Positions 1 through 45,792 of a DNA stretch of 45,792 nucleotides are shown here, one piece after another; within the stretch, counting starts at the first letter, position 1; the number at the start of each line of letters is the position of its first letter. The position numbers and the translations under genes were made by a program. The DNA comes from Candidatus Uhrbacteria bacterium (GTDB lineage: Bacteria > Patescibacteriota > Patescibacteriia > UBA9934 > GWF2-40-263), in the NCBI GenBank assembly GCA_043808565.1, contig JAZDEQ010000067.1:1-45792 (forward strand). The letters are read 5' to 3'. The notes below the pieces were generated by a model. That model was not told the DNA's origin. It did no database searches and worked only from the letters and a program-made list of their open reading frames with translations.

Positions 1-51
1 CGAGGATCGGGAATAGATGAAAAAAATTCAAACAAAGTTCCTCCAAATTGC

Positions 52-82
52 ATAAAACATGGTCTTATTGACCATGTTTTAT
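52..82. terminator. Perfect 13-bp-stem hairpin of unknown assignment
   Basis: ATAAAACATGGTC (52..64) and GACCATGTTTTAT (70..82) are exact reverse complements with a 5-nt loop. It lies in AT-rich non-coding sequence downstream of the truncated RT. Confidence 0.3.
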
Positions 83-131
83 GATACCAGTTTTTTAAAA
101 TTTTGCTAAGTTTAGGTGAAATTAAGATGCG

Positions 132-692
132 TTAGCCCTGTCTAACGCCCCCCCCCCAAGGCGTTTCAGCTTGAAAACTTCCAATTATCTCGGACAAAAG
201 GCCGACGGTTTTTTGATCGGCTATTTTTCGTTTTAAAACCGCCAACAAAATCTCGTGATCCACCGAATCAAAAAACTTTTTGATATCGAATTTAAGAGCA
301 AAGCATGGCGAAGAATAATTTTTACTAACCCGACAAACAAAATCTTGAAGCCGCCGCACGGCGGCATGTGTACCTTTGCCGACTCGACAAGAATAACTGT
401 CAAAAATAAAACCCTTTTCAAAAATCGGCAAAAGAACTCGATAGACGGCGTGATGAACCAACCGATCTCGAACCATGGCTTTGTGAATAACTCGGTGTTT
501 AGGATCAAAAAGATGGAAACAATGATATTTGCCGTGGTAATAATTTCCATTTTTTAAATCTTCATGAAGAATAAAAATATTATCTTCAAGATTACGTTCG
601 AATTTCTGAACATCTGGTCTATTCTGTTTACCACACCTAAACTCGTGCCAGGCCGAAAATAAATTCTCTAAAGAAATAATTTTTTCAAACAT
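132..692 (-). pseudogene. DGR-type reverse transcriptase, 3'-truncated (N-terminal half only, no YxDD region)
   Basis: The 186-aa ORF is collinear from residue 1 with the full-length RT at 26851..27933 (MFEKIISLENLFSAW vs LFEQIVTTNNLFLAW; shared FDSYSCRVGKGTHAAV and DIKKFF). It ends right after a G10 run (C10 on the + strand, 158..167), where the paralog continues with IPLGNLTSQ and YCDD. All three frames hit stops within about 20 codons downstream. Confidence 0.75.
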
Positions 693-694
693 AT

Positions 695-1039
695 ATGCAA
701 GAAATATCCGAAACTCCGGTTTTTACTTTATCTTTTAACTTATTGAAGGACATTTATTTGCTACGCAAAAAATTTCCCAAGACTGAAAAATACACACTGG
801 GCGGACAAATGGAACAAACAGCTTTGGAAATAATGTTAAGTATTATTCAAGCCGGCCGGGCTAAAAAACAAGAAAAAATAATACCACTTGAATTAGCCAT
901 TAAGAAAAACGACACAACCAAAATTTTGTTTCGTTTGGCTAAGGAAATAAAACTTATCAGCGACCAACAATATTTAGAGTATCAAGAAAAACTGCAAAAA
1001 ATCGGACAAATGTTGGGCGGCTGGTATCGATCGATATGA
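695..1039 (+). CDS. avd: Avd-like accessory variability determinant (four-helix-bundle / 23S rRNA IVS protein family)
   Basis: 114 aa with FPKTEKYTLGGQ near the N-terminus and KIGQMLGGW at the C-terminus, typical of this family. The paralog at locus 2 has FPKSQRYTLGE and TGKMLGGW. It sits between the RT and TR of a DGR. Its start codon is 2 nt from the divergent RT start, inside the palindrome CATATATG (690..697). Confidence 0.8.
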   Translation: MQEISETPVFTLSFNLLKDIYLLRKKFPKTEKYTLGGQMEQTALEIMLSIIQAGRAKKQEKIIPLELAIKKNDTTKILFRLAKEIKLISDQQYLEYQEKLQKIGQMLGGWYRSI

Positions 1040-1072
1040 ATACTCCGCCTTTTTACAAAAGGCGGAGTATTC
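1038..1072. terminator. Perfect 12-bp hairpin between the avd stop and TR1
   Basis: GAATACTCCGCC (1038..1049) and GGCGGAGTATTC (1061..1072) are exact reverse complements. The loop TTTTTACAAAA can extend the stem. The hairpin lies 3' of avd on the + strand and immediately 3' of TR1 on the - strand. Confidence 0.5.
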
Positions 1073-1081
1073 GCGAAGCAG

Positions 1082-1211
1082 TCCCGGCGGAAGACGAGCG
1101 ACCCATAGTTCGGGTTGGCGATCTTGGCATTCCTGTTCAGGTTGAGCTTGGGCTGGCCGTTCCACACCTTGAGGTACGCGCAGTTGCCACGAGCGTCGCG
1201 GTTCACGGAGC
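1082..1211 (-). repeat. DGR template repeat TR1 (130 bp)
   Basis: It aligns without gaps to 1535..1664. All 13 mismatches are T on the + strand (A in the sense, - strand) in this copy. Sense translation gives the Asn-rich ..VNRDARGNCAYLKVWNGQPKLNLNRNAKIANPNYGSLVFRRD. Confidence 0.92.
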
Positions 1212-1530
1212 TTCCAATTATTGTCACACCCCATCTTTGTCACCAGGTTTTCCGCCAAAGCGGTTAACCTTGAATTTCATTTGGGATTTTTTCCACCAGA
1301 GCATGACAAGGAGTGCCTCGTTAGAATCACGCCCTTTTGTATTCATTTATTCGAACACAAAATTCCGGTGATAACTCTTTCGAGAATTTCGGGGACCCCG
1401 CTGCTCGCAAGCGGCGGGGCACAATACCCTACTTTCAAAAATTATTATAACGAAAATGCGCCAGAATCTCCAGATCTGACGCAAAAAAGAGGAGGAAAAA
1501 AGTGAAAAGACCAGAGGGACGAAGCGACAG

Positions 1531-2418
1531 TCACTCCCGGCGGAAGACGAGCGACCCATAGTGCGGGTAGGCGATCTCGGCATCCCTGTCCAGGAAGAGC
1601 TTGGGCTGGCCGCGCCACACCCCGAGGTACGCGCAGTCGCCACGAGCGTCGCGGTCCACGGAGCCGGGAAGGTCGATGATGTGCTCACCTTCCTTCACAA
1701 TGTCAACCTTGTGTGCATACGCCGTGACACCAACCATGGCCGTGCCGGCCAGAAGGTTGCCGGTGCACTCGATTCGGCAGTCGGTCGGCTTCCGATTCCG
1801 ATTCGACCGGCCGTCATTGCAGCGGAACCAGAACGGTTCCGTCGGATCGCTGTGCCGTTTGTCGCACGGCTCGGCACTTTCGTCGCCGTAGCCAAACTCG
1901 GCATACTTGATGCCGATGAGTTGGCACGCCTTGACGAGCCCCGGCCGAGGATCGGCCAGGAAAAGCAGAGGTAGTTTGGAATCGTTGGCGACCAGAAACG
2001 CAGGAATCTCTGGAATTCCCTCGAGATACGTCTCGAATATCACTCCTTCGCCCCCGAAACCGAGTTCGAACAATCGCCTGGCTTGCGCCAAACGAATTTC
2101 GGCCGGCGCCGACGGAGTGATGGGCGCCGGCATGGCGGCAGACGCTGCCGGCGGAACCGCGGCCGCTTCTCGCAGGACGAGGCGACCAGCGATGAGGTCT
2201 AAGACCTGTTGCGGAGTGATTTCCTTGTAGTAGAGCGCTCGACCCAGCGGATCTGTAGCGGTGTGGTTGACCATCAAGCCGTGGAAACCAGTGGTGGTGA
2301 ATCTCTTGGCCAGTTCAATGATCTGGCTCAGCCACCCAGGGACATCAAGGAGGGTTTCTCTTCTTTCTTCCATCTTTGGCTCCTTACCCCAAAATCCGAA
2401 AAATACAATCTCTTTCAC
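1531..2418 (-). CDS. DGR target (variable) protein 1, with a C-terminal VR-encoded domain ending ..YGSLVFRRE
   Basis: The 295-aa ORF is in a GC-rich block, and its last ~43 codons are VR1. Ten residues differ from the TR1-encoded sequence (N->D, D, R, F, D, D, Y, H; K->G, E). I see no N-terminal signal peptide or TM segment. Confidence 0.85.
   Translation of the reverse strand: MKEIVFFGFWGKEPKMEERRETLLDVPGWLSQIIELAKRFTTTGFHGLMVNHTATDPLGRALYYKEITPQQVLDLIAGRLVLREAAAVPPAASAAMPAPITPSAPAEIRLAQARRLFELGFGGEGVIFETYLEGIPEIPAFLVANDSKLPLLFLADPRPGLVKACQLIGIKYAEFGYGDESAEPCDKRHSDPTEPFWFRCNDGRSNRNRKPTDCRIECTGNLLAGTAMVGVTAYAHKVDIVKEGEHIIDLPGSVDRDARGDCAYLGVWRGQPKLFLDRDAEIAYPHYGSLVFRRE
1535..1664 (-). repeat. 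DGR variable repeat VR1 (130 bp)
   Basis: This is the 3' end of the 1531..2418 ORF. It is identical to TR1 except at 13 positions, all TR adenines in the sense strand (8 A->G, 3 A->T, 2 A->C). The first ~28 nt at the 3' (sense) end are invariant and GC-rich, as expected for an IMH. Confidence 0.92.
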
Positions 2419-2559
2419 CAGACCGTATTTTCTTCATCTTTGGGTTATGGACATCGCGCAAGAATCCCGCTCGCGCACGGGTGTCTCGGACTTGAGACAA
2501 CGACTTTTTATACTCCTTTTTAATGAAAATGTCAAATATCGACAGTTCAACAATGCGGA

Positions 2560-3402
2560 CTAAATCTTGTTTTTGGATTCTTTCTTCAAAAAATCCATTA
2601 CTTCAACCAAAGTAACTTTTGGTTTTCCTGGCTCGTTTTTATAGCCCCAATTGCCTTTTTCACCAAAAGTAAAACCGCCAAATTTTTTAAAAAGCTTTTC
2701 GGCACCCGAAAAATCCTGAACCAAAATAACACCTCGACCACGCTCGTCAAAGATAATCGGAACTGGATGGTCAAATTTTCGCGCGACCAACAAAGAAACA
2801 TATCGCCGTAAACCTTCTTTTGTATAAGTGGTGATAATAAAAAAATCTTGCCACTTAATGCGTTTTTGCCAGGCTAGTTTGGCCGCCTGCTCATATCTCC
2901 TTTCAATCACTGGATCTGTAAACGGTCGCATTAACTTTTTTTGCCAAGCCAAAACTTTTTTTATTTCATTTTCGCTGTAACCCTCATTTTGCAAAGACCA
3001 AATAAATCCCCGATCAAAAATCGCTACTCCGTGAACTAAACGTGGATCAAAACCCAGAGCTAATAATTTTTTATCGTTCAAGTGAAAAACTGTCAAAAAC
3101 TGTTCCAGCGAAGACTTAATTTTTTTCCGATTTAAATTTTGATAACGATGATGATCAATTATTTTCACCTCCAGACCTTTTTTCAATAATTGTTTTTCGG
3201 TTTTAACCCCAGGCATTTCTACTATCACCGCTTTATTGGCCCCGCTTTCAATAATTTTATTAACAATGTCTGGTTCTTTATCCAAAGACGCCCCATGCGG
3301 TTGGCTGGAAATAATGACCGGCAAATCAATAGCCTTGGCCAAACGTAAAATCATGATAGCTTCGAAGTCGTTGGGGGGAATAATAAGGATGTTTTTTTTC
3401 AT
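2560..3402 (-). CDS. Hypothetical protein (possible divergent DHH-type phosphoesterase)
   Basis: Clean 280-aa ORF with host-like AT-rich composition. The only motif I recognise is ..KIIDHHRY.., so the family call is weak. Confidence 0.55.
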   Translation of the reverse strand: MKKNILIIPPNDFEAIMILRLAKAIDLPVIISSQPHGASLDKEPDIVNKIIESGANKAVIVEMPGVKTEKQLLKKGLEVKIIDHHRYQNLNRKKIKSSLEQFLTVFHLNDKKLLALGFDPRLVHGVAIFDRGFIWSLQNEGYSENEIKKVLAWQKKLMRPFTDPVIERRYEQAAKLAWQKRIKWQDFFIITTYTKEGLRRYVSLLVARKFDHPVPIIFDERGRGVILVQDFSGAEKLFKKFGGFTFGEKGNWGYKNEPGKPKVTLVEVMDFLKKESKNKI

Positions 3403-3484
3403 AAGTAATTGAATTGTAGCTTAAATGGAAAAAGTCGCAAATAAAAATATCGACAGTGTCGATATTTTTATTTCTTTAAAAATT

Positions 3485-6427
3485 TTATTCCACGACAAAC
3501 CCCACCGTTACATCGCACTCGTTCATTCTAAAAGATTCACAAATCTCTGGTCGCTCGCCGGTTGTTCGTAACGAGTTGGCTAACGTACCGTTTTTAATGG
3601 TTTCTTCGAATTCATTAATCATAGTTTGGGCTTCCGTGTCGGCGCTCTCAAAATATAATTCAATACGATTCTCAATGGTCAATTTATTGTTCTTGCGCAT
3701 TTCATTAACTCGACGAACCAAGTCGCGAGCCATGCCCTCGCGCAAAAGCTCGGGCGTTAAATTTACATCGAGCTCGACATTATATTCACCTTTTTCAATA
3801 ATAACGTTTTTAACGTTCACTTCGTCTTTAATAATGTTTACCAATTCCTCGTCCAGTTCGCCTTCTGGTAACCAAACGGTGGCTGAAGCTAAAGGCTGAC
3901 GAACCGCCCGACCGGTCTCGGAACGCTTTTCCAAAATTTTAGAAACCACTGAGCGCGAGCGAGCCATACGATCCAAAAGTTTTTCGTCAAGCAAGGTTTG
4001 GTCAACAGTTGGCCAAAGGTCGAGGTGAACAGATGACAAACCGCCGCCCAAACGCAAATAAATCGCTTCTGATAAAAATGGAGCAAATGGCGCCATTAAT
4101 TTAGAAACTGTTATCAAACCCTCACGAAGTGTGGCCAAAGCTGCGGCCTTATCGGCCTCGTCTTTGCCTTTAAATCGATCCCGACTGCGACGAACAAACC
4201 AAGTTGAAAGATCATTGATAAAATCTCCGATCGCTCGAACCGGCTCAGTCACTTTGAAACCATCAAGCTGTTCGGTCGATTCTTTGATCAATTGATTCAA
4301 ACGAGCAAGAACCCAACGATCTAAAACGTTCCCTGAAACCCCTTCAACCCCTTTCGCCCCTTCAACCCCTATATACAGTTCATAAAAAGTCATCACATTC
4401 CAAAGAATCATAAAAACTTTTTTGACCATTTCGTCTAGAGCTTTCAAATCAAAACGTTTGGAATCACCGGGTTGATTAATGGAATACATGTACCAACGAA
4501 CAGCGTCGGCACCGTATTGATTGATAGTAGAAATCGGATCAACGATATTACCAACAGACTTGGACATTTTTTTACCTTTGGCATCCAAAACATGACCGTA
4601 ACAAATAACATTTTTAAACGGCCGCTCTTTACCAAGCAAAGTCGCAACAGCCAACAAGGTATAAAACCAACCGCGAGTCTGGTCGATAGCTTCGGAAATA
4701 TAATCAGCTGGATAAGCTTCATTGGAATCAATTTTTTCTTTATTTTCAAAGGGATAATGCCATTGAGCAAACGGCATACAACCGGAATCAAACCAAACAT
4801 CGCAAACTTCAGTTACGCGTTTCATTTGGCTGCCACACTTTTCACATTTTATGAGAACACCATCGACGAACGGACGGTGCGGGTCAAACACCCCTCCCCC
4901 GTCCCCCGTCATCAACCCCTCACCCCCAGCCCCTTCTCCCCCGGGGAGAGGGGAGATTGAGCGAGCGTGGAGTTCGTCGAAACTTCCAATGCAAGATTTT
5001 TCTCCGCACTCACAAACCCAAACTGGTAATGGTGTGCCCCAATAACGTTCCCGTGAAAAGGACCAGTCTTTTACCTCACGCAACCACTCGCCGAAACGAC
5101 CGTCTTTAATGTAGTCCGGTTCCCAATGAATTTTGCTATTTTCTTCAATCAACTTGTCACGCAGACTGCTCATGCGGATATACCAAGAGTCTTTGGCATA
5201 ATAAACTAACGGCGATTTGCAGCGCCAACAAAAAGGATAAGTATGTTTAATTCTTTCTTGAGCTAAAAGCAAACCGCGAGCGGTTAAATCTTCTATAACT
5301 TTTGGATCAGCATCTTTAACAAACAAACCAGCAAACGATCCACAATCATCAGTCATCTTCCCATCCAAACCAACAAGATGAATTTTTGGCAAACCAATTT
5401 TTTGACCCAATTCAAAATCCTCAACGCCGTACATTACGGCTGTGTGGACAATACCCGAACCATCATCAAGAGAAACAAAGTCAGCTGGCACTACATACCA
5501 AGCTCGCTTCTTTCCTTCTTCGGTTCCAGCCATTTTCTTTTTGGTAAAATCATAAAGCGGTTCGTACTCCATACCAACCAAATCACTACCGGATTTTTCT
5601 TCAATAATTTCAAACTCACCTTTGGTAGCAACCTCAACTCGACTCTTCGCTAACCAAAGATTTTCATCTTGATGTTTTACTTTTACATAAGCCATGTTAG
5701 TACCAACAGCTAACGCCACATTGGCTGGCAAGGTCCACGGTGTGGTTGTCCAGGCCACTAAATACTCCGACTCTTTTGGTTCGGAACCATCGGCTAATTT
5801 TGTCACTTTAAATTTAATATAAACCGCTGGATCTTCAACTTCTTTATATCCTTGAGCTAACTCATGAGAAGACAACGAGGTTCCACAACGCGGACAATGT
5901 GGGACAACTTTGTAATCCTGATATAAAAATCCCTTATCCCAAATCTGTTTAATAACCCACCACAGTGACTCAATATATTCTGAATGATATGTGATGTAGG
6001 GATGATCAAGATCCAACCAAAAACCAATGCGTTTAGTAATTGACTGCCACTCTTCAAGATATTTCCAAACACTTTCACGACATTTTTCATTAAAAGGTTC
6101 AATGCCAAAATTTTCAATATCTTTTTTACCAGAAAAACCCAGCTGTTTTTCCACCTCAATTTCTACTGGCAAACCTTGGGTATCCCAGCCGGCTTTACGC
6201 TCAACCAAAAATCCCTGCATGGTGCGATAGCGCAAAATACAATCCTTAAAAGCTCGTCCTTCGATGTGGTGAATGCCGGGTTTGCCATTAGCTGTTGGCG
6301 GGCCTTCAAAAAAAACAAAGCGACCCTTAGGCGAAGCCTTGGCTAAAGTTTTTTCAAAAATCTTTTCAGCTTCCCAGTTTTTAAGAAGCTCTTCCTCGAT
6401 TTGAGGAAAGTTGGGGCGGTCGGACAT
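3485..6427 (-). CDS. ileS: Isoleucine--tRNA ligase
   Basis: 980 aa with the HIGH-type motif PPTANGKPGIHH, the KMSKS motif (GKKMSKSVGN), Cys clusters (HCPRCGT, CWRCKS, CECGEK, CEKCGS) and WFDSG. It contains two unusual Gly-rich inserts (see findings). Confidence 0.93.
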   Translation of the reverse strand: MSDRPNFPQIEEELLKNWEAEKIFEKTLAKASPKGRFVFFEGPPTANGKPGIHHIEGRAFKDCILRYRTMQGFLVERKAGWDTQGLPVEIEVEKQLGFSGKKDIENFGIEPFNEKCRESVWKYLEEWQSITKRIGFWLDLDHPYITYHSEYIESLWWVIKQIWDKGFLYQDYKVVPHCPRCGTSLSSHELAQGYKEVEDPAVYIKFKVTKLADGSEPKESEYLVAWTTTPWTLPANVALAVGTNMAYVKVKHQDENLWLAKSRVEVATKGEFEIIEEKSGSDLVGMEYEPLYDFTKKKMAGTEEGKKRAWYVVPADFVSLDDGSGIVHTAVMYGVEDFELGQKIGLPKIHLVGLDGKMTDDCGSFAGLFVKDADPKVIEDLTARGLLLAQERIKHTYPFCWRCKSPLVYYAKDSWYIRMSSLRDKLIEENSKIHWEPDYIKDGRFGEWLREVKDWSFSRERYWGTPLPVWVCECGEKSCIGSFDELHARSISPLPGGEGAGGEGLMTGDGGGVFDPHRPFVDGVLIKCEKCGSQMKRVTEVCDVWFDSGCMPFAQWHYPFENKEKIDSNEAYPADYISEAIDQTRGWFYTLLAVATLLGKERPFKNVICYGHVLDAKGKKMSKSVGNIVDPISTINQYGADAVRWYMYSINQPGDSKRFDLKALDEMVKKVFMILWNVMTFYELYIGVEGAKGVEGVSGNVLDRWVLARLNQLIKESTEQLDGFKVTEPVRAIGDFINDLSTWFVRRSRDRFKGKDEADKAAALATLREGLITVSKLMAPFAPFLSEAIYLRLGGGLSSVHLDLWPTVDQTLLDEKLLDRMARSRSVVSKILEKRSETGRAVRQPLASATVWLPEGELDEELVNIIKDEVNVKNVIIEKGEYNVELDVNLTPELLREGMARDLVRRVNEMRKNNKLTIENRIELYFESADTEAQTMINEFEETIKNGTLANSLRTTGERPEICESFRMNECDVTVGFVVE
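4909..4953. repeat. Copy of the DUF559-associated repeat (TCATYAACCCCTCAC..TCTCCCCCGGGGAGAGGGG), in-frame inside ileS
   Basis: TCATCAACCCCTCACCCCCAGCCCCTTCTCCCCCGGGGAGAGGGG closely matches 33589..33628 and 34052..34087. It includes the palindrome TCTCCCC-C-GGGGAGA (4935..4949). Confidence 0.7.
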
Positions 6428-6729
6428 ATTGACTAACCCTTCGATTGGCCTCAGGGCCTTCGGGGGGGGCGTTAAGGCCTTAAGGCATTAAAGGGCTTTA
6501 AGGGCATGGAAAATTCTTAAAAAGAATAACATTTACTTAGGTTTTTGACAAATAAAAACGACCGTAGAAAAACTATGATCGTTTTTTGTATTTAAAAACT
6601 AACCTCATTTTACCCCCCCCCGCTTATAAGTCAACGAAAAATGGGGACAACGGCAATAGTATTTTTATTGACTTTTTCGTATCAATATGATACGATTAAA
6701 CTAGTTAAATGATACGATTATCTTAACCT

Positions 6730-7785
6730 ATGCTTAAATTGGCTGACAAACAACAACAAATAATCGCTATTTTATTAAAAAATAGTCCATTTTCCTCCTC
6801 ACAAATTCATTTGGAATTAGAAAAGTTTGGAGAAAAAACTTCCTTAATTACAACAAAAAGAGCTGTCTCGAAATTAGTCGAGCAAAAAATTTTACAAACT
6901 TCCGGAGCCGGAAGATCGGTTGTTTATACGTTAAACATACTTGGGCGAACACTGGCCGATGTGGACGCCAAAGAATACTGCTCGATTGAGCCGGATAAAC
7001 GCTATGGATTAAAACAATATAATTTTAATTTGTTTTCCGGTTTTCCAAAAGAAATTTTCTCTAAAGAAGAATTGGTGACTATGAAAGCCGCCACTCTTCA
7101 ATACAAACAAAGAACCAAAAATTTATCAGCAACGATTCAAAAAAAAGAATTAGAAAGATTGGTTATTGAACTCTCTTGGAAATCCTCGAAAATCGAAGGC
7201 AACACCTACACTCTTCTTGACACAGAAAAACTTTTATTGGAAAACAAAGTGGCGCCAAACAAAACCAAAGAAGAAACCCAGATGATTTTAAACCACAAGG
7301 AAGCTTTCAATTTTATTCATAAAAATTCCGAGCTGTTTAAAAATATCGGCAAAAAAAATCTTGAAGAATTACACAAAATTTTAGTCAAAAATTTAAACAT
7401 TGATATCAGTTTCCGTAAAAAACCCGTCGGTATAACCGGTTCGGCCTATCGTCCGCTTGATAATTTTTATCAAATCGGGGAAGCTGTGGAGGAATTAGAC
7501 GAAAAAATTTCACGAGCCAAAACACCTTACGACAAATCTTTTTTAGCTTTAATTGGCTTGTCTTACATTCAGCCTTTTGAAGATGGAAACAAAAGAACCA
7601 GCCGATTAATGGCCAACGCATTATTGTTAGCTCACGGTTTGGCTCCTTTATCTTATCGCAGCATTGACGAAGAAGAATATCGGGAAGCCTTACTGGTGTT
7701 TTACGAACTCAACGCTGTTAAACCGTTCAAAAAAATATTCATTGAACAATACATTTTCGCGGCAAATAATTATTTGGTTAAATAA
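6730..7785 (+). CDS. Fic/Doc-family protein with an N-terminal winged-helix domain and a non-canonical active-site motif
   Basis: 351 aa. The motif IQPFEDGNKRTSR occupies the position of the Fic consensus HxFx(D/E)GNGRxxR, with Gln in place of the catalytic His and NKR as in Doc. The N-terminal ~70 aa look like a wHTH. Confidence 0.7.
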   Translation: MLKLADKQQQIIAILLKNSPFSSSQIHLELEKFGEKTSLITTKRAVSKLVEQKILQTSGAGRSVVYTLNILGRTLADVDAKEYCSIEPDKRYGLKQYNFNLFSGFPKEIFSKEELVTMKAATLQYKQRTKNLSATIQKKELERLVIELSWKSSKIEGNTYTLLDTEKLLLENKVAPNKTKEETQMILNHKEAFNFIHKNSELFKNIGKKNLEELHKILVKNLNIDISFRKKPVGITGSAYRPLDNFYQIGEAVEELDEKISRAKTPYDKSFLALIGLSYIQPFEDGNKRTSRLMANALLLAHGLAPLSYRSIDEEEYREALLVFYELNAVKPFKKIFIEQYIFAANNYLVK

Positions 7786-7797
7786 CCAATCAAAATT

Positions 7798-8244
7798 ATG
7801 TTTCAAAAAATCTACCTCGGCGCCGATCACGCTGGTTTTGAACGTAAGGAATTTCTTAAAAAAACGTTGGTTAATAACGAATATGACGTTATTGACCTTG
7901 GCAACGATCATTTTGATCAAGAAGACGATTACCCGGATTTCGCTTTTGCCGTGGCTAAAAAGGTAGCTAGCGAACCCGGGTCTTTTGGTATTCTCATCTG
8001 TGCCAATGGCCAAGGTATGTGCATGGCGGCCAATAAGATCCTTGGTATTCGTGGCGTTCTTGGTTACAATACTTGGGCCGCCGAAACCAGCCGACACGAC
8101 GACGACACAAATGTTTTATGTCTGCCGGGTAAATTCTTATCAGATGATGAAACTAAAAATATTGTTAAGGCGTGGTTAAAAACTGAATTTGCCGGTCAAG
8201 AACGGTTTGTTCGGAGAATTAAAAAAATGAATTTAATTTCGTAA
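7798..8244 (+). CDS. rpiB: Ribose-5-phosphate isomerase B (RpiB/LacA/LacB family)
   Basis: 148 aa with KIYLGADHAGFERK, ILICANGQGMCMAANK and a typical RpiB length. Confidence 0.85.
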   Translation: MFQKIYLGADHAGFERKEFLKKTLVNNEYDVIDLGNDHFDQEDDYPDFAFAVAKKVASEPGSFGILICANGQGMCMAANKILGIRGVLGYNTWAAETSRHDDDTNVLCLPGKFLSDDETKNIVKAWLKTEFAGQERFVRRIKKMNLIS

Positions 8245-8253
8245 AAACGTAAT

Positions 8254-8907
8254 ATGCCAGAAATAATCCCAACAATTCTCGCCAACGCCAAAAAAGAATT
8301 TGAAGAAAAATTACGCATTGAAGAAAAACTTGCCCCAACTATTCAGATCGACATTTTAGACGGCACACTTTTTTCAACCACCAATTGGCACGATGCCGAA
8401 GCGATTGGGCAAATGGTTACGCCGGCGGCTTTTGAACTTCATCTCATGGTTACTAACCCCCTACCAATTATTGCTGGGTGGATGTCCAAAGTCCTCAATG
8501 TTAAACGAGCTATTGTCCACGCGGAAATCGAACGGCCGGTTGGTAAAATAATTGAGGAAATTCACGAAAATTTTCTCATTGAGGCTGGTGTGGCTATTAA
8601 TCCGGAAACGCCGATTGAGGAAATTCACGATATTTTACCCATCTTAGATGTTCTAATGATCATGGGCGTTCACCCAGGCAAAACCGGTCAATCTTTTGAT
8701 GGCGAATATCTGCTAGAAAAAATCCGCGAAGCCAAAAGACGAGCTCCGGGTCTAACTATTGAAATCGATGGTGGAGTTACTCCAGAGCTTATCCCCAACT
8801 TCATGAAGTTAGGAGTTACTCGCTTTGCCGTAAATTCAGCCCTTTTCAAAGATAATCAGCCTGAAATCGCTTGGCAAACTTTACAAAAAGCTCTTCAAAA
8901 TAAATAA
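8254..8907 (+). CDS. rpe: Ribulose-phosphate 3-epimerase-like protein
   Basis: 217 aa with IQIDILDG, HLMV, GVAINPETP and MGVHPGKTGQSF, which fit the Rpe TIM-barrel pattern. It is adjacent to rpiB. Confidence 0.7.
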   Translation: MPEIIPTILANAKKEFEEKLRIEEKLAPTIQIDILDGTLFSTTNWHDAEAIGQMVTPAAFELHLMVTNPLPIIAGWMSKVLNVKRAIVHAEIERPVGKIIEEIHENFLIEAGVAINPETPIEEIHDILPILDVLMIMGVHPGKTGQSFDGEYLLEKIREAKRRAPGLTIEIDGGVTPELIPNFMKLGVTRFAVNSALFKDNQPEIAWQTLQKALQNK

Positions 8908-8960
8908 AAAAGGTGTTATAATAATCTTTGTTAAAATCAAAAATAATCTCCGAAAATTCT

Positions 8961-9758
8961 ATGTTTAAAAAAATTATCTTCCTTTTTAGTATGTTGGCTT
9001 TGGTGGTAGGTAGCCTGGGCTTAGCCCGGCCAGTCGCCGCCTCAACTGTTTCGCTTTCCAGCTTACAAGCCGGCGATCTTGTTCGAGGACAATCGCTACC
9101 AGCCGTTTATTATTTTGGTAAAGATGGTTTTCGCTATGTGTTCCCTAATGATAAAACCTATTTTACTTGGTACGAAAACTTTGACTCAGTAAAATGGTTG
9201 TCTGATGCTGATTTGGGTAAATTACAAATCGGTGGCAATGTCACTTATAAGCCGGGTACCAAAATGATCAAAATCAACAGCGATCCTAAAACTTATGCTG
9301 TTGGTCAAAACGGCGAATTACATTGGGTAACTTCTGAAGCTGTGGCCGTAGCTCTCTATGGAACTAACTGGAATACCAAAATTGACGACGTACCAGATGG
9401 TTTTTTCTCTAACTATTCTGTCGACTCTGATATCGAAGCCGCCGACGATTTTATTCCGGCTGAACAAACTGCCGCGGCTCAGGATATTAACGATGACAAA
9501 GACTTAAACTACCCAACCTATATCTCAACAACCGACAGCGGTTATTCCAAGTCCAGTGTCACCATCAGTGCTGGTCGGGTTATCAAATTTACCAATAATG
9601 GCACCAGCAAACACACGGCTACAGCCGAAGATCTTTCTTGGGGTTCTGGTACTCTGAACGCCGGTGATTCATTTAGCCGTTATTTCAATGAGCCGGGAAC
9701 CCATGAAGTTTTCTGTAGTTACCATTCCTCAGAAACCATGACCATAATTGTTGAATAA
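8961..9758 (+). CDS. Secreted protein with a C-terminal cupredoxin-like (blue-copper-type) domain
   Basis: The signal peptide MFKKIIFLFSMLALVVGSLGLARPVAAS starts at the first ATG; the ORF track begins at an upstream TTG (8928). The C-terminus ..HTATAED..THEVFCSYHSSETMTIIV has H/C/H/M ligand-like spacing. A hairpin terminator follows. Confidence 0.6.
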   Translation: MFKKIIFLFSMLALVVGSLGLARPVAASTVSLSSLQAGDLVRGQSLPAVYYFGKDGFRYVFPNDKTYFTWYENFDSVKWLSDADLGKLQIGGNVTYKPGTKMIKINSDPKTYAVGQNGELHWVTSEAVAVALYGTNWNTKIDDVPDGFFSNYSVDSDIEAADDFIPAEQTAAAQDINDDKDLNYPTYISTTDSGYSKSSVTISAGRVIKFTNNGTSKHTATAEDLSWGSGTLNAGDSFSRYFNEPGTHEVFCSYHSSETMTIIVE

Positions 9759-9761
9759 AAA

Positions 9762-9800
9762 AAGCCCCGTCCCAAAAATTATAAAGGACGGGGTTTTATT
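9762..9800 (+). terminator. Intrinsic terminator after the cupredoxin-like gene
   Basis: AAAGCCCCGTCC..GGACGGGGTTTTATTTTT: a GC stem followed by a T-run. Confidence 0.6.
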
Positions 9801-9830
9801 TTTCTTAAATTTTCGTTACGCTATTAAAGT

Positions 9831-11405
9831 ATGAAGGTTAGATGGTCGGTGATTATTACGCTAGGAATTTTTGCCTTAATTCTTGGTTTTTTAATTATCT
9901 TGGAAAATTATCCAAATTTTCCCGACGCTGACTCTTTTTATCATGCCAAAATGGCGACCGTAATTAGAGATCAAGGATTTATCGATACTTTTCCATGGTT
10001 TCAGTGGACGGGTTTGAAAGAGACCTATATTAATCCCCACTGGCTTTATCATATTTTTTTAATACCTTTTGTTACGGTTTTTCCTCCTTTGGTCGGCATG
10101 AAAGTAGCCGCAACTTTTTTTGGACTAGCGGCTTTTTTAGCCCTTTATTTAATGCTACGAGCTTTCAAGGTTCCATGGCCTTGGCTTTTTTTGGTGGCCG
10201 CCCTGCTCTCTGGTGATTGGCTTTTTCGTATGGCCATGCCGCGCGCGCCGGCTCTGGCTATTGTTTTTCTTTTTTTTGGGACTTGGGCTATTGTAAAAAA
10301 ACACCCGCGGCTTTTATTTTTTCTGGCTATGTTTTTTGTTTGGTTTTATCACGGCTGGCCAGTCCTGGTTCTTTCTTTACTCGCCAACTCGGTGGCTCAG
10401 CTTATCGCTCTAAGTCTCGACGAGCCGTTTTCTTTAAAAAAACTTTTTAAAAACTTTATTCAAAAAACTTATAAAATTTCTTTGGCAACTTTTGGCGGTT
10501 TGCTGGCGGGATTAATAATCAATCCTTATTTTCCACAAAACATTTATTTCAGTTTTTTGGATATTTTTAAAATCGGAATTATTAATTATCAATCTTTTTT
10601 ACCAGTTGGCCAAGAATGGTTCCCGGCCGAATTAAACAATTTGGTTTTAGGATCAACCATGGTGATTATTTTAACCGTCGTGGGATTATTTTTTTTCTTG
10701 CCAGCTTTACAAAATTTAACGACCAAAAACCTGACAGAAAAAGTCGAACAACTTTTTACTTTTTTATTATTGGCTGGTGGTTATTTTATTTTAACTTTAA
10801 AGTCTGTTCGTTACCTCGAATATTTTTTCCCTTTCTTGGTTATTTTTACAGGAATCCTTTGGACAATTAGCCAAACCTTTTTACAAACTCATGTCTGGCC
10901 AAAAATCAAAAGCCGCTTTCAACATCGTCGTTGTTTAAAATGGTTAACTACAAGTTTATTAATAATTTTTCTTCTAGCCATTTTTCAAAATGAATTTTTT
11001 AATCTTACCCAAGGTAATCATGATTATTTTCAGGCTGAACAATACACCACGGCCACTGATTGGCTTAAACAAAACCTGCCGGCGGGTGAAGTAGTTTTTC
11101 ATAATTCTTGGGATTTTTCGCCGATTTTGTGGTATCTTGACGACACCCATTACTACCTAGCCGGTCTTGATCCAACTTTTATGTACGATTACAATCCTGA
11201 AATTTTTAATCTTTGGTGGAATATTTCTTGTGGCAAAGATTCTAATGTGACTAAAATCAATTCAATTTTTCATTCACGAGTCGTCGTGATTGACCGTCGT
11301 TTTGCTAGTGCTAAAAAATTTATAACCAATTTGGAAACTTCGGGATTATTTCGTGAGGTCGAAAGAAACGAATGGGTGAGTGTTTATGCTGATTATTCTT
11401 TATGA
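9831..11405 (+). CDS. Polytopic membrane protein, GT-C-type glycosyltransferase-like (ArnT/PMT/STT3-like)
   Basis: 524 aa with many hydrophobic segments and a DADSFYHAK motif in the first loop. It overlaps the next GT2 gene by ATGA (translational coupling). Confidence 0.5.
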   Translation: MKVRWSVIITLGIFALILGFLIILENYPNFPDADSFYHAKMATVIRDQGFIDTFPWFQWTGLKETYINPHWLYHIFLIPFVTVFPPLVGMKVAATFFGLAAFLALYLMLRAFKVPWPWLFLVAALLSGDWLFRMAMPRAPALAIVFLFFGTWAIVKKHPRLLFFLAMFFVWFYHGWPVLVLSLLANSVAQLIALSLDEPFSLKKLFKNFIQKTYKISLATFGGLLAGLIINPYFPQNIYFSFLDIFKIGIINYQSFLPVGQEWFPAELNNLVLGSTMVIILTVVGLFFFLPALQNLTTKNLTEKVEQLFTFLLLAGGYFILTLKSVRYLEYFFPFLVIFTGILWTISQTFLQTHVWPKIKSRFQHRRCLKWLTTSLLIIFLLAIFQNEFFNLTQGNHDYFQAEQYTTATDWLKQNLPAGEVVFHNSWDFSPILWYLDDTHYYLAGLDPTFMYDYNPEIFNLWWNISCGKDSNVTKINSIFHSRVVVIDRRFASAKKFITNLETSGLFREVERNEWVSVYADYSL

Positions 11406-12127
11406 AAATAAATATCACTGTACCGGTTCATAATGAAGAAAAAATTTTAGTTTCAAATGTCACTAAAATTTTAGACAATTTATCTTCATTTTTTACTCCA
11501 CACGACTGGACTTTGGTTATCGCCGAAAACGGTTCGACCGACAACACTGGTTTAATCGCCGAAAAAATTGCCCAACAACAACCGCAGGTATTTTTTATTG
11601 CTTCAAAAATCGCCGACAAGTGGTCGGCCATTCGCGCTGGCTGGGTCGCGGTTCCGGCTGAAATTTATATTTTTTTTGATGCTGATTTGGCCACTGATCT
11701 TAAACATTTGCCCGAACTTTTATCGGCTCTGGAAACAGCTGATTTGGCCATCGGTACGCGCCACCAAAAAAAATCTGTGGTCTCTCGACCGTGGACACGT
11801 TCATTTTTTTCCCATGGCTATTGTTGGCTGGTAAAAATTTTTCTTCGTCTGCCCTTCACTGATTTTCAGTGTGGTTTCAAAGCCGTTCGTTATCAAGCTT
11901 GGCAAAAAATTTCTCCATTTCTGACCAGTGCTGGTTTATTTACTGATACCGAAATCTTGGCCGTTGCCACCAAACTCAGTCTAAAAGTAACTGAAGTTCC
12001 GATTACGTGGCGCGAAATAAAAAGTCCCGGCCGAAAAAGTAAAGCCAAAATTTTTAAAAACGGTTTTCAATTTATTGGTCAGCTTTTAAAATTAAAAAAA
12101 CGCCTCGCCGCTTTGCCAAAAAAATGA
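11402..12127 (+). CDS. Family 2 glycosyltransferase (polyprenol-phosphate sugar synthase-like)
   Basis: 241 aa with ITVPVHNEE, AENGSTDNT and FFDADLATD (the DxD motif). Confidence 0.75.
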   Translation: MKINITVPVHNEEKILVSNVTKILDNLSSFFTPHDWTLVIAENGSTDNTGLIAEKIAQQQPQVFFIASKIADKWSAIRAGWVAVPAEIYIFFDADLATDLKHLPELLSALETADLAIGTRHQKKSVVSRPWTRSFFSHGYCWLVKIFLRLPFTDFQCGFKAVRYQAWQKISPFLTSAGLFTDTEILAVATKLSLKVTEVPITWREIKSPGRKSKAKIFKNGFQFIGQLLKLKKRLAALPKK

Positions 12128-12142
12128 TAAAATGTAAAAACT

Positions 12143-12976
12143 ATGGACCAACTCAATGAAAAAACCTTAAAAAGTCTGAAAAAAATCGCCAACAAAATCC
12201 GCCAAGATATTATTGAAATGTTGGCCAAAGCTAGGTCGGGTCATCCGGCCGGAGCTCTTGGTTTGGCTGATATTTTTTCGGCTTTTTATTTTCAAATTTT
12301 AAATCATCGACCTAAGGAACCGGCTTGGAAAAATCGCGACCGCTTAATTCTTTCCAATGGCCATGTTTGTCCCGCTCGCTATGCGGCCATGGCTGAAGCT
12401 GGATATTTTTTCAAAGAAAAACTTTTAACCCTGCGACAACTCGGTTCCCCGCTTCAGGGTCACCCCGAACCCCATCGTTTGCCTGGACTCGAAACCCTTT
12501 CTGGACCGCTCGGCGAAGGTTCGTCACAAGCTGTTGGTTTGGCCTATGCGGCCAAAATGGATAAGGCTACCTGGCGCGTTTACTGCATTATGTCTGATGG
12601 CGAACTCCAGGAAGGCCAAACTTGGGAAGCCTTGCTTTTTGCCGCCAAATACAAATTAAACAATTGTACTTTTATTATCGACCGCAACAATATCCAAATC
12701 GAAGGTCATACCGAAGAAATTATGCTCCTTGAACCACTGGCTGATAAATTTTCCGCTTTCGGCCTTCATGTTGAAAAATGCGATGGTAATAATATTGAGA
12801 GCTTTATTCGGGCTGTTGAAAACGCTAAAAAAAATATAGACAAACCAACAGTTATTATCGCTAAAACTATTCCTGGTAAAGGAGTAAGCTTTATGGAGAA
12901 TAAAGTTGAATGGCACGGCAAACCACCGTCGATTGAAGAAGCCGACTTAGCTTTAATTGAACTTAAAAAAAATTAA
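12143..12976 (+). CDS. tkt: Transketolase, N-terminal (TPP-binding) subunit
   Basis: 277 aa with SGHPAGALGLADIF, LSNGHVCPARYA, LQGHPE and GPLGEG. Confidence 0.9.
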   Translation: MDQLNEKTLKSLKKIANKIRQDIIEMLAKARSGHPAGALGLADIFSAFYFQILNHRPKEPAWKNRDRLILSNGHVCPARYAAMAEAGYFFKEKLLTLRQLGSPLQGHPEPHRLPGLETLSGPLGEGSSQAVGLAYAAKMDKATWRVYCIMSDGELQEGQTWEALLFAAKYKLNNCTFIIDRNNIQIEGHTEEIMLLEPLADKFSAFGLHVEKCDGNNIESFIRAVENAKKNIDKPTVIIAKTIPGKGVSFMENKVEWHGKPPSIEEADLALIELKKN

Positions 12977-12986
12977 ATAAAATTTT

Positions 12987-13967
12987 ATGCAACGCAAAAC
13001 CAAAATAACTATTGTTTCGATCATTGGCGCAATAATTCTTATTCCGATCGTTGTCTTTTTCCTAGTCACAGTTTCTCTCTCTTTATTTAAAAATGGAAGA
13101 GCTTCTTCATCGTCGGCAGTTTCCATTATGGGCTCAATGCAAAATGCCGTGGCTCCAACCATGACTAAAAATTTTTCTGGAACGGTTGGTGTGGCTGTTA
13201 ATGAAGATATAGCGAATACAAAAAAAATAGTGTTTGATCAAGGTAGTACTACCGGTGGTGAAACTGCAGCCGAAGTCGATCAAAAAATTATTAAAACTGG
13301 TTATCTTGACCTTGTGGTTGATGCCGTCGACGAGACGGTGGTAAAAATAACCGCTCTCGCTTCTGGCAAAGGTGGCTATATTCAAAGCTCGTCGGTTTAT
13401 GAACGCGAAAATGGCACCAAATACGGCACCGTGGCTATTCGGATTCCAGCCACTGAATTTGAAAACTCTCTAACTGACATCAAAAAACTCGCTACTGCCA
13501 TCAACACTGAATCGGCCAGTGGTCAGGACGTTACCGAGCAATACACTGACCTCGAAGCCCGATTAAAAAACGCCCAAGCTCAAGAAACTGAATATTTAGA
13601 AATTTTAAAAAAAGCCGTAACTGTTAATGACATCTTGGCCGTGCAATCTTACTTAGGCGAAACTCGCGGTCAAATTGAATCGCTTCAGGGTCAAATTAAA
13701 TATCTGAGTAATCTCACTAGTTATTCAACTATCACAGTTTCATTATCAGAAGAACCAACCATTAATCTACCCACCAAAGAATTCCGTCCGTGGACCGCAG
13801 TTAAAGAAGCGGCTCAATCATTAGTCGCCGTGGCCCAAACTTTGTTTATCACCTTAATCTGGTTAGTAATTTTAGGTGGTGGAATTTTCTTGCCGATAAT
13901 TATTGGTTTAGTAATTATTGTTTTGGTTATTAAGAAAGTCTGGCACAAAATTTCCAATCAAAAATAG
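12987..13967 (+). CDS. DUF4349-like membrane-anchored protein
   Basis: 326 aa with an N-terminal TM segment, a central coiled region (TEQYTDLEARLKNAQAQETEYLEILKKA, RGQIESLQGQIKYL) and a C-terminal TM pair. This pattern matches DUF4349 as I recall it. Confidence 0.6.
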   Translation: MQRKTKITIVSIIGAIILIPIVVFFLVTVSLSLFKNGRASSSSAVSIMGSMQNAVAPTMTKNFSGTVGVAVNEDIANTKKIVFDQGSTTGGETAAEVDQKIIKTGYLDLVVDAVDETVVKITALASGKGGYIQSSSVYERENGTKYGTVAIRIPATEFENSLTDIKKLATAINTESASGQDVTEQYTDLEARLKNAQAQETEYLEILKKAVTVNDILAVQSYLGETRGQIESLQGQIKYLSNLTSYSTITVSLSEEPTINLPTKEFRPWTAVKEAAQSLVAVAQTLFITLIWLVILGGGIFLPIIIGLVIIVLVIKKVWHKISNQK

Positions 13968-13968
13968 T

Positions 13969-14964
13969 ATGGCAAAAAACAACGACACTGGAACTGAAAC
14001 CAAAGGCCAAAAAAAATCCTTAGCTACCCGTGACGGTTTTGGCCAAGGTTTGGTTGAGGCTGGCAAAAAAAATAAACAAGTTGTTGTTCTCTCGGCTGAC
14101 TTAACCGAATCAACTCGTTGTCTACCCTTCAAAAAACAATTTCCCGAACGTTTTATTCAACTTGGAGTTTCTGAACAATCAATGGCTTCGATTGCCGCTG
14201 GAATGTCCCTGGTTGGAAAAATTCCCTTCATTACTAGCTACGCTGTTTTTTCGCCGGGTCGAAACTGGGAACAAGTTCGCACTTGTATTGCTCTGCAAAA
14301 CTCGAATGTTAAAATTGTCGGCTCGCATGCTGGTTTGAACGTTGGACCAGACGGAGCGTCGCATCAGGGATTAGAAGACATTGCTTTAACTCGCGTTCTG
14401 CCTAACATGACGGTCGTTGTTCCCTGCGATGCCGAGGAAGCACGAAAAGCCACTCTGGCCGCAGCCGAACTTGTTGGACCGGTTTATTTGCGTCTAACCC
14501 GCGAATCCTCGCCGGCCATCACTGTCACAAACTCGCCATTTAAAATCGGCCGAGCTGAAACTCTACGCCCGGGCAAAGACGCGACAATTATCGCCGCTGG
14601 GCCAATTGTTTTTGAAGCTATTGAAGCCGCCAAAATTCTCAAACAAAAAAACAATTTAAACGTTCGAGTAATCAATTGTCATACAATAAAGCCGCTCGAT
14701 CAAAAAACTATTCTCACGGCCGCCAAACAAACCGGAGCAATTGTCACCGCCGAAGAACATATGATGGCCGGTGGCCTTGGCAGTGCCGTTGCTGAACTTT
14801 TGGTCGCGACTTATCCAGTGCCAATGGAATTTGTTGGTGTCAAAGACAAATTTGGCGAGTCGGGCAAACCCATGGAATTGATGAAAAAATACGGGTTGTT
14901 AGCAGAAAATATCGTTAAAGCCGTTTTGCGGGCGATAAAAAGAAAAAACAACAACTGCAAATAA
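13969..14964 (+). CDS. tkt: Transketolase, C-terminal (pyrimidine-binding) subunit
   Basis: The start is taken at the ATG (MAKNNDTG) just after the upstream stop. Motifs: ATRDGFGQGL, VLSADLTEST, ERFIQLGVSEQSM and GPDGASHQGLEDIA. Confidence 0.9.
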   Translation: MAKNNDTGTETKGQKKSLATRDGFGQGLVEAGKKNKQVVVLSADLTESTRCLPFKKQFPERFIQLGVSEQSMASIAAGMSLVGKIPFITSYAVFSPGRNWEQVRTCIALQNSNVKIVGSHAGLNVGPDGASHQGLEDIALTRVLPNMTVVVPCDAEEARKATLAAAELVGPVYLRLTRESSPAITVTNSPFKIGRAETLRPGKDATIIAAGPIVFEAIEAAKILKQKNNLNVRVINCHTIKPLDQKTILTAAKQTGAIVTAEEHMMAGGLGSAVAELLVATYPVPMEFVGVKDKFGESGKPMELMKKYGLLAENIVKAVLRAIKRKNNNCK

Positions 14965-15013
14965 TGACCGATCGGCCATAATTTGCCGTCAAAAAAATAT
15001 CCCGGCCGTCAGG

Positions 15014-16444
15014 TCAGGATATTTTTTTAATTTCTTCAGCCAGAAATTTTTTGGCTTCGGTTTTTGTTAAAATTTTTCCTAAACGTCTTTTTTCCTCAAC
15101 AGTTTTTAAAAATTTTCCAATCAGTCGACCGTCAAGCGGCTGAGCTTTTTTTATTTTTTGCCAAGTCGACAAAACGTCTCGACCTAAAAGCAACGGCTGA
15201 TTACTTAATTTATATTTTTGGATAATTTGTTTCATTTTTTGACCCGAAACAAAAACCCCTCTTAGTTTTTTACCCCGATAATCAGCTTCGCAGACCGTCA
15301 AAAAAGCCACTAAAGAAACTGGACCAAGACGACGCAAGAGATCAGCAATTTCACCAATATAACGCCGTTCAACAATTTCTTTATTTTTTAAACTTTTTAA
15401 AAGGACCGGTGGCCAGCGGTGCTCACGAATTATTATTCCGACTGAATCGACAATCAAATTAGAATATCGCCAGCGCGACAAAACCAAACGAACGATTTTT
15501 TCGCCGATTTCCGAATGACCAATCGCCCGAACTCGGCCTTTTATTTCTTTGGTCACGGTTGGTTTGCCAACGTCGTGGAAAAGAGTGGCTAGTAAAACCA
15601 AAAGTCTATCGGTTTCAGAAAATTTTTCTAATCGAGTTAATTTAGCCGCCGCGTCAACTGCCAATTTGGTGTGTTCCCAAACATCCCCTTCGGGATGCCA
15701 CGATGGTTCTTGAAAACAATTTTTTAACGACAATAATTCCGGACAAATAACTTTTAAAATTCCTAGCTCTCTCAATAACTCCAAGCCATAAGATGGCTGT
15801 TTTGATTTCAAAAGTAGTTTATCTATTTCTTCACGAACCCTTTCGGCCGAAAGTTCAGCTAAGGCTCCGGCGACCACCATTTTTTTGATCAATCGGACGG
15901 TTTTATCATCAATTACCAAATCAAACCGTGAAGCAAACTGGACAGCTCGCAGAACCCGCAACGGATCTTCAACAAAAGTTTTAGCCTCAACCATTCGTAA
16001 AACTTTATTTTTTAAATCCGCTTGACCGCCAAAAAAATCAAAAATTTGACCAGTCAGCGGATCCATCAACATGGCATTAATCGTAAAATCGCGACGTCGA
16101 GCCGCGTCTTTCATAGAAAGCCCAAGATCGGCTATGGCCACAATGCCCCGATGACCGCGCCCGACTTTGGAATCACGGCGCGGCAAGGAAACGTCTAGAG
16201 TGTAACCATTACTCAATGATACGTGTAAAACATTAAATGACTTACCAACCGCCTTAACCCGACGCGCCCCAAAATTTTTCTTTAAAAGTTTTTCCAATTC
16301 AACCAAAGAAAGTCCATAAACTTCAAGATCAATATCCTTAGATTTCTCGCCCAACAAAAAGTCTCGAACAAACCCACCAACGTAAAAAACTTTCGCTTGT
16401 TTAGCAAGTTTTTTAACCACGGCTTCAATCTTTTTGTCTGACAT
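15014..16444 (-). CDS. cca: CCA-adding tRNA nucleotidyltransferase with an HD domain
   Basis: 476 aa with GGFVRDFLLGEKSKDIDLEV, RRDFTINAM, DPLRVLRAVQFASRF and the HD motif LFHDVGKP. Confidence 0.85.
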   Translation of the reverse strand: MSDKKIEAVVKKLAKQAKVFYVGGFVRDFLLGEKSKDIDLEVYGLSLVELEKLLKKNFGARRVKAVGKSFNVLHVSLSNGYTLDVSLPRRDSKVGRGHRGIVAIADLGLSMKDAARRRDFTINAMLMDPLTGQIFDFFGGQADLKNKVLRMVEAKTFVEDPLRVLRAVQFASRFDLVIDDKTVRLIKKMVVAGALAELSAERVREEIDKLLLKSKQPSYGLELLRELGILKVICPELLSLKNCFQEPSWHPEGDVWEHTKLAVDAAAKLTRLEKFSETDRLLVLLATLFHDVGKPTVTKEIKGRVRAIGHSEIGEKIVRLVLSRWRYSNLIVDSVGIIIREHRWPPVLLKSLKNKEIVERRYIGEIADLLRRLGPVSLVAFLTVCEADYRGKKLRGVFVSGQKMKQIIQKYKLSNQPLLLGRDVLSTWQKIKKAQPLDGRLIGKFLKTVEEKRRLGKILTKTEAKKFLAEEIKKIS

Positions 16445-16540
16445 AAATTAGGCTAATAGTACTTTCTCATTTTTTTTAATCTGAAGCAAGAAAAAATCGC
16501 TCGAGAATTAAAAATCTGTTATAATATTGTCATTAAAATT

Positions 16541-17458
16541 ATGTTAACTTCGTTATCTAATCTTTTGAATCGCGCCCAACATAAACACTACGCTGTCGGG
16601 GCTTTTAATGTTTATAACTTGGAAACCATTCAAGCTGTCATTGCGGCGGCCGAAGCCGAACGTTCACCGGTCATTATTCAAACTTCAGAAGCGGCCATCA
16701 AATATGCTGGCTTGGAAATTCTTGGAGCGATGGTTCATCAGCTGGCTAAAAAAACCAAAGCGCCAATAATTTTTCACCTAGATCATGGAAAAAACGAAAA
16801 ACTGGTTGCTGAAGCTATTAAAAGTGGTTGGTATGGCAGTGTAATGTTTGATGGTTCGGCTTTGCCTTACAAAAAAAATCTCCAAATTACTAAAAAACTC
16901 GTCAAATTAGCTCATACCAAAGGCGTGGCTGTCGAGGCTGAGCTAGGAGCTATTGCTGGTATTGAAGATTTGGTTTCGGTCAAAGATCGTGACGCCCAAC
17001 TAACCAATCCTAAACAGGCGGCCGAATTTGTTCGCGAAACTGGTTGCGATGCCCTAGCCATAGCCATTGGCACTAAACACGGCGCCTACAAATTTCACGG
17101 CGATTGCCAATTGGATTTTGAACGTTTAAAAGAAATCCGGGCGGCGGTTTCTGTTCCGCTGGTTCTTCATGGTGCTTCTGGGGTTCCGGCAGCTATTAAA
17201 AATTTGGCCATAAAATTTGGTGCGGAAATTGGCGAAGCCAAGGGTATTTCTGACTCAGCTATTAAAAAAGCTGTGACTTTAGGTATTTGTAAAATTAATA
17301 TTGATACTGATTTGCGGATTGCTTTTATTGCCGGATTACATCAATTCATAGAAAACAACCCAAAAGATATTGACCCTCGAGCTTTTTTATCAGCTGGCAA
17401 AGAAAAAATAACTGAAGTGGTTCGACAAAAAATTCGGTTGTTTGGGTCAGGTGTCTAA
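16541..17458 (+). CDS. fba: Class II fructose-bisphosphate aldolase
   Basis: 305 aa with YAVGAFNVYNLE, PVIIQTSE, HLDHG, MFDGS and LVLHGASG. Confidence 0.88.
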   Translation: MLTSLSNLLNRAQHKHYAVGAFNVYNLETIQAVIAAAEAERSPVIIQTSEAAIKYAGLEILGAMVHQLAKKTKAPIIFHLDHGKNEKLVAEAIKSGWYGSVMFDGSALPYKKNLQITKKLVKLAHTKGVAVEAELGAIAGIEDLVSVKDRDAQLTNPKQAAEFVRETGCDALAIAIGTKHGAYKFHGDCQLDFERLKEIRAAVSVPLVLHGASGVPAAIKNLAIKFGAEIGEAKGISDSAIKKAVTLGICKINIDTDLRIAFIAGLHQFIENNPKDIDPRAFLSAGKEKITEVVRQKIRLFGSGV

Positions 17459-17467
17459 ACCTTGCCA

Positions 17468-17495
17468 TGCCCGCCATAGCCCAGCGACGGCGGGA
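17468..17495. repeat. Conserved hairpin repeat, copy A (TGCCCGCCATAGCCCAGCGACGGCGGGA)
   Basis: One of four copies of TGCCCG(Y)CC..AGCCC.AGCG..GGCGGG(T). The stem is CCCGCC/GGCGGG. Confidence 0.7.
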
Positions 17496-17547
17496 TTTCC
17501 TTGATTTGGGGATTTACCTGATGTTGGGTTGGTTTTTTGAGTTTTTT

Positions 17548-17988
17548 ATGGAACATGAAGAATTAACTGGAAAGATTATTGGTTGCGCTATGGCTGTTCA
17601 TTCGGCTCTGGGGAATGGTTTTCAAGAAGTTATTTATCAACGAGCCATGGTTATTGAAATGACCGATCTAGGATTAAAGTTTAGTCGGGAACACGAGATG
17701 GATATTTTTTATAAAGGCCAAAAGATCGGAAATCGTCGAGTTGACTTTTTTGTTGAAAGAAAGATTATGGTAGAAATTAAAGCCCAAATTTCTCTAGAAG
17801 ACGTCCACCTAGCCCAAGCCATGAATTATTTGGAAGCTTATAATTTAGAAATCGGATTGCTGATAAATTTCGGTGCCAAGCGTTTAGAATTTAAAAGGGT
17901 CCATAACAACAAACCAATCAAGAAAATCCCGCCACGTCCTTCCGAAGTCCGAACGAAGGAGGATTTAATCAAGGGAATCAAGGTTTAG
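17548..17988 (+). CDS. GxxExxY-family protein (PD-(D/E)XK-like fold)
   Basis: The start is taken at MEHEELTGKIIGCAMAVH; the upstream part of the ORF is the repeat hairpin. Motifs: LGNGFQEVIYQRA, VDFFVERKIMVEIKA and GLLINFG. Confidence 0.75.
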   Translation: MEHEELTGKIIGCAMAVHSALGNGFQEVIYQRAMVIEMTDLGLKFSREHEMDIFYKGQKIGNRRVDFFVERKIMVEIKAQISLEDVHLAQAMNYLEAYNLEIGLLINFGAKRLEFKRVHNNKPIKKIPPRPSEVRTKEDLIKGIKV

Positions 17989-18062
17989 ACAAGTGATTTA
18001 AAATAATCCAACCAACAAAAAAACAATCAAGGCAATCCTTTAATCAAGGGAATCAAGGTTAT

Positions 18063-19034
18063 ATGTACGACATCATCACCATCGGCGCGGCCACTCGCGA
18101 TGTTTTTCTTCTTTCCGATAAATTTACTTTTATCCACTCGCGGGAATTTGAAACCGGGATTGGCGAGTGCGTATCTTTTGGCACTAAACTAGAGGTTGAT
18201 AAGGTGGTTTTTACCACTGGCGGTGGCGCTACTAATGCGGCCGCGACTTTTGCTAATTTGGGTTATGACACGGCCGTTTGGTGTCGAGTTGGCAATGATG
18301 CCGCTGGCCATGAAATTCATAATGATCTTCGGGTTTATAAAATAAAAACCGCTTTAGTCCAAAAAGTTAAAAATGGGGCCTCGGCTTATTCCACTCTTTT
18401 AACCGCGGCCAATGGTGAGCGTACAGCTTTGGTTCTTCGCGGCGTCTCGTCGGCTTTTTCGGAAAAAGAAATTTCTTGGGGTAAACTAAAAACTCACGTT
18501 ATTTATTTAACTTCATTGGGTGGAAATCTGGTTTTATCAAAAAAAATAATTGAAAAACAAAAAACGGCCGGAAACTTTGTGGCTTGGAATCCTGGTAAAA
18601 GTGAATTACTCAAAGGTTTAAAAAACTTTCGTTCGATTTTACCAAAAGTTGACGTTTTAATTATCAATCACGAAGAAGCCGAACTTTTAACCAGTAAAAA
18701 AGACTTAAAAGAGATGTTTAAATTATTGGCTCGATCAAATGGTGTCACGATTATTACTGACGGGGCCAAAGGCGCCTACGCCGAAAAAGAAAATAAAATT
18801 TTCGTGGCCACCACAACCGGCGTTCGTTCGGTTTCGCGCACTGGCGCCGGCGACTCGTTTGGTTCTGGAGTGGTGGCCGGTCTTCTTAAATACGATGATT
18901 TAAAAAAAGCTTTAGCCGTCGGCATGATCAACGCCGAAGCCGTTATCCAAAAAATCGGCGCCAAGGCCGGCCTATTAAAAACTTGGCCAAGTGAAAAACA
19001 AATGAGTAAAATTAAAATTTCTTTATTAAAATAG
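18063..19034 (+). CDS. PfkB-family carbohydrate kinase
   Basis: 323 aa with GGGATNAAATFANLG near the N-terminus and TGAGDSFGSG near the C-terminus. Confidence 0.8.
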   Translation: MYDIITIGAATRDVFLLSDKFTFIHSREFETGIGECVSFGTKLEVDKVVFTTGGGATNAAATFANLGYDTAVWCRVGNDAAGHEIHNDLRVYKIKTALVQKVKNGASAYSTLLTAANGERTALVLRGVSSAFSEKEISWGKLKTHVIYLTSLGGNLVLSKKIIEKQKTAGNFVAWNPGKSELLKGLKNFRSILPKVDVLIINHEEAELLTSKKDLKEMFKLLARSNGVTIITDGAKGAYAEKENKIFVATTTGVRSVSRTGAGDSFGSGVVAGLLKYDDLKKALAVGMINAEAVIQKIGAKAGLLKTWPSEKQMSKIKISLLK

Positions 19035-19304
19035 CATTATGAAAAGCGAAGCTTGGTCTCAAATAATAAGCGAAACGGTTGGAAGGCTCTGGAAAACCAA
19101 AGAACCTCTAAAAACCGAGGTTTTACCCTCACGGGAAGAAGAATCCTCTCGAGAAAAATTGCTCCAAAAAGAATTTGCTGGCGCGGTTTTAAAATGGATA
19201 AAAAAACTCGAAGTTGAATTAGAAAAAAGAAAACCAAAAATGTCTACCTCGAGACGTCTGGGTTCAATTTTTGGGCCAGTGGTTTTATTTACAACAGTTG
19301 TTGG

Positions 19305-19934
19305 GTGTGGCGACCTAAAAAAATTGATTGTTCAACAAGTGAATCAGAATTAATTCAAGCTTCGATAGATTGGATCAATGACCACCCAGAAGAAATCGAG
19401 GCACAAATGGCTGAACTTTGGCCTAATCAATCAATAACCGCCGAAGAAATAATCGACTCTATGCAGGCGGCAAAAATTGCTTGCGGCCAAGAACGCGGCC
19501 AACAAAGCACAATAGCTGGTGAGGCCCGTTTGTTAACCGACACAATAATAATAGACGTGGGTGAAAAGGCGTTTCAAAATCTTTTAGATAAATATGAAAC
19601 CAATCAATGGGTTGAAGGCGCAAACTTAAATGAAGCTATCGAGCAATGCGACAATGCCGAAGAACGTCAAGAAACCGACGATGGAATTAGAGAATATTAC
19701 GAGGCTGTGTCTTATGTTTCCGACAAGATCGCTCACGAGGCTGTTCATTTGGTAGTCGGCGGGCACACTAAAGAAAACGAAAAATTGGCCAAAGAATTAG
19801 CCAGTAAAGCAAGAAGCGGAGATTATGAGGCCAATCAACAATTACAAACCTTGGATGAAATTTACGCTTGGGGTACAGCCGCTGAACGAGCCGTTAAACA
19901 AGACGGTAATGAAGCCCGAGGATTTAATTATTAA
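19305..19934 (+). CDS. Hypothetical HExxH protein, possibly the body of a frameshifted lipoprotein
   Basis: 209-aa ORF containing AHEAVHLVVGGH (HExxH). The upstream overlapping frame (ATG at 19240) encodes MSTSRRLGSIFGPVVLFTTVVGC, a lipobox-like signal. It leaves this frame at an A7 run (19317..19323). Confidence 0.5.
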   Translation: MWRPKKIDCSTSESELIQASIDWINDHPEEIEAQMAELWPNQSITAEEIIDSMQAAKIACGQERGQQSTIAGEARLLTDTIIIDVGEKAFQNLLDKYETNQWVEGANLNEAIEQCDNAEERQETDDGIREYYEAVSYVSDKIAHEAVHLVVGGHTKENEKLAKELASKARSGDYEANQQLQTLDEIYAWGTAAERAVKQDGNEARGFNY

Positions 19935-19964
19935 TCGTGAACTTGATAACTCTAAAATAAAAAT

Positions 19965-20957
19965 ATGAATTATAAAATTTTTATCACTCGCGATATTCCT
20001 GATGAAGGCATCAAAATGTTACGTAAATTAAAAAATATTTCCTTAGATATTTATCCGGGTGTCCAAGCTATTCCACGTAAAGAACTTTTAAAACGGGTTA
20101 AGGGCGTGGATATTATTTTACCGATTCTTACAGAAAAAATTGATAAGGAAGTTATGGAAGCGGCCGGATCACAGTTGAAAATGATTGCCAATTATAACGT
20201 CGGCTTTGATAACATTGATTTAAAAGAAGCCAAACGTCGCAGTCTCGTCGTTACCAACGCGCCACATCCAAATGTTTCCGAAACCGTAGCCGAACACGCC
20301 ATTGCTTTAATTTTTGCTCTCACTCACCGAATCCCCGAAGCTGATCGTTTTGCTCGAGCCGGCCGTTATGAAGGCTGGGGACCAAAAATGATGCTCGGCA
20401 CTGACCTTTGGAAAAAAACCGTTGGTGTTATTGGAGCTGGCCGTATCGGCGGCGCGGTTCTGCGTCGTTTGCGCGATGGCTTTGAAGTTAAAGTTATTTA
20501 CAATGATGTTAAACGCAATCCTGATTTTGAAAAAGCCACTGGTGCCAAATTCCGTACCAAAGATCAACTCCTTAAAGAAGCCGACTTCGTTTCCCTCCAC
20601 GTCCCTCTTTGCCCAGCTACTCATCACCTAATCAGTACCCGCGAATTAAAACTCATGAAAAAAACCGCTTTCCTTGTTAACACGGCTCGTGGTCCAATCG
20701 TTGATGAAAAAGCTTTGCTTAAAGCCCTAACGGCCGGAGAAATCGCCGGGGCTGGTCTTGATGTTTATGAATGTGAACCACTAATCGATTGCGATCCACG
20801 CGACAACCTTGAGCTTCGCAAAATGGAAAACGTGGTTTTAACTCCTCACACTGCCTCGGCCACCATCGAAGCCCGCCAAGCCATGAGCCGAGTGGCCGCG
20901 GAAAATATTATAGCTTTTATTAAGGGCAAAACTCCACCAAATGTCTGCTTGGGATAA
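19965..20957 (+). CDS. D-isomer-specific 2-hydroxyacid dehydrogenase (glyoxylate/hydroxypyruvate reductase-like)
   Basis: 330 aa with the NAD motif VGVIGAGRIGGAV, plus LVNTARGPIVDE and the catalytic-region pattern TPHTASAT. Confidence 0.82.
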   Translation: MNYKIFITRDIPDEGIKMLRKLKNISLDIYPGVQAIPRKELLKRVKGVDIILPILTEKIDKEVMEAAGSQLKMIANYNVGFDNIDLKEAKRRSLVVTNAPHPNVSETVAEHAIALIFALTHRIPEADRFARAGRYEGWGPKMMLGTDLWKKTVGVIGAGRIGGAVLRRLRDGFEVKVIYNDVKRNPDFEKATGAKFRTKDQLLKEADFVSLHVPLCPATHHLISTRELKLMKKTAFLVNTARGPIVDEKALLKALTAGEIAGAGLDVYECEPLIDCDPRDNLELRKMENVVLTPHTASATIEARQAMSRVAAENIIAFIKGKTPPNVCLG

Positions 20958-21004
20958 GTTCCTTGAGTTTTTCTTAAAAATCAGGTTAAATATACAGGTA
21001 ATTT

Positions 21005-21382
21005 ATGCATAAAAAACTCCTTTTTCCGATTATTATCGCTTTGGCCGCCATCGCGGTTATTGGCCTTTTTGTTTTCCTAATTAAAGCCAAAAACGCTCCA
21101 CCACCCGATAGCACCATGATTTTCTTTTATCGAGATGATTGTCCACATTGTAAAAACGTTGAAGATTTTTTTGCGGCCAATAATGTCGAAAACCAAATCG
21201 CTTTTGAAAAACGCGAAGTTCGTAATTCTCCAGCTAATGCCAAATTACTGAGTGATCGCTTTACCAGGTGCAATATCACTGATCCCAAACAAATGGGCGT
21301 GCCACTTTTCTGGGATGGCTCAACTTGCTTTAGTGGCGATCAACCGATCATTGATTATTTTAAAACAAAGCTAGGAATTTAA
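21005..21382 (+). CDS. Membrane-anchored thioredoxin/glutaredoxin-like protein (CPHC)
   Basis: 125 aa with an N-terminal TM helix followed by FFYRDDCPHCKNVE. Confidence 0.6.
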   Translation: MHKKLLFPIIIALAAIAVIGLFVFLIKAKNAPPPDSTMIFFYRDDCPHCKNVEDFFAANNVENQIAFEKREVRNSPANAKLLSDRFTRCNITDPKQMGVPLFWDGSTCFSGDQPIIDYFKTKLGI

Positions 21383-21384
21383 TT

Positions 21385-21906
21385 ATGAGACGTTTTATCC
21401 AATCTGCCACTGCCGTATCGGCCGCTTCTTTTGCTGGTGAGTTTTTTATCATTGGTAAGGCCGAGGCTTTTTGTCCGGTTTGTACGGTGGCCGCGGCTGG
21501 TGGTGTTGGTTTAGCTCGCTGGCTAGGCATTGACGACACGATTACTGGTCTTTGGATCGGCGCCTTGCTTGTCTCAATTACTTTTTGGACAGCCAATTGG
21601 TTGAAAAAGAAAAATCTTAAATTTCCGGGTCTGGTCTTGTGCTCTGGCCTTTTTTATATTCTGATTACAGTTGTCCCGCTTTATTTCACCGGCGTCATGG
21701 GTCATCCTTGGAATCAAATTTGGGGCATCGATAAACTGGCCGCCGGCATGATCGTTGGCGCCGTCTTTTTCTATGCCGCCGAAAAACTTTATCTATTTCT
21801 AAAAAAGAAAAATAATAATCACGCTCACTTCCCTTTTGAAAAAGTTGTCTTACCTGTAATAACTTTGATTATTTTAAGTGGGGTCTTTTATTTTTTAATT
21901 AAATAA
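21385..21906 (+). CDS. Integral membrane protein with a CPVC motif
   Basis: 173 aa with four or more hydrophobic segments and CPVCTVAAAGG near the N-terminus. It starts immediately after the thioredoxin-like gene, suggesting a possible redox pair. Confidence 0.5.
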   Translation: MRRFIQSATAVSAASFAGEFFIIGKAEAFCPVCTVAAAGGVGLARWLGIDDTITGLWIGALLVSITFWTANWLKKKNLKFPGLVLCSGLFYILITVVPLYFTGVMGHPWNQIWGIDKLAAGMIVGAVFFYAAEKLYLFLKKKNNNHAHFPFEKVVLPVITLIILSGVFYFLIK

Positions 21907-21914
21907 AATTCGCG

Positions 21915-21943
21915 TGCCCACCAAAGCCCGAGCGGCGGCGGGT
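21915..21943. repeat. Conserved hairpin repeat, copy B (degenerate: TGCCCACCAAAGCCCGAGCGGCGGCGGGT)
   Basis: Matches the TGCCC..AGCCC.AGCG..GGCGGGT family. It is intergenic and flanked by ATTCG/AATTCGTAAC words. Confidence 0.55.
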
Positions 21944-21956
21944 AATTCGTAACCAT

Positions 21957-22487
21957 ATGGAAAATATAATAAAAAATCTTAACGACCTGGTTTTAAAAGT
22001 CGATGCCATGAAAAAACAAGACAAACTTGATTTATCCAGCGATCAAGATTTAACCATTGCCATCATGAACTTAGTAAGTATTGAAGAACACTTCTTTTTT
22101 ACTGGGGCCAAAACTGGCAAAGCCGAATATTTTGATCTTTTACAGGAGGTCCGCAAAATGCGCGGTGATTTGTTGCGAAAAATTGTCAAAAATCCAGAAG
22201 GCGAAGAATGGTGTATTTCCAAACATCTTTTAGCCGCCTCAATGCGCGTCATGGAAGTGGCCACCAAACAGCAAGGTATGGGCAATAAAGAAGAGGCTCA
22301 AGAACTTTTTCAAAAAGCCTTTGACATCTATTCCCTTTTTTGGGGCATTAACATGAAGGTAATTGATACGGAAAATATCAAAAAAATTGACGATAACGCT
22401 TTGAACAATAAAGATGAAGAAAAAAAAGGTTTTATGGGTAAGCTTGGGGCCTTGGTTAAAAAGGCGGTGGATTGTTGTATTGAATAG
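21957..22487 (+). CDS. Hypothetical protein
   Basis: 176-aa ORF with host-like composition and no motif I recognise. A bidirectional terminator follows at about 22600..22630 (AAAACCGGCCTTGAGCCGGTTTTT). Confidence 0.5.
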   Translation: MENIIKNLNDLVLKVDAMKKQDKLDLSSDQDLTIAIMNLVSIEEHFFFTGAKTGKAEYFDLLQEVRKMRGDLLRKIVKNPEGEEWCISKHLLAASMRVMEVATKQQGMGNKEEAQELFQKAFDIYSLFWGINMKVIDTENIKKIDDNALNNKDEEKKGFMGKLGALVKKAVDCCIE

Positions 22488-22636
22488 AAAAAGTATGCGA
22501 CGAAGATGGAAAAAGCTAATCGACTTTATAAAAATTAAAAAAGATGGGATAAAAATTGATGAATTATTATCTTATTTAAAAAATGTTAAAAAAACGAATT
22601 CAAAAACCGGCCTTGAGCCGGTTTTTGATTAAAACT

Positions 22637-23239
22637 TTATATCTTTGGTGGTGTCTCATTGGCTTTAACCCTCTTTTTTGCTCCTAAAGCCCCAAGAGAT
22701 CTTCTTAGTGTCTCCTGTCTCTGTTTGGTGGCATCCTCTTGCAACTTGACTATTCCCTGAAGTCTGGCAGCTTCATGTAGTTTTACTATGGCTTCTTGAA
22801 GACAGCTGAATTTTTCAAAAGGCTCGGCCTCGCTCATTTGAACACAGCCGGAAATTTTAGTACAAACTTCGGGTGAAAAACGCACATCTTTCTTAATTCT
22901 TGAATCAATAAACCGACTTAAAAAACGAACAACCTCCTTAACCCTCTCAATAACCGCCGGAAGATCTATGTCTTTTAAAGCCCCTGGCGACACGGCTAAA
23001 ATATCAATAATTTCTTTGGCTATTTTTTCTCCCAACACTAATCTCACGGTTTTTTCTTTTGTTCCATTAGCTTCTGCTTCAGTTCTTTCAATTGCCGTGT
23101 TTGGAATTTCTTTAAAAATTTCGACCAACAAATCTCGAAATAAACCTATTTCTCTTTGAAGACGCAGCAGGGTTTTTCTTTGTTCTCGAGAACTCGAAAA
23201 ATCAAGCAAAAACTCTCTGGTCCTATGTCCGTCAAGCAT
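22637..23239 (-). CDS. Hypothetical protein
   Basis: 200-aa ORF predicted to be helical, with no recognisable motif. Confidence 0.45.
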   Translation of the reverse strand: MLDGHRTREFLLDFSSSREQRKTLLRLQREIGLFRDLLVEIFKEIPNTAIERTEAEANGTKEKTVRLVLGEKIAKEIIDILAVSPGALKDIDLPAVIERVKEVVRFLSRFIDSRIKKDVRFSPEVCTKISGCVQMSEAEPFEKFSCLQEAIVKLHEAARLQGIVKLQEDATKQRQETLRRSLGALGAKKRVKANETPPKI

Positions 23240-23411
23240 ATTTTATAAAGATAAGACTTGGTTTAAAAGTTAAGTTCGTTTTGTAATTTAAGAAAAAAAC
23301 TCAACGTCTTTGCTCAACTTCAGTTTAAAAAGAAGAAACTCTTTTTATTTCTGTTCCATCAAACGGTATCGATGGTCTAGCTTCGAATTCTTGCCGCATA
23401 AAACATAAACC

Positions 23412-23487
23412 GTGGTGGACTGATGGGGATTCGAACCCCAGACCCCCGCCTTGCAAAGGCGGTGCTCTACCAACTGAGCTATCAGCC
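23412..23487 (-). tRNA. tRNA-Ala (anticodon UGC), CCA encoded
   Basis: The reverse complement GGGCTGATAGCTCAGTTGGTAGAGCACCGCCTTTGCAAGGCGGGGGTCTGGGGTTCGAATCCCCATCAGTCCACCA folds as a 76-nt cloverleaf (7/4/5/5 stems). The anticodon loop is TTTGCAA, the G3:U70 Ala identity pair is present, and the T-loop is TTCGAAT. Confidence 0.95.
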
Positions 23488-23671
23488 CGTTTTTTTTTGG
23501 AAATTCGAAATTCGAAAATTAGTTTTGACTAATTTTTTAAAATCGAATTCACTCAAAAAGTATAGGGAAAAAAAATGATTTAGTCAAAAAAAACGAAAAG
23601 CGCGCTTAGGAAATTGTACCCCAAACGCGCCGATGATGATCCCGGCTTGGCCCCCCCTTTTTTTCTCTGCT

Positions 23672-24946
23672 TCATACTGCAGACCAGGCTGGGATGTAGC
23701 TCCAACGCACCGTCGTTGGACCCCTACTTACCTCTTCGAGGTTCTCGGTGATCCAGATAAACTTCCGGATCAAACCGATGGTCTCGGCCGACAGGGGGTC
23801 GGCTTCACGCCACCGACTGTCGGCGTGGGCTTCAAGAGCCCGCGACACCGTGTCAACGTTGGTGTTATGAGTAGCCACCAACACTTTCTGCCGCCAAGCT
23901 TCGTTCTTGATTCTTGAACGAGCTTTAGACGACAGTCTTGACTCGTTGTAATCTAAGTTGAGCAAGATCAATTTGAACGCCGAGACAAGTTCGGCACGTC
24001 CGTGGTTGGCATTATCCGACAAGCTGGCTGTCGGATATTCAACCCGCAGACCCTGATAGGTCTTTGGCATAACCTGACCGGCGCCGTAAGCGCCGCCCGG
24101 ACTTCCGGTTACGAGAACCGCTGGATTGGCGGCGATCTTCTCAAGCAAACCCGTCATGCAACCACGTTGTTCGACCACTGTCTTCCGACTGTCGAACGGA
24201 CTGCAGGTGAATGGCTGCTCGGCCAAGACGATCAGAACCGAAAGCTCGATATTCTCCTCACTGACCACCAGCTCGCCCGGGCGAGCCTTCGACGGAACGC
24301 CACGCTGGCGTAGATCGTCAGCAGCACCAACCGCGGCCCCCCGGAGAATTTCGAGTCCGGCTTGGGCTCTGGTGGTTTGGGCGGTGGAGATGACGGTAGC
24401 GGCCGTGGCCTCCTTCATTGGTGGAACGGGAACGGCAACTTTCGCCGCGCTCGTCCTATTCGGTTTCGATGATTCTTCGTCGAACACCTTTTCAATGTCA
24501 GTGCGCCCAAGGAGAAAAATCAGCGCCTCCCGAGCGCAGACTGAAAAAAAGAGGTTGGCGATCATGACGGCAACCACGCCGGTTCGAAGAACGCTCTGTC
24601 CTGGCGTCGCTGGCTTTTCTTCTTCGGAGACGTGTGTCTTGCGATTGGTCCACATAGCACCCCAAAGGAAAATTTGCCGACCAAGCGCCAAGACAGCTCC
24701 GAAACCACCAACATAAATAAGTGCTTCGATGGCGAATAGCATCGCCGCGACTACAGACTTTTCCCAACCGACCAGCCCAAAGAAGACACCGCTTCTCCAA
24801 ACAAAATCGGCCGAAAAGTAACCGCAGATCGCGGCCGCCGTCACGGTCATGACCACAACGGCCCATTTTCCCTTCAGTACTCTTTCCACATTCACCTCCA
24901 ACATCAGCTGTGAAGGGTTGGTTTTACTGCGACCGAGGTTGGCCAA
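23672..24946 (-). CDS. GC-rich membrane protein with a possible lytic-transglycosylase-like segment
   Basis: 424-aa ORF with a TTG start (internal ATGs are possible). It has three or more N-terminal hydrophobic segments. The C-terminal half contains GSPGGAYGAGQVMPKTYQ, reminiscent of the SLT GLMQ(I/V)MPxT motif. Its composition is far more GC-rich than its neighbours. Confidence 0.55.
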   Translation of the reverse strand: MANLGRSKTNPSQLMLEVNVERVLKGKWAVVVMTVTAAAICGYFSADFVWRSGVFFGLVGWEKSVVAAMLFAIEALIYVGGFGAVLALGRQIFLWGAMWTNRKTHVSEEEKPATPGQSVLRTGVVAVMIANLFFSVCAREALIFLLGRTDIEKVFDEESSKPNRTSAAKVAVPVPPMKEATAATVISTAQTTRAQAGLEILRGAAVGAADDLRQRGVPSKARPGELVVSEENIELSVLIVLAEQPFTCSPFDSRKTVVEQRGCMTGLLEKIAANPAVLVTGSPGGAYGAGQVMPKTYQGLRVEYPTASLSDNANHGRAELVSAFKLILLNLDYNESRLSSKARSRIKNEAWRQKVLVATHNTNVDTVSRALEAHADSRWREADPLSAETIGLIRKFIWITENLEEVSRGPTTVRWSYIPAWSAV

Positions 24947-25117
24947 CAGCTGATAAAGATAGTCGATAAATTGTTTTGTGTCAACAGTTTTCTGGTCAAA
25001 TTAGCAAAAATACGTTAAAATATGGCTAAATTATTTATCTGTTACGAATTACGAATCTTGCCGAAATCACGAATCAACGAATATTCGTGACCAATTCGTG
25101 GATTCGTGATTTCGCTG

Positions 25118-25147
25118 TGCCCGTCCGAAGCCCTAGCGGAGGCGGGT
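25118..25147. repeat. Conserved hairpin repeat, copy C (TGCCCGTCCGAAGCCCTAGCGGAGGCGGGT)
   Basis: A family member embedded in ACGAAT-word palindromes. GAAATCACGAATC and GATTCGTGATTTC are exact inverted repeats within 25064..25113. Confidence 0.65.
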
Positions 25148-25176
25148 TCAACAATTCGTTGATTCGTAACAAAATT

Positions 25177-26523
25177 ATGCTTCTTCGCCATCAAAAAATT
25201 CTACCGATTGTTTTTTCGTGTTTAGTTATCTTCTTGATCATCGGCCAGCCAGCCAAGGCCCATTCCGAAGCTCTTACGGTTTCCACTCTTAATTCTGACG
25301 GCACAAAAATCTCGTCTTTTGCCATCTCAACAGCCAATTTGGCTGGCGGCGCGTCTTTGGTCGTGGCTGATCTAGGAACCGATGGTGTGCCAGAAATAAT
25401 TATTGGCAATGGTTTGGGTAATGAACCGCGAGTTCGGGTTTACCGACAAGATGGTTCTGAAGTTGGTAGTTTTCTCGCTTATACGGCTGACATGGGCACT
25501 GGCATTACCCTTACTGCCTGCGATGTAAATCATGACGGTTTAAATGAGATCATCACTGGCACTCAATACGGTGGCGGACCACACATTCGAACTTTTGATA
25601 ATCTTGGTAATGTTCTCAATCAAGGTTTTTTTGCTTACAACCAAGCTTTTACCGGTGGTGTAAATCTTGCCTGTGGCGATGTGGATAATGATGGCGCCAA
25701 CGAACTTATTACCGGCGCTGGACCAAGCGGCGGTCCACACGTTCGTGTTTGGTCCTTTGATAATAAAAATTGGAACTTAGAAAAAGAATTTTTTGCTTTT
25801 GATACTGGTGATCGCTCGGGGATAATTCCTTTTGTTAAAAAAGATAACTCATTAATTATAATTTCTGAAAAAGGCGCAGTAATAAATTTTGTTGAATATA
25901 ATTTTCAATTAGAAAAAGAAAAGTTATCCACAGTTTCTTCTGATGCGACCGGAGTTTTAAGTGTTAGTGAATTAAATAATGAAATTATTTTTTCACTCAA
26001 CAATAAAAAAATTATTGGTGAAACTGGCCAAGAAAAATTTTCTTTTGAAAGCGCTAGTGGCGGTTCAATAATTTTTGTCACTGATCTCGATAACAATGGC
26101 ACCGACGAAATCATTACAACTGAAGCTCGACCAATGTTTGGTCCGGACGGTGATAAATATATTTTAGTCGACCTTTCGGAACAACGTCTTTATGCTTATC
26201 AGGGTGGTAACTTGGCTAATACTTTTTTAATCTCTGCGGCTAAATATCCTTTCACTACACCAGTAGGAATTCATTCAGTTTTAGCCAAAAAACCTTATGT
26301 TGATTACACTTGGAATTATGGCGAAGGCAATCCAGATAACTATAGTTTGGGCATGACACCTTGGAACTTAAATTTTTACGGGCACTTTTATATTCACTAC
26401 GCTTATTGGCATAATAATTTTGGCCACCCCATGAGTCATGGCTGTGTGAATGTTAATCTAACCAACATGAAATGGGTTTACGACTGGGCCGAGGTCGGCA
26501 TACCTGTTGAAGTAAGAACCTAA
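25177..26523 (+). CDS. Secreted FG-GAP/VCBS-repeat protein with a C-terminal L,D-transpeptidase (YkuD) domain
   Basis: The start is taken at MLLRHQKILPIVFSCLVIFLIIGQPAKA (signal/anchor); the ORF track starts upstream within repeats. Repeats include DLGTDGVPEIIIGNG..PRVRVY, CDVNHDGLNEIITG..PHIRTF and GDVDNDGANELITG..PHVRVW. The catalytic motif is HPMSHGCVNV. Confidence 0.8.
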   Translation: MLLRHQKILPIVFSCLVIFLIIGQPAKAHSEALTVSTLNSDGTKISSFAISTANLAGGASLVVADLGTDGVPEIIIGNGLGNEPRVRVYRQDGSEVGSFLAYTADMGTGITLTACDVNHDGLNEIITGTQYGGGPHIRTFDNLGNVLNQGFFAYNQAFTGGVNLACGDVDNDGANELITGAGPSGGPHVRVWSFDNKNWNLEKEFFAFDTGDRSGIIPFVKKDNSLIIISEKGAVINFVEYNFQLEKEKLSTVSSDATGVLSVSELNNEIIFSLNNKKIIGETGQEKFSFESASGGSIIFVTDLDNNGTDEIITTEARPMFGPDGDKYILVDLSEQRLYAYQGGNLANTFLISAAKYPFTTPVGIHSVLAKKPYVDYTWNYGEGNPDNYSLGMTPWNLNFYGHFYIHYAYWHNNFGHPMSHGCVNVNLTNMKWVYDWAEVGIPVEVRT

Positions 26524-26610
26524 AAAAATATTTTACGTACGTCGGAAAAAATATTTGTTTCTGACGTACGTTTTTTTATTAAAAAAATATTTTTTATTCC
26601 ACAATAACCC

Positions 26611-26640
26611 TTGACAAAAATAAATTATCATTCACATAAT
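26611..26640 (+). promoter_or_regulatory. Sigma-70-like promoter (TTGACA-18-CATAAT)
   Basis: TTGACA lies at 26611..26616 and CATAAT at 26635..26640, upstream of the small Lys-rich ORF. Confidence 0.4.
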
Positions 26641-26710
26641 AAAAAAAATCTTGTATAATAAAGTTAAGTCGAATAAAAAATCTTTTTAATGAAGGGAGGT
26701 GATATACATT

Positions 26711-26791
26711 ATGGCAACCAAGAAAAAAGCTGTGAAAAAAGTCGCTAAGAAACCAGCTGCTAAGAAAGTCGCTAAAAAAAAGAAGAAATAA
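26711..26791 (+). CDS. 26-aa lysine-rich small basic protein
   Basis: MATKKKAVKKVAKKPAAKKVAKKKKK. It is preceded by a strong SD (GGGAGGTGA, about 9 nt upstream) and followed by the hairpin AAAATCCCGTGA..TCATGGGATTTTTT (about 26806..26840). Confidence 0.55.
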   Translation: MATKKKAVKKVAKKPAAKKVAKKKKK

Positions 26792-26850
26792 ATTTTCTTC
26801 CTAAAAAATCCCGTGACTCAATTGATCATGGGATTTTTTGTTGAATTATT

Positions 26851-27933
26851 TTAAAATATTGATTCATCCGAACCAACCTTATTACGAATAATACATTCAA
26901 TTTCATAAGCATCTGCGTGCGAGCAAAAACCTAAATACGACTGAAAATTATTTCTGTCAGAACGATAAATAGCTCGTTTGGCTGTGGTTGGTCGAACCAA
27001 AATTACTTCCGGCAAGATAACGTATCCGAGAAAATCAACACCCTGCGTCCAAGTTGTTATAAAAACCTTATCAGGATGTAGGCGAACCTTAAGCCGACTT
27101 TGAAGAAATGTGTCAATCTTTTTTGCCAATTCCATTCCTTCGGATATTGATTGGGCTAAGATAACAAAATCATCACAGTAACGAACATAATGTTTTAGAC
27201 CTAATTTCTGTTTTACAAACCAATCCAATTCGTGAAGATAAATATTGGCAAAAAGCTGGCTAGTTAAGTTACCAAGCGGAATGCCCGTTTCGGGTGTGGT
27301 AGAAAAACTTCTTACAATATTACGAATAACAGCCATTGTTTTTTGATCGTGTATTCGTTTAGTGAGTAGCTCTAACAAAACAGCGTGGTTAACTGAAGCA
27401 AAAAACTTTTTAATATCGCATTTCACGGCATAGACAGTTTTGGTGTTATTTTCTGAAGCTTGTCGAAGAAAAAATCGAAGTCGTTTAACTGCGGCATGAG
27501 TACCCTTACCAACACGACAAGAATAGCTGTCAAAAATAAACCGTTTTTCAAATAGCAGTTCAATAACATTTACAATCGCTTGATGAACAACTCTATCCCG
27601 AACCAATGCTTTATGAATTGTTCTTTGTTTTGGATCATGAATAGTGAACGGGGTGTATTGGCTGTGATAATAATAACCGTCGGTTAATTCGTTTTGAAGC
27701 TGAAAAATATTGTCCTCAAGATTTTTTTCAAACAACATCACATCTTCTCGTCTGCGTTTGCCGTTTCGGAATAATTCCCAAGCCAAAAATAAATTATTGG
27801 TAGTCACTATTTGTTCGAACAAATTATTTTCTTTTTGATTATGGATAAGGTTAACACTCTCCCTTTCTCCAAAAAATTTGAGGCCGAGCGCAAGTTGTTC
27901 AACGGCGGGCCCGGCGATATCCCGATTGTTCAT
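26851..27933 (-). CDS. DGR reverse transcriptase (full length)
   Basis: 360-aa ORF with IPLGNLTSQLFANIYL (the DGR-typical xGNLTSQ motif) and YVRYCDDFVI (YxDD). By alignment with the locus-1 RT, the true start is probably the TTG at 27822 (MFEQIVTTNNLF), inside the perfect palindrome TTGTTCGAACAA (27811..27822). Confidence 0.9.
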   Translation of the reverse strand: MNNRDIAGPAVEQLALGLKFFGERESVNLIHNQKENNLFEQIVTTNNLFLAWELFRNGKRRREDVMLFEKNLEDNIFQLQNELTDGYYYHSQYTPFTIHDPKQRTIHKALVRDRVVHQAIVNVIELLFEKRFIFDSYSCRVGKGTHAAVKRLRFFLRQASENNTKTVYAVKCDIKKFFASVNHAVLLELLTKRIHDQKTMAVIRNIVRSFSTTPETGIPLGNLTSQLFANIYLHELDWFVKQKLGLKHYVRYCDDFVILAQSISEGMELAKKIDTFLQSRLKVRLHPDKVFITTWTQGVDFLGYVILPEVILVRPTTAKRAIYRSDRNNFQSYLGFCSHADAYEIECIIRNKVGSDESIF

Positions 27934-28287
27934 ACTGTTTACGACATTTATGTTTCTTGGAATGAAATCATTTTAAAGTTTCCGAAATCGCAACGCTATA
28001 CACTTGGTGAAACTTGTTCCAAATATATTTTAACAATTCTTGAAAACTTACTCTTCGCCGCTTCGGCCGGTGAAATATCTGAAAAACTTCCAAAACTGAA
28101 AACCGTTAGCGCAGAAATCGACACCTTAAAACTTCTCGTTCGACTGGCAAAGGACTGCAAATGTATTGCCAATAATCAATATCAAAAAATTGAATCACTA
28201 CTAAACGAAACCGGAAAAATGTTGGGTGGCTGGATAAAATCATTTGGTAAAGGAAATGAAAATGAAGACGAAAAGGAGCACCTGTAG
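27841..28287 (+). CDS. avd: Avd-like accessory variability determinant (four-helix-bundle protein)
   Basis: FPKSQRYTLGE.., ..LVRLAKDCKCIANNQYQKIESLLNETGKMLGGW, collinear with the locus-1 Avd. The start is uncertain: ATG 27841, TTG 27895, or the track's TTG 27811. It is divergent from and abuts the RT. Confidence 0.8.
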   Translation: MDKVNTLPFSKKFEAERKLFNGGPGDIPIVHTVYDIYVSWNEIILKFPKSQRYTLGETCSKYILTILENLLFAASAGEISEKLPKLKTVSAEIDTLKLLVRLAKDCKCIANNQYQKIESLLNETGKMLGGWIKSFGKGNENEDEKEHL

Positions 28288-28300
28288 GTACTCCTTTTTT
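28271..28300. terminator. Hairpin between the avd stop and TR2
   Basis: AAAAGGAGCACC-TGTA-GGTACTCCTTTT with one internal mismatch and T-runs on both strands. It occupies the same position as the hairpin at 1038..1072 in locus 1. Confidence 0.45.
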
Positions 28301-28308
28301 AATGAGAA

Positions 28309-28433
28309 CTCCCTGCGGACGGGCATGGCGTTCTTGTAGAATCGGTTGTCGACATAGTTGCCGTTCAGCTTCGCCCTGTCGTCGTTCCGCCAGACATTCG
28401 GCGAGTTAGACCACTCGTCGTAGTCGGGAACGC
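28309..28433 (-). repeat. DGR template repeat TR2 (125 bp)
   Basis: It aligns without gaps to 28853..28977. All 16 mismatches are T on the + strand (A in the sense strand) in this copy. The sense translation is Asn-rich: VPDYDEWSNSPNVWRNDDRAKLNGNYVDNRFYKNAMPVRRE. Confidence 0.92.
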
Positions 28434-28837
28434 GTCCAGTTACATTTCATTCTTCCAAGACACCGGGCACAGACGCATCCATACCCTGAATTTTATGTGA
28501 AACCCTCTGACCAAGAATCAACAAACACTTTTTTATTGGTTTGGTTTCAAAATGAAATGCGGAGTGCTCATTAATCCGTTCCGTACACTTCTGTCTTCAA
28601 GAGAAAGCAGAACCCTGACGGCGTTTAGGATTACGAGAGATTTCGGCGGCCAGTATCCGTGAACACTGGTACATTAGCCTACTTTCCAATCATTAGTTTA
28701 TCAAAATTTTCTCAAAAAGAAGAGCCGCATTCGAAGATGCGACTCTGGGGTCGAAAATTCGGATGCGGCGAGGTGCTTCGCACCGGAAAGCCAAGTGGCA
28801 AATTGCCAAGGCTTCCAAGTGCAAAGCATTCAAGTGT

Positions 28838-29665
28838 CTAGAGCTTGTTGGGCTCCCTGCGGACGGGCATGGCGCGCTCGTAGAATCGGCAGTCGACATA
28901 GTCGCCGCTCAGCTCCGCCCTGCCGCCGCCCCGCCAGACACCCGGCGAGAGAGACCACTCGTCGTAGTCGGGAACGCTGAGAAGGAGTGCGGCCATGATG
29001 GCATAAGGAATCTTTTCTCCATCCATTTGGCGTACCCACTCCGGATGCTGGCTGGCGGCAAAGAGGGGCTCAAAATCGGCAAGGTGTCCAATTTGCTTCT
29101 GTTGAACCTCAGCGAGAACCGTACCATCGCGTCGGTTCCAGTTGGCGCCGAAGTCCACGATGTGCAGGGCGAGTTCGTTCGGAACGAACGTGCGGGCACC
29201 TTCTATAAGCTTGATTCGCTTGTCATCGACACCGTTCGCGTAGGCTGCGTCCCATTCCGAATACTTTTCACTGTGAGCCGTCCGCATCAACGCACGGCCA
29301 AAGAGGAGTGTTGCGGGCACGGATTCGCGGTTGGAGACGATGACCGGAGCGAGCAGGCGGGACTTCGGCAATTCGGCCTCGAAGAGTTCGAACAGCCCAC
29401 GATCACGAGCCTTCGCGAGCATGATGTCGATCATGTCACCAGTCACACCTTCGTACTCACGCGCCATCGCCACGACGTCGTCGAGGGGTGACCAGATGCC
29501 GTGGATGAGACGGAAAACGGGATCTAGCATGGCAGTATCGAACATTGCCTTCATGATGCCCGGATTCTGATTGATCTTCCGACCCTGTTCGGCAGTGAAG
29601 AACTCACCCATGATCCGCTTGAGCTCGGTGAGTTCGCCGTCACGCAGGTTCGAGAAATGAGACAT
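28838..29665 (-). CDS. DGR target (variable) protein 2
   Basis: 275-aa GC-rich ORF whose last ~45 codons are VR2 (..VPDYDEWSLSPGVWRGGGRAELSGDYVDCRFYERAMPVRREPNKL). Eleven residues differ from the TR2-encoded sequence. No signal peptide or TM segment is evident. Confidence 0.85.
   Translation of the reverse strand: MSHFSNLRDGELTELKRIMGEFFTAEQGRKINQNPGIMKAMFDTAMLDPVFRLIHGIWSPLDDVVAMAREYEGVTGDMIDIMLAKARDRGLFELFEAELPKSRLLAPVIVSNRESVPATLLFGRALMRTAHSEKYSEWDAAYANGVDDKRIKLIEGARTFVPNELALHIVDFGANWNRRDGTVLAEVQQKQIGHLADFEPLFAASQHPEWVRQMDGEKIPYAIMAALLLSVPDYDEWSLSPGVWRGGGRAELSGDYVDCRFYERAMPVRREPNKL
28853..28977 (-). repeat. DGR variable repeat VR2 (125 bp)
   Basis: Identical to TR2 except at 16 positions, all TR adenines in the sense strand (12 A->G, 2 A->C, 2 A->T). 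Both ends are invariant. Confidence 0.92.
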
Positions 29666-30019
29666 GATTAACTCCCTGATTGCCGCTTGGCTGACCGTTC
29701 CGGGTACTTCCCGTTGGGCTGACCTTTTTGTTGAAAGCGGCCTTTTGCTTCAAAAATTTTGGAGCAAAAAGCCGCCTTTAACACAGAACTTGTTTAAATG
29801 AACAGGGATGAATTATAGCAGAAAATAGCCAAAAAGTCAATGTTTTGACCCAGGTTTGGCGGTTTTTGCTAGGAATTTGGTTGTTTTCTTCGAACAGAAA
29901 ACAGTTTAGGCGAAAAAATTTAATCCTTGTTAACTTTGGTTTGTTAATATCAAACCGGTCAATCAGTATTAAAAAACAAATCAGTTTTCACTGAAAAATA
30001 AAATTTTATGTCAGATATA

Positions 30020-31273
30020 TTAAAATAACCCGGCTTGTTTTGGTTTTTTCCTTTCTGCTTCTGAAAAAATATTAATTTCACCAAAAATTCCATCGTAACC
30101 AGGTTTAATATTTACTTGGCCTTCGCGGGTACGGCGAATGGCTTCGGGAATAAGTGAGTTTGAAGAATATTTGGCAATTTCTTCAAACGATTTATCAAGT
30201 AAAATCGAAAATTCATTACCCAATGAATTAATTAAATGATCGTATTCGGCCGCGACTTTTTTTGAAGCCGGACCAACAGCAAAAGCTTCAGCAATAATTT
30301 CACGCAGAGGAATAATTGATTTAAAAGGAATTTTTTGACTGGCAACGCTGGCCGCTTCACGATCAGCCAAAATCTCAACTCGGTTTTCCACGCCCAAAGT
30401 CATTAATTTTTTACATTTTGGACAACGACCATCGAGACGCTTTGATTCCTTGGGCGAACAAGAAAACTTACAAGCGGCGCAACCATCAAAATGATACTTC
30501 CCTTCTTCGGGAAAAAATTCAATGGTCGATAAAAACCGTTTTTTATCTTGCTCGCGCAAAACTCGCACAATTTCGTCATAACTCGGCTTCTCTAAAGCAA
30601 AAACATTAGCTTCGCGCCCAAGTTTATCAAGTGAATGCGCATCAGAATTTGAAACCAAAACCCCTTTATCCAAGGCCGACAGCTGCCAATTCATCTGCGG
30701 ATCAGACGATAAACCGGTTTCAATCGCAAAAATTTCTGGTGTCATTTTACCAAAGCATTCCTCGAGCGAATCAAAGCCTGATTTGCTACCAAACACCGAA
30801 AACCACGGCGTCCAAGCATGAGCCGGAACAATAATAATTCGCTCATCAATTTCTTTAAGAAACGCATAAAAATCTTCACAGTCAAAACCCAAAATCGGCC
30901 GACCATCGGATTTTAAATTATATTTTCGATTACTAAGTTCTAAATTAACTTTTTCGACCGCCTCAATCGACGGCGCAAAAATAACCAAATGAACCCGCCG
31001 AGTTTTTCCGCCACGTTTATAAATATGACTAGTTTCAGTAGTCAAAATAAACCGTGTTTTTGACGAACCGTCTTTTAAAACAAAAAGACCCGGTTCTTTC
31101 TCCACCAAAGTCTCCTTAATGTGTTTAAACCAAGCCGGATGCGTCCAGTCCGACGTAGTTACAATATCAATCCCTTTACGTTCACAAGCCTTGGCAATTT
31201 TTGGCAATTCCAATTCCTTCGAGCAAGCCCGAGAATATTTGGAGTGGATGTGGAAATCGGTGATAAGGCGCAT
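30020..31273 (-). CDS. PHP-domain nuclease, endonuclease Q-like (TIGR00375-like)
   Basis: 417 aa with N-terminal DFHIHSKYSRACS (a PHP metal site), VPAHAWTPWFS, SDAHS and the Zn-ribbon-like CAACKFSC..CPKCKK. The family is assigned from memory of EndoQ motifs. Confidence 0.55.
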   Translation of the reverse strand: MRLITDFHIHSKYSRACSKELELPKIAKACERKGIDIVTTSDWTHPAWFKHIKETLVEKEPGLFVLKDGSSKTRFILTTETSHIYKRGGKTRRVHLVIFAPSIEAVEKVNLELSNRKYNLKSDGRPILGFDCEDFYAFLKEIDERIIIVPAHAWTPWFSVFGSKSGFDSLEECFGKMTPEIFAIETGLSSDPQMNWQLSALDKGVLVSNSDAHSLDKLGREANVFALEKPSYDEIVRVLREQDKKRFLSTIEFFPEEGKYHFDGCAACKFSCSPKESKRLDGRCPKCKKLMTLGVENRVEILADREAASVASQKIPFKSIIPLREIIAEAFAVGPASKKVAAEYDHLINSLGNEFSILLDKSFEEIAKYSSNSLIPEAIRRTREGQVNIKPGYDGIFGEINIFSEAERKKPKQAGLF

Positions 31274-31276
31274 ATT

Positions 31277-31993
31277 CTAAACACTTATTACTCCTCGCCC
31301 GGTTTCTAAATTAAATGGCGGCCAAATTCTTTTGTTTATTTTTTTCCGCCAGAAGTCATCAGATAAATATTCTGGTTTTATATTTAAAGAAGCGTCTTCG
31401 GGATACAAAAAATCATAAGTTCTGCAATATGTTTCTTCGCCTAAACCATCATCCGGATCAAGATCTTTGTGCCCTATTAGAGTAAAGGCCGGAAATCGTC
31501 TTAATTTCTCAATAAAATAATCGACATTTCGACGAGAATTTTCGCCAACCACCACTCGAAAACCTATCTTTTTAACAATTGTTCTTAGGGTTTGAAAAAA
31601 ATCTTCGGTAATATTTTTACCTCTAATCAAATCACTATCTGAATATCCGTGAACAAAAGCTATCGGTAACGCACCGTTTTCAAAAACCTCTGTGATTCTT
31701 TGAAGATCAAAATTTAAAATATTGTCCTTTTTGTCGCCATAACAAACAGAAACAGAAACGCCGTCAATGTCGTTATGAGGACCGAGAAATCCAACCTTTA
31801 TTTCTCTGGGGTCAATGTTGGGTAACGCTAATAAACTCTTTGGCACAAAAATTTTCACTTCCTCTTCGGTAAAATCCAAAGCCGGCAAATCTTCTTGTTT
31901 ATGTCTTTCAAGAAATTGAACTAAAAGTCTTCTTTGTTCAGTTTTATAGGCTTCAACAAAACCTTGGCGTTCGACTTCAAAACTCTCTGTCAT
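31277..31993 (-). CDS. Hypothetical protein, in an operon with the EndoQ-like gene
   Basis: 238-aa ORF ending 3 nt before the next start. I see no confident motif. Confidence 0.45.
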   Translation of the reverse strand: MTESFEVERQGFVEAYKTEQRRLLVQFLERHKQEDLPALDFTEEEVKIFVPKSLLALPNIDPREIKVGFLGPHNDIDGVSVSVCYGDKKDNILNFDLQRITEVFENGALPIAFVHGYSDSDLIRGKNITEDFFQTLRTIVKKIGFRVVVGENSRRNVDYFIEKLRRFPAFTLIGHKDLDPDDGLGEETYCRTYDFLYPEDASLNIKPEYLSDDFWRKKINKRIWPPFNLETGRGVISV

Positions 31994-32083
31994 ATTTTTA
32001 TTTCAATCAAACATCTTTTCGCGACCCAAACGTGAGTGTTAAATATTTTTAATGCTTGAACAAAAAATCCTTAATCTAGAAAT

Positions 32084-32833
32084 TCAACCCCCAACCACTC
32101 CCTCAGCCAACTTCAACTGTTCAAACGTATTCACCCCAAGCCCTTCGCGCGGATCGTCAACCGGAATTGCTTCTACTAACAATCCCTGTTCGATCGCCAG
32201 ACCGATTAAATCAGTCAAATAAAATTCGCCTTGAGCATTCTGATTTTTAATTTTATCAATATTTTGTTTAACCCAAGCAATATCAAAACAATAATAGCCT
32301 GGATTAACTTCGGTTATGGCAAGCTCGGCATCAGAAGCGTCACGTTTTTCAACAATTTTTTTAACATTATCATCTCCGTTTCGAACAATCCGACCAAAAT
32401 CATAAAAGGCTTTGCGCCAGTCATTAAAATCAGGCAACTGGACCGTCATCATAATTACTGGCGCGGTTTTGGCTTCACAGAAATCGACCAATTTTTTAAT
32501 GGTATGAGCGGAAACAAAAGCATGATCACCATAAAGAACCAAAACCCGACCGGTACTGCCAATAAACGGTAGTGCACATTGAAGGGCGTGAGCTGTACCC
32601 AATTGTTCTGGTTGCAAAGCAAACTCACAACGGCCTGATAAATGTTCGGCAATCAAATCAGATCCGTGACCAATAACCACAACTGGTTTATTTTCAATAC
32701 CAGAACCAGCAACCGAATCCAAAAGATGATCAATCATCGGCCGACCGTTGATAGGAATAAGAACCTTGGGAATTTCTGCCCCCATGCGTTTGCCTTGCCC
32801 AGCGGCGAGAATGACGGTGTAAAAATTTTGCAT
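32084..32833 (-). CDS. Sugar-phosphate nucleotidyltransferase (GlmU N-terminal-domain-like)
   Basis: 249 aa with VILAAGQGKRMGAEIPKVLIPINGRPM and GTAHAL. It has no left-handed beta-helix acetyltransferase domain. Confidence 0.75.
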   Translation of the reverse strand: MQNFYTVILAAGQGKRMGAEIPKVLIPINGRPMIDHLLDSVAGSGIENKPVVVIGHGSDLIAEHLSGRCEFALQPEQLGTAHALQCALPFIGSTGRVLVLYGDHAFVSAHTIKKLVDFCEAKTAPVIMMTVQLPDFNDWRKAFYDFGRIVRNGDDNVKKIVEKRDASDAELAITEVNPGYYCFDIAWVKQNIDKIKNQNAQGEFYLTDLIGLAIEQGLLVEAIPVDDPREGLGVNTFEQLKLAEGVVGG

Positions 32834-32878
32834 AAATTATTAATCGATCTAAAATTTTATCTTTTTAAATATATTTCT

Positions 32879-33418
32879 TTATATTTTTCTACGGTTTTTT
32901 GTTTTCAAGGAAACCGCCTTTTTTAATTCAATAAAATCAATGTCATTCTTTTGTGTATCATAAATCGCAAAAGTAGCCACACCGGTTTTATGAGCCGAAA
33001 TTTCGCCCGGATTAACTATTAAACAGTTACCAATCAGGGTTTTACTTTTGTTATGATCGTGCCCATAAAAAACCGCATCAAAAATTCCTGATTGTGCCAT
33101 GGGCTTGGTCAAATCAGGAAAATGCGTAATAAATATTTTTCTTTTATCAAAAACTAAAAAATCGTAAACATTGTCGCTCATGGTTAAATTACTTCCCTTG
33201 CCCATCGAGGTTTTAGTTATCACGACCTTATCGCCATCATTATTTCCCCAAATCGCAAAAGTCGGAATCGCCGAGGCGGCCAAAACTTTAGCGAGTCCGC
33301 CGTTAATAAAATCACCGAGAAAAATAATTTGTTTAATTTTTCTTTTTTTAATTTCTTTTAAAGCCAAAAGAAGATTATGATAATTTTCGTGGATATCGGA
33401 AATAACGGCAATTTTCAT
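32879..33418 (-). CDS. Metallophosphoesterase (YfcE/MJ0936 family)
   Basis: 179 aa with AVISDIHEN, FLGDF, GNNDGD and YGHDH. Confidence 0.8.
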   Translation of the reverse strand: MKIAVISDIHENYHNLLLALKEIKKRKIKQIIFLGDFINGGLAKVLAASAIPTFAIWGNNDGDKVVITKTSMGKGSNLTMSDNVYDFLVFDKRKIFITHFPDLTKPMAQSGIFDAVFYGHDHNKSKTLIGNCLIVNPGEISAHKTGVATFAIYDTQKNDIDFIELKKAVSLKTKNRRKI

Positions 33419-33522
33419 AAATTACTCCAAATTAACCCCACAATCACACCAAAAACAAAAGCCGTGAGGTAGCGGGCTATGGCACATAAAAAACAATGTT
33501 TTTTTTTGATTTCTTCAGTCAT
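33415..33522 (-). CDS. Possible 35-aa single-TM micro-protein, translationally coupled to the phosphoesterase
   Basis: MTEEIKKKHCFLCAIARYLTAFVFGVIVGLIWSNL. Its TGA overlaps the downstream ATG (ATGA). There is no homology evidence. Confidence 0.3.
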   Translation of the reverse strand: MTEEIKKKHCFLCAIARYLTAFVFGVIVGLIWSNL

Positions 33523-33588
33523 AATTGCCTACTTAGGGTAACAAAAAAACCACAAAAGTGGAAGGAGACGCCTAACTTCTAACCCCAT

Positions 33589-33628
33589 TCATTAACCCCT
33601 CACTCAACCTCTCCCCCGGGGAGAGGGG
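33589..33628. repeat. DUF559-flanking repeat, left copy (TCATTAACCCCTCACTCAACCTCTCCCCCGGGGAGAGGGG)
   Basis: Shares the AACCCCTCAC..TCTCCCCCGGGGAGAGG core with 4909..4953 and 34052..34087, and with an inverted copy at 34101..34162. Confidence 0.7.
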
Positions 33629-33651
33629 CTAAACAAGGCGGAAGGATACAA

Positions 33652-34023
33652 CTAGACAATAAAGTTAAGTACGTTCTTAATACTATCAAGAACCGCATTT
33701 ATATTTTTTAAAACCTCGATGTTCCTAAACCGCAAAACTTTAAAACCAAGGGTTTCTAATTCTTCTGTTTTATACCGATCAAATTCTTTTGCTTCACTAT
33801 TTTCGTGAATTTCTCCATCCACTTCAATAACCAATCTCTTGGATCGGCAACAAAAATCAACAATATACCTTCGAAGACCAAATTGGCGATAAAATCTGAC
33901 GCCTAATTTTTTACCACGCAGTTGCTGCCAAAGCACCCGTTCGGCTTCTGTACTATTTCTTCTTAATTTTCTTCGTAGATCTGTTAGATAATTCGGATTT
34001 AATATTATTTCATCGTTTAGCAT
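33652..34023 (-). CDS. DUF559 (Vsr-like) endonuclease-domain protein
   Basis: 123 aa with STEAERVLWQQLRGKKL.., RFYRQ, YIVDFCC, LVIEVDGEIH and LGFKVLRFRNIEV. Confidence 0.82.
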   Translation of the reverse strand: MLNDEIILNPNYLTDLRRKLRRNSTEAERVLWQQLRGKKLGVRFYRQFGLRRYIVDFCCRSKRLVIEVDGEIHENSEAKEFDRYKTEELETLGFKVLRFRNIEVLKNINAVLDSIKNVLNFIV

Positions 34024-34051
34024 AAATATTTTTGACCTAATTTTCTCTCCA

Positions 34052-34162
34052 CCAACCCCTCACCCAACCTCTCCATCAGGGAGAGGAGTTAAAATGATCT
34101 TCTCTCCCCGGGGGAGAGATAAGAGAGAGGGGTTGAGAGAGACCAAAGAAAGGGGTGAGGTG
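34052..34162. repeat. DUF559-flanking repeats, right side (one direct copy plus one inverted copy)
   Basis: The direct copy is CCAACCCCTCACCCAACCTCTCCATCAGGGAGAGG (34052..34087). The inverted copy is the palindrome TCTCTCCCCGGGGGAGAGA (34101..34119) followed by GAGAGGGGTTGAGAGAG..AGGGGTGAGGTG. Confidence 0.65.
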
Positions 34163-34199
34163 TAAGCCAATCGATACAACGACAGAATTGTGGAAAAGG

Positions 34200-36341
34200 T
34201 TAGAGGTGAGAGCTTCTCAAAAAATTCGCCACCGCCTTAATTTCTCCATAACTCACACCGTCCCCCAATTCGGCTTTGACCGAGCCGATTCCTAAACCAT
34301 CGTGTCTTTCAACAGCCGCGGCAATACGCGAAATTTTTTCTGGCGCGACTAATTCGGTAATTTTTACTTGACCCGTCAAAATATAAAAAGCCAAATGGCT
34401 TTCAATTGTCGAAATTGCCAATTCGCGGAGTGTGGCAATTTCACCGATCGACTTGCCGCGACGAAAAAGATCTAAAGTGATAGTTTTGGTATCGTTTTCT
34501 TTTTCTTCTTTTAGCTTACGCTCGCGTTTAGGAATTTTTTCGGAAATCTTGGAAGCTAAATTTCTTGCCCGACAATAGTCGCTGACTGCATCAAGAAAAA
34601 CCGGACCATATTTAGCCAATTTGAATTCACCAAAACCGGAAATTTTTGCAATTTCTTGAAAATCCTGTGGTAAATAGGTAGCCAGCTCCAACAAAGTGGC
34701 GTCGGAAAAAATAATATACGGTGGAACGTTTTCTTTTTGAGCCAAACCAAAACGCAACGCCTTTAATTCATCAAACAAATCTTTTTCATAAGGCTTTTCC
34801 GAATCGCTAGACGCTTTTCGAGAAATAATTTTGGTTAAAAAAACCTTTTCCTCGCCACGCAAAACGGCTGGGCTTTTTTCTGTCAGATTTAAAATTGGAT
34901 ATTCATCGCCAACTTGTTTTAAAAAACCCAAACCAATTAAATTTTTAAAATAACCATACCAATCTTCTTTAGAAAATTCCGCACCAACCCCATAAGTTTT
35001 TAGAGCCTTATGCTCTTCACGAATTTTTTCCGATTTAGAACCGCGCAAAAAATCAACTGTATAAGTAAGACCAAATCGACCTTCCAATCTGGCCACGGCC
35101 GACAAAGCCTTTTGGGCAATAGCTGTGCCGTCGATTTTTTCATAATTAAAAAGACAAACATCACAACTTTCACAATTATCGGCCGCTGGCTCGCCAAAAT
35201 AATTCAAAATAGATTTACGACGACAAACCTGGTTTTCACAAAGACTAGCCATTTGCGAAAGTTTGTTCAACATGATTCGCGACTGTTCGGGGTTGCCTTC
35301 GATGGTGGCAAAACTTCTAAGTTTGGCTACATCACCAGCGCTGTAATATAAAATTGCCTCACTTTTTAAACCATCGCGTCCAGCTCGACCGGTTTCTTGA
35401 TAATAACTTTCAATATTTTTTGGCAAGTCGGCGTGAATCACAAAACGAACGTTTGATTTATTGATCCCCATACCAAAAGCAATGGTGGCGACAATAATTT
35501 TTACTTCATCACGAATAAAAAGATTTTGATTTTTCGTTCGCTCGTCAGTCTCAAGCCCGGCATGATACGGCCTAGCCGAAAAACCATCGTCAACCAACTT
35601 AGCCGCCAAATCTTCGGTTGATTGACGCGATAAAACGTAAATAATACCTGAGTCATTGCGGTGCCGATCAAGATAATCGACCAAGCGACTATAATAACCA
35701 CGCTTCGATTCAATAAAATAATGAATATTCGGTCGATTAAAACTGGAAATAAATTTTCCTGGTCCCTCGAGTTGAAGTTTTTCTAAAATATCTTTTCGAG
35801 TCAATTCATCGGCAGTAGCCGTAAGAGCAATAATCGGCACGTTGGGAAATTCTTTTTTCAACGATGACAACATTCGATATTCTGGTCGAAAATCATGACC
35901 CCAATGAGAAATGCAGTGAGCTTCGTCAATGGCAAAAAGTGAAACATTTAGTTCTTTTAAAAATGAAATGAATTGTTGTTCATTATTAAAAAGTCGCTCA
36001 GGAGCAATGTACAAAAGTTTCAGACGACCGTTCGTCAGGTCAGAATAAACAGCCGAATATTCCTCTGACGAAAGCGAGGAATTTAAATAAGCCGCTTTGA
36101 TGCCAGCGACTCGCAAGGCATCGACCTGGTCTTTCATTAAAGAAATTAGTGGTGAAATAACCACGGTCAAACCATTAAAAATCAGCGCCGGAATTTGATA
36201 ACAAAGCGACTTGCCACCCCCAGTGGGCATTAAAACAAAAGCGTCACGCCTTTGCAAAACCGTTTCAATAATTTCCGCTTGATTAAAGCGAAAATTTTCA
36301 TAACCAAATTTTTCTTGTAAAACTTCTAGTGGTGTTGGCAT
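34200..36341 (-). CDS. recQ: ATP-dependent DNA helicase RecQ
   Basis: 713 aa with FRFNQAEII, MPTGGGKSLCYQIPAL, DEAHCISHWGHDFRPEY, TATA, GMGINKSNVRFVIH, QETGRAGRDG, a Zn Cys cluster, and an HRDC-like region plus a C-terminal HTH. Confidence 0.93.
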   Translation of the reverse strand: MPTPLEVLQEKFGYENFRFNQAEIIETVLQRRDAFVLMPTGGGKSLCYQIPALIFNGLTVVISPLISLMKDQVDALRVAGIKAAYLNSSLSSEEYSAVYSDLTNGRLKLLYIAPERLFNNEQQFISFLKELNVSLFAIDEAHCISHWGHDFRPEYRMLSSLKKEFPNVPIIALTATADELTRKDILEKLQLEGPGKFISSFNRPNIHYFIESKRGYYSRLVDYLDRHRNDSGIIYVLSRQSTEDLAAKLVDDGFSARPYHAGLETDERTKNQNLFIRDEVKIIVATIAFGMGINKSNVRFVIHADLPKNIESYYQETGRAGRDGLKSEAILYYSAGDVAKLRSFATIEGNPEQSRIMLNKLSQMASLCENQVCRRKSILNYFGEPAADNCESCDVCLFNYEKIDGTAIAQKALSAVARLEGRFGLTYTVDFLRGSKSEKIREEHKALKTYGVGAEFSKEDWYGYFKNLIGLGFLKQVGDEYPILNLTEKSPAVLRGEEKVFLTKIISRKASSDSEKPYEKDLFDELKALRFGLAQKENVPPYIIFSDATLLELATYLPQDFQEIAKISGFGEFKLAKYGPVFLDAVSDYCRARNLASKISEKIPKRERKLKEEKENDTKTITLDLFRRGKSIGEIATLRELAISTIESHLAFYILTGQVKITELVAPEKISRIAAAVERHDGLGIGSVKAELGDGVSYGEIKAVANFLRSSHL

Positions 36342-36354
36342 AGGTTAGTTGTCT

Positions 36355-36625
36355 GAACTGGGATTAATGGGATTTAAGGATTTTTGGGATTTTTATTCTT
36401 GTCATTCTGAACCCTTGCCTGCCCGTCCGTAGCCCAGCGAAGGCGGGTGAAGAATCTCGCCTTGTGAAAATAATAAAGTACATGGCAGATTCCTCCGTGG
36501 CGTTCGGAATGACAAGGTTTTTTAATCCATATTTTTTGTGTTAAATCATTATACTTTAATTCTTCAATCGACATACAAAAATCCTGTTAATCCAAAAAAT
36601 CCTATAAATCCCAGTTTAGACAGTT
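36355..36625. mobile_element. Empty palindromic, MITE-like element of the hairpin family
   Basis: The outer arms are built of GGGATT/AATCC words (CTGGGATTAATGGGATTTAAGGATTTTTGGGATTTTT vs AAAAATCCTGTTAATCCAAAAAATCCTATAAATCCCAG). The inner arms are CTTGTCATTCTGAAC and GTTCGGAATGACAAG. Hairpin copy D lies at 36420..36448. The only ORF (36374..36574) reads through the repeats. Confidence 0.55.
36420..36448. repeat. Conserved hairpin repeat, copy D (TGCCCGTCCGTAGCCCAGCGAAGGCGGGT)
   Basis: It matches copies A and C best. Confidence 0.7.
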
Positions 36626-36851
36626 AACAAAAACAACTCCCTTAATTCGGAAATTCCAAATTTCAAGCACCAAATATCAAATATTGATATTTCCATTTTT
36701 TGGAATTTGGTATTTGTAAATTGGAATTTCCAACCTCGTGGGGGAGCCGCTTTGTTGGAACCGGATTTTGAATCCCGTAACAGAATCCACAACCATGTGA
36801 TTACACCTTAGCAAATTTTTTTATTTTGTCAATGGTCAAAATGTGGAAAAA

Positions 36852-37610
36852 CTAAATTTTCGGCTCAGGCAAAGCATTCCACAATGCCCCAAAAGCGGCC
36901 CGATGCATATCGCTGATTTGTTTGCTTTCAATAATCACGCCCATAAAATTTTCCGTGTAAGAAAGCATCGCCACTTTGTTGCCATAAATATCCATGACCG
37001 ACTGAAATTTATTTTTAGAATCTTCTAAAAATTTAACTCGCCGAAGATCGCGAACGCGATTTTTATGGGCATCAATTGACTCTGATCCGCGTGGCGCCAG
37101 CATTTTTAAACTTATTTTATTTTGCCGGCGTAATTCCCAATATTCTTCAGCAAATTCTCGGGTAAAAAATTTATAAACATCTTTGGTGCCAATAATTTCT
37201 AAAATTTCATCACCGGGTTGCGAACTTTTTATCGTGTCAAGAAAAATAGTTTTTAAGCCCTCGAAACCTTCGTAATAAGTAATTTTTGGTTTAAACGGAA
37301 GAATATTGTGAACGGCTTGGAGCTCGGGTAACATCTTACTCAATCGTTTCTCCTTGTTTTGTAAATTGGTCTGGAGATCTCGAACGTCTTCAATAAAATA
37401 AACTCGCCGTTTTTTCTTTAAAGCGGTTTGAATAAAACCGTTTTTAACCATGTTGGGCAAAAGATTGTAAACTGTGGTTCTTTTAACCTCGGCTTTTTTA
37501 GCAATTTCAATAATCGAAGCCTCACCTAAAGCCAATAAAGCGACATAAATTTCCGCTTCTTTATCTGATAAACCAACGATTTCCGCCAAGTGAGAAATAA
37601 TTTTATCCAT
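36852..37610 (-). CDS. TrmB-family transcriptional regulator
   Basis: The start is taken at the ATG (MDKIISHL) preceded by GGGAGA; the track starts 12 nt upstream at a TTG. The N-terminal HTH is LSDKEAEIYVALLALGEASIIEIAKKAEVKRTTVYNLL. Confidence 0.75.
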   Translation of the reverse strand: MDKIISHLAEIVGLSDKEAEIYVALLALGEASIIEIAKKAEVKRTTVYNLLPNMVKNGFIQTALKKKRRVYFIEDVRDLQTNLQNKEKRLSKMLPELQAVHNILPFKPKITYYEGFEGLKTIFLDTIKSSQPGDEILEIIGTKDVYKFFTREFAEEYWELRRQNKISLKMLAPRGSESIDAHKNRVRDLRRVKFLEDSKNKFQSVMDIYGNKVAMLSYTENFMGVIIESKQISDMHRAAFGALWNALPEPKI

Positions 37611-37781
37611 ATTGTCTCCCAAAAAATAGACATTATTTATAGTAAAAATATAGCTTATTTATTGAATAAAATCAATATGCCTTTCAAAAAAGACTGAAAA
37701 AAGGACAAAAGATGGAAAGAAAGCATAAAATGGTTGGGGTCACAGAAGTCACGATCGCCGTTATTATGATACCTAATCCAT

Positions 37782-39497
37782 ATGTCCAAAACACCAAATT
37801 ACGACGCTAAAATTAAAACCTTGATCAATAACACTTCCCCGAACGAAAAAATCTGTCCGCTAACCGGAGAAAAGTGGCAAATGACCGAAAAGGAAATTGC
37901 CCTTTTTAAAGATTTTAACGTGCCACCGCTTAAAAGCTCACCGGAAACTTTTATTAAAAAAATACTGCCTCTTTTTACCGCTTATTCTTGGTGGTGGAAT
38001 AAACATGCTGAAACCGGAAAACCCCTACTAACTTATATCCACCCCCACACGCAATTCAAAATTATCTCTGACGAAGAGTGGCACACCAAAGATTTTTCCA
38101 CCATTAATCAAGAGCTGTTTCCTGAACATTCGTTTTTTAATCAACTTTTTAATCTGGCTACCAAGGTTCCACTAAGCACTTATAAAAATGTCGAGCGGCC
38201 GGTAAATTCTATTGCTCGAATTAGTCTTGGTGACGAGGATAGTTATTTTGTTGAAGGCACCAAATCCAAAAGATGTTTTTACTGCACCGATTCCTTTAAT
38301 ATTGAAGATTCATCCGAAGTTTGCTGGAGTAGTCAAGTAAACAATTCCTACGACGTTCTTCGCTCACACAATATCAGTAACTGTCGCGTTGTCCGCGAAA
38401 GTCGCGCGTGTCTGAATTGTTTCTTTATTTTTGATTGCCGAAATTGTCAGGACTGTTTCATGTCGTGGAATCAAAGAAATAAAAAATATCTTTGGAACAA
38501 CGAACAACTAACGGCCGAGGAATGGCATCGGCAAATAAAAAAAATTGATTTTGGTGATTTTGATATTTTTGACAAATATTACCTAGAATTTTTTAGCAAA
38601 ATCAATTCAGAAATCGTCTGGCCAGAAAATTTTAATGATAAATGCCAAAATAGTACTGGTGAATACCTGCAAAATAGCTTGAATTGTGAACGTGGTTGGT
38701 ATTGTGATGGGGCTAAAAATAGTTACTATGGCCTTTGGGATAATTTTGGTAGTGAAAATAATGCTCTTGGCATTCATCCTGGTAGCAGCCATTGCTACGG
38801 CAATGCCGCGGCTTTCAATTGTCAAAATTGTCTATTCAATTATTTTGCTATTCGTTGTCAAAATTGCGAATACTGCATTGAATGTTATGATTGCGAGAAT
38901 TGTTTTGGTTGTGTTGGCCTTAAACGAAAAAAATTCTGTATTTTAAACAAACAATATTCTGAAGATGAATATTGGAAAATTCTCGATAATCTTAAATGTG
39001 CCATGCTTGACCGAGGTGAGTATGGCGAACCAACGCCTTTAAAGTTTATTTTAACCCCGCTTTCTTCTTCATCTTTTGGTTTAGGTTTTGCTCAAGCAGA
39101 AAAACAAATGGCTGGCCTTGATTTTGAACCATCGCTCAACGGTGCTTATGGCGATTGGTCTGAAAAAACTTTTTACAACTCTAACGATCTTCCTAAAAAA
39201 ATCGATAATGTTGAAGAAGAATGGATTGGTCGAGCTTTAATATCTACTGACTACCAACGCCCATTTACCATATTAAAACCCGAGCTGGCTTTCTATAAAA
39301 AAATGCGTCTGCCTGTTCGTCGTGAGCATTTCATTAAAAGAATCGAGGAAATGTGGAAGACCTTAAATAAATTCGAGCAAGAAGAAAAAATATGTTTACG
39401 GTGTCAAAAAAATATGACCGTGGCCAAAAACACCGCCTATCCCAACCGCAAAATTTTCTGTCACGGATGTTATCTCAAATATTTGGAAAATCGATGA
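37782..39497 (+). CDS. Cysteine-rich hypothetical protein with many CxxC-type repeats
   Basis: 571 aa with a dense run CRNCQDCF.., NCQNCLFNYFAIRCQNCEYCIECYDCENCFGCVG, and terminal CxxC pairs (CLRCQ..CHGC). Confidence 0.6.
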   Translation: MSKTPNYDAKIKTLINNTSPNEKICPLTGEKWQMTEKEIALFKDFNVPPLKSSPETFIKKILPLFTAYSWWWNKHAETGKPLLTYIHPHTQFKIISDEEWHTKDFSTINQELFPEHSFFNQLFNLATKVPLSTYKNVERPVNSIARISLGDEDSYFVEGTKSKRCFYCTDSFNIEDSSEVCWSSQVNNSYDVLRSHNISNCRVVRESRACLNCFFIFDCRNCQDCFMSWNQRNKKYLWNNEQLTAEEWHRQIKKIDFGDFDIFDKYYLEFFSKINSEIVWPENFNDKCQNSTGEYLQNSLNCERGWYCDGAKNSYYGLWDNFGSENNALGIHPGSSHCYGNAAAFNCQNCLFNYFAIRCQNCEYCIECYDCENCFGCVGLKRKKFCILNKQYSEDEYWKILDNLKCAMLDRGEYGEPTPLKFILTPLSSSSFGLGFAQAEKQMAGLDFEPSLNGAYGDWSEKTFYNSNDLPKKIDNVEEEWIGRALISTDYQRPFTILKPELAFYKKMRLPVRREHFIKRIEEMWKTLNKFEQEEKICLRCQKNMTVAKNTAYPNRKIFCHGCYLKYLENR

Positions 39498-39498
39498 C

Positions 39499-39531
39499 AA
39501 AAAAAATCCGCAATTAACTCGCGGATTTTTT
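39499..39531. terminator. Bidirectional terminator hairpin, copy 1 of an identical pair
   Basis: AAAAAAAATCCGCAATTAACTCGCGGATTTTTT lies between convergent genes. The same ~31-nt sequence recurs at 40494..40525. Confidence 0.7.
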
Positions 39532-39532
39532 A

Positions 39533-40441
39533 TTAAACAATCTCTTTTAATAATTCCATTTGAAGCAAAACCATATCTTCCCAACCATATTCAACGTACC
39601 AATTAATATATTCAAGAACATTAATAAGGTAATAAATTTTCTCTCGATTTATTTCGACATCCGATAAATTCACGGCTTCGTAATATGCCTGCAAAGTGTT
39701 TTCATCCATTCGGTTTCTAATATTCATTCGGAATCGACCTAAATCAAATAACGGATCGCCAAATTTTGCATCGCTCCAGTCAATAATTCCCTCCAAATGT
39801 CCGTCTTTAACAAAAATATTGGCGCCGTTAATATCTGTATGAATTAAACGCAATTCAATGTCGTCCGATAGGACTAAAACTTTTTCTTTAGCTTGTTTAA
39901 GAGCCCTTTCTACAAGTTCTGGATTTACATTTTTAAAACTAAAAACTTTTTTCCAATCAAATTCTAGATTTTCACCAGTTAAATTTCTCAAAAGATAATC
40001 TTTCCACGAACTTTCTTTCCCGCCGATAACGTCTAAAATATATCCTGCCCTGCCTGGCGATTTAACTGAATGAACTTTATTAAATTCCTCTAAAATTTCT
40101 TTTATATAACCCGGTCTTTCTGCGACTGCGATATCTTTAAAAAGTTCCCCCGAAAAACAAGTCATTACAATTAATGGATACACCCGACCGCCTTGCTGCA
40201 ATTTTGTTTCGCCTAAAAGATGCGGAACTTTTATATTTCGTCCTTCTAATTTTCTAAGAACAAAAGCATCTGCGTCGGCATTCGGCCCAACCTTAATCAC
40301 AAGGCTTGCTCCAGATTCTGTTTTTACCTTACACACAACACTATCGACTCCATCTACAACAAACTCGAAATCAATAAAATTCTCCTTCAGCAAGTCGGCT
40401 GCGGTTTTCAAAATTTTAGAATGATTAAGAATGGGTTTCAT
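39533..40441 (-). CDS. Aminoglycoside/choline-kinase-type phosphotransferase (APH family)
   Basis: 302 aa with LIHTDINGANIFV (the HxDxxxxN catalytic loop) and IIDWSDAKFGDPLFDLG. Confidence 0.75.
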   Translation of the reverse strand: MKPILNHSKILKTAADLLKENFIDFEFVVDGVDSVVCKVKTESGASLVIKVGPNADADAFVLRKLEGRNIKVPHLLGETKLQQGGRVYPLIVMTCFSGELFKDIAVAERPGYIKEILEEFNKVHSVKSPGRAGYILDVIGGKESSWKDYLLRNLTGENLEFDWKKVFSFKNVNPELVERALKQAKEKVLVLSDDIELRLIHTDINGANIFVKDGHLEGIIDWSDAKFGDPLFDLGRFRMNIRNRMDENTLQAYYEAVNLSDVEINREKIYYLINVLEYINWYVEYGWEDMVLLQMELLKEIV

Positions 40442-40493
40442 AAATATTTATTTCCTTAATAACTCTATCACACTCCTTCATAAAAAATAAATT

Positions 40494-40525
40494 AAAAAAT
40501 CCGCAATTAACTCGCGGATTTTTTT
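40494..40525 (-). terminator. Terminator after the 5S rRNA, copy 2 of the identical hairpin
   Basis: On the - strand, AAATCCGCGAGTTAATTGCGGATTT is followed by T6, directly downstream of the 5S gene. Confidence 0.7.
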
Positions 40526-40545
40526 CAAATCAAAAAGTCCCACAG

Positions 40546-40655
40546 TTCTGGCGTCGACCTACTCTCGCCCAAACGGACTACCATCGGCCCAGGAGGTCTT
40601 AACGGCTGTGTTCGGGATGGGAACAGGTGTTACCCCTCCGGAAATGACACCAGAA
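40546..40655 (-). rRNA. rrf: 5S rRNA
   Basis: The reverse complement reads TTCTGGTGTC..CCCATCCCGAACACAGCCGTTAAG..GGCCGATGGTAGT..GCGAGAGTAGGTCGACGCCAGAA, matching conserved 5S blocks. It is flanked by a 9-bp processing stem (GTCCCACAG/CTGTGGGAC). Confidence 0.9.
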
Positions 40656-41104
40656 CTGTGGGACTTTTCAAATTTTTTTCAAACTTGAAGATCAAGAGAA
40701 TTTATCGAGAATATCAAATGACAAATTTTGAAATGACCAATGGTGGATTTTATATCTTAAAAATATTTTTCCATCATTAGACATTTGTCATTGAACAATT
40801 TGACATTCCCACCAGATCGCTGCTTACAGTGATCGTAGAGCTCGACTTATTAGTACCGCTCCGCTACACGCATTACTGCGCTTCCACGTACGGCCTATCA
40901 ACCTGCTAGTCTCGCAGGAGTCTATTAATGAAGGCTAATCTTAAGGTCGGCTTCACGCTTAGATGCTTTCAGCGTTTATCCGAACCGAACGTAGCTACCC
41001 GGCACTACTCTTGGCAGAATAACCGGTACACTAGAGGTTCGTCCATCTCGGTCCTCTCGTACTAGAGATGAATCCTTGCAACCTTCGGCGCCCATGGTAG
41101 ATAG

Positions 41105-41156
<52 letters not shown>

Positions 41157-41763
41157 TGGCGAACAGCCAAACCCTTGGAACCTTCTCCAGCTCCAGGATG
41201 CGACGGGCCGACATCGAGGTGCCAAACCCCCCCGTCGATGTGGACTCTTGGGGGGGATCAGCCTGTTATCCCCGGAGTAGCTTTTATCCGTTGAGCTTCC
41301 GCCGTCCTATTTCGTACGGTCGGATCACTAACTTCCGCTTTCGCGACTGCGCGACTTGTCTGTCTTGCAGTAAAGCAGGCTTATGCGTTTGCACGTCCAG
41401 CGCGATTTCCATCCGCGCTAAGCCTACCTTTGTAAACGCCTCCGTTACTTTTTGGGAGGCACCCGCCCCAGGTAAACTACCCACCAGCTACTGTCCCAAC
41501 CACCGGATAACGGTGATCGGTTAGAATTCACGTGACGCAAGGGTGGTGTCTCATTGGCGCCTTGCGGCTCCCACCTACTCTGAACATGCGAAACATGAAC
41601 CCAATAACAAGTTGTAGTAAAGCTTCACGGGGTCTTTTCGTCTAACCACGGGTAATGAGCATCTTCACTCATCTTGCAATTTCACCGAGTCCCTTGTTGA
41701 GACAGTCATCAACTCGTTATGCCATTCGTGCAGGACGGAACTTACCCGTCAAGGAATTTCGCT

Positions 41764-42512
41764 CTTTTTTTGTTACCGCCTTTTGGCGAGTGCAAACATT
41801 TCTGTTGCACTCTGTATGTCGCCATACAGATCGGACTATATCTTTCGTGAACCATTACGGTTCACGATCCGGCGTGTAGTCTCTGAGGATTTCAGAAATC
41901 GCGATGGAACCTTTCGGTTCATGCTTTGGATAATTTTTGCGATTTTTTTAAGACCTTGAAAATTTTTATGAATTTCTTGATCCATTAGAACAAGAATTTT
42001 CTTAAATTTTTTTAAGTCTTCTTTTTTTGCTGTTCTTAAAGGATTTCTTACAAAGAAAGGAATTATCTTTTCTTTTAAATCTTTTCTGGAACGAACGCAA
42101 AACCGCAAAAGGTTTTCTTTGTGATTATCATGACGGCGATTTAAATATATCTCACCGCATTGAAAATATTTTTTAATTATTTCCAAAGCTGATCGACTTT
42201 TTTCGCCCTGGGTCACAACAAACTCAGGAAAAACCTGCCAACCACAAGAGGTGGTTGAGTTACGAATTAATGAAACAGAGAAGCAGCCCTCTCCGTCAAC
42301 AAATCCGCAAATCCAATTATCAATTCCTGACCTTTCCTGCTGATTGTCTGCATTTGAAACTTTTTTACTTGGCATAACTATGTACGTATTATACCTTAGT
42401 AGTTCAAAATTCACCAGATGTTCCAGCATTTAGCCAGATTTTTTCTCTACATCTTCATGGCACACGAAGTTCGAGAAGAGGGCTTTCACCTCACTAAGGC
42501 AGCTTTTATCCT
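41764..42512 (-). mobile_element. Group I intron in the 23S rRNA (between ..CCUAAGGU and AGCGAAAUUCC..)
   Basis: The conserved exon sequence CCTAAGGTAGCGAAATTCC is split by 749 nt. The 5' exon ends in U and the insert ends in G (..CAAAAAAAG), as group I splicing requires. It contains a LAGLIDADG ORF. Confidence 0.8.
41836..42429 (-). CDS. LAGLIDADG homing endonuclease (single-motif type)
   Basis: 197 aa with NWICGFVDGEGCFSV (the LAGLIDADG motif). It lies entirely within the rRNA insertion and has AT-rich codon usage. Confidence 0.85.
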   Translation of the reverse strand: MLEHLVNFELLRYNTYIVMPSKKVSNADNQQERSGIDNWICGFVDGEGCFSVSLIRNSTTSCGWQVFPEFVVTQGEKSRSALEIIKKYFQCGEIYLNRRHDNHKENLLRFCVRSRKDLKEKIIPFFVRNPLRTAKKEDLKKFKKILVLMDQEIHKNFQGLKKIAKIIQSMNRKVPSRFLKSSETTRRIVNRNGSRKI

Positions 42513-43399
42513 ACCTTAGGACGATTATAGTTATCGCCGGCGTTCATCAGCGCTTCAGTTGGAGGCTGCCCCCCGCACCTTTACCACCAGCAATCCGTCG
42601 TCTAGTGACGGACTGATGAAAAAGGTGCGGGGATGACCCCCTCCCTTAACGTTCTGACACTGGCCAGGCATCAGCCCCTATACATCAGCTTGCGCTTTAG
42701 CAGGGACCTGTGTTTTTGATAAACAGTCGGTTGATGTCTTTCGCTGCGGGTCGCCCCCTCCCGGGGGCAACCAGGCCTTATTCCAAAGTTACGGCCACTG
42801 TTTTGCCGAGTTCCTTAACAAAGGGTTCTCTCGTACGCCTTGGCACATTCGCGTGCCCACCCACCTGTGTCGGTTTCCGGTACGGGTCCATTTTACCTAA
42901 CCTTAGAGGTTTTTCTAGGTTCTCTTTCTCTTCCCCTTGCTCACCTTGCGGCAAGCTTGCGATCACGTTCGAATTTAACGGCTGGCGGATTTGCCTACCA
43001 ACCATTCCAACGCGCCCAACGTCATAGCCATAGGACGCGGGAAGATACGGAAAACGTCACCCCTTCGAAATAAAACGGAGTGCAGGAATATTAACCTGCT
43101 GTGCATCGACTACGCCTTTCGGCCTCATCTTAGCTCCCGACTAACCCTAGGACGATTCTCGTTGCCCAGGAAACCTCGGGTTTACGGCGGACAGGATTCT
43201 CACCTGTCTTTGTGCTACTTATGCCAACATTCTCTCTTCGCAACGCTCCACCATGCCTCACGACACGACTTCAGCGCAGATGCGAATGCTCCCCTACCGC
43301 TTAATCTTGCGATTAAACCCTCAACTTCGGTACATCATTTAGCCCCGGTACATTTTCGGCGCGGAAAGGCTTGACCAGTGAGCTGTTACGCTATCTTTA

Positions 43400-43436
<37 letters not shown>

Positions 43437-44051
43437 GAGCCTCTCTACCACCTTTTACACTTAATGATGATTTAGGGACCTTAGTTTGAGATCTGGACTG
43501 TTTTCCTTTTGACGTATGGAGCTTAGCCCCCATCGTCTGACTGCCGGGAACACTTATTGGTATTCGGAGTTTGGTTAGGAGTTCTATCTTGCGACGAACG
43601 TCCCATTCAGTGCTCTACCCCCAATGTGTTATTTACCGACGCTAGCCCAAAAGCTATCTCGGGGAGAACCAGCTATTACCGAGTTCGATTGGAATTTCTC
43701 CGCTAACCACAGCTCATCTCCACGTGTTGTACGGCGTGTGAGTTCGGGCCTCCACGAACTGTTACATTCGCTTCACCCTGGCCATGGTTAGGTCACCCGG
43801 TTTCGGGTCGTATATGTGCTACCTTCTGACTATGTTCAAGGCGGGAGAATTACTTCTCCGGCTTGAACAAAGTCAGATAACGCGCTTGAACGCTCGCTTT
43901 CACTCCGGCTCCGCCCCATAGGGCTTAACCAAGCAACACATAGTACACTCGTTGGCTCATTCTTCAATAGGAACGCTATCACCCCAGAGATTACTCTCGA
44001 GGCTCTAACTCCTTGTAAGCATACGGTTTCAGATACTATTTCATTCCCCTT

Positions 44052-44084
<33 letters not shown>

Positions 44085-44437
44085 GGTGCACTATCGATCA
44101 GAACACGTATTTAGTCTTGCCACATAGTCGCGGCAGGTTCCCACAAGATTTCACGGGTCTCGTGGTACTCAAGAGCGCTTAAAACCTTAACTAAAAATAT
44201 TTTACGTACAGGACTATCACCTTCTATGGTTCCACTTTCCAGTGGATTTCATTATATTTAAAGTTAAAGTCGATTTTCGGCAGAAAATCACTTAAACGCC
44301 TTACAACACCCTACTAACAACGGCTGCCACCTTTCATTTTGCTTCATCAAGTAAACTTGATTCCGCAAAACTTCATCAATAAGGTTTGGACTGTTCCCTT
44401 TTCGTTCGCCACTACTAAGGGAATGGACTCGCTGATA

Positions 44438-44510
44438 TGTAGAAGTCGTATAAGACGTAGAAATCGTAGATTTTACAATCTACGTTTTCTACGATTCTAC
44501 GCTTTCTACA
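44438..44510 (-). repeat. IVS-like long hairpin of CGTAGA/TCTACG words inside 23S domain I
   Basis: TGTAGAAGTCGTATAAGACGTAGAAATCGTAGATT / AATCTACGTTTTCTACGATTCTACGCTTTCTACA form an imperfect palindrome. It is inserted between the conserved GGAAA..AGATTAACTCATTGA and AGCGAGTCCATTCCCTTAGTAGTGGCGAACG blocks. Confidence 0.6.
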
Positions 44511-44903
44511 ATCAATGAGTTAATCTTTTTCCTTTCCTCTGGGTACTGAGATGTTTCACTTCCCCAGGTGCCCTTCCGGCGCCTATGTATTCAGCGACGG
44601 ATAATCGCGTTTTACGCGATTGGGTTGCCCCATTCGGATATTCCCGGATCAAAGGTTGCTTGCCACCTCCCCGAGACTTTTCGCAGGCTGCTACGTCCTT
44701 CATCGGCATGTTCTGTCGAGCCATCCTCCGTATGCCCTTAATGCTCTACAATCACTGAAAGAATCGATCCTTCAGTGTTTAAAATTTGTTCATTACCACT
44801 ATTGGTTCTCTTGATCTTCAGTTGTGAATGATCTATTCGGATCCATCCGGATCCGTGGCGTAGGGAACAAAATTTTTTGTTCCGTACACCGCGATCCCGG
44901 AGT

Positions 44904-44937
44904 CAAAAAAATCCGCGCGGCCGCGCGGATTTTATAA
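44904..44937 (-). terminator. Strong intrinsic-terminator-like hairpin upstream of the 23S gene
   Basis: The perfect 20-nt palindrome ATCCGCGCGGCCGCGCGGAT (44911..44930) is followed by U7 on the - strand. Confidence 0.5.
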
Positions 44938-45128
44938 AATCCATTTTATGGTTGTTATTAACAACCAGCGAGGCCTTGAAGATTGGTTTTGGTGGAAAAT
45001 ATCACAATGTGATGTCCTATCTTCACTGCCTTCCCTCTATCCCGTCTGGTGCTTTCGAGCCATCCCTGATCGAAGCTTAAATTCTTGGGACAAAGAAGGT
45101 GGTGATCTAATGTTTTAGTAGCGCGAAA

Positions 45129-45157
45129 ATTTTACACAAAAGGCTGAAGACTGTCAA
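45129..45157 (-). promoter_or_regulatory. Near-consensus sigma-70 promoter (TTGACA-17-TAAAAT) facing the 23S gene
   Basis: The - strand reads CTTGACAGTCTTCAGCCTTTTGTGTAAAATT. The -35 is at 45157..45152 and the -10 at 45134..45129. Confidence 0.55.
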
Positions 45158-45315
45158 GAGTTTAATCCACGGCGTGTCCACAGGGTGGTAATTTGGCTGG
45201 GTTTACGAAAGGTCTGGCGGTTTTAAAGGCAACAGAGGCATCGGAGGCAACAGAGGCAGCGTTTGGACAATTTATTTAATTGCTTATAAAATCATGGTAA
45301 AATTTCTAAGCAATT

Positions 45316-45672
45316 ATGATAAAAATCTCGCTAATAATCGTTGGTAAACAAAAACGTAGTCCGCACCAGGAAATTTGCGAGGAATATTTGAAACGCCTTA
45401 AATCAGACGTAGTGATCAAAATTCTTGAATTAGCCGAAACCCCATTCCGTTCAACGGCAGAAAAAGATAAGGTTTTAAAAACTGAAACCGAAAAAATCAA
45501 AAAGGCAATTCCGACGGATTCGTTTTTAATTGTTCTTGATGCGGCTGGCAAAACTTTTACTTCAGAAAAATTTGCCGAACATTTTGATCGTTTGTCAGAG
45601 AGCGGTGCTCGACCAATCACCATCATCATCGGCGGCCCACTTGGTTTATCAAATAGACCTGTTGTCATTTAG
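45316..45672 (+). pseudogene. rlmH: rlmH-like SPOUT methyltransferase (23S m3Psi1915), C-terminally truncated
   Basis: 118 aa with MIKISLIIVGKQK.., ..ITIIIGGPLGLS, then a stop. The E. coli-type protein continues about 45 aa past GGPEGLS (the knot and SAM site), and that part is missing here. Confidence 0.6.
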
Positions 45673-45696
45673 CCAACCAAGCTATAATAAAGACCT

Positions 45697-45792
45697 ATGA
45701 ACATTGGGAGGATTATAAAAGATGATCGTCAATTAAAAGCGCTCATTGGTATGGGCAAGGCTGAATTTCTTGCCCTTCTCGACGATTTTTCT
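45697..45792 (+). CDS. Partial ORF (5' end only), possibly a transposase-type HTH
   Basis: MNIGRIIKDDRQLKALIGMGKAEFLALLDDFS.. runs off the window. The pattern resembles N-terminal HTH_Tnp_4-type sequences of IS5-like DDE transposases, recalled from memory. Confidence 0.3.
   Translation, partial: MNIGRIIKDDRQLKALIGMGKAEFLALLDDFS

Follow-up and report, generated by a model that had tools for sequence, protein, structure and literature searches.

At the left end of the DNA analyzed here (the window, a whole contig of 45,792 bp with nothing left of position 1), a variable repeat (VR1) that differs from its template repeat (TR1) at template adenines shares a cassette with a reverse transcriptase (RT) gene, RT1, that stops before its catalytic motifs. 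This raises the question of which enzyme wrote VR1. A sequence-only reading of this DNA had recognized the cassette, the mutagenesis of VR1 and the dead RT1, all of which were confirmed; its choice between a fossil and service in trans by the RT of another cassette turned out to be incomplete, and the repeat at the end of the RT1 open reading frame (ORF) had been missed. The 3' part of RT1 could also have been lost at that unstable repeat by a deletion, either recent or still polymorphic, or merely appear lost because of a join at the end of the contig.

Table 1. Features of the two diversity-generating retroelement (DGR) cassettes and their positions in the window.
Feature	Position	Strand	Basis or remark
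Tail unrelated to RT	1..141	-	Not homologous to the RT 3' halves or 3' flanks of relatives
Junction	129..148	-	Linker comparison and terminator scan
RT1 ORF (186 aa), N-terminal half of a DGR RT (RT motifs 1-3)	132..692	-	Homology to relatives ends at ~142
G10 simple-sequence repeat (C10 on +), at the apparently phase-variable position of the clade between RT motifs 3 and 4	149..158	-	
avd1, accessory variability determinant	695..1039	+ (opposite to TR and RT)	Pfam bAvd, E 3e-15
Perfect hairpin from avd1 stop to TR1 3' end (ATACTCCGCC..GGCGGAGTAT)	1040..1070	.	Sequence reading and opposite-strand self-match
TR1, template repeat	1082..1211 (homology 1079-1211)	-	Gapless alignment with VR1; homologous to the TRs of loci L001 and L004
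Structured leader RNA 1, directly 5' of TR1	1212..1436	-	Alignment A2 (44 loci)
Terminator-like hairpin of T1 (1458-1482) overlapped by promoter-like site (1472-1444)	1444..1482	-	Sequence reading
Target gene T1, C-terminal VR	1531..2373 (ORF reaches GTG at 2418)	-	ORF list
VR1, variable repeat	1535..1664	-	13 differences from TR1, every one at a TR adenine
RT2, intact DGR RT, linker without repeat	26851..27933	-	Matches RVT_1 in full (8-205 of 205 positions)
avd2 (probable start ATG at 27843)	27811..28287	+	Pfam bAvd, E 2e-17
TR2	28309-28433	-	VR2 mismatches all at TR adenines
Leader RNA 2	~28434-28680	-	Model R1 match at 28432-28570, 31.7 bits
Target gene T2, not homologous to T1	28838..29665	-	
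VR2	28853-28977	-	16/16 mismatches at TR adenines

Cassette 1 as a second DGR in the window

TR1 and VR1 aligned without gaps over 133 nt (1079-1211 vs. 1532-1664). As had been claimed, the two repeats differed at 13 sites, every one of which is, on the minus strand, an adenine of TR1 (8 A>G, 3 A>T and 2 A>C), while none of the approximately 100 non-A positions within the repeat was mismatched. With T accounting for 29 of the 133 TR bases on the plus strand, the chance of all 13 falling on adenines is about (0.22)^13, or ~3e-9, and the diversification of the target by adenine mutagenesis was thus borne out. A fourteenth difference (G/C at 1081/1534) is located at the 3' boundary and looks like an IMH/IMH*-type boundary difference, because locus L001 has the identical one. 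The substituted adenines of TR1 sit in AAC/AAG codons, and VR1 makes up the final 43 codons of the T1 ORF, free of stops.

The T1 product comprises 280 aa from the ATG at 2373, a form that is on record (P0121), and belongs to a small family of 18 hypothetical proteins, mostly named Uhrbacteria, with no Pfam match to T1. Its AlphaFold model reached a pLDDT of 79.9, with residues 90-280 confident. A Foldseek search of this model against the PDB returned nothing at E < 0.001; the weak top matches (best E ~0.8) were C-type-lectin-like domains and Mtd.

On the minus strand, cassette 1 runs from the target gene with its C-terminal VR through a terminator, a promoter, a structured leader RNA of ~225 nt and the TR to avd (on the opposite strand) and the RT gene, and the same layout was found in all 80 related loci fetched. 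The start codons of avd1 and RT1 are 2 nt apart (CAT-AT-ATG), and Avd1 showed a dN/dS of 0.08 compared to the Avd of L004. Adenine-confined TR/VR differences, an in-frame VR at the 3' end of the target and an Avd are all present, whereas the (I/L)GxxxSQ signature of DGR motif 4 and the catalytic YxDD of a cognate RT are carried by RT2 and not by RT1. Cassette 1 is therefore a genuine DGR of the Patescibacteria type, the second one in the window and paralogous to cassette 2, as the earlier reading had held; since RT1 stops before both motifs, the cassette qualifies as a DGR through its ancestry and its cis parts and is non-autonomous on this contig. Neither a self-comparison nor a leader-model search revealed a third cassette or further VRs in the window. 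RT1 homologs are named Uhrbacteria or Patescibacteria, and the 23S rRNA in the window bears an insertion with LAGLIDADG, a trait known in Patescibacteria/CPR, which together suggest a host of this type.

The promoter-like sequence TGGAGA-17-TATAAT (1472-1444), with 10/12 matches in the promoter scan, would start a putative leader/TR RNA, and relatives have the same arrangement of hairpin and TATAAT. Leader 1 consists, in order, of GAAAGUAGGG, a hairpin, CCCCGAAAU, a long-range helix around AAAUGAAAUUCA, a hairpin and GGUG..GAUGG. RNAalifold predicted 28 pairs in alignment A2 (44 loci), 25 of them with compensatory changes, and 91.7% of the cells were paired vs. 61% in shuffled and at most 51% in slid alignments. 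With the covariance model R1, leader 1 scored 97.6 bits (1211-1320), near the top of the relatives' range, and across 68 loci the score dropped as the RT diverged from RT1, which suggests that leader RNA and RT diverged together. The RT-16 RNA of Rfam (RF03019), presumably, from its name, a reverse-transcriptase-associated RNA motif, matched, over its full length, the 3' domain of leader 1 immediately ahead of TR1 (1215-1362; 28.3 bits, E 0.03), although below the gathering score of 50. Leader 2 was unmatched even at E up to 1, as were 20 relatives at the gathering score, and leader 1 would be, at best, a distant relative of RT-16 RNA.

The paralogy proposed for the proteins of the two cassettes was corroborated: RT1 and RT2 are 55% identical over residues 1-181 (E 1e-69), and Avd1 and Avd2, both matching Pfam bAvd, are 39% identical. 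RT2, which probably begins at the TTG at 27822, carries GNLTSQLFANIYL and YCDD, and its linker is in frame and free of simple-sequence repeats. The statement that TR1 and TR2 are unrelated held over most of their length but not at the 3' terminus, where both have a GC-rich element (..TCCGCCGGGA vs. ..TCCGCAGGGA, minus strand) and where TR1/VR1 and TR2/VR2 have the motif TCCGC(C/A)GGGA in common. A comparison of the flanks, which had been proposed, likewise gave a mixed result: besides the similar TR 3' ends, a structured leader RNA of the same family lies upstream of both TRs, but the two leaders belong to different subfamilies (97.6 vs. 31.7 bits when scored with a single model), and an insert of ~35 nt sets them apart.

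Cassette 1 resembles the BPP-1 DGR (avd-TR-Sp-brt, target mtd) in its adenine-specific transfer from TR to VR, the VR at the 3' end of the target ORF, the Avd and the GC-rich element at the 3' ends of TR and VR; the (I/L)GxxxSQ and YxDD motifs of the RT are shared by cassette 2. In contrast, avd1, placed between TR and RT, is encoded on the other strand and starts back to back with RT1, T1 has no recognizable Mtd-like sequence and RT1 has no catalytic half. Further, a conserved structured RNA precedes the TR here, whereas the Sp region of BPP-1 reportedly lies 3' of the TR. The DGRs of Patescibacteria/CPR (DGR clade 2 of Roux et al. 2021, PMC8144416) are similar too: RT1 homologs carry names of this group, the genome has more than one DGR, and the cassette layout agrees with that of the related loci.

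The truncation of RT1 at a G10 tract

In agreement with the previous claim, the RT1 ORF (692->132) ends at 186 aa, before GNLTSQ and YxDD, and both motifs are absent downstream in all three frames. RT1 matched the Pfam RVT_1 profile (205 positions) at positions 8-106 only. It is 86% identical to P0002 and 81-82% to P0003/P0004; the closest RT among 5.8 billion proteins is 86% identical. Exact protein look-ups of RT1, Avd1 and the neighboring 280-aa protein gave no match. Compared to relatives, the dN/dS of RT1 was 0.10-0.17, and its unique changes were 10 synonymous and 8 non-synonymous, similar to the 9/7, 21/16 and 18/7 of relatives in which both RT halves are present. A tblastn search with RT2 found no RT C-terminal half anywhere in the window, which ruled out a split RT gene with its C-half elsewhere in it. 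Without motif 4 and a C-half, the RT1 gene on this contig is unable to encode an active RT, as had been concluded. An error in the length of the C10 tract, which had been named as a way to restore the gene, was also excluded, because motif 4 begins 20-110 nt past the tract in relatives and is here absent from every frame of the remaining 148 nt.

Homology to RT genes ends at 150/142 and reaches 7 nt past the G10 tract, where CGTTAGA (148-142) is still RT-derived and common to locus L005. These nucleotides form, together with CTAACGC (135-129), a terminator-like hairpin followed by ATCTTAATTT, with the RT1 stop codon at 134-132; this 7-nt complementarity at the junction is unexplained by a simple deletion. 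The tail beyond it contains a promoter-like TTAGCA-17-TATCAT (109-81, promoter scan), a hairpin with a 14-bp stem (84-51), and GGAGG (44-40) ahead of a possible TTG start (31-29) of a gene running off the contig. That the tail represents a normal RT 3' flank was rejected, as it has no homology to the flanks of L001, L004 and L005. In local alignments with 25 relatives it scored no better than shuffles (37/200). The first ~45 nt gave a marginal match to the start of motif 4 in L011/L009, at a score reached by 32/1000 shuffles and by 5% of random 48-mers of the window, and may be a weak RT remnant. An exact 46-mer scan of genome_contigs and metagenome_contigs and a hairpin-pattern scan of metagenome_contigs gave no match.

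Repeat-interrupted RTs among relatives of RT1

Among the best 120 RT1 homologs, approximately 112 are 170-250 aa long and end just after 'GGGG' or 'ERERER'. A repeat occupies the same RT linker in 27 poly-G loci (G7-G12) and in 10 (GA)n loci (14-46 nt). When reading frames were counted in the 35 species-level loci with both RT halves, the C-half was in frame 0/+1/+2 in 6/15/4 poly-G and 3/5/2 (GA)n loci, i.e., out of frame in 26/35, while it was in frame in all 45 repeat-free loci. The out-of-frame C-halves are intact ORFs, mostly of 136-166 aa (2/26 are shorter: L044, 104 aa; L051, 8 aa), and are under purifying selection (dN/dS 0.085-0.24). In 21 loci with the RT off, 373 of 393 TR/VR mismatches (94.9%) fell on TR adenines, and non-A mismatches amounted to 0.010 per non-A site vs. 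0.016 in repeat-free loci. To judge from these sequences, the out-of-frame RTs of the clade are functional genes, and it is normal in this clade for a diversified VR to sit next to an interrupted RT ORF.

Length variation of the tract is visible in the DNA of close relatives. Loci L085-L087 (G11, on, 348-aa RT) and L002 (G9, off, 220 aa) are identical over 7,000 bp save two G's, and clusters at 90% identity contain off/off/on protein forms with identical N-termini (G9 off, G10 off, G11 on). Two further loci, L012 and L013, reside on one contig, and both of their RTs are off. Since all three phases occur in both repeat types and G9/G10/G11 alleles exist at the DNA level, the idea that fixed programmed ribosomal frameshifting alone accounts for the clade was rejected; slippage on the tract, during transcription or at the ribosome, could play an additional part. 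As far as comparative sequence evidence goes, the RT clade is phase-variable, with changes in repeat length taking the catalytic C-terminal half into frame or out of it, and its elements would work over evolutionary time.

Cassette 1 departs from this pattern in one respect. Its G10 tract has an off-phase length, and RT1 also lacks everything from 7 nt past the tract; because the part downstream of the repeat is absent, this RT allele can no longer switch on. It is one of two loci seen in this analysis where the repeat marks the point of RT gene loss. In the other, L020, an independent second case of C-half loss at the tract, the RT N-half and a G8 tract are followed ~40 nt past the tract by a converging 477-aa gene, with no C-half within 3 kb.

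Contingency loci of Neisseria, Haemophilus and Campylobacter carry poly-G, poly-C or dinucleotide tracts in coding regions. The RT clade resembles them in the mono- or dinucleotide repeat within an ORF, the occurrence of all three phases among relatives, genomes of relatives that differ in tract length only, and selection on the downstream coding part. It differs in that the tract switches a mutator, the DGR RT, where those loci switch surface or restriction-modification genes, and in that its on and off forms are known here between related contigs, not as switching within a clone. We consider it probable that the poly-G/(GA)n tract has evolved as a contingency switch, through which DGR hypermutation itself becomes phase-variable across Patescibacteria. 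We know of no description of phase-variable repeat control of a DGR. A literature search combining DGR with 'phase-variable', whose coverage was limited, returned nothing relevant, and a term search of the accessible portions of two DGR surveys (PMC8144416, PMC5758913) found no mention of frameshifts, homopolymers or truncated RTs. Neither the repeat-interrupted RT clade nor the leader RNA appears to be described in those portions.

The origin of the VR1 substitutions

With interruption in about three quarters of the relatives and the element nevertheless active, an interrupted RT next to a clean, adenine-only VR is not by itself evidence for service in trans. We lean towards the explanation that the RT of the cassette itself wrote VR1 while it was complete and that its 3' half was lost recently, maybe in one population variant. 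RT1 would once have been complete and on, and would have introduced the 13 adenine-only differences; the loss of its 3' half, possibly one structural variant in the population, would then have left the present allele locked off, both by the off-phase G10 and by the missing half. Constraint on the RT1 N-half and on Avd1, the high leader score and the lack of non-A mismatches in the repeat point to a recent event, a recency that is read only from the absence of decay and at the coarse resolution of 18 lineage-specific substitutions. An intact avd1, leader and TR1 would equally be predicted by continued use in trans.

An older loss, with VR1 and TR1 as mere leftovers, would fit a locus that cannot make any RT; however, it seems very improbable given the zero non-A mismatches, the intact non-coding TR and leader, and the lack of relaxed constraint on the RT1 N-half or avd1. 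The contig end deserves more weight. Past the junction, 141 (±2) nt of unrelated sequence remain before the contig stops, so the junction is possibly a population variant or a mis-join. The true or majority genome might carry a complete, repeat-interrupted RT1, the last ~141 nt being mis-joined or a rare deletion allele, and cassette 1 would then be an autonomous, phase-variable DGR of the usual kind. If MEGAHIT assembled the contig, this length would equal its default largest k-mer (141), and a de Bruijn assembler yields a contig that ends one k-mer past a junction into a branching node. Heterogeneity in tract length, as between the G9 and G11 relatives, is also present in such populations. 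Yet an extension of 141 nt takes many k-mers across the junction and hence several reads that carry it; terminator, promoter, ribosome-binding site and start form a coherent arrangement in the tail; and L020, similarly truncated, continues into 3 kb of ordinary genes. If the possible weak RT remnant in the first ~45 nt of the tail is real, the breakpoint moves and the k-mer coincidence dissolves. On balance, we hold this explanation to be somewhat unlikely.

The sequence-only reading had offered RT2 as a possible helper acting in trans. In this scenario RT2, together with Avd2 or with the Avd1 that is still intact, would copy the leader-TR1 RNA into cDNA and go on diversifying VR1, which would make cassette 1 a non-autonomous satellite. 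RT2 is indeed complete, with all motifs and a repeat-free linker; cassette 1 has kept all its cis parts (the promoter-like site, the helices of the leader, 29 adenines in TR1 and the GC-rich 3' element of TR and VR), avd1 is under strong constraint, and both cassettes share TCCGC(C/A)GGGA and a leader RNA of one family. Moreover, Wu et al. 2018 (PMC5758913) note that remote targets can be reached when a plasmid provides avd, TR and brt in trans; in that precedent, however, the RT, Avd and TR are cognate and the VR is remote, which differs from an RT working with a foreign TR RNA. Here the RTs and the Avds share only 55% and 39% identity, the leaders fall into different subfamilies, and leader score drops with RT divergence across the 68 loci. 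Further, a clean VR needs no helper RT, because relatives with out-of-frame RTs, including the contig of L012 and L013 with both RTs off, show an equally clean signature. No specific support emerged for action of RT2 on TR1, and we rate service in trans as unlikely; the joint case of a contingency switch across the clade and a cassette 1 reduced to an RT-less satellite (leader RNA, TR1 and Avd1) run by RT2 is, in our estimate, quite unlikely.

For the clade at large, an RT that stops at the tract is evidence neither of death nor of service in trans, whereas in cassette 1 the 3' half is truly gone from the contig. Surveys that demand a full-length RT ORF will miss many DGRs of Patescibacteria or misclassify them as truncated or fragmented. 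To our knowledge, little is known about how DGR mutagenesis is restrained. If the proposed switch is true, a hypermutable repeat within the RT gene would act as a second-order switch on the DGR: most cells would carry a silent diversifier, which rare tract-length changes or slippage during expression would turn on.

Diversification signature and truncated reverse transcriptase of cassette 1

The template and variable repeats of cassette 1 (TR1 and VR1) were aligned without gaps over 133 nt (1079-1211 vs. 1532-1664). Within 1082-1211 and 1535-1664, 13 mismatches were found (8 A>G, 3 A>T and 2 A>C), all at a T on the plus strand of TR1, i.e., at an adenine of the coding (minus) strand, in agreement with the sequence-only reading. 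Since T accounts for 29 of the 133 TR1 bases, such an all-adenine pattern would be expected by chance at about 3e-9. The mutated adenines lie in AAC and AAG codons of TR1, and no non-adenine mismatch was present inside the repeat. At its 3' edge, a non-adenine boundary difference (G/C at 1081/1534; minus strand, ..GGGACTG in TR and ..GGGAGTG in VR) is conserved identically in the related locus L001 (5609 region); it resembles the IMH/IMH* distinction and is a possible mark of directionality.

RT1, the reverse transcriptase (RT) of cassette 1, matched the Pfam RVT_1 profile over its first half only and was 55% identical to RT2, the intact RT of cassette 2, over residues 1-181, which upholds the proposed paralogy of the two N-termini. 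The claim that RT1 stops before xGNLTSQ and YxDD with no continuing frame was also confirmed: neither GNLTSQ nor YxDD followed the C10/G10 tract in any frame, and tblastn with RT2 detected no RT C-terminal half elsewhere in the whole window, which at 45,792 nt spans the entire contig. By descent, cassette 1 belongs to the Patescibacteria DGR family; on this contig it is not autonomous.

The RT and avd genes lie on opposite strands and diverge from neighbouring start codons (CAT-AT-ATG; 690-697 in the window, 5998-6001 in L004, and likewise in relatives). The RT mRNA must therefore run through avd in antisense, probably originating from the leader/TR promoter, and the avd mRNA must begin within the RT coding region.

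Features of the window
Feature	Position	Strand	Remarks
RT1 ORF	692→132	-	186 aa
C10/G10 tract	149-158
Terminator-like hairpin	148-129		Stem of CGTTAG and, 6 nt past it, CTAACG
Promoter-like site	109-81		After the hairpin; followed in order by a 14-bp-stem hairpin, GGAGG and a possible TTG start
Avd1	695-1039	+	Pfam bAvd match
Leader RNA copies	1212-1436; 28434-28680	-
Target gene ORF	1531-2373	-	VR1 forms the last 43 codons
Fic/DOC-domain protein	6730-7785	+	N-terminal DNA-binding domain: Penicillinase_R
5S rRNA	40546-40654
23S rRNA gene	40831-44751	-	3,921 nt vs. 2,925-nt model; insertion of ~1 kb
LAGLIDADG endonuclease ORF	41836-42429	-	Encoded by the 23S insertion; Pfam E 1.4e-22
GC-rich islands	1000-2500; 23500-25000; 28500-29500		52-62% GC (genome roughly 40%); two are DGR target genes and TRs, the third is ORF 23672-24946 (424 aa; no Pfam match, no TR match), adjoining tRNA-Ala 23413-23488
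Palindromic repeat (..CCTCTCCCCCGGGGAGAGGGG..)	4919-4958; 33594-33633; 34054-34093		One copy lies within an isoleucyl-tRNA synthetase-like ORF (3485-6427) and codes for a Gly/Glu-rich insert

No 16S rRNA gene was found in the window. The names of the RT1 homologs (Uhrbacteria or Patescibacteria) and the LAGLIDADG-bearing 23S insertion indicate a host of Patescibacteria type. In the window and in Uhrbacteria loci L001-L003 alike (3134-4066 in L001), a Fic/DOC-domain gene lies within 5 kb of the DGR; in L001-L003 the N-terminal DNA-binding domain of its product is a weak HTH_3 match. The remaining called flanking genes differ between these loci and the window.

A repeat in the RT linker of the clade

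About 112 of the best 120 RT1 homologs, which carry the names Uhrbacteria or Patescibacteria, are only 170-250 aa long. These short forms stop at the same position, just past 'GGGG' or 'ERERER', with tails that represent GNLTSQLFANVY translated out of frame. The closest relatives have their C-terminal half in another frame (tract G9 in L001, G8 in L004). Of 80 species-level loci surveyed, 35 had both halves and a repeat in the linker that joins motif 3 to motif 4, either a poly-G run of G7-G12, most often G10, or a (GA)n run of 14-46 nt; the halves were in frame (on) in nine and out of frame (off) in 26. All 45 repeat-free loci, RT2 included, were in frame. Frames 0/+1/+2 were represented by 6/15/4 poly-G and 3/5/2 (GA)n loci; every phase is thus seen with either kind of repeat, which one fixed programmed frameshift could not fully explain. 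In seven other relatives (L026, L034, L038, L040, L048, L060 and L062), the linker has in-frame inserts of 46-175 nt built from palindromic units (e.g., TTCCCGCCTAAGCGGGAATGAC) in place of a simple repeat. It is apparently a hot spot for insertions, which the protein tolerates.

By sequence comparison, the interrupted RTs of this clade are live genes. Their out-of-frame C-halves are intact ORFs, mostly of 136-166 aa (shorter in two of 26: L044, 104 aa; L051, 8 aa), with dN/dS values of 0.085-0.24. In 21 off-phase loci, TR adenines accounted for 94.9% of 393 TR/VR mismatches, and the non-adenine mismatch rate per site was 0.010 vs. 0.016 in repeat-free loci. Further, protein clusters at 90% identity mixed on, off and other-off forms with identical N-termini, for example ..NPRGGARRN.. 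(G9), ..NPRGGG* (G10) and ..NPRGGGLEEIARSHGLPIGNLTSQ.. (G11, 348 aa). At the DNA level, three G11 contigs and one G9 contig, three of the four traceable to one groundwater project by record name or sample number, showed no difference over 7,000 bp other than two G's. Because on and off forms on otherwise identical contigs differ in the tract alone, the G tract appears to act as a DNA-level on/off switch for the RT; transcriptional or translational slippage may add leaky expression.

A structured leader RNA upstream of the TR

In all loci, a terminator and a TATAAT-like box follow the target gene, and a conserved RNA of ~220 nt then abuts the TR 5' end. RNAalifold predicted 28 pairs, 25 with compensatory changes; 91.7% of cells were paired vs. 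61% in shuffled and at most 51% in slid alignments, with a covariation score of 0.84 vs. 0.26. Searched with a covariance model built on the 3' domain, 68 of 81 loci gave a single hit each, in every case immediately before the TR, and the window gave two. Rfam yielded no match at threshold, only a weak one to RT-16. This arrangement, with a structured RNA directly 5' of the TR, differs from the Bordetella paradigm, where the essential non-coding RNA lies 3' of the TR. The model score drops with increasing distance of the RT from RT1, which suggests a joint divergence of leader and RT.

History of cassette 1

Past the G10 tract, the window shares only CGTTAGA with L005 (G10-CGTTAGAAGAAAATGCC..), and (T)CGTTA occupies the same position in many relatives. 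Neither the RT linkers of relatives nor their C-halves or 3' flanks matched the final 141 nt significantly; at best there is a marginal likeness between its first ~45 nt and the start of motif 4 in L011/L009, at a score reached by 32 of 1000 shuffles. A 54-nt in-frame segment (..SSALRLGSEPSGSRTVSNP..) found just upstream of the tract in the three closest relatives, L001, L004 and L005, is also missing from the window (159-170), so that deletions distinguish both flanks. Judging from L005, G10 would still be an off phase with the remainder of the RT in place. L020 (CAYNRK010000005.1, 806-1460) is a second, independent case: its RT likewise ends at the tract (G8) and lacks a C-half, and directly after it comes a gene of 477 aa in converging orientation, which looks by eye like a sugar transferase. 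The repeat thus seems to be a breakage point of the RT gene.

The sequence-only reading had offered a choice between a fossil VR and service in trans. We rate another history as the most likely, with modest assurance: VR1 would have been diversified by its own phase-variable RT, whose 3' half would then have been lost recently at the repeat. No signs of decay were seen in dN/dS, lineage-specific changes or non-adenine mismatches: dN/dS was 0.10-0.17 for the RT1 N-half and 0.08 for Avd1, and the 10 synonymous and 8 non-synonymous changes specific to RT1 were much like those of relatives with both halves. On this time scale, then, either the loss is recent or the parts remain in use, and VR1 as the remnant of an ancient RT loss is very improbable.

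A contig end or minority variant, with a deletion polymorphism or mis-join at the junction, is rather unlikely. The unrelated tail (141 ±2 nt) is as long as the largest k-mer that a widely used assembler takes by default, and a contig ending one k-mer past the junction suggests a branching node, in which case the tail would be present in more than one context within the sample. Service of TR1/VR1 in trans by RT2, retained from the earlier choice, is quite unlikely. Both cassettes carry the leader, a candidate for a shared recognition element beside the TRs, but its scores are far apart (97.6 bits in cassette 1 vs. only 31.7 in cassette 2), and this gap and the RNA-RT co-divergence leave trans service without specific support. 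Moreover, L012 and L013, the two RTs of one contig, are both off and yet have clean adenine-only TR/VR pairs, so a helper RT is unnecessary to explain such signatures.

The repeat-controlled RT clade goes unmentioned in two large DGR surveys and, within the limited literature covered, is probably new; it represents a larger result than the cassette of this window.

Follow-up and report, generated by a model that had tools for sequence, protein, structure and literature searches.

The two DGR cassettes found in the 45,792-nt stretch of DNA analysed here (the window) are probably typical Patescibacteria elements of the B3 architecture, with the template repeat (TR) carried by a self-contained non-coding RNA gene. 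In both cassettes, target/VR, TR and RT are on the minus strand, and avd is on the plus strand (Table 1). In DGRs, the VR belongs to the C-terminus of a target protein with a C-type lectin-like fold; in the window, VR1 and VR2 are each located at the extreme C-terminus of an ORF without a Pfam match, and the core TR-to-VR changes are confined to TR adenines (minus strand) in loci 1 and 2. Both minus-strand RT ORFs match Pfam RVT_1; RT2 holds both the DGR motif GIPLGNLTSQ, of the [I/L]GxxxSQ type that replaces QG in DGR enzymes, and the catalytic YCDD (YxDD), and RT1 holds neither.

Table 1. Features of the two DGR cassettes, in window coordinates.
Feature	Position	Strand	Description
RT1 remnant	132..692	-	186 aa, N-terminal half; Pfam RVT_1 positions 8-106 of 205
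avd1	695..1039	+	114 aa; head-to-head with RT1; Pfam bAvd 3e-15
TR1 hairpin	1038..1072 (1038-1053/1057-1072)	-	perfect 16-bp stem, 3-nt loop
TR1 3' end + linker GGACUGCUUCG	1074..1084	-	pairs with leader 1310-1321
TR1	1079-1211	-	89% identity with VR1; core changes at TR adenines
TR1 RNA leader	1212..1437	-	begins GAAAGUAGG; structured
Locus-1 leader strand ACGAGGCACUCC	1310..1321	-	pairs with TR1 3' end + linker
TR1 RNA promoter-like site	1444..1472	-	TGGAGA-17-TATAAT, 10/12
Target gene 1	1531..2418	-	295 aa, ~60% GC, no Pfam match
VR1	1532-1664	-	C-terminus of target gene 1
RT2	26851..27822	-	full length, 323 aa from TTG 27822; alternative ATG 27933
Palindrome TTGTTCGAACAA	27811..27822		L-F-E-Q codons, conserved RT2 N-terminus
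avd2	27895..28287	+	130 aa from TTG 27895, alternative ATG 27841; Pfam bAvd 2e-17
TR2 hairpin	28271..28298	-	12 bp, 4-nt loop, then CGUCUUCAUU; terminator-like on - strand
TR2 3' end + linker GGAGUUCUCAUUAA	28299..28312	-	pairs with leader 28561-28575; abuts hairpin
TR2	28309-28433	-	template repeat; core changes vs VR2 at TR adenines
TR2 RNA leader	28434..28687	-	5' end GGAAAGUAGG at 28687
Locus-2 leader strand AUUAAUGAGCACUCC	28561..28575	-	pairs with TR2 3' end + linker
TR2 RNA extended -10 TGATAAACT	28695..28703	-	7 nt upstream of 5' end
Target gene 2 terminator-like hairpin	28721..28746	-	upstream of TR2 RNA promoter
Target gene 2	28838..29665	-	275 aa, ~58% GC, no Pfam match
VR2	28853-28977	-	C-terminus of target gene 2
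Target gene 2 promoter-like site	29840-29812	-	TTGACT-17-TATAAT

Cassette architecture

In the survey of Wu et al. 2018 (PMC5758913), the order TR-(avd)-RT is listed as the major architecture B3, covering "90% of the CPR set". Both loci exhibit the features of this class (TR-(avd)-RT order, a reverse-strand avd and no other accessory gene), and their layout is identical to the one described there, with the target upstream and avd inverted between TR and RT. Related loci are organised in the same way: avd is found upstream of RT on the opposite strand, head-to-head, in 147 of the 150 that have upstream room, and TR lies on the RT strand, upstream of avd, in 115. The RT homologues of the window DGRs (at least 7,991 at E < 1e-20) belong overwhelmingly to Patescibacteria. 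An earlier note on this DNA had presented the layout as novel, a claim that by its own account would fall if large DGR surveys already listed it; since B3 is catalogued in such a survey, and the related loci are alike, the novelty is lost. As far as it was covered here, the same paper lacks the word 'hairpin' and any account of a promoter for TR, of a leader RNA or of its duplex with TR. The inverted-avd layout is standard CPR architecture, and the RNA organisation behind it may matter more.

The cassettes, the Avd ORFs, the start codons at 690-697 and both hairpins were correctly identified in that note, but the intact layout that it had attributed to both loci does not hold, because RT1 lacks its catalytic half. 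CAT-AT-ATG is indeed present at 690-697 in locus 1, where 2 nt separate the RT1 ATG (690-692, minus strand) from the avd1 ATG (695-697, plus strand). Close spacing of the two starts turns out to be a general feature, homologous start positions lying a median of 28 nt apart (5-95%: 8-72 nt). RT and avd would diverge from a very short shared region, and their promoters can reasonably be expected to overlap the neighbouring coding sequence.

At locus 2, the TTG at 27822 is a plausible start for RT2, since the database copy of the protein has 323 residues and the homologues are concordant. The start of avd2 is probably located outside the palindrome found at the same place, because, in the ORF that opens at 27811, the bAvd domain is only reached at around residue 46-52, and the homologue alignments begin at ~27895. 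The palindrome itself, which arises because the L-F-E-Q codons are self-complementary, is best read as a chance codon feature. The motif is encoded non-palindromically in relatives, and the window contains 25 perfect 12-nt palindromes, compared to 13.5 ± 3.4 in shuffles. Consequently, the palindrome described in the earlier note does exist, but it has no special status and probably does not embed the avd start. A role as a regulatory or operator site was considered and rejected on the same grounds (not conserved, explained by the codons and one of many in the window).

Status of locus 1

As assembled, RT1 can be aligned to its family until just before GxPLGNLTSQ, and the YCDD catalytic half is absent. 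The truncation lies ~130 nt from the contig end, and no contig from the DNA runs bridges this point in the configuration of the window. There is about an even chance that locus 1 is a decaying, non-functional cassette or, alternatively, that the truncation of RT1 is an assembly artefact of the contig end. Together with the missing catalytic half, this explanation would account for the contig of a related strain, which matches positions 1-141 and diverges at position 141, for the run of 10 C at the junction and for the lack of locus-1 RNA among the metatranscriptome matches. However, avd1, the leader, TR1, the duplex and the hairpin of locus 1 are all intact, and the changes between VR1 and TR1 occur at adenines only, indicating that the cassette was active at some time. 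RT2, encoded in the same genome, could also serve locus 1 in trans, but identity between avd1 and avd2 reaches only 38%. With only an RT fragment in the assembly, locus 1 may be decaying, served in trans by RT2, or mis-assembled at the contig end.

The probable TR RNA gene

In this clade, TR is expected to lie outside any avd-TR-RT transcript, in a non-coding RNA gene of its own. This gene would open with an extended -10 promoter placed shortly after the target gene, followed by the 5' end GGAAAGUAGG, a structured leader of ~225-250 nt, TR, a linker of 8-12 nt, and a terminal hairpin. In most close relatives, the conserved 5' end precedes TR by 214-259 nt. A -10 box ending 5-9 nt upstream of it is present in 20 of 21 loci, compared to 12.5% at random positions, and is TGn-extended in 16 of them. 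At locus 1, the conserved 5' motif GAAAGUAGG begins at 1436, 7 nt past the -10 hexamer.

The RNA evidence consists of assembled contigs from one groundwater metatranscriptome, which carry no strand information and stop short of the hairpin. One of these contigs, 100% identical to the window, spans 28349-28687 and has an adapter exactly at 28687, coinciding with GGAAAGUAGG. The adapter may, however, mark the end of a fragment and not the true 5' end; in the contig of target gene 2, the adapter end is at 29741, ~60 nt inside the promoter-predicted start. In the 40 kb examined, real matches (>100 nt) were restricted to the target-gene/VR region, the leader and part of TR, and the depth over RT2 and avd2 was 0. 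The fact that only the target mRNA and the TR RNA were matched hints that the system is actively used. The RNA contigs also break within VR2 (28903/28916), which, in assembled contigs, is no more than suggestive of ongoing adenine mutagenesis and VR heterogeneity. The proposal of the earlier note that the TR RNA is a separate short transcript is supported by the conserved extended -10 and 5' end, the adapter-ended contig and the terminator-like hairpin on the TR sense.

The leader and its duplex with the TR 3' end

The leader was recovered by iterated nhmmer in 91 of 162 loci, ending in each of them ~10 nt before TR; with a sequence-only profile, 38 of the 115 TR-bearing loci gave no leader match. 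Compensatory changes are observed in 27 of the 40 leader pairs predicted by RNAalifold. The possibility that the leader is a coding sequence was discarded, as a conserved ORF is absent and the base-pair covariation is clear.

The last ~5 nt of TR and the linker pair with a leader segment located ~110-130 nt upstream of TR. When cognate and non-cognate leader:TR-3'-end pairings were compared, a single leader segment stood out (z -1.43, p 3e-10). In this duplex, 85% of the cells are paired, compared to 62% in shuffles (0 of 500 reach the observed value) and 40-49% when the strands are slid, although the register of the 3' strand is the best ungapped match, which inflates the percentage paired, and the related loci are not independent samples. 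Compensatory changes affect 11 of the 13 pairs. Pairing of leader segments with the 3' 25 nt of TR alone, or with the TR 5' end, was non-significant (best p = 0.022, uncorrected). A further candidate, in which the leader's purine-rich end (GGAAGGAGAAAA) would bind the U-rich tail, was rejected as compositional. The leader:linker duplex would abut the hairpin. By analogy with the 3' spacer of BPP-1, the 5' leader may supply both RT/Avd docking and priming. No description of the leader or of the leader:TR duplex was found in the literature searched.

The hairpin 3' of TR

The TR1 hairpin (-26 kcal/mol, z -5.6) starts 7 nt after TR1 and overlaps the avd1 stop codon. It was not flagged as terminator-like and is followed by the tail AUAUCGAU, which is not a U-tract. 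The TR2 hairpin starts 11 nt after TR2, holds the avd2 stop codon within its loop, and is perfect only on the minus strand, where one G-U pair corresponds to a C·A mismatch on the plus strand. Both hairpins had been pointed out in the earlier note, which is amended here regarding the stem of locus 1 (16 bp instead of 12 bp).

A hairpin of at least 7 bp (median 10 bp) is found in 83 of 115 loci, with a median start 11 nt after TR. The stems of the two window hairpins are perfect or near-perfect, without obvious bulges. Between loci, stem sequences are not conserved, although the structure is kept. Judging from its G·U pairs, the hairpin is selected on the TR-sense RNA, because 35 such pairs are found on this strand, versus 4 on the avd-sense strand (A·C on the TR sense). 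Similarly, a T-tract follows the hairpin on the TR sense in 49 of the 83 loci, versus 15 on the avd sense. A clear U-tract is absent in the other 34, locus 1 among them, so that termination, if a role of the hairpin, is not the sole one. Acting on the TR-sense RNA, the hairpin may mark the transcript end in most loci and/or represent the counterpart of an Avd-binding element.

In most loci, the hairpin falls within the avd ORF or borders on it. The avd stop codon is inside or before the hairpin in 54 of the 83 loci, and avd mostly lacks a terminator in its own sense. Thus, avd appears to be convergent with the TR RNA gene, its 3' end overlapping the hairpin. The earlier note had proposed that a read-through TR transcript would be antisense to avd; the overlap is confirmed, but its direction would mainly be the opposite one. 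If so, the avd mRNA would run antisense into the TR RNA and could regulate it.

It is unlikely that the hairpin is a mere terminator between the convergent TR RNA and avd, with no DGR-specific role. A role in termination alone would be consistent with the GC-rich stem, the TR-sense T-tracts, the flagging of the locus-2 hairpin as terminator-like and the conservation of structure but not of stem sequence, as is usual for terminators. However, in the loci without a clear U-tract the hairpin is still strong and its distance from TR is unchanged. The hairpin also directly adjoins the covarying leader:linker duplex. Moreover, an essential Avd-binding stem-loop occupies the equivalent position in BPP-1, and the strand bias of both the G·U pairs and the T-tracts indicates that the hairpin is not bidirectional.

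Less probable still is a canonical-like RNA, where TR would be read through past the hairpin into a BPP-1-like spacer antisense to the 3' part of avd. In its favour, terminators are rarely complete, the U-tract is missing at locus 1, and the antisense of the Avd C-terminal MLGGW is a conserved CCANCCNCC, located 20-40 nt past the hairpin. Nevertheless, the conservation of CCANCCNCC is explained by the protein, and the 40 nt past the hairpin exhibit no cognate-specific pairing to the TR 3' end or to the region from -40 to +10 of the TR start. The RNA contigs also stop short of avd, although this is weak evidence. Cognate pairing between the upstream region (-40 to +10) and the linker was not above that of non-cognate pairs or shuffles, and no counterpart was detected of the cPRT-stop duplex, in which a segment of the BPP-1 spacer is complementary to sequence just upstream of TR.

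The idea that the hairpin itself replaces the self-priming spacer, TR plus hairpin being the minimal DGR RNA, is highly improbable: it fits the lack of cognate-specific complementarity past the hairpin and the U-tracts, which suggest an RNA end there, but leaves unexplained a conserved, covarying leader of ~225 nt that is fused to TR and pairs with its 3' end. This replacement had been put forward in the earlier note. The hairpin matches the position of the BPP-1 Avd-binding stem-loop, and the TR 3' end finds its pairing partner in a large structured RNA on the 5' side of TR; the 5' leader would be a better candidate for the replacement of the spacer than the hairpin.

A possible permuted RNA

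[quoted passage not shown] The RNA of DGRs of the Patescibacterial B3 clade may be permuted compared to that of BPP-1, with RT-Avd docking and the strand holding the TR 3' end in the 5' leader, and with the linker and the terminating hairpin on the 3' side. This arrangement is proposed tentatively, with rather less than even confidence. Within a small RNA transcribed independently, the 5' leader of ~225 nt would hold the TR 3' end, and perhaps prime on it. If true, it would provide a retron-like topology and a minimal, transplantable RNA.

If the 5' leader does clamp the template 3' end, the RNA required for reconstitution would be defined (28687 to about 28262 at locus 2), and the priming geometry would be open to compensatory-mutation tests. 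Such a compact, self-terminated template RNA could also be used in DGR-based mutagenesis tools.

Comparison with known RNAs

In BPP-1, the Avd-bound stem-loop Sp3-33 (11 bp and a tetraloop) is located immediately 3' of TR, and an "Avd-binding stem-loop" has been predicted 3' of TR in 207 of 278 Avd-containing DGRs, including those of CPR (Handa et al., preprint 10.1101/2023.10.23.563531). Such elements have ~9-11 bp and often a tetraloop, with flipped-out bases that the Avd pentamer contacts and that cDNA synthesis needs. The window DGRs share with BPP-1 a stem-loop directly after TR on the TR-sense RNA. By position, and from both BPP-1 and the survey, it is inferred to be a putative Avd-binding stem-loop. 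A stem-loop distal to TR has already been described and is, hence, not new. The template:primer duplex of BPP-1 is formed by TR118-129 and Sp47-56 (10.1101/2023.10.23.563531), and in the window DGRs the TR 3' end is likewise held by a strand of non-template RNA that is oriented with its own 3' end towards TR. However, the accessory RNA of BPP-1 (~140 nt) lies entirely on the 3' side of TR and extends into the RT gene. Contrary to this arrangement, the window DGRs have both their large structured domain and the partner strand of the TR 3' end on the 5' side of TR, and their 3' side comprises a linker and one hairpin, often followed by a U-tract.

Motifs RT-1 to RT-19 are found near RT genes and have no known function, RT-10 corresponding to the BPP-1 spacer (Weinberg et al. 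2017, PMC5737381). Among them, the whole RT-16 model (Rfam RF03019) matches the 3' part of the locus-1 leader (1215-1362) with 28.3 bits, below its gathering score of 50. Like RT-16, this leader adjoins the RT gene and bears an AUAAAAU(a/u)CA-[stem]-GGUG(a) core, although RT-16 covers no more than the 3'-terminal ~150 nt of this RNA. RT-16 had no match at locus 2 (E up to 5), nor in relatives, either at the gathering score (0 of 18 loci) or at E up to 1 (0 of 11 further loci). At Rfam gathering thresholds, only rRNA, tRNA and one LOOT RNA were found in the window and the 18 loci.

In the msr-msd RNA of retrons, the template region is bound at its 3' end by a strand from the 5' side (a2/a1 repeats), and the priming strand is upstream of the template. 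The window DGRs resemble retrons in this topology, as the partner strand of the TR 3' end is located upstream of the template. However, they lack the invariant branching G of retrons, the base after the duplex being G or U, and their RT family, Avd dependence and A-mutagenic retrohoming are those of DGRs.

Two DGR cassettes of the B3 type

The window, a whole 45.8-kb contig of a groundwater organism of the Patescibacteria (CPR) with a GC content of ~38%, holds two DGR cassettes (see table), in which all the mismatches between template repeat (TR) and variable repeat (VR) in the repeat cores fall at TR adenines, on the - strand. The two Avd proteins are 38% identical and the RT N-termini ~55%, while the targets are unrelated; the cassettes are not recent duplications of one another. 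Both target ORFs and both TRs stand out as sharp compositional islands of ~58-62% GC against ~38% for the genome. A further GC-rich island at 23600-24800 bears an ORF (23672-24946, - strand, 424 aa) in which neither a Pfam match nor a TR-like repeat was found.

Components of the two DGR cassettes
Feature	Position	Strand	Remarks
RT1 fragment	132-692	-	Pfam RVT_1 match
avd1	695-1039	+	Pfam bAvd, 3e-15
Locus 1 hairpin	1038-1072		
TR1	1079-1211	-	
VR1	1532-1664		within target ORF 1531-2418 (-)
RT2	26851-27822/27933	-	Pfam RVT_1 match
avd2	~27895-28287	+	Pfam bAvd, 2e-17
Locus 2 hairpin	28271-28298		
TR2	28309-28433	-	
VR2	28853-28977		within target ORF 28838-29665 (-)

For comparison, 160 related loci (RT identity 42-69%) were taken in equal parts, 80 each, from GTDB species genomes and from metagenomes; with the two of the window this makes 162. 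RT homologues and related loci belong almost exclusively to MAGs of Patescibacteria (CPR), and the sequencing runs matching the window are groundwater metagenomes. Among the 150 loci with room upstream, RT is immediately preceded by avd on the other strand in 147 (one exception has avd downstream), and in 115 of these the TR is found on the RT strand just past avd, with A-specific differences to VR. In this survey, of the kind proposed in the earlier note, nearly all relatives share the head-to-head RT/avd arrangement; its suggested novelty is lost, since this is the standard layout of CPR, already known as the B3 architecture, TR-(avd)-RT, of Wu et al. 2018 (PMC5758913). Both cassettes belong to the known B3 DGRs of CPR. 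The same paper, which classifies DGR cassettes, points out that with components on different strands at least two transcription units are needed.

Several related loci (L009, at 2915-3031 and 1733-1849, L015, L018, L031, L040, and L061) hold one TR matching two VRs in two target genes, with a VR on the far side of RT in some of them, and in L028, L032, L029, and L048 TR and VR are on opposite strands. Locus L001, from a Parcubacteria MAG, carries a LOOT RNA (RF03000, 53.2 bits, above the gathering score) at 7025-7151, ~2 kb downstream of the DGR RT.

The strand arrangement described in the earlier note stands for both loci, but the family alignment reveals RT1 as only a 186-aa N-terminal remnant. 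It can be aligned to 36 homologues as far as "...SFQAETPWGGG" and stops exactly where the RT family has GIPLGNLTSQ, the entire YCDD half being absent; the 131 nt of contig beyond it are unrelated. A related-strain contig (sequencing run X15) agrees with the window over 1-141 and then diverges, resembling a rearrangement junction where RT1 breaks off; the truncation may be real, or due to a rearrangement hot spot or to a chimera at the contig end. Past 141, the X15 contig holds GC-rich VR/TR-like sequence (GCTGAACCCAGGGTCGAAGACGAGCC) in place of the RT1 remnant, and a run of 10 C is located at 148-157, near the truncated end. Locus 1 as assembled combines this truncated RT with an intact RNA gene and avd1, and with VR1/TR1 differences only at adenines.

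Other elements of the window

The 23S rRNA match (40831-44751) spans 3,921 nt against a model of 2,925 positions, and therefore contains an insertion of ~1 kb. In this insertion, the ORF 41836-42429 (197 aa) matches the LAGLIDADG homing-endonuclease domain with 1.4e-22, suggesting an rRNA intron or intervening sequence. A 5S rRNA is found at 40546-40654. A GC-rich palindromic element of ~40 nt (…CTCTCCCCCGGGGAGAGGGG…) is present in three copies, at 4919-4958, 33594-33633, and 34054-34093; one copy falls in the ORF for isoleucyl-tRNA synthetase (3485-6427) and encodes a Gly/Glu-rich insertion there (…SPLPGGEGAGGEG…). Another GC-rich repeat, of 38 nt (AAACCTTGCCATGCCCGCCATAGCCCAGCGACGGCGGG-like), is present at gene ends in three copies, 61-100% identical (17457-17494, 21905-21942, and 36410-36447), and could be a terminator or a REP-like element. 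The gene 39533-40441 has a palindromic terminator-like element (AAAAAATCCGCAATTAACTCGCGGATTTTTT) on either side, at 39500-39540 and 40493-40533, the two being nearly identical.

The RT-avd junction

The CAT-AT-ATG junction of locus 1 is present at 690-697 as reported, its start spacing of 2 nt being the extreme of the clade. Between start-homologous positions, the RT-avd distance in related loci has a median of 28 nt (5-95%, 8-72 nt), and this tight distribution makes nearly back-to-back starts a clade property. The palindrome of locus 2 (27811-27822) also exists; its occurrence is due to chance. It reads TTG-TTC-GAA-CAA, encoding Leu-Phe-Glu-Gln of the motif conserved at the N-terminus of these RTs (consensus LFxxIxSxENxFxAW), and is automatic because the four codons are pairwise reverse complements. 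Relatives write the same motif in other codons, without the palindrome, and the window contains 25 perfect 12-nt palindromes, compared to 13.5 +/- 3.4 in shuffles.

Neither is the TTG at 27811 probably the start of avd2, as formerly proposed: in the ORF opened there, the bAvd domain begins at residue ~46-52. Avd homologues can be aligned from ~27895 (TTG, with GAGG 11 nt upstream), with ATG 27841 as an alternative start. It is reasonable to infer that the divergent promoters of RT and avd have to reach into coding sequence; promoter scans of the junctions of both loci gave no convincing matches, and no RT or avd RNA was found in the metatranscriptome contigs.

A probable gene for the TR RNA

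A conserved promoter and 5' end are located upstream of TR. Both loci and most of the closer relatives share GGAAAGUAGG, 214-259 nt upstream of TR. In 20 of 21 loci this sequence is preceded by a -10 hexamer ending 5-9 nt before it, versus 12.5% at random positions. Sixteen of those 20 hexamers are TGn-extended, and upstream of these -10 elements there is commonly the target-gene terminator. A metatranscriptome contig from groundwater (run X1) is 100% identical to 28349-28687, with the sequencing adapter at 28687, which is the predicted start of the TR2 RNA, 7 nt past TGATAAACT. In the 40 kb examined, the only other X1 RNA matches above 100 nt were three pieces of the locus 2 target gene, and depth was 0 for RT2, avd2, locus 1, and housekeeping genes (e.g., ileS), in contigs that are strandless, of unreliable depth, and ending short of the hairpin. 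The TR RNA would be a discrete small RNA of ~400-430 nt, ending at the hairpin in most loci, and avd transcripts, mostly lacking an own-sense terminator, would run antisense into it.

In X1, the target 2 and TR RNAs (28349-29741) seem to be among the most abundant non-rRNA transcripts of the organism, and the contigs break within VR2 (28903/28916), in keeping with a heterogeneous VR.

The hairpin downstream of TR

Both hairpins 3' of TR were confirmed, and the stem of locus 1 is better than claimed, with 16 perfect pairs (-26 kcal/mol, z -5.6), whereas that of locus 2 is perfect on the - strand only, where one pair is G-U. Of the 115 TR-called loci, 83 have a hairpin with 7 or more Watson-Crick pairs (median 10), which starts at a median of 11 nt past the end of the TR/VR homology. 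When the best hairpin was taken from each of the first 67 loci, the median was 9 pairs, versus 5 for control windows within the coding sequence of RT. Since stem sequences vary freely between loci, it is the structure that is conserved. It is on the TR-sense RNA that the hairpin is under selection, with 35 G.U pairs in the stems on that strand versus 4 positions able to give G.U on the avd strand. A T-tract follows the stem in 49/83 loci on the TR sense versus 15/83 on the avd sense. The avd stop codon falls within or before it in 54/83 loci, so the hairpin is an RNA element encoded antisense in the end of avd.

A hairpin at this position, one of the two main features of the earlier note, was already known. 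In the RNP structure of the Bordetella phage BPP-1 DGR, Avd binds Sp3-33, a stem-loop of 11 bp plus tetraloop that follows TR directly. The same preprint (Handa, 10.1101/2023.10.23.563531) predicts stem-loops of this kind "just downstream of TR" for 207 out of 278 DGRs with Avd, CPR included. The hairpins described here may likewise double as an Avd grapple.

The leader and its duplex with the TR 3' end

The ~225-250 nt between the RNA 5' end and TR, or leader, are conserved and structured. A profile built from 16 sequences matched 49 loci at first and 91/162 after four nhmmer iterations, always beginning ~225 nt and ending ~10 nt before TR, and RNAalifold predicts 40 pairs, 27 of them with compensatory changes. 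The 3' part of the locus 1 leader matches Rfam RT-16 with 28.3 bits, below the gathering score of 50, through the common core AUAAAAUUCA-stem-GGUG; no match was obtained in locus 2 or 29 other loci. RT-16 is an RT-associated motif of unknown function, and RT-10 of the same series is the BPP-1 spacer (Weinberg et al., PMC5737381).

Leader segments were scanned against the TR flanks, comparing cognate with non-cognate partners, a test free of register-fitting bias. A single segment, at profile columns ~96-131, shows specific complementarity to the first 14 nt past TR (z -1.43, p 3e-10, 65 loci). The leader:TR-3' duplex is formed by AUUAAUGAGCACUCC (28561-28575) and GGAGUUCUCAUUAA (28299-28312) in locus 2, and by ACGAGGCACUCC (1310-1321) and GGACUGCUUCG (1074-1084) in locus 1. 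The TR-proximal helix covaries between subclades (ACUCC:GGAGU versus ACUUG:CAACU), and the linker helix, between TR and hairpin, is free to change (e.g., AAAUGAAGA:UCUUCAUUU, AAAUAAAGA:UCUUUAUUU, and AAAUGAAAA:UUUUCAUUU). In an alignment of 42 sequences, 85% of the cells are paired, an optimistic value because the register was fitted, compared to 62% in shuffles (0/500) and 40-49% with the partner slid; compensatory changes affect 11 of 13 pairs. Between the end of the duplex and the hairpin there is a gap of 0-1 nt, which accounts for the constant TR-hairpin spacing of ~11 nt.

Comparison with known DGRs

Of the earlier note, the observation is confirmed in part and the interpretation has partial support. 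As written, the earlier finding is ordinary, with both the inverted-avd layout and the TR-distal hairpin already in the literature; the interest comes from the RNA organisation around TR. No description of a TR RNA gene with a 5' leader clamping the TR 3' end was found in the searchable literature. The survey of the Handa preprint (10.1101/2023.10.23.563531) was restricted to 40 nt on the upstream side of TR and 100 nt on the downstream side. The novelty of such a self-contained gene is possible rather than established. In the 40 nt after the hairpin, no specific pairing was seen, either with the 3' end of TR or with the sequence immediately before TR. The leader strand of the duplex has its 3' end pointing into TR, and the geometry is the same as that of the BPP-1 template:primer duplex (TR118-129:Sp47-56). 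Unlike in BPP-1, however, the non-template strand comes from upstream of TR, and the docking and priming served by the spacer in BPP-1 would here fall to the leader.

Follow-up and report, generated by a model that had tools for sequence, protein, structure and literature searches.

The window, a 45,792-nt contig of a Candidatus Uhrbacteria bacterium, carries a DGR that is genuine and apparently intact and that, judging from its sequence, would diversify the C-terminal ~40 residues of a cytoplasmic protein that is so far uncharacterised (Table 1). [quoted passage not shown] The components are ordered target-VR-TR-(avd reversed)-RT, with target, TR and RT all on the minus strand. Taken as a whole, the locus is very probably best explained as a chromosomal DGR of the CPR-type B3 architecture, together with the mechanism and the leader-RNA proposals described below. 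As a DGR, it is one further case among tens of thousands; more is to be learned from what it and its relatives reveal about the CPR branch, which is abundant among known DGRs.

Table 1. Features of the DGR cassette and of the second cassette in the window.
Feature	Position	Strand	Basis or remark
Target promoter-like site (TTGACT, 17-nt spacer, TG-extended TATAAT)	29812..29840	(-)	consensus match alone, 11/12
Target gene 2	28838..29665	(-)	ORF, 275 aa, VR at C-terminus
VR2 (variable repeat)	28853..28977	(-)	125 nt; 41 codons, residues 231-271 of the 275-aa target
Long hairpin, 24 nt past the VR, partly CTTGG repeats	28774..28828	(-)	MFE -35.3 kcal/mol
Intrinsic-terminator-like hairpin with T-run, target transcript end	28721..28746	(-)	10-bp stem then TCTTTTTG
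Extended -10 box (TGATAAACT), putative separate TR-RNA promoter	28695..28703	(-)	conservation
Structured leader RNA directly 5' of TR, ~255 nt	28434..28688	(-)	covariation, conservation
Leader block UAAUGAGCACUCC, proposed primer-side strand	28561..28573	(-)	pairs with 28312-28300
TR2 (template repeat)	28309..28433	(-)	125 nt, 32 adenines
TR 3' end (GGAG) and TR-specific flank (UUCUCAUUA), proposed template-side strand	28300..28312	(-)	duplex with 28561-28573
12-bp stem-loop just 3' of TR, over the avd stop codon	28271..28298	(-)	z = -4.3; terminator scan
avd2	27841..28287	(+)	opposite to RT, TR and target; likely true start TTG 27895 by L003 homology
DGR reverse transcriptase 2 (RT2)	26851..27933	(-)	longest ORF; likely start TTG 27822, giving MFEQIV..., as RT1
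Second DGR cassette	132..2418	(-)	same layout
RT1 fragment	132-692	(-)	
avd1	695-1039	(+)	
Cassette 1 stem-loop	1038-1072		
TR1	1082-1211		
Cassette 1 leader	about 1212-1438		
Cassette 1 -10 box	1444-1452		
VR1	1535-1664		within target1
Target1	1531-2418	(-)	

The mutation pattern between the two repeats is that of a DGR. TR2 and VR2 align at an offset of 544 with zero gaps over 125 nt, and realignment gave 16 mismatches, every one of which is a T on the plus strand of the TR and hence an A on the coding minus strand. The chance of all 16 falling on TR2 adenines is 9.6e-12 (hypergeometric; 32 adenines in 125 nt). The adenines are replaced by G at 12 sites, by C at two, and by T at two. In the frame of the target ORF, 11 codons are altered (six AAC, one AAT, two GAC, and two AAG); AAC codons hold 10/16 mismatches, and codon positions 1 or 2 account for 16/16. 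The gapless register, the restriction to adenines, and the concentration in AAC codons with 11 changed residues had been claimed beforehand from the letters alone, and all are borne out. The final 22 nt of VR2, ...GCCATGCCCGTCCGCAGGGAG, are the same as in TR2, GC-rich and IMH-like, with three adenines left unmutated, and the flanks of the two repeats part at 28852 and 28308, just past this shared end. The long hairpin beyond VR2 is exceptionally stable for its composition (z = -5.7; 0/200 shuffles equally stable), and most related loci likewise have CTYGG arrays on the 3' side of the VR. This hairpin may correspond to the inverted repeat that follows the IMH in the Bordetella phage DGR; together with the invariant GC-rich VR2 3' end, it points to the presence of an IMH-like feature.

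RT2 is full length, its translation contains GIPLGNLTSQ and RYCDDF, and all of its motifs align to bRT. The top PDB match is 8ub7 (E 9e-45), whose aligned chain we take, from its sequence, to be the Bordetella phage bRT; the best group II RT follows at 2.6e-22. In bits, RT2 scores 156 against bRT and at most 82 against group II or retron-type RTs, and its match to phrog_1423 reaches 5.8e-105. Motif 4 (LGNLTSQ, of the form [I/L]GxxxSQ) and the PDB and profile scores place RT2, as far as its sequence tells, in the DGR clade. The exact RT2 sequence was absent from the other assemblies looked up. Avd2 scores 84.1 bits on NCBIfam DivGenRetAVD NF033474, above the curated cut-off of 80, and also matches Pfam bAvd (1.8e-17) and phrog_3206, 'Avd protein of DGR' (1e-20). 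The original prediction of an RT with the DGR-typical LGNLTSQ and YCDD motifs, of an Avd homolog between RT and TR, and of an RT affinity with DGRs rather than group II introns or retrons therefore holds, the last as judged by scores rather than by a tree. That prediction was silent on the strand of avd2, which runs opposite to RT, TR and target.

Models of group II, retron and DRT type also match RT2 below threshold, as they might if the RT were that of a retron, of a group II intron or of a defence RT system and the repeat were an ordinary duplicated gene fragment. Such matches lie far under the curated cut-offs, at 152.8 versus 300 for the group II RT/maturase model and 49 versus 235 for the retron RT model, and Rfam found neither group II intron RNA nor retron msr/msd RNA at gathering score; a group II intron and a retron were both rejected as candidates. 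The best solved relative of RT2 is bRT, the adenine-only mismatches have a P of about 1e-11, and Avd is present. On the available tests (scores, adenine-only pattern, Avd) the non-DGR reading is rejected, and we regard its probability as negligible.

Comparison of related loci speaks to whether such elements still work. Three pairs of sister loci from other samples have identical TRs and upstream flanks within each pair, and their VRs differ at 15 positions (L059 versus L064), 12 positions (L034 versus L045) and 18 positions (L040 versus L049); all of these differences, 45/45, fall at TR adenines. Since identical TRs accompany VRs that differ only at TR adenines, these sequences indicate that the lineage is active. 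The element of the window could nevertheless be a fossil that was once active, whose TR information is no longer mobilised and whose VR is now ordinary fixed sequence. It is known from one contig, and its target falls in a protein cluster with a single member on that contig. In addition, the other cassette in the window, which has 13/13 TR1/VR1 mismatches among its 29 TR-adenine positions (P 2.6e-10) and keeps the leader and the long-range duplex, apparently lacks the catalytic half of its RT: RT1 shares 55% identity with RT2 residues 1-180 and breaks off past a homopolymer of 10 nt at 148-157. Such a loss would mean that DGRs do decay in this genome. Against a fossil stand the full-length RT2 with every bRT motif aligned, an Avd2 above the curated cut-off, a leader and long-range duplex that still pair almost completely (43/45 and 12/13), the AAC-rich coding retained in TR2, and sister elements that are demonstrably active. 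We therefore consider a fossil quite unlikely and treat the element as apparently intact.

The layout is that of a known group. Wu et al. 2018 (PMC5758913) describe TR-(avd reverse strand)-RT as 'Architecture B3', which makes up 90% of their CPR DGRs, and a B3-type order was recovered in more than 30 related loci. Adenine-only TR/VR pairs with the same gene order occur in L003, L005, L009, L014, L015, and approximately 25 metagenome loci. The earlier description of this layout as atypical is thus contradicted, and the cassette is a further member of the known CPR group. It resembles CPR B3 DGRs in component order, strands, Avd, the C-terminal VR of a small domain-less protein, and chromosomal setting; it displays no anatomical difference from them, and homologues of both of its targets come from Ca. 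Uhrbacteria MAGs. CPR DGRs of the B3 type are probably part of the DGR clade 2 that Roux et al. 2021 (PMC8144416) found restricted to Patescibacteria.

The target family, also called atypical beforehand, is indeed without annotation, but according to Wu et al. 2018 (PMC5758913) most CPR DGRs normally have such targets, so that this description, too, needs correcting. Target 1, target 2 and the ORF at 23672-24946 have zero matches in Pfam, NCBIfam, PHROG and PADLOC, and PDB sequence and profile searches with the targets gave zero matches to any solved structure. The 28 homologues of target 2, from Ca. Uhrbacteria and other MAGs, are all labelled 'hypothetical', and the two targets have no kinship detectable by BLASTP or hhalign (E 0.3 and 0.15). 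By eye, the target 2 protein looks soluble, with no signal peptide or transmembrane segment seen. Confident models are reported at pLDDT 92 and 94, the AF2 model of target 2 being at pLDDT 92; in it, the VR part forms a β-hairpin and a terminal strand, with helices before. Foldseek returned nothing at E < 0.1 for the full model against PDB and BFVD or for the C-terminal domain against PDB; the top match is a human C-type lectin, which is weak (TM 0.36-0.42, probability 0.2), and known DGR variable proteins are not among the matches of the target models. The C-type lectin DGR proteins (Mtd, TvpA, TaqVP, and archaeal AvpA) likewise carry the VR in their last ~40 residues, and the modelled order of elements in the target (β, α, ..., α, β, β, β, β) would be compatible with that fold, for which the original prediction had proposed a test; target 2, however, has no sequence, profile or Foldseek E < 0.1 match to them. 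Both target families are small, apparently cytoplasmic proteins and are candidates for recognition of an intracellular ligand or invader. The idea that off-target adenine mutagenesis made the targets GC-rich was rejected because coding-strand A (0.205) about equals T (0.21).

The spacer between VR and TR holds a succession of conserved elements. The terminator-like hairpin at the end of the target transcript is kept in L003, L005 and L009. It is followed by the -10 box, whose consensus over 38 aligned loci is TTTGnTATAAT, located ~6-7 nt ahead of the leader, with T9, A10 and T14 at least 90% conserved. The leader itself is conserved in more than 40 related loci, in the blocks GGAAAGUAGG, CCGAAAU, GYACUCCG, CAUAAAAUUCA, GGAUGCGUCU, and GGUG..UGGAAG, and five leader blocks are nearly invariant in cassettes with unrelated targets. 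A leader-derived pattern search retrieved 49 metagenome loci, nearly all arranged VR-leader-TR-(avd)-RT. RNAalifold proposed 36 pairs, 31 of them compensatory. In a 45-pair model, which leaves out the stem round a variable insertion (UGGAAyC...GrUUCCg) and inner helix 6, both unresolved by the MAFFT alignment, 93.7% of cells are paired versus 35-47% in slid controls, with 382 double-change cells versus 47-89; 0/500 shuffles match this. In the cassette of the window, 43/45 covarying pairs are standard pairs. Folded by itself, the leader is no stabler than shuffles (z = -0.79). Searched at gathering score and with E as high as 5, Rfam yielded no family for any part of the cassette, leader included. 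A possible pseudoknot within the leader, pairing columns 392-394 with 34-36, is in conflict with helix 2.

One of these leader blocks appears to pair with the end of the TR over a long range. Together with its private flank, the TR 3' end would form a duplex with the block UAAUGAGCACUCC, behind which stands a nearly invariant G; across 25 loci, 82% of cells are paired versus 27-45% in slid controls, a percentage inflated by the placement of the TR-side strand by a best-pairing scan, and there are 43 double-change cells versus 3-13. All sites chosen by the scan fell on one landmark, GGGA at the TR end. The duplex core, ACUCC:GGAGU, is invariant, so its pairs contribute no covariation evidence, and TRs that end in GGGAC have a C-C mismatch at one core position. 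In this cassette, 12/13 positions are paired, and the duplex arises unforced in the MFE structure of its own 429-nt RNA. The leader UGAG also pairs inside the leader, in helix 6, so that the duplex and the intra-leader pairing compete. The geometry parallels the Bordetella arrangement, in which a G follows the primer strand and the template, too, begins with a G (Handa et al., 10.1101/2023.10.23.563531). Just 3' of the TR, a stem-loop is found at the same site in related loci with other stem sequences, and it is a terminator-like hairpin in both directions as well as a candidate for Avd binding; Handa et al. (10.1101/2023.10.23.563531) predicted stem-loops just downstream of the TR in 207/278 Avd-encoding DGRs, in taxa that include CPR members.

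These elements can be assembled into a mechanism in two parts. First, following the established DGR mechanism, RT-Avd would copy a TR-containing RNA into cDNA, inserting nucleotides at random opposite adenines. This cDNA would then replace VR, its homing guided by the invariant GC-rich VR 3' end and the hairpin beyond, leaving up to 32 nucleotide positions variable and the scaffold fixed. Second, the TR RNA would be a separate transcript of ~430 nt, made from a promoter with the conserved TGnTATAAT box between VR and TR, starting with the covarying ~255-nt leader and ending at the stem-loop over the avd stop codon; we infer this promoter, both ends of the transcript and priming by the leader from conservation. 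The block UAAUGAGCACUCC would pair with the last TR nucleotides and the private 3' flank, and this duplex would be the counterpart of the template:primer duplex formed by TR and Sp in Bordetella. The cDNA priming and the RT-binding RNA scaffold would then reside upstream of the TR, not downstream.

The Bordetella phage BPP-1 DGR (mtd-avd-TR-Sp-brt) shows what is shared and what would be rearranged. Both systems have a homologous RT (E 9e-45), Avd and adenine-specific mutagenesis, an invariant GC-rich VR 3' end followed by a hairpin, a stem-loop just 3' of the TR, and a short duplex at the TR 3' end whose partner strand is followed by a G opposite the template G. Here, however, an inverted avd fills the interval from TR to RT and leaves no non-coding Sp there; because this avd occupies the position of Bordetella's essential spacer RNA, the priming of B3 cDNA needs explaining. 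The partner of the TR 3' end would instead lie ~130 nt upstream of the TR, in the 255-nt leader, which would have a promoter of its own. The targets differ as well, a phage tail-fibre C-type lectin in Bordetella and a cytoplasmic protein of unassigned fold here. In Bordetella, cDNA priming and the scaffold role are located downstream of the TR; here the leader may carry both.

The leader might alternatively be a mere promoter and 5' UTR, or might serve in stabilisation or regulation, with the priming and RT-binding RNA downstream of the TR, antisense to avd. Bordetella, where alone the system has been solved, does have its primer and RT-binding elements 3' of the TR (Handa et al., 10.1101/2023.10.23.563531); upstream of the TR, that study examined 40 nt alone. 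Further on, the strand that carries TR also encodes RT, and a clean U-run after the post-TR stem-loop is missing in some loci, so that read-through into antisense avd is possible. A plain UTR is nevertheless hard to square with compensatory changes between a leader block and the TR 3' end in 25 loci, or with the near-invariance of five blocks despite unrelated targets, and the sequence 3' of the stem-loop is avd coding on the other strand, where conservation beyond the coding signal was not seen. We consider such a downstream location doubtful, at perhaps a minority chance, and prefer a priming leader.

In its general form, the proposal is tentative, and we rate it somewhat short of even. The B3 CPR DGRs (~90%, Wu et al. 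2018) would use a rearranged RNA, in which a ~255-nt leader with its own promoter upstream of the TR primes the cDNA and holds RT-Avd, a conserved leader strand, NNNNRGYACUCC and then G, acts as a clamp on the TR 3' end, and the competing pairing of UGAG inside the leader could be a switch between resting and active states. The diversified domain of the target, in addition, may have a fold other than a recognisable C-type lectin. A term search of Wu et al. 2018 (PMC5758913) returned no promoter or RNA structure for B3 CPR DGRs, and a prior description elsewhere is possible. The covarying leader and the TR-end duplex provide a concrete, mutable model for in vitro reconstitution. Retrons use an msr/msd RNA and prime from a 2'-OH. 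If the model is true, a structured non-coding RNA 5' of the template would likewise supply the priming nucleotide in cis; the B3 element nevertheless differs in its RT clade, its Avd partner, a protein-coding template, a product that homes into a target gene, and the absence of an msr/msd match. The signature AGTASG..CCGAAAT..RGYACTCC retrieves such DGRs, short contigs included.

Judged from its sequence, the main cassette (26851-29665) is a real, apparently intact diversity-generating retroelement (DGR). [quoted passage not shown] TR2 and VR2, the second-longest direct repeat within the window, align without gaps over 125 nt with 16 mismatches. On re-alignment, all 16 are a T in TR2 on the + strand, which is an A on the − strand, with no non-adenine mismatch, as had been claimed. 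With 32 adenines in the 125 positions of TR2, 16 random mismatches would all fall at adenines with P = 9.6e-12. Half of these adenines are substituted in VR2, usually by G, and every substitution falls at codon position 1 or 2. The eleven altered codons comprise six AAC, one AAT, two GAC, and two AAG, in line with the predicted change of 11 residues, mostly in AAC codons. The last 22 nt of the two repeats are identical and GC-rich, and divergence is complete directly beyond.

Features of the two cassettes and of the intervals around TR2
Feature	Position	Strand	Remarks
RT2	26851-27933	-	Pfam RVT_1 match; motifs GIPLGNLTSQ and RYCDDF
Avd (avd2)	27811-28287	+	NCBIfam, Pfam bAvd, and phrog_3206 matches
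Post-TR stem-loop	28298-28271	-	z = -4.3; overlaps avd stop codon
TR2	28309-28433	-
Conserved sequence (leader), ~255 nt	28434-28688, up to TR	-
Helix 6 UGAG pairing	28634-28637 with 28567-28570	-	alignment A4 columns 121-124 with 202-205
Extended -10 box	28703-28695	-	TGATAAACT
Terminator-like hairpin with T-run	28746-28721	-
Hairpin, 55 nt	28828-28774	-	24 nt past VR; -35 kcal/mol, z = -5.7
CTYGG arrays	28791-28819		also 3' of VR in related loci L024-L061
VR2	28853-28977	-	in frame, end of ORF 28838-29665(-)
RT1 fragment	132-692	-
avd1	695-1039	+
TR1	1082-1211
VR1	1535-1664		end of ORF 1531-2418(-) (target 1)

The RT is of the DGR type, as anticipated. Besides carrying both motifs, RT2 has as its closest solved structure chain 8ub7 (E 9e-45, 156 bits), the aligned sequence of which we take to be the Bordetella phage bRT, versus at most 82 bits for group II and retron-type RTs among solved structures. 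It scores 153 against the NCBI group II RT/maturase model, below the cut-off of 300; the match to phrog_1423, a phage RT family, stands at 5.8e-105. By homology with RT1, its true start is probably the TTG at 27822. The Avd homolog expected between RT and TR scores 84.1 against the curated NCBIfam model 'diversity-generating retroelement protein Avd' (cut-off 80), with further matches to Pfam bAvd and phrog_3206 ('Avd protein of DGR'); its strand is opposite to that of RT, TR, and target. Nearby, a strong GGGAGG ribosome-binding site precedes a 26-codon lysine-rich ORF (MATKKKAVKKVAKKPAAKKVAKKKKK; 26711-26791, + strand); behind this ORF, a hairpin with a T-run resembles a terminator and abuts the RT gene at its 3' end.

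Read along the − strand, the cassette comprises, in turn, target, VR, a 419-nt spacer, TR, inverted avd, and RT. This layout had been called atypical, which does not hold: it is typical for the lineage, because the order is that of Architecture B3, defined as TR-(avd)-RT (Wu et al. 2018, PMC5758913), and recurs with A-only TR/VR pairs in target-homologue loci from Ca. Uhrbacteria and other metagenome-assembled genomes (L003, L005, L009, L014, L015). The main cassette thus adds one more element to the known CPR B3 type and is no odd variant. The importance of the locus lies in the RNA model and the uncharacterised target fold described below, both of which are lineage traits and not specific to this copy. 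The activity of the lineage was assessed from three pairs of independent sister-element contigs whose RTs share 53-60% identity with RT2. The two members of a pair have identical TRs and no differences in the 150-300 nt upstream, whereas their VRs differ at 15, 12, and 18 positions, 45 of 45 at TR adenines; by this comparison, the lineage is active in nature.

Alignment of the VR-TR intervals of the window and its relatives revealed conserved blocks, even where the targets are unrelated. A search pattern of three blocks (AGTASG....TG, YCNCCGAAAT, and RGYACTCC) matched 49 metagenome stretches and, in the window, two sites only, one per cassette. Where a stretch includes enough flanking DNA, the order is almost always VR, motif, TR, reversed avd, and RT, and the TR/VR pairs differ at adenines only. 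The first block is preceded at 6-7 nt by the consensus TTTGnTATAAT in an alignment of 38 sequences. Most related loci also carry 3 to ~10 copies of a CTYGG pentamer 3' of VR, spaced ~8-12 nt apart, with a tendency to G-U-rich hairpins on the sense strand, and a YTGGAAG motif lies ~25 nt upstream of TR.

The leader, the conserved RNA directly 5' of TR2, has no matching family in Rfam. RNAalifold predicted 36 pairs, and compensatory double changes occur in 31 of these; the tested model of 45 pairs adds two short helices found by scanning. Standard pairs fill 93.7% of its cells, versus 35-47% in slid controls, in which partners are shifted by 1-3 columns, and both sides have changed in 382 cells versus 47-89; none of 500 shuffles reached the observed values. 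Of the 45 pairs, 43 are retained in the leader of the window. Its stability when folded by itself is unremarkable (z = -0.79); the case for the structure is therefore a comparative and not a thermodynamic one.

The leader can also form a long-range duplex: its invariant block GYACUCC, together with the preceding 5-6 nt, complements the final bases of TR (GGAGU or GGACU) and the adjoining 3' flank, which is specific to TR. For the window, 12 of 13 positions are paired between UAAUGAGCACUCC (28573-28561) and GGAGUUCUCAUUA (28312-28300), and the duplex appears without constraint in the minimum-energy fold of the 429-nt RNA. Across 25 distinct cassettes, the flank strands co-change (AAUGAG:CUCAUU, GAUGGG:CCCAUC, AACAAG:CUUGUU, UCGAGUA:UACUCGA). 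With the TR-side strand picked by a best-pairing scan, all choices falling on the same landmark, 82% of cells are paired versus 27-45% in slid controls, and double changes occupy 43 cells versus 3-13. The leader UGAG of this duplex has a second partner inside the leader (helix 6), in the segment CUCG(U)AAUCC, whose sequence is similar to that of the TR 3' flank; the two competing pairings may define mutually exclusive conformations.

This geometry parallels that of the Bordetella element, where primer strand Sp 53-56 of the spacer RNA pairs with TR 118-121, G57 follows the primer strand, and TR G117 is the first copied base (10.1101/2023.10.23.563531). Here, the leader strand ends in ...ACUCC followed by a nearly invariant G, and the template position next to the duplex on its 5' side also carries G. 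By this analogy, we infer that the leader would provide the nucleotide for priming, along with much of the scaffold that binds protein, and that its role upstream of TR may be a rearrangement forced by the inverted avd. Alternatively, the functional RNA may run on downstream into antisense avd. A stem-loop of 9-16 bp and variable sequence always lies 5-10 nt beyond the duplex; Handa et al. (10.1101/2023.10.23.563531) predicted 'Avd-binding' stem-loops just 3' of TR for 207 of 278 DGRs that encode Avd, in a set that includes CPR members and covers only 40 nt 5' of TR.

At 90% clustering, 28 relatives of target 2 were found, none of which has a name or a Pfam domain; the family profile, run in a full HMMER scan, retrieved 304 clusters (50% identity). 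The part shared most widely is the C-terminal ~100 residues. In the family alignment, the C-terminal segment is conserved except at positions encoded by TR adenines. AlphaFold2 models are confident (pLDDT 92 at full length, 94 for residues 100-275). Foldseek returned no match with E <0.1 in PDB or BFVD; the recurring weak matches are C-type lectins (TM 0.36-0.42). By eye, neither signal peptide nor membrane segment was seen. A long inverted repeat (AAAGGCGGCUUUUUGCUCC...GAAGCAAAAGGCCGCUUU; 29717-29797, − strand) lies in the predicted 5' UTR of this gene, between a promoter-like site and the start codon.

A second DGR, at the window start (132-2418), follows the layout of the first. Its target, target 1, is a member of another small Uhrbacteria family, for which comparison detected no relationship to target 2. 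All 13 TR1/VR1 mismatches are at TR adenines (P 2.6e-10). RT1 is 55% identical to RT2 over RT2 residues 1-180, and its ORF ends at about residue 181, just ahead of motif 4, after a 10-nt homopolymer (148-157); unrelated sequence follows, and the catalytic half is missing. Either RT1 has decayed, and VR1 would then depend on RT2 acting in trans, or the break, close to the contig end, is an assembly fault.

The window is chromosomal, with an rRNA operon, a tRNA, and housekeeping genes. The 23S rRNA match (40831-44751, − strand) spans 3921 nt against a 2925-nt model, and therefore holds ~1 kb of insertions, of a kind common in CPR bacteria; the 5S rRNA is next (40546-40654). GC content is 56-62% in both target genes and both TRs, 41% in the window, and 35-38% in RT and avd; GC3 is 0.71 for the target versus 0.28 for RT2. 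Across 14 related loci, mean GC is 0.63 in targets, against 0.46 in RT and 0.51 in the remainder. The target/TR excess of 13-19 points over RT, avd, and surrounding genome is consistent across the window, L001, L003, L004, L005, and the 14 metagenome loci, and the contrast extends to target homologues without RT or Avd in annotated neighbouring genes. Off-target adenine mutagenesis was rejected as the cause because A and T are equal on the target coding strand. A separate GC-rich (56%) island (23672-24946, − strand), adjoining tRNA-Ala (23413-23488), looks horizontally acquired. Its 424-aa product, in which hydrophobic segments are visible by eye near the N-terminus, matched no family in the libraries searched, and the island is involved in none of the window's TR/VR pairs. 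At the repeat boundary, VRs end in ...GGGAGT (codons R-E-stop) and many TRs have GGGACT (window 1081 versus 1534 and many loci); this fixed non-adenine difference may mark donor and recipient (IMH* versus IMH, the homing element at the VR 3' end).
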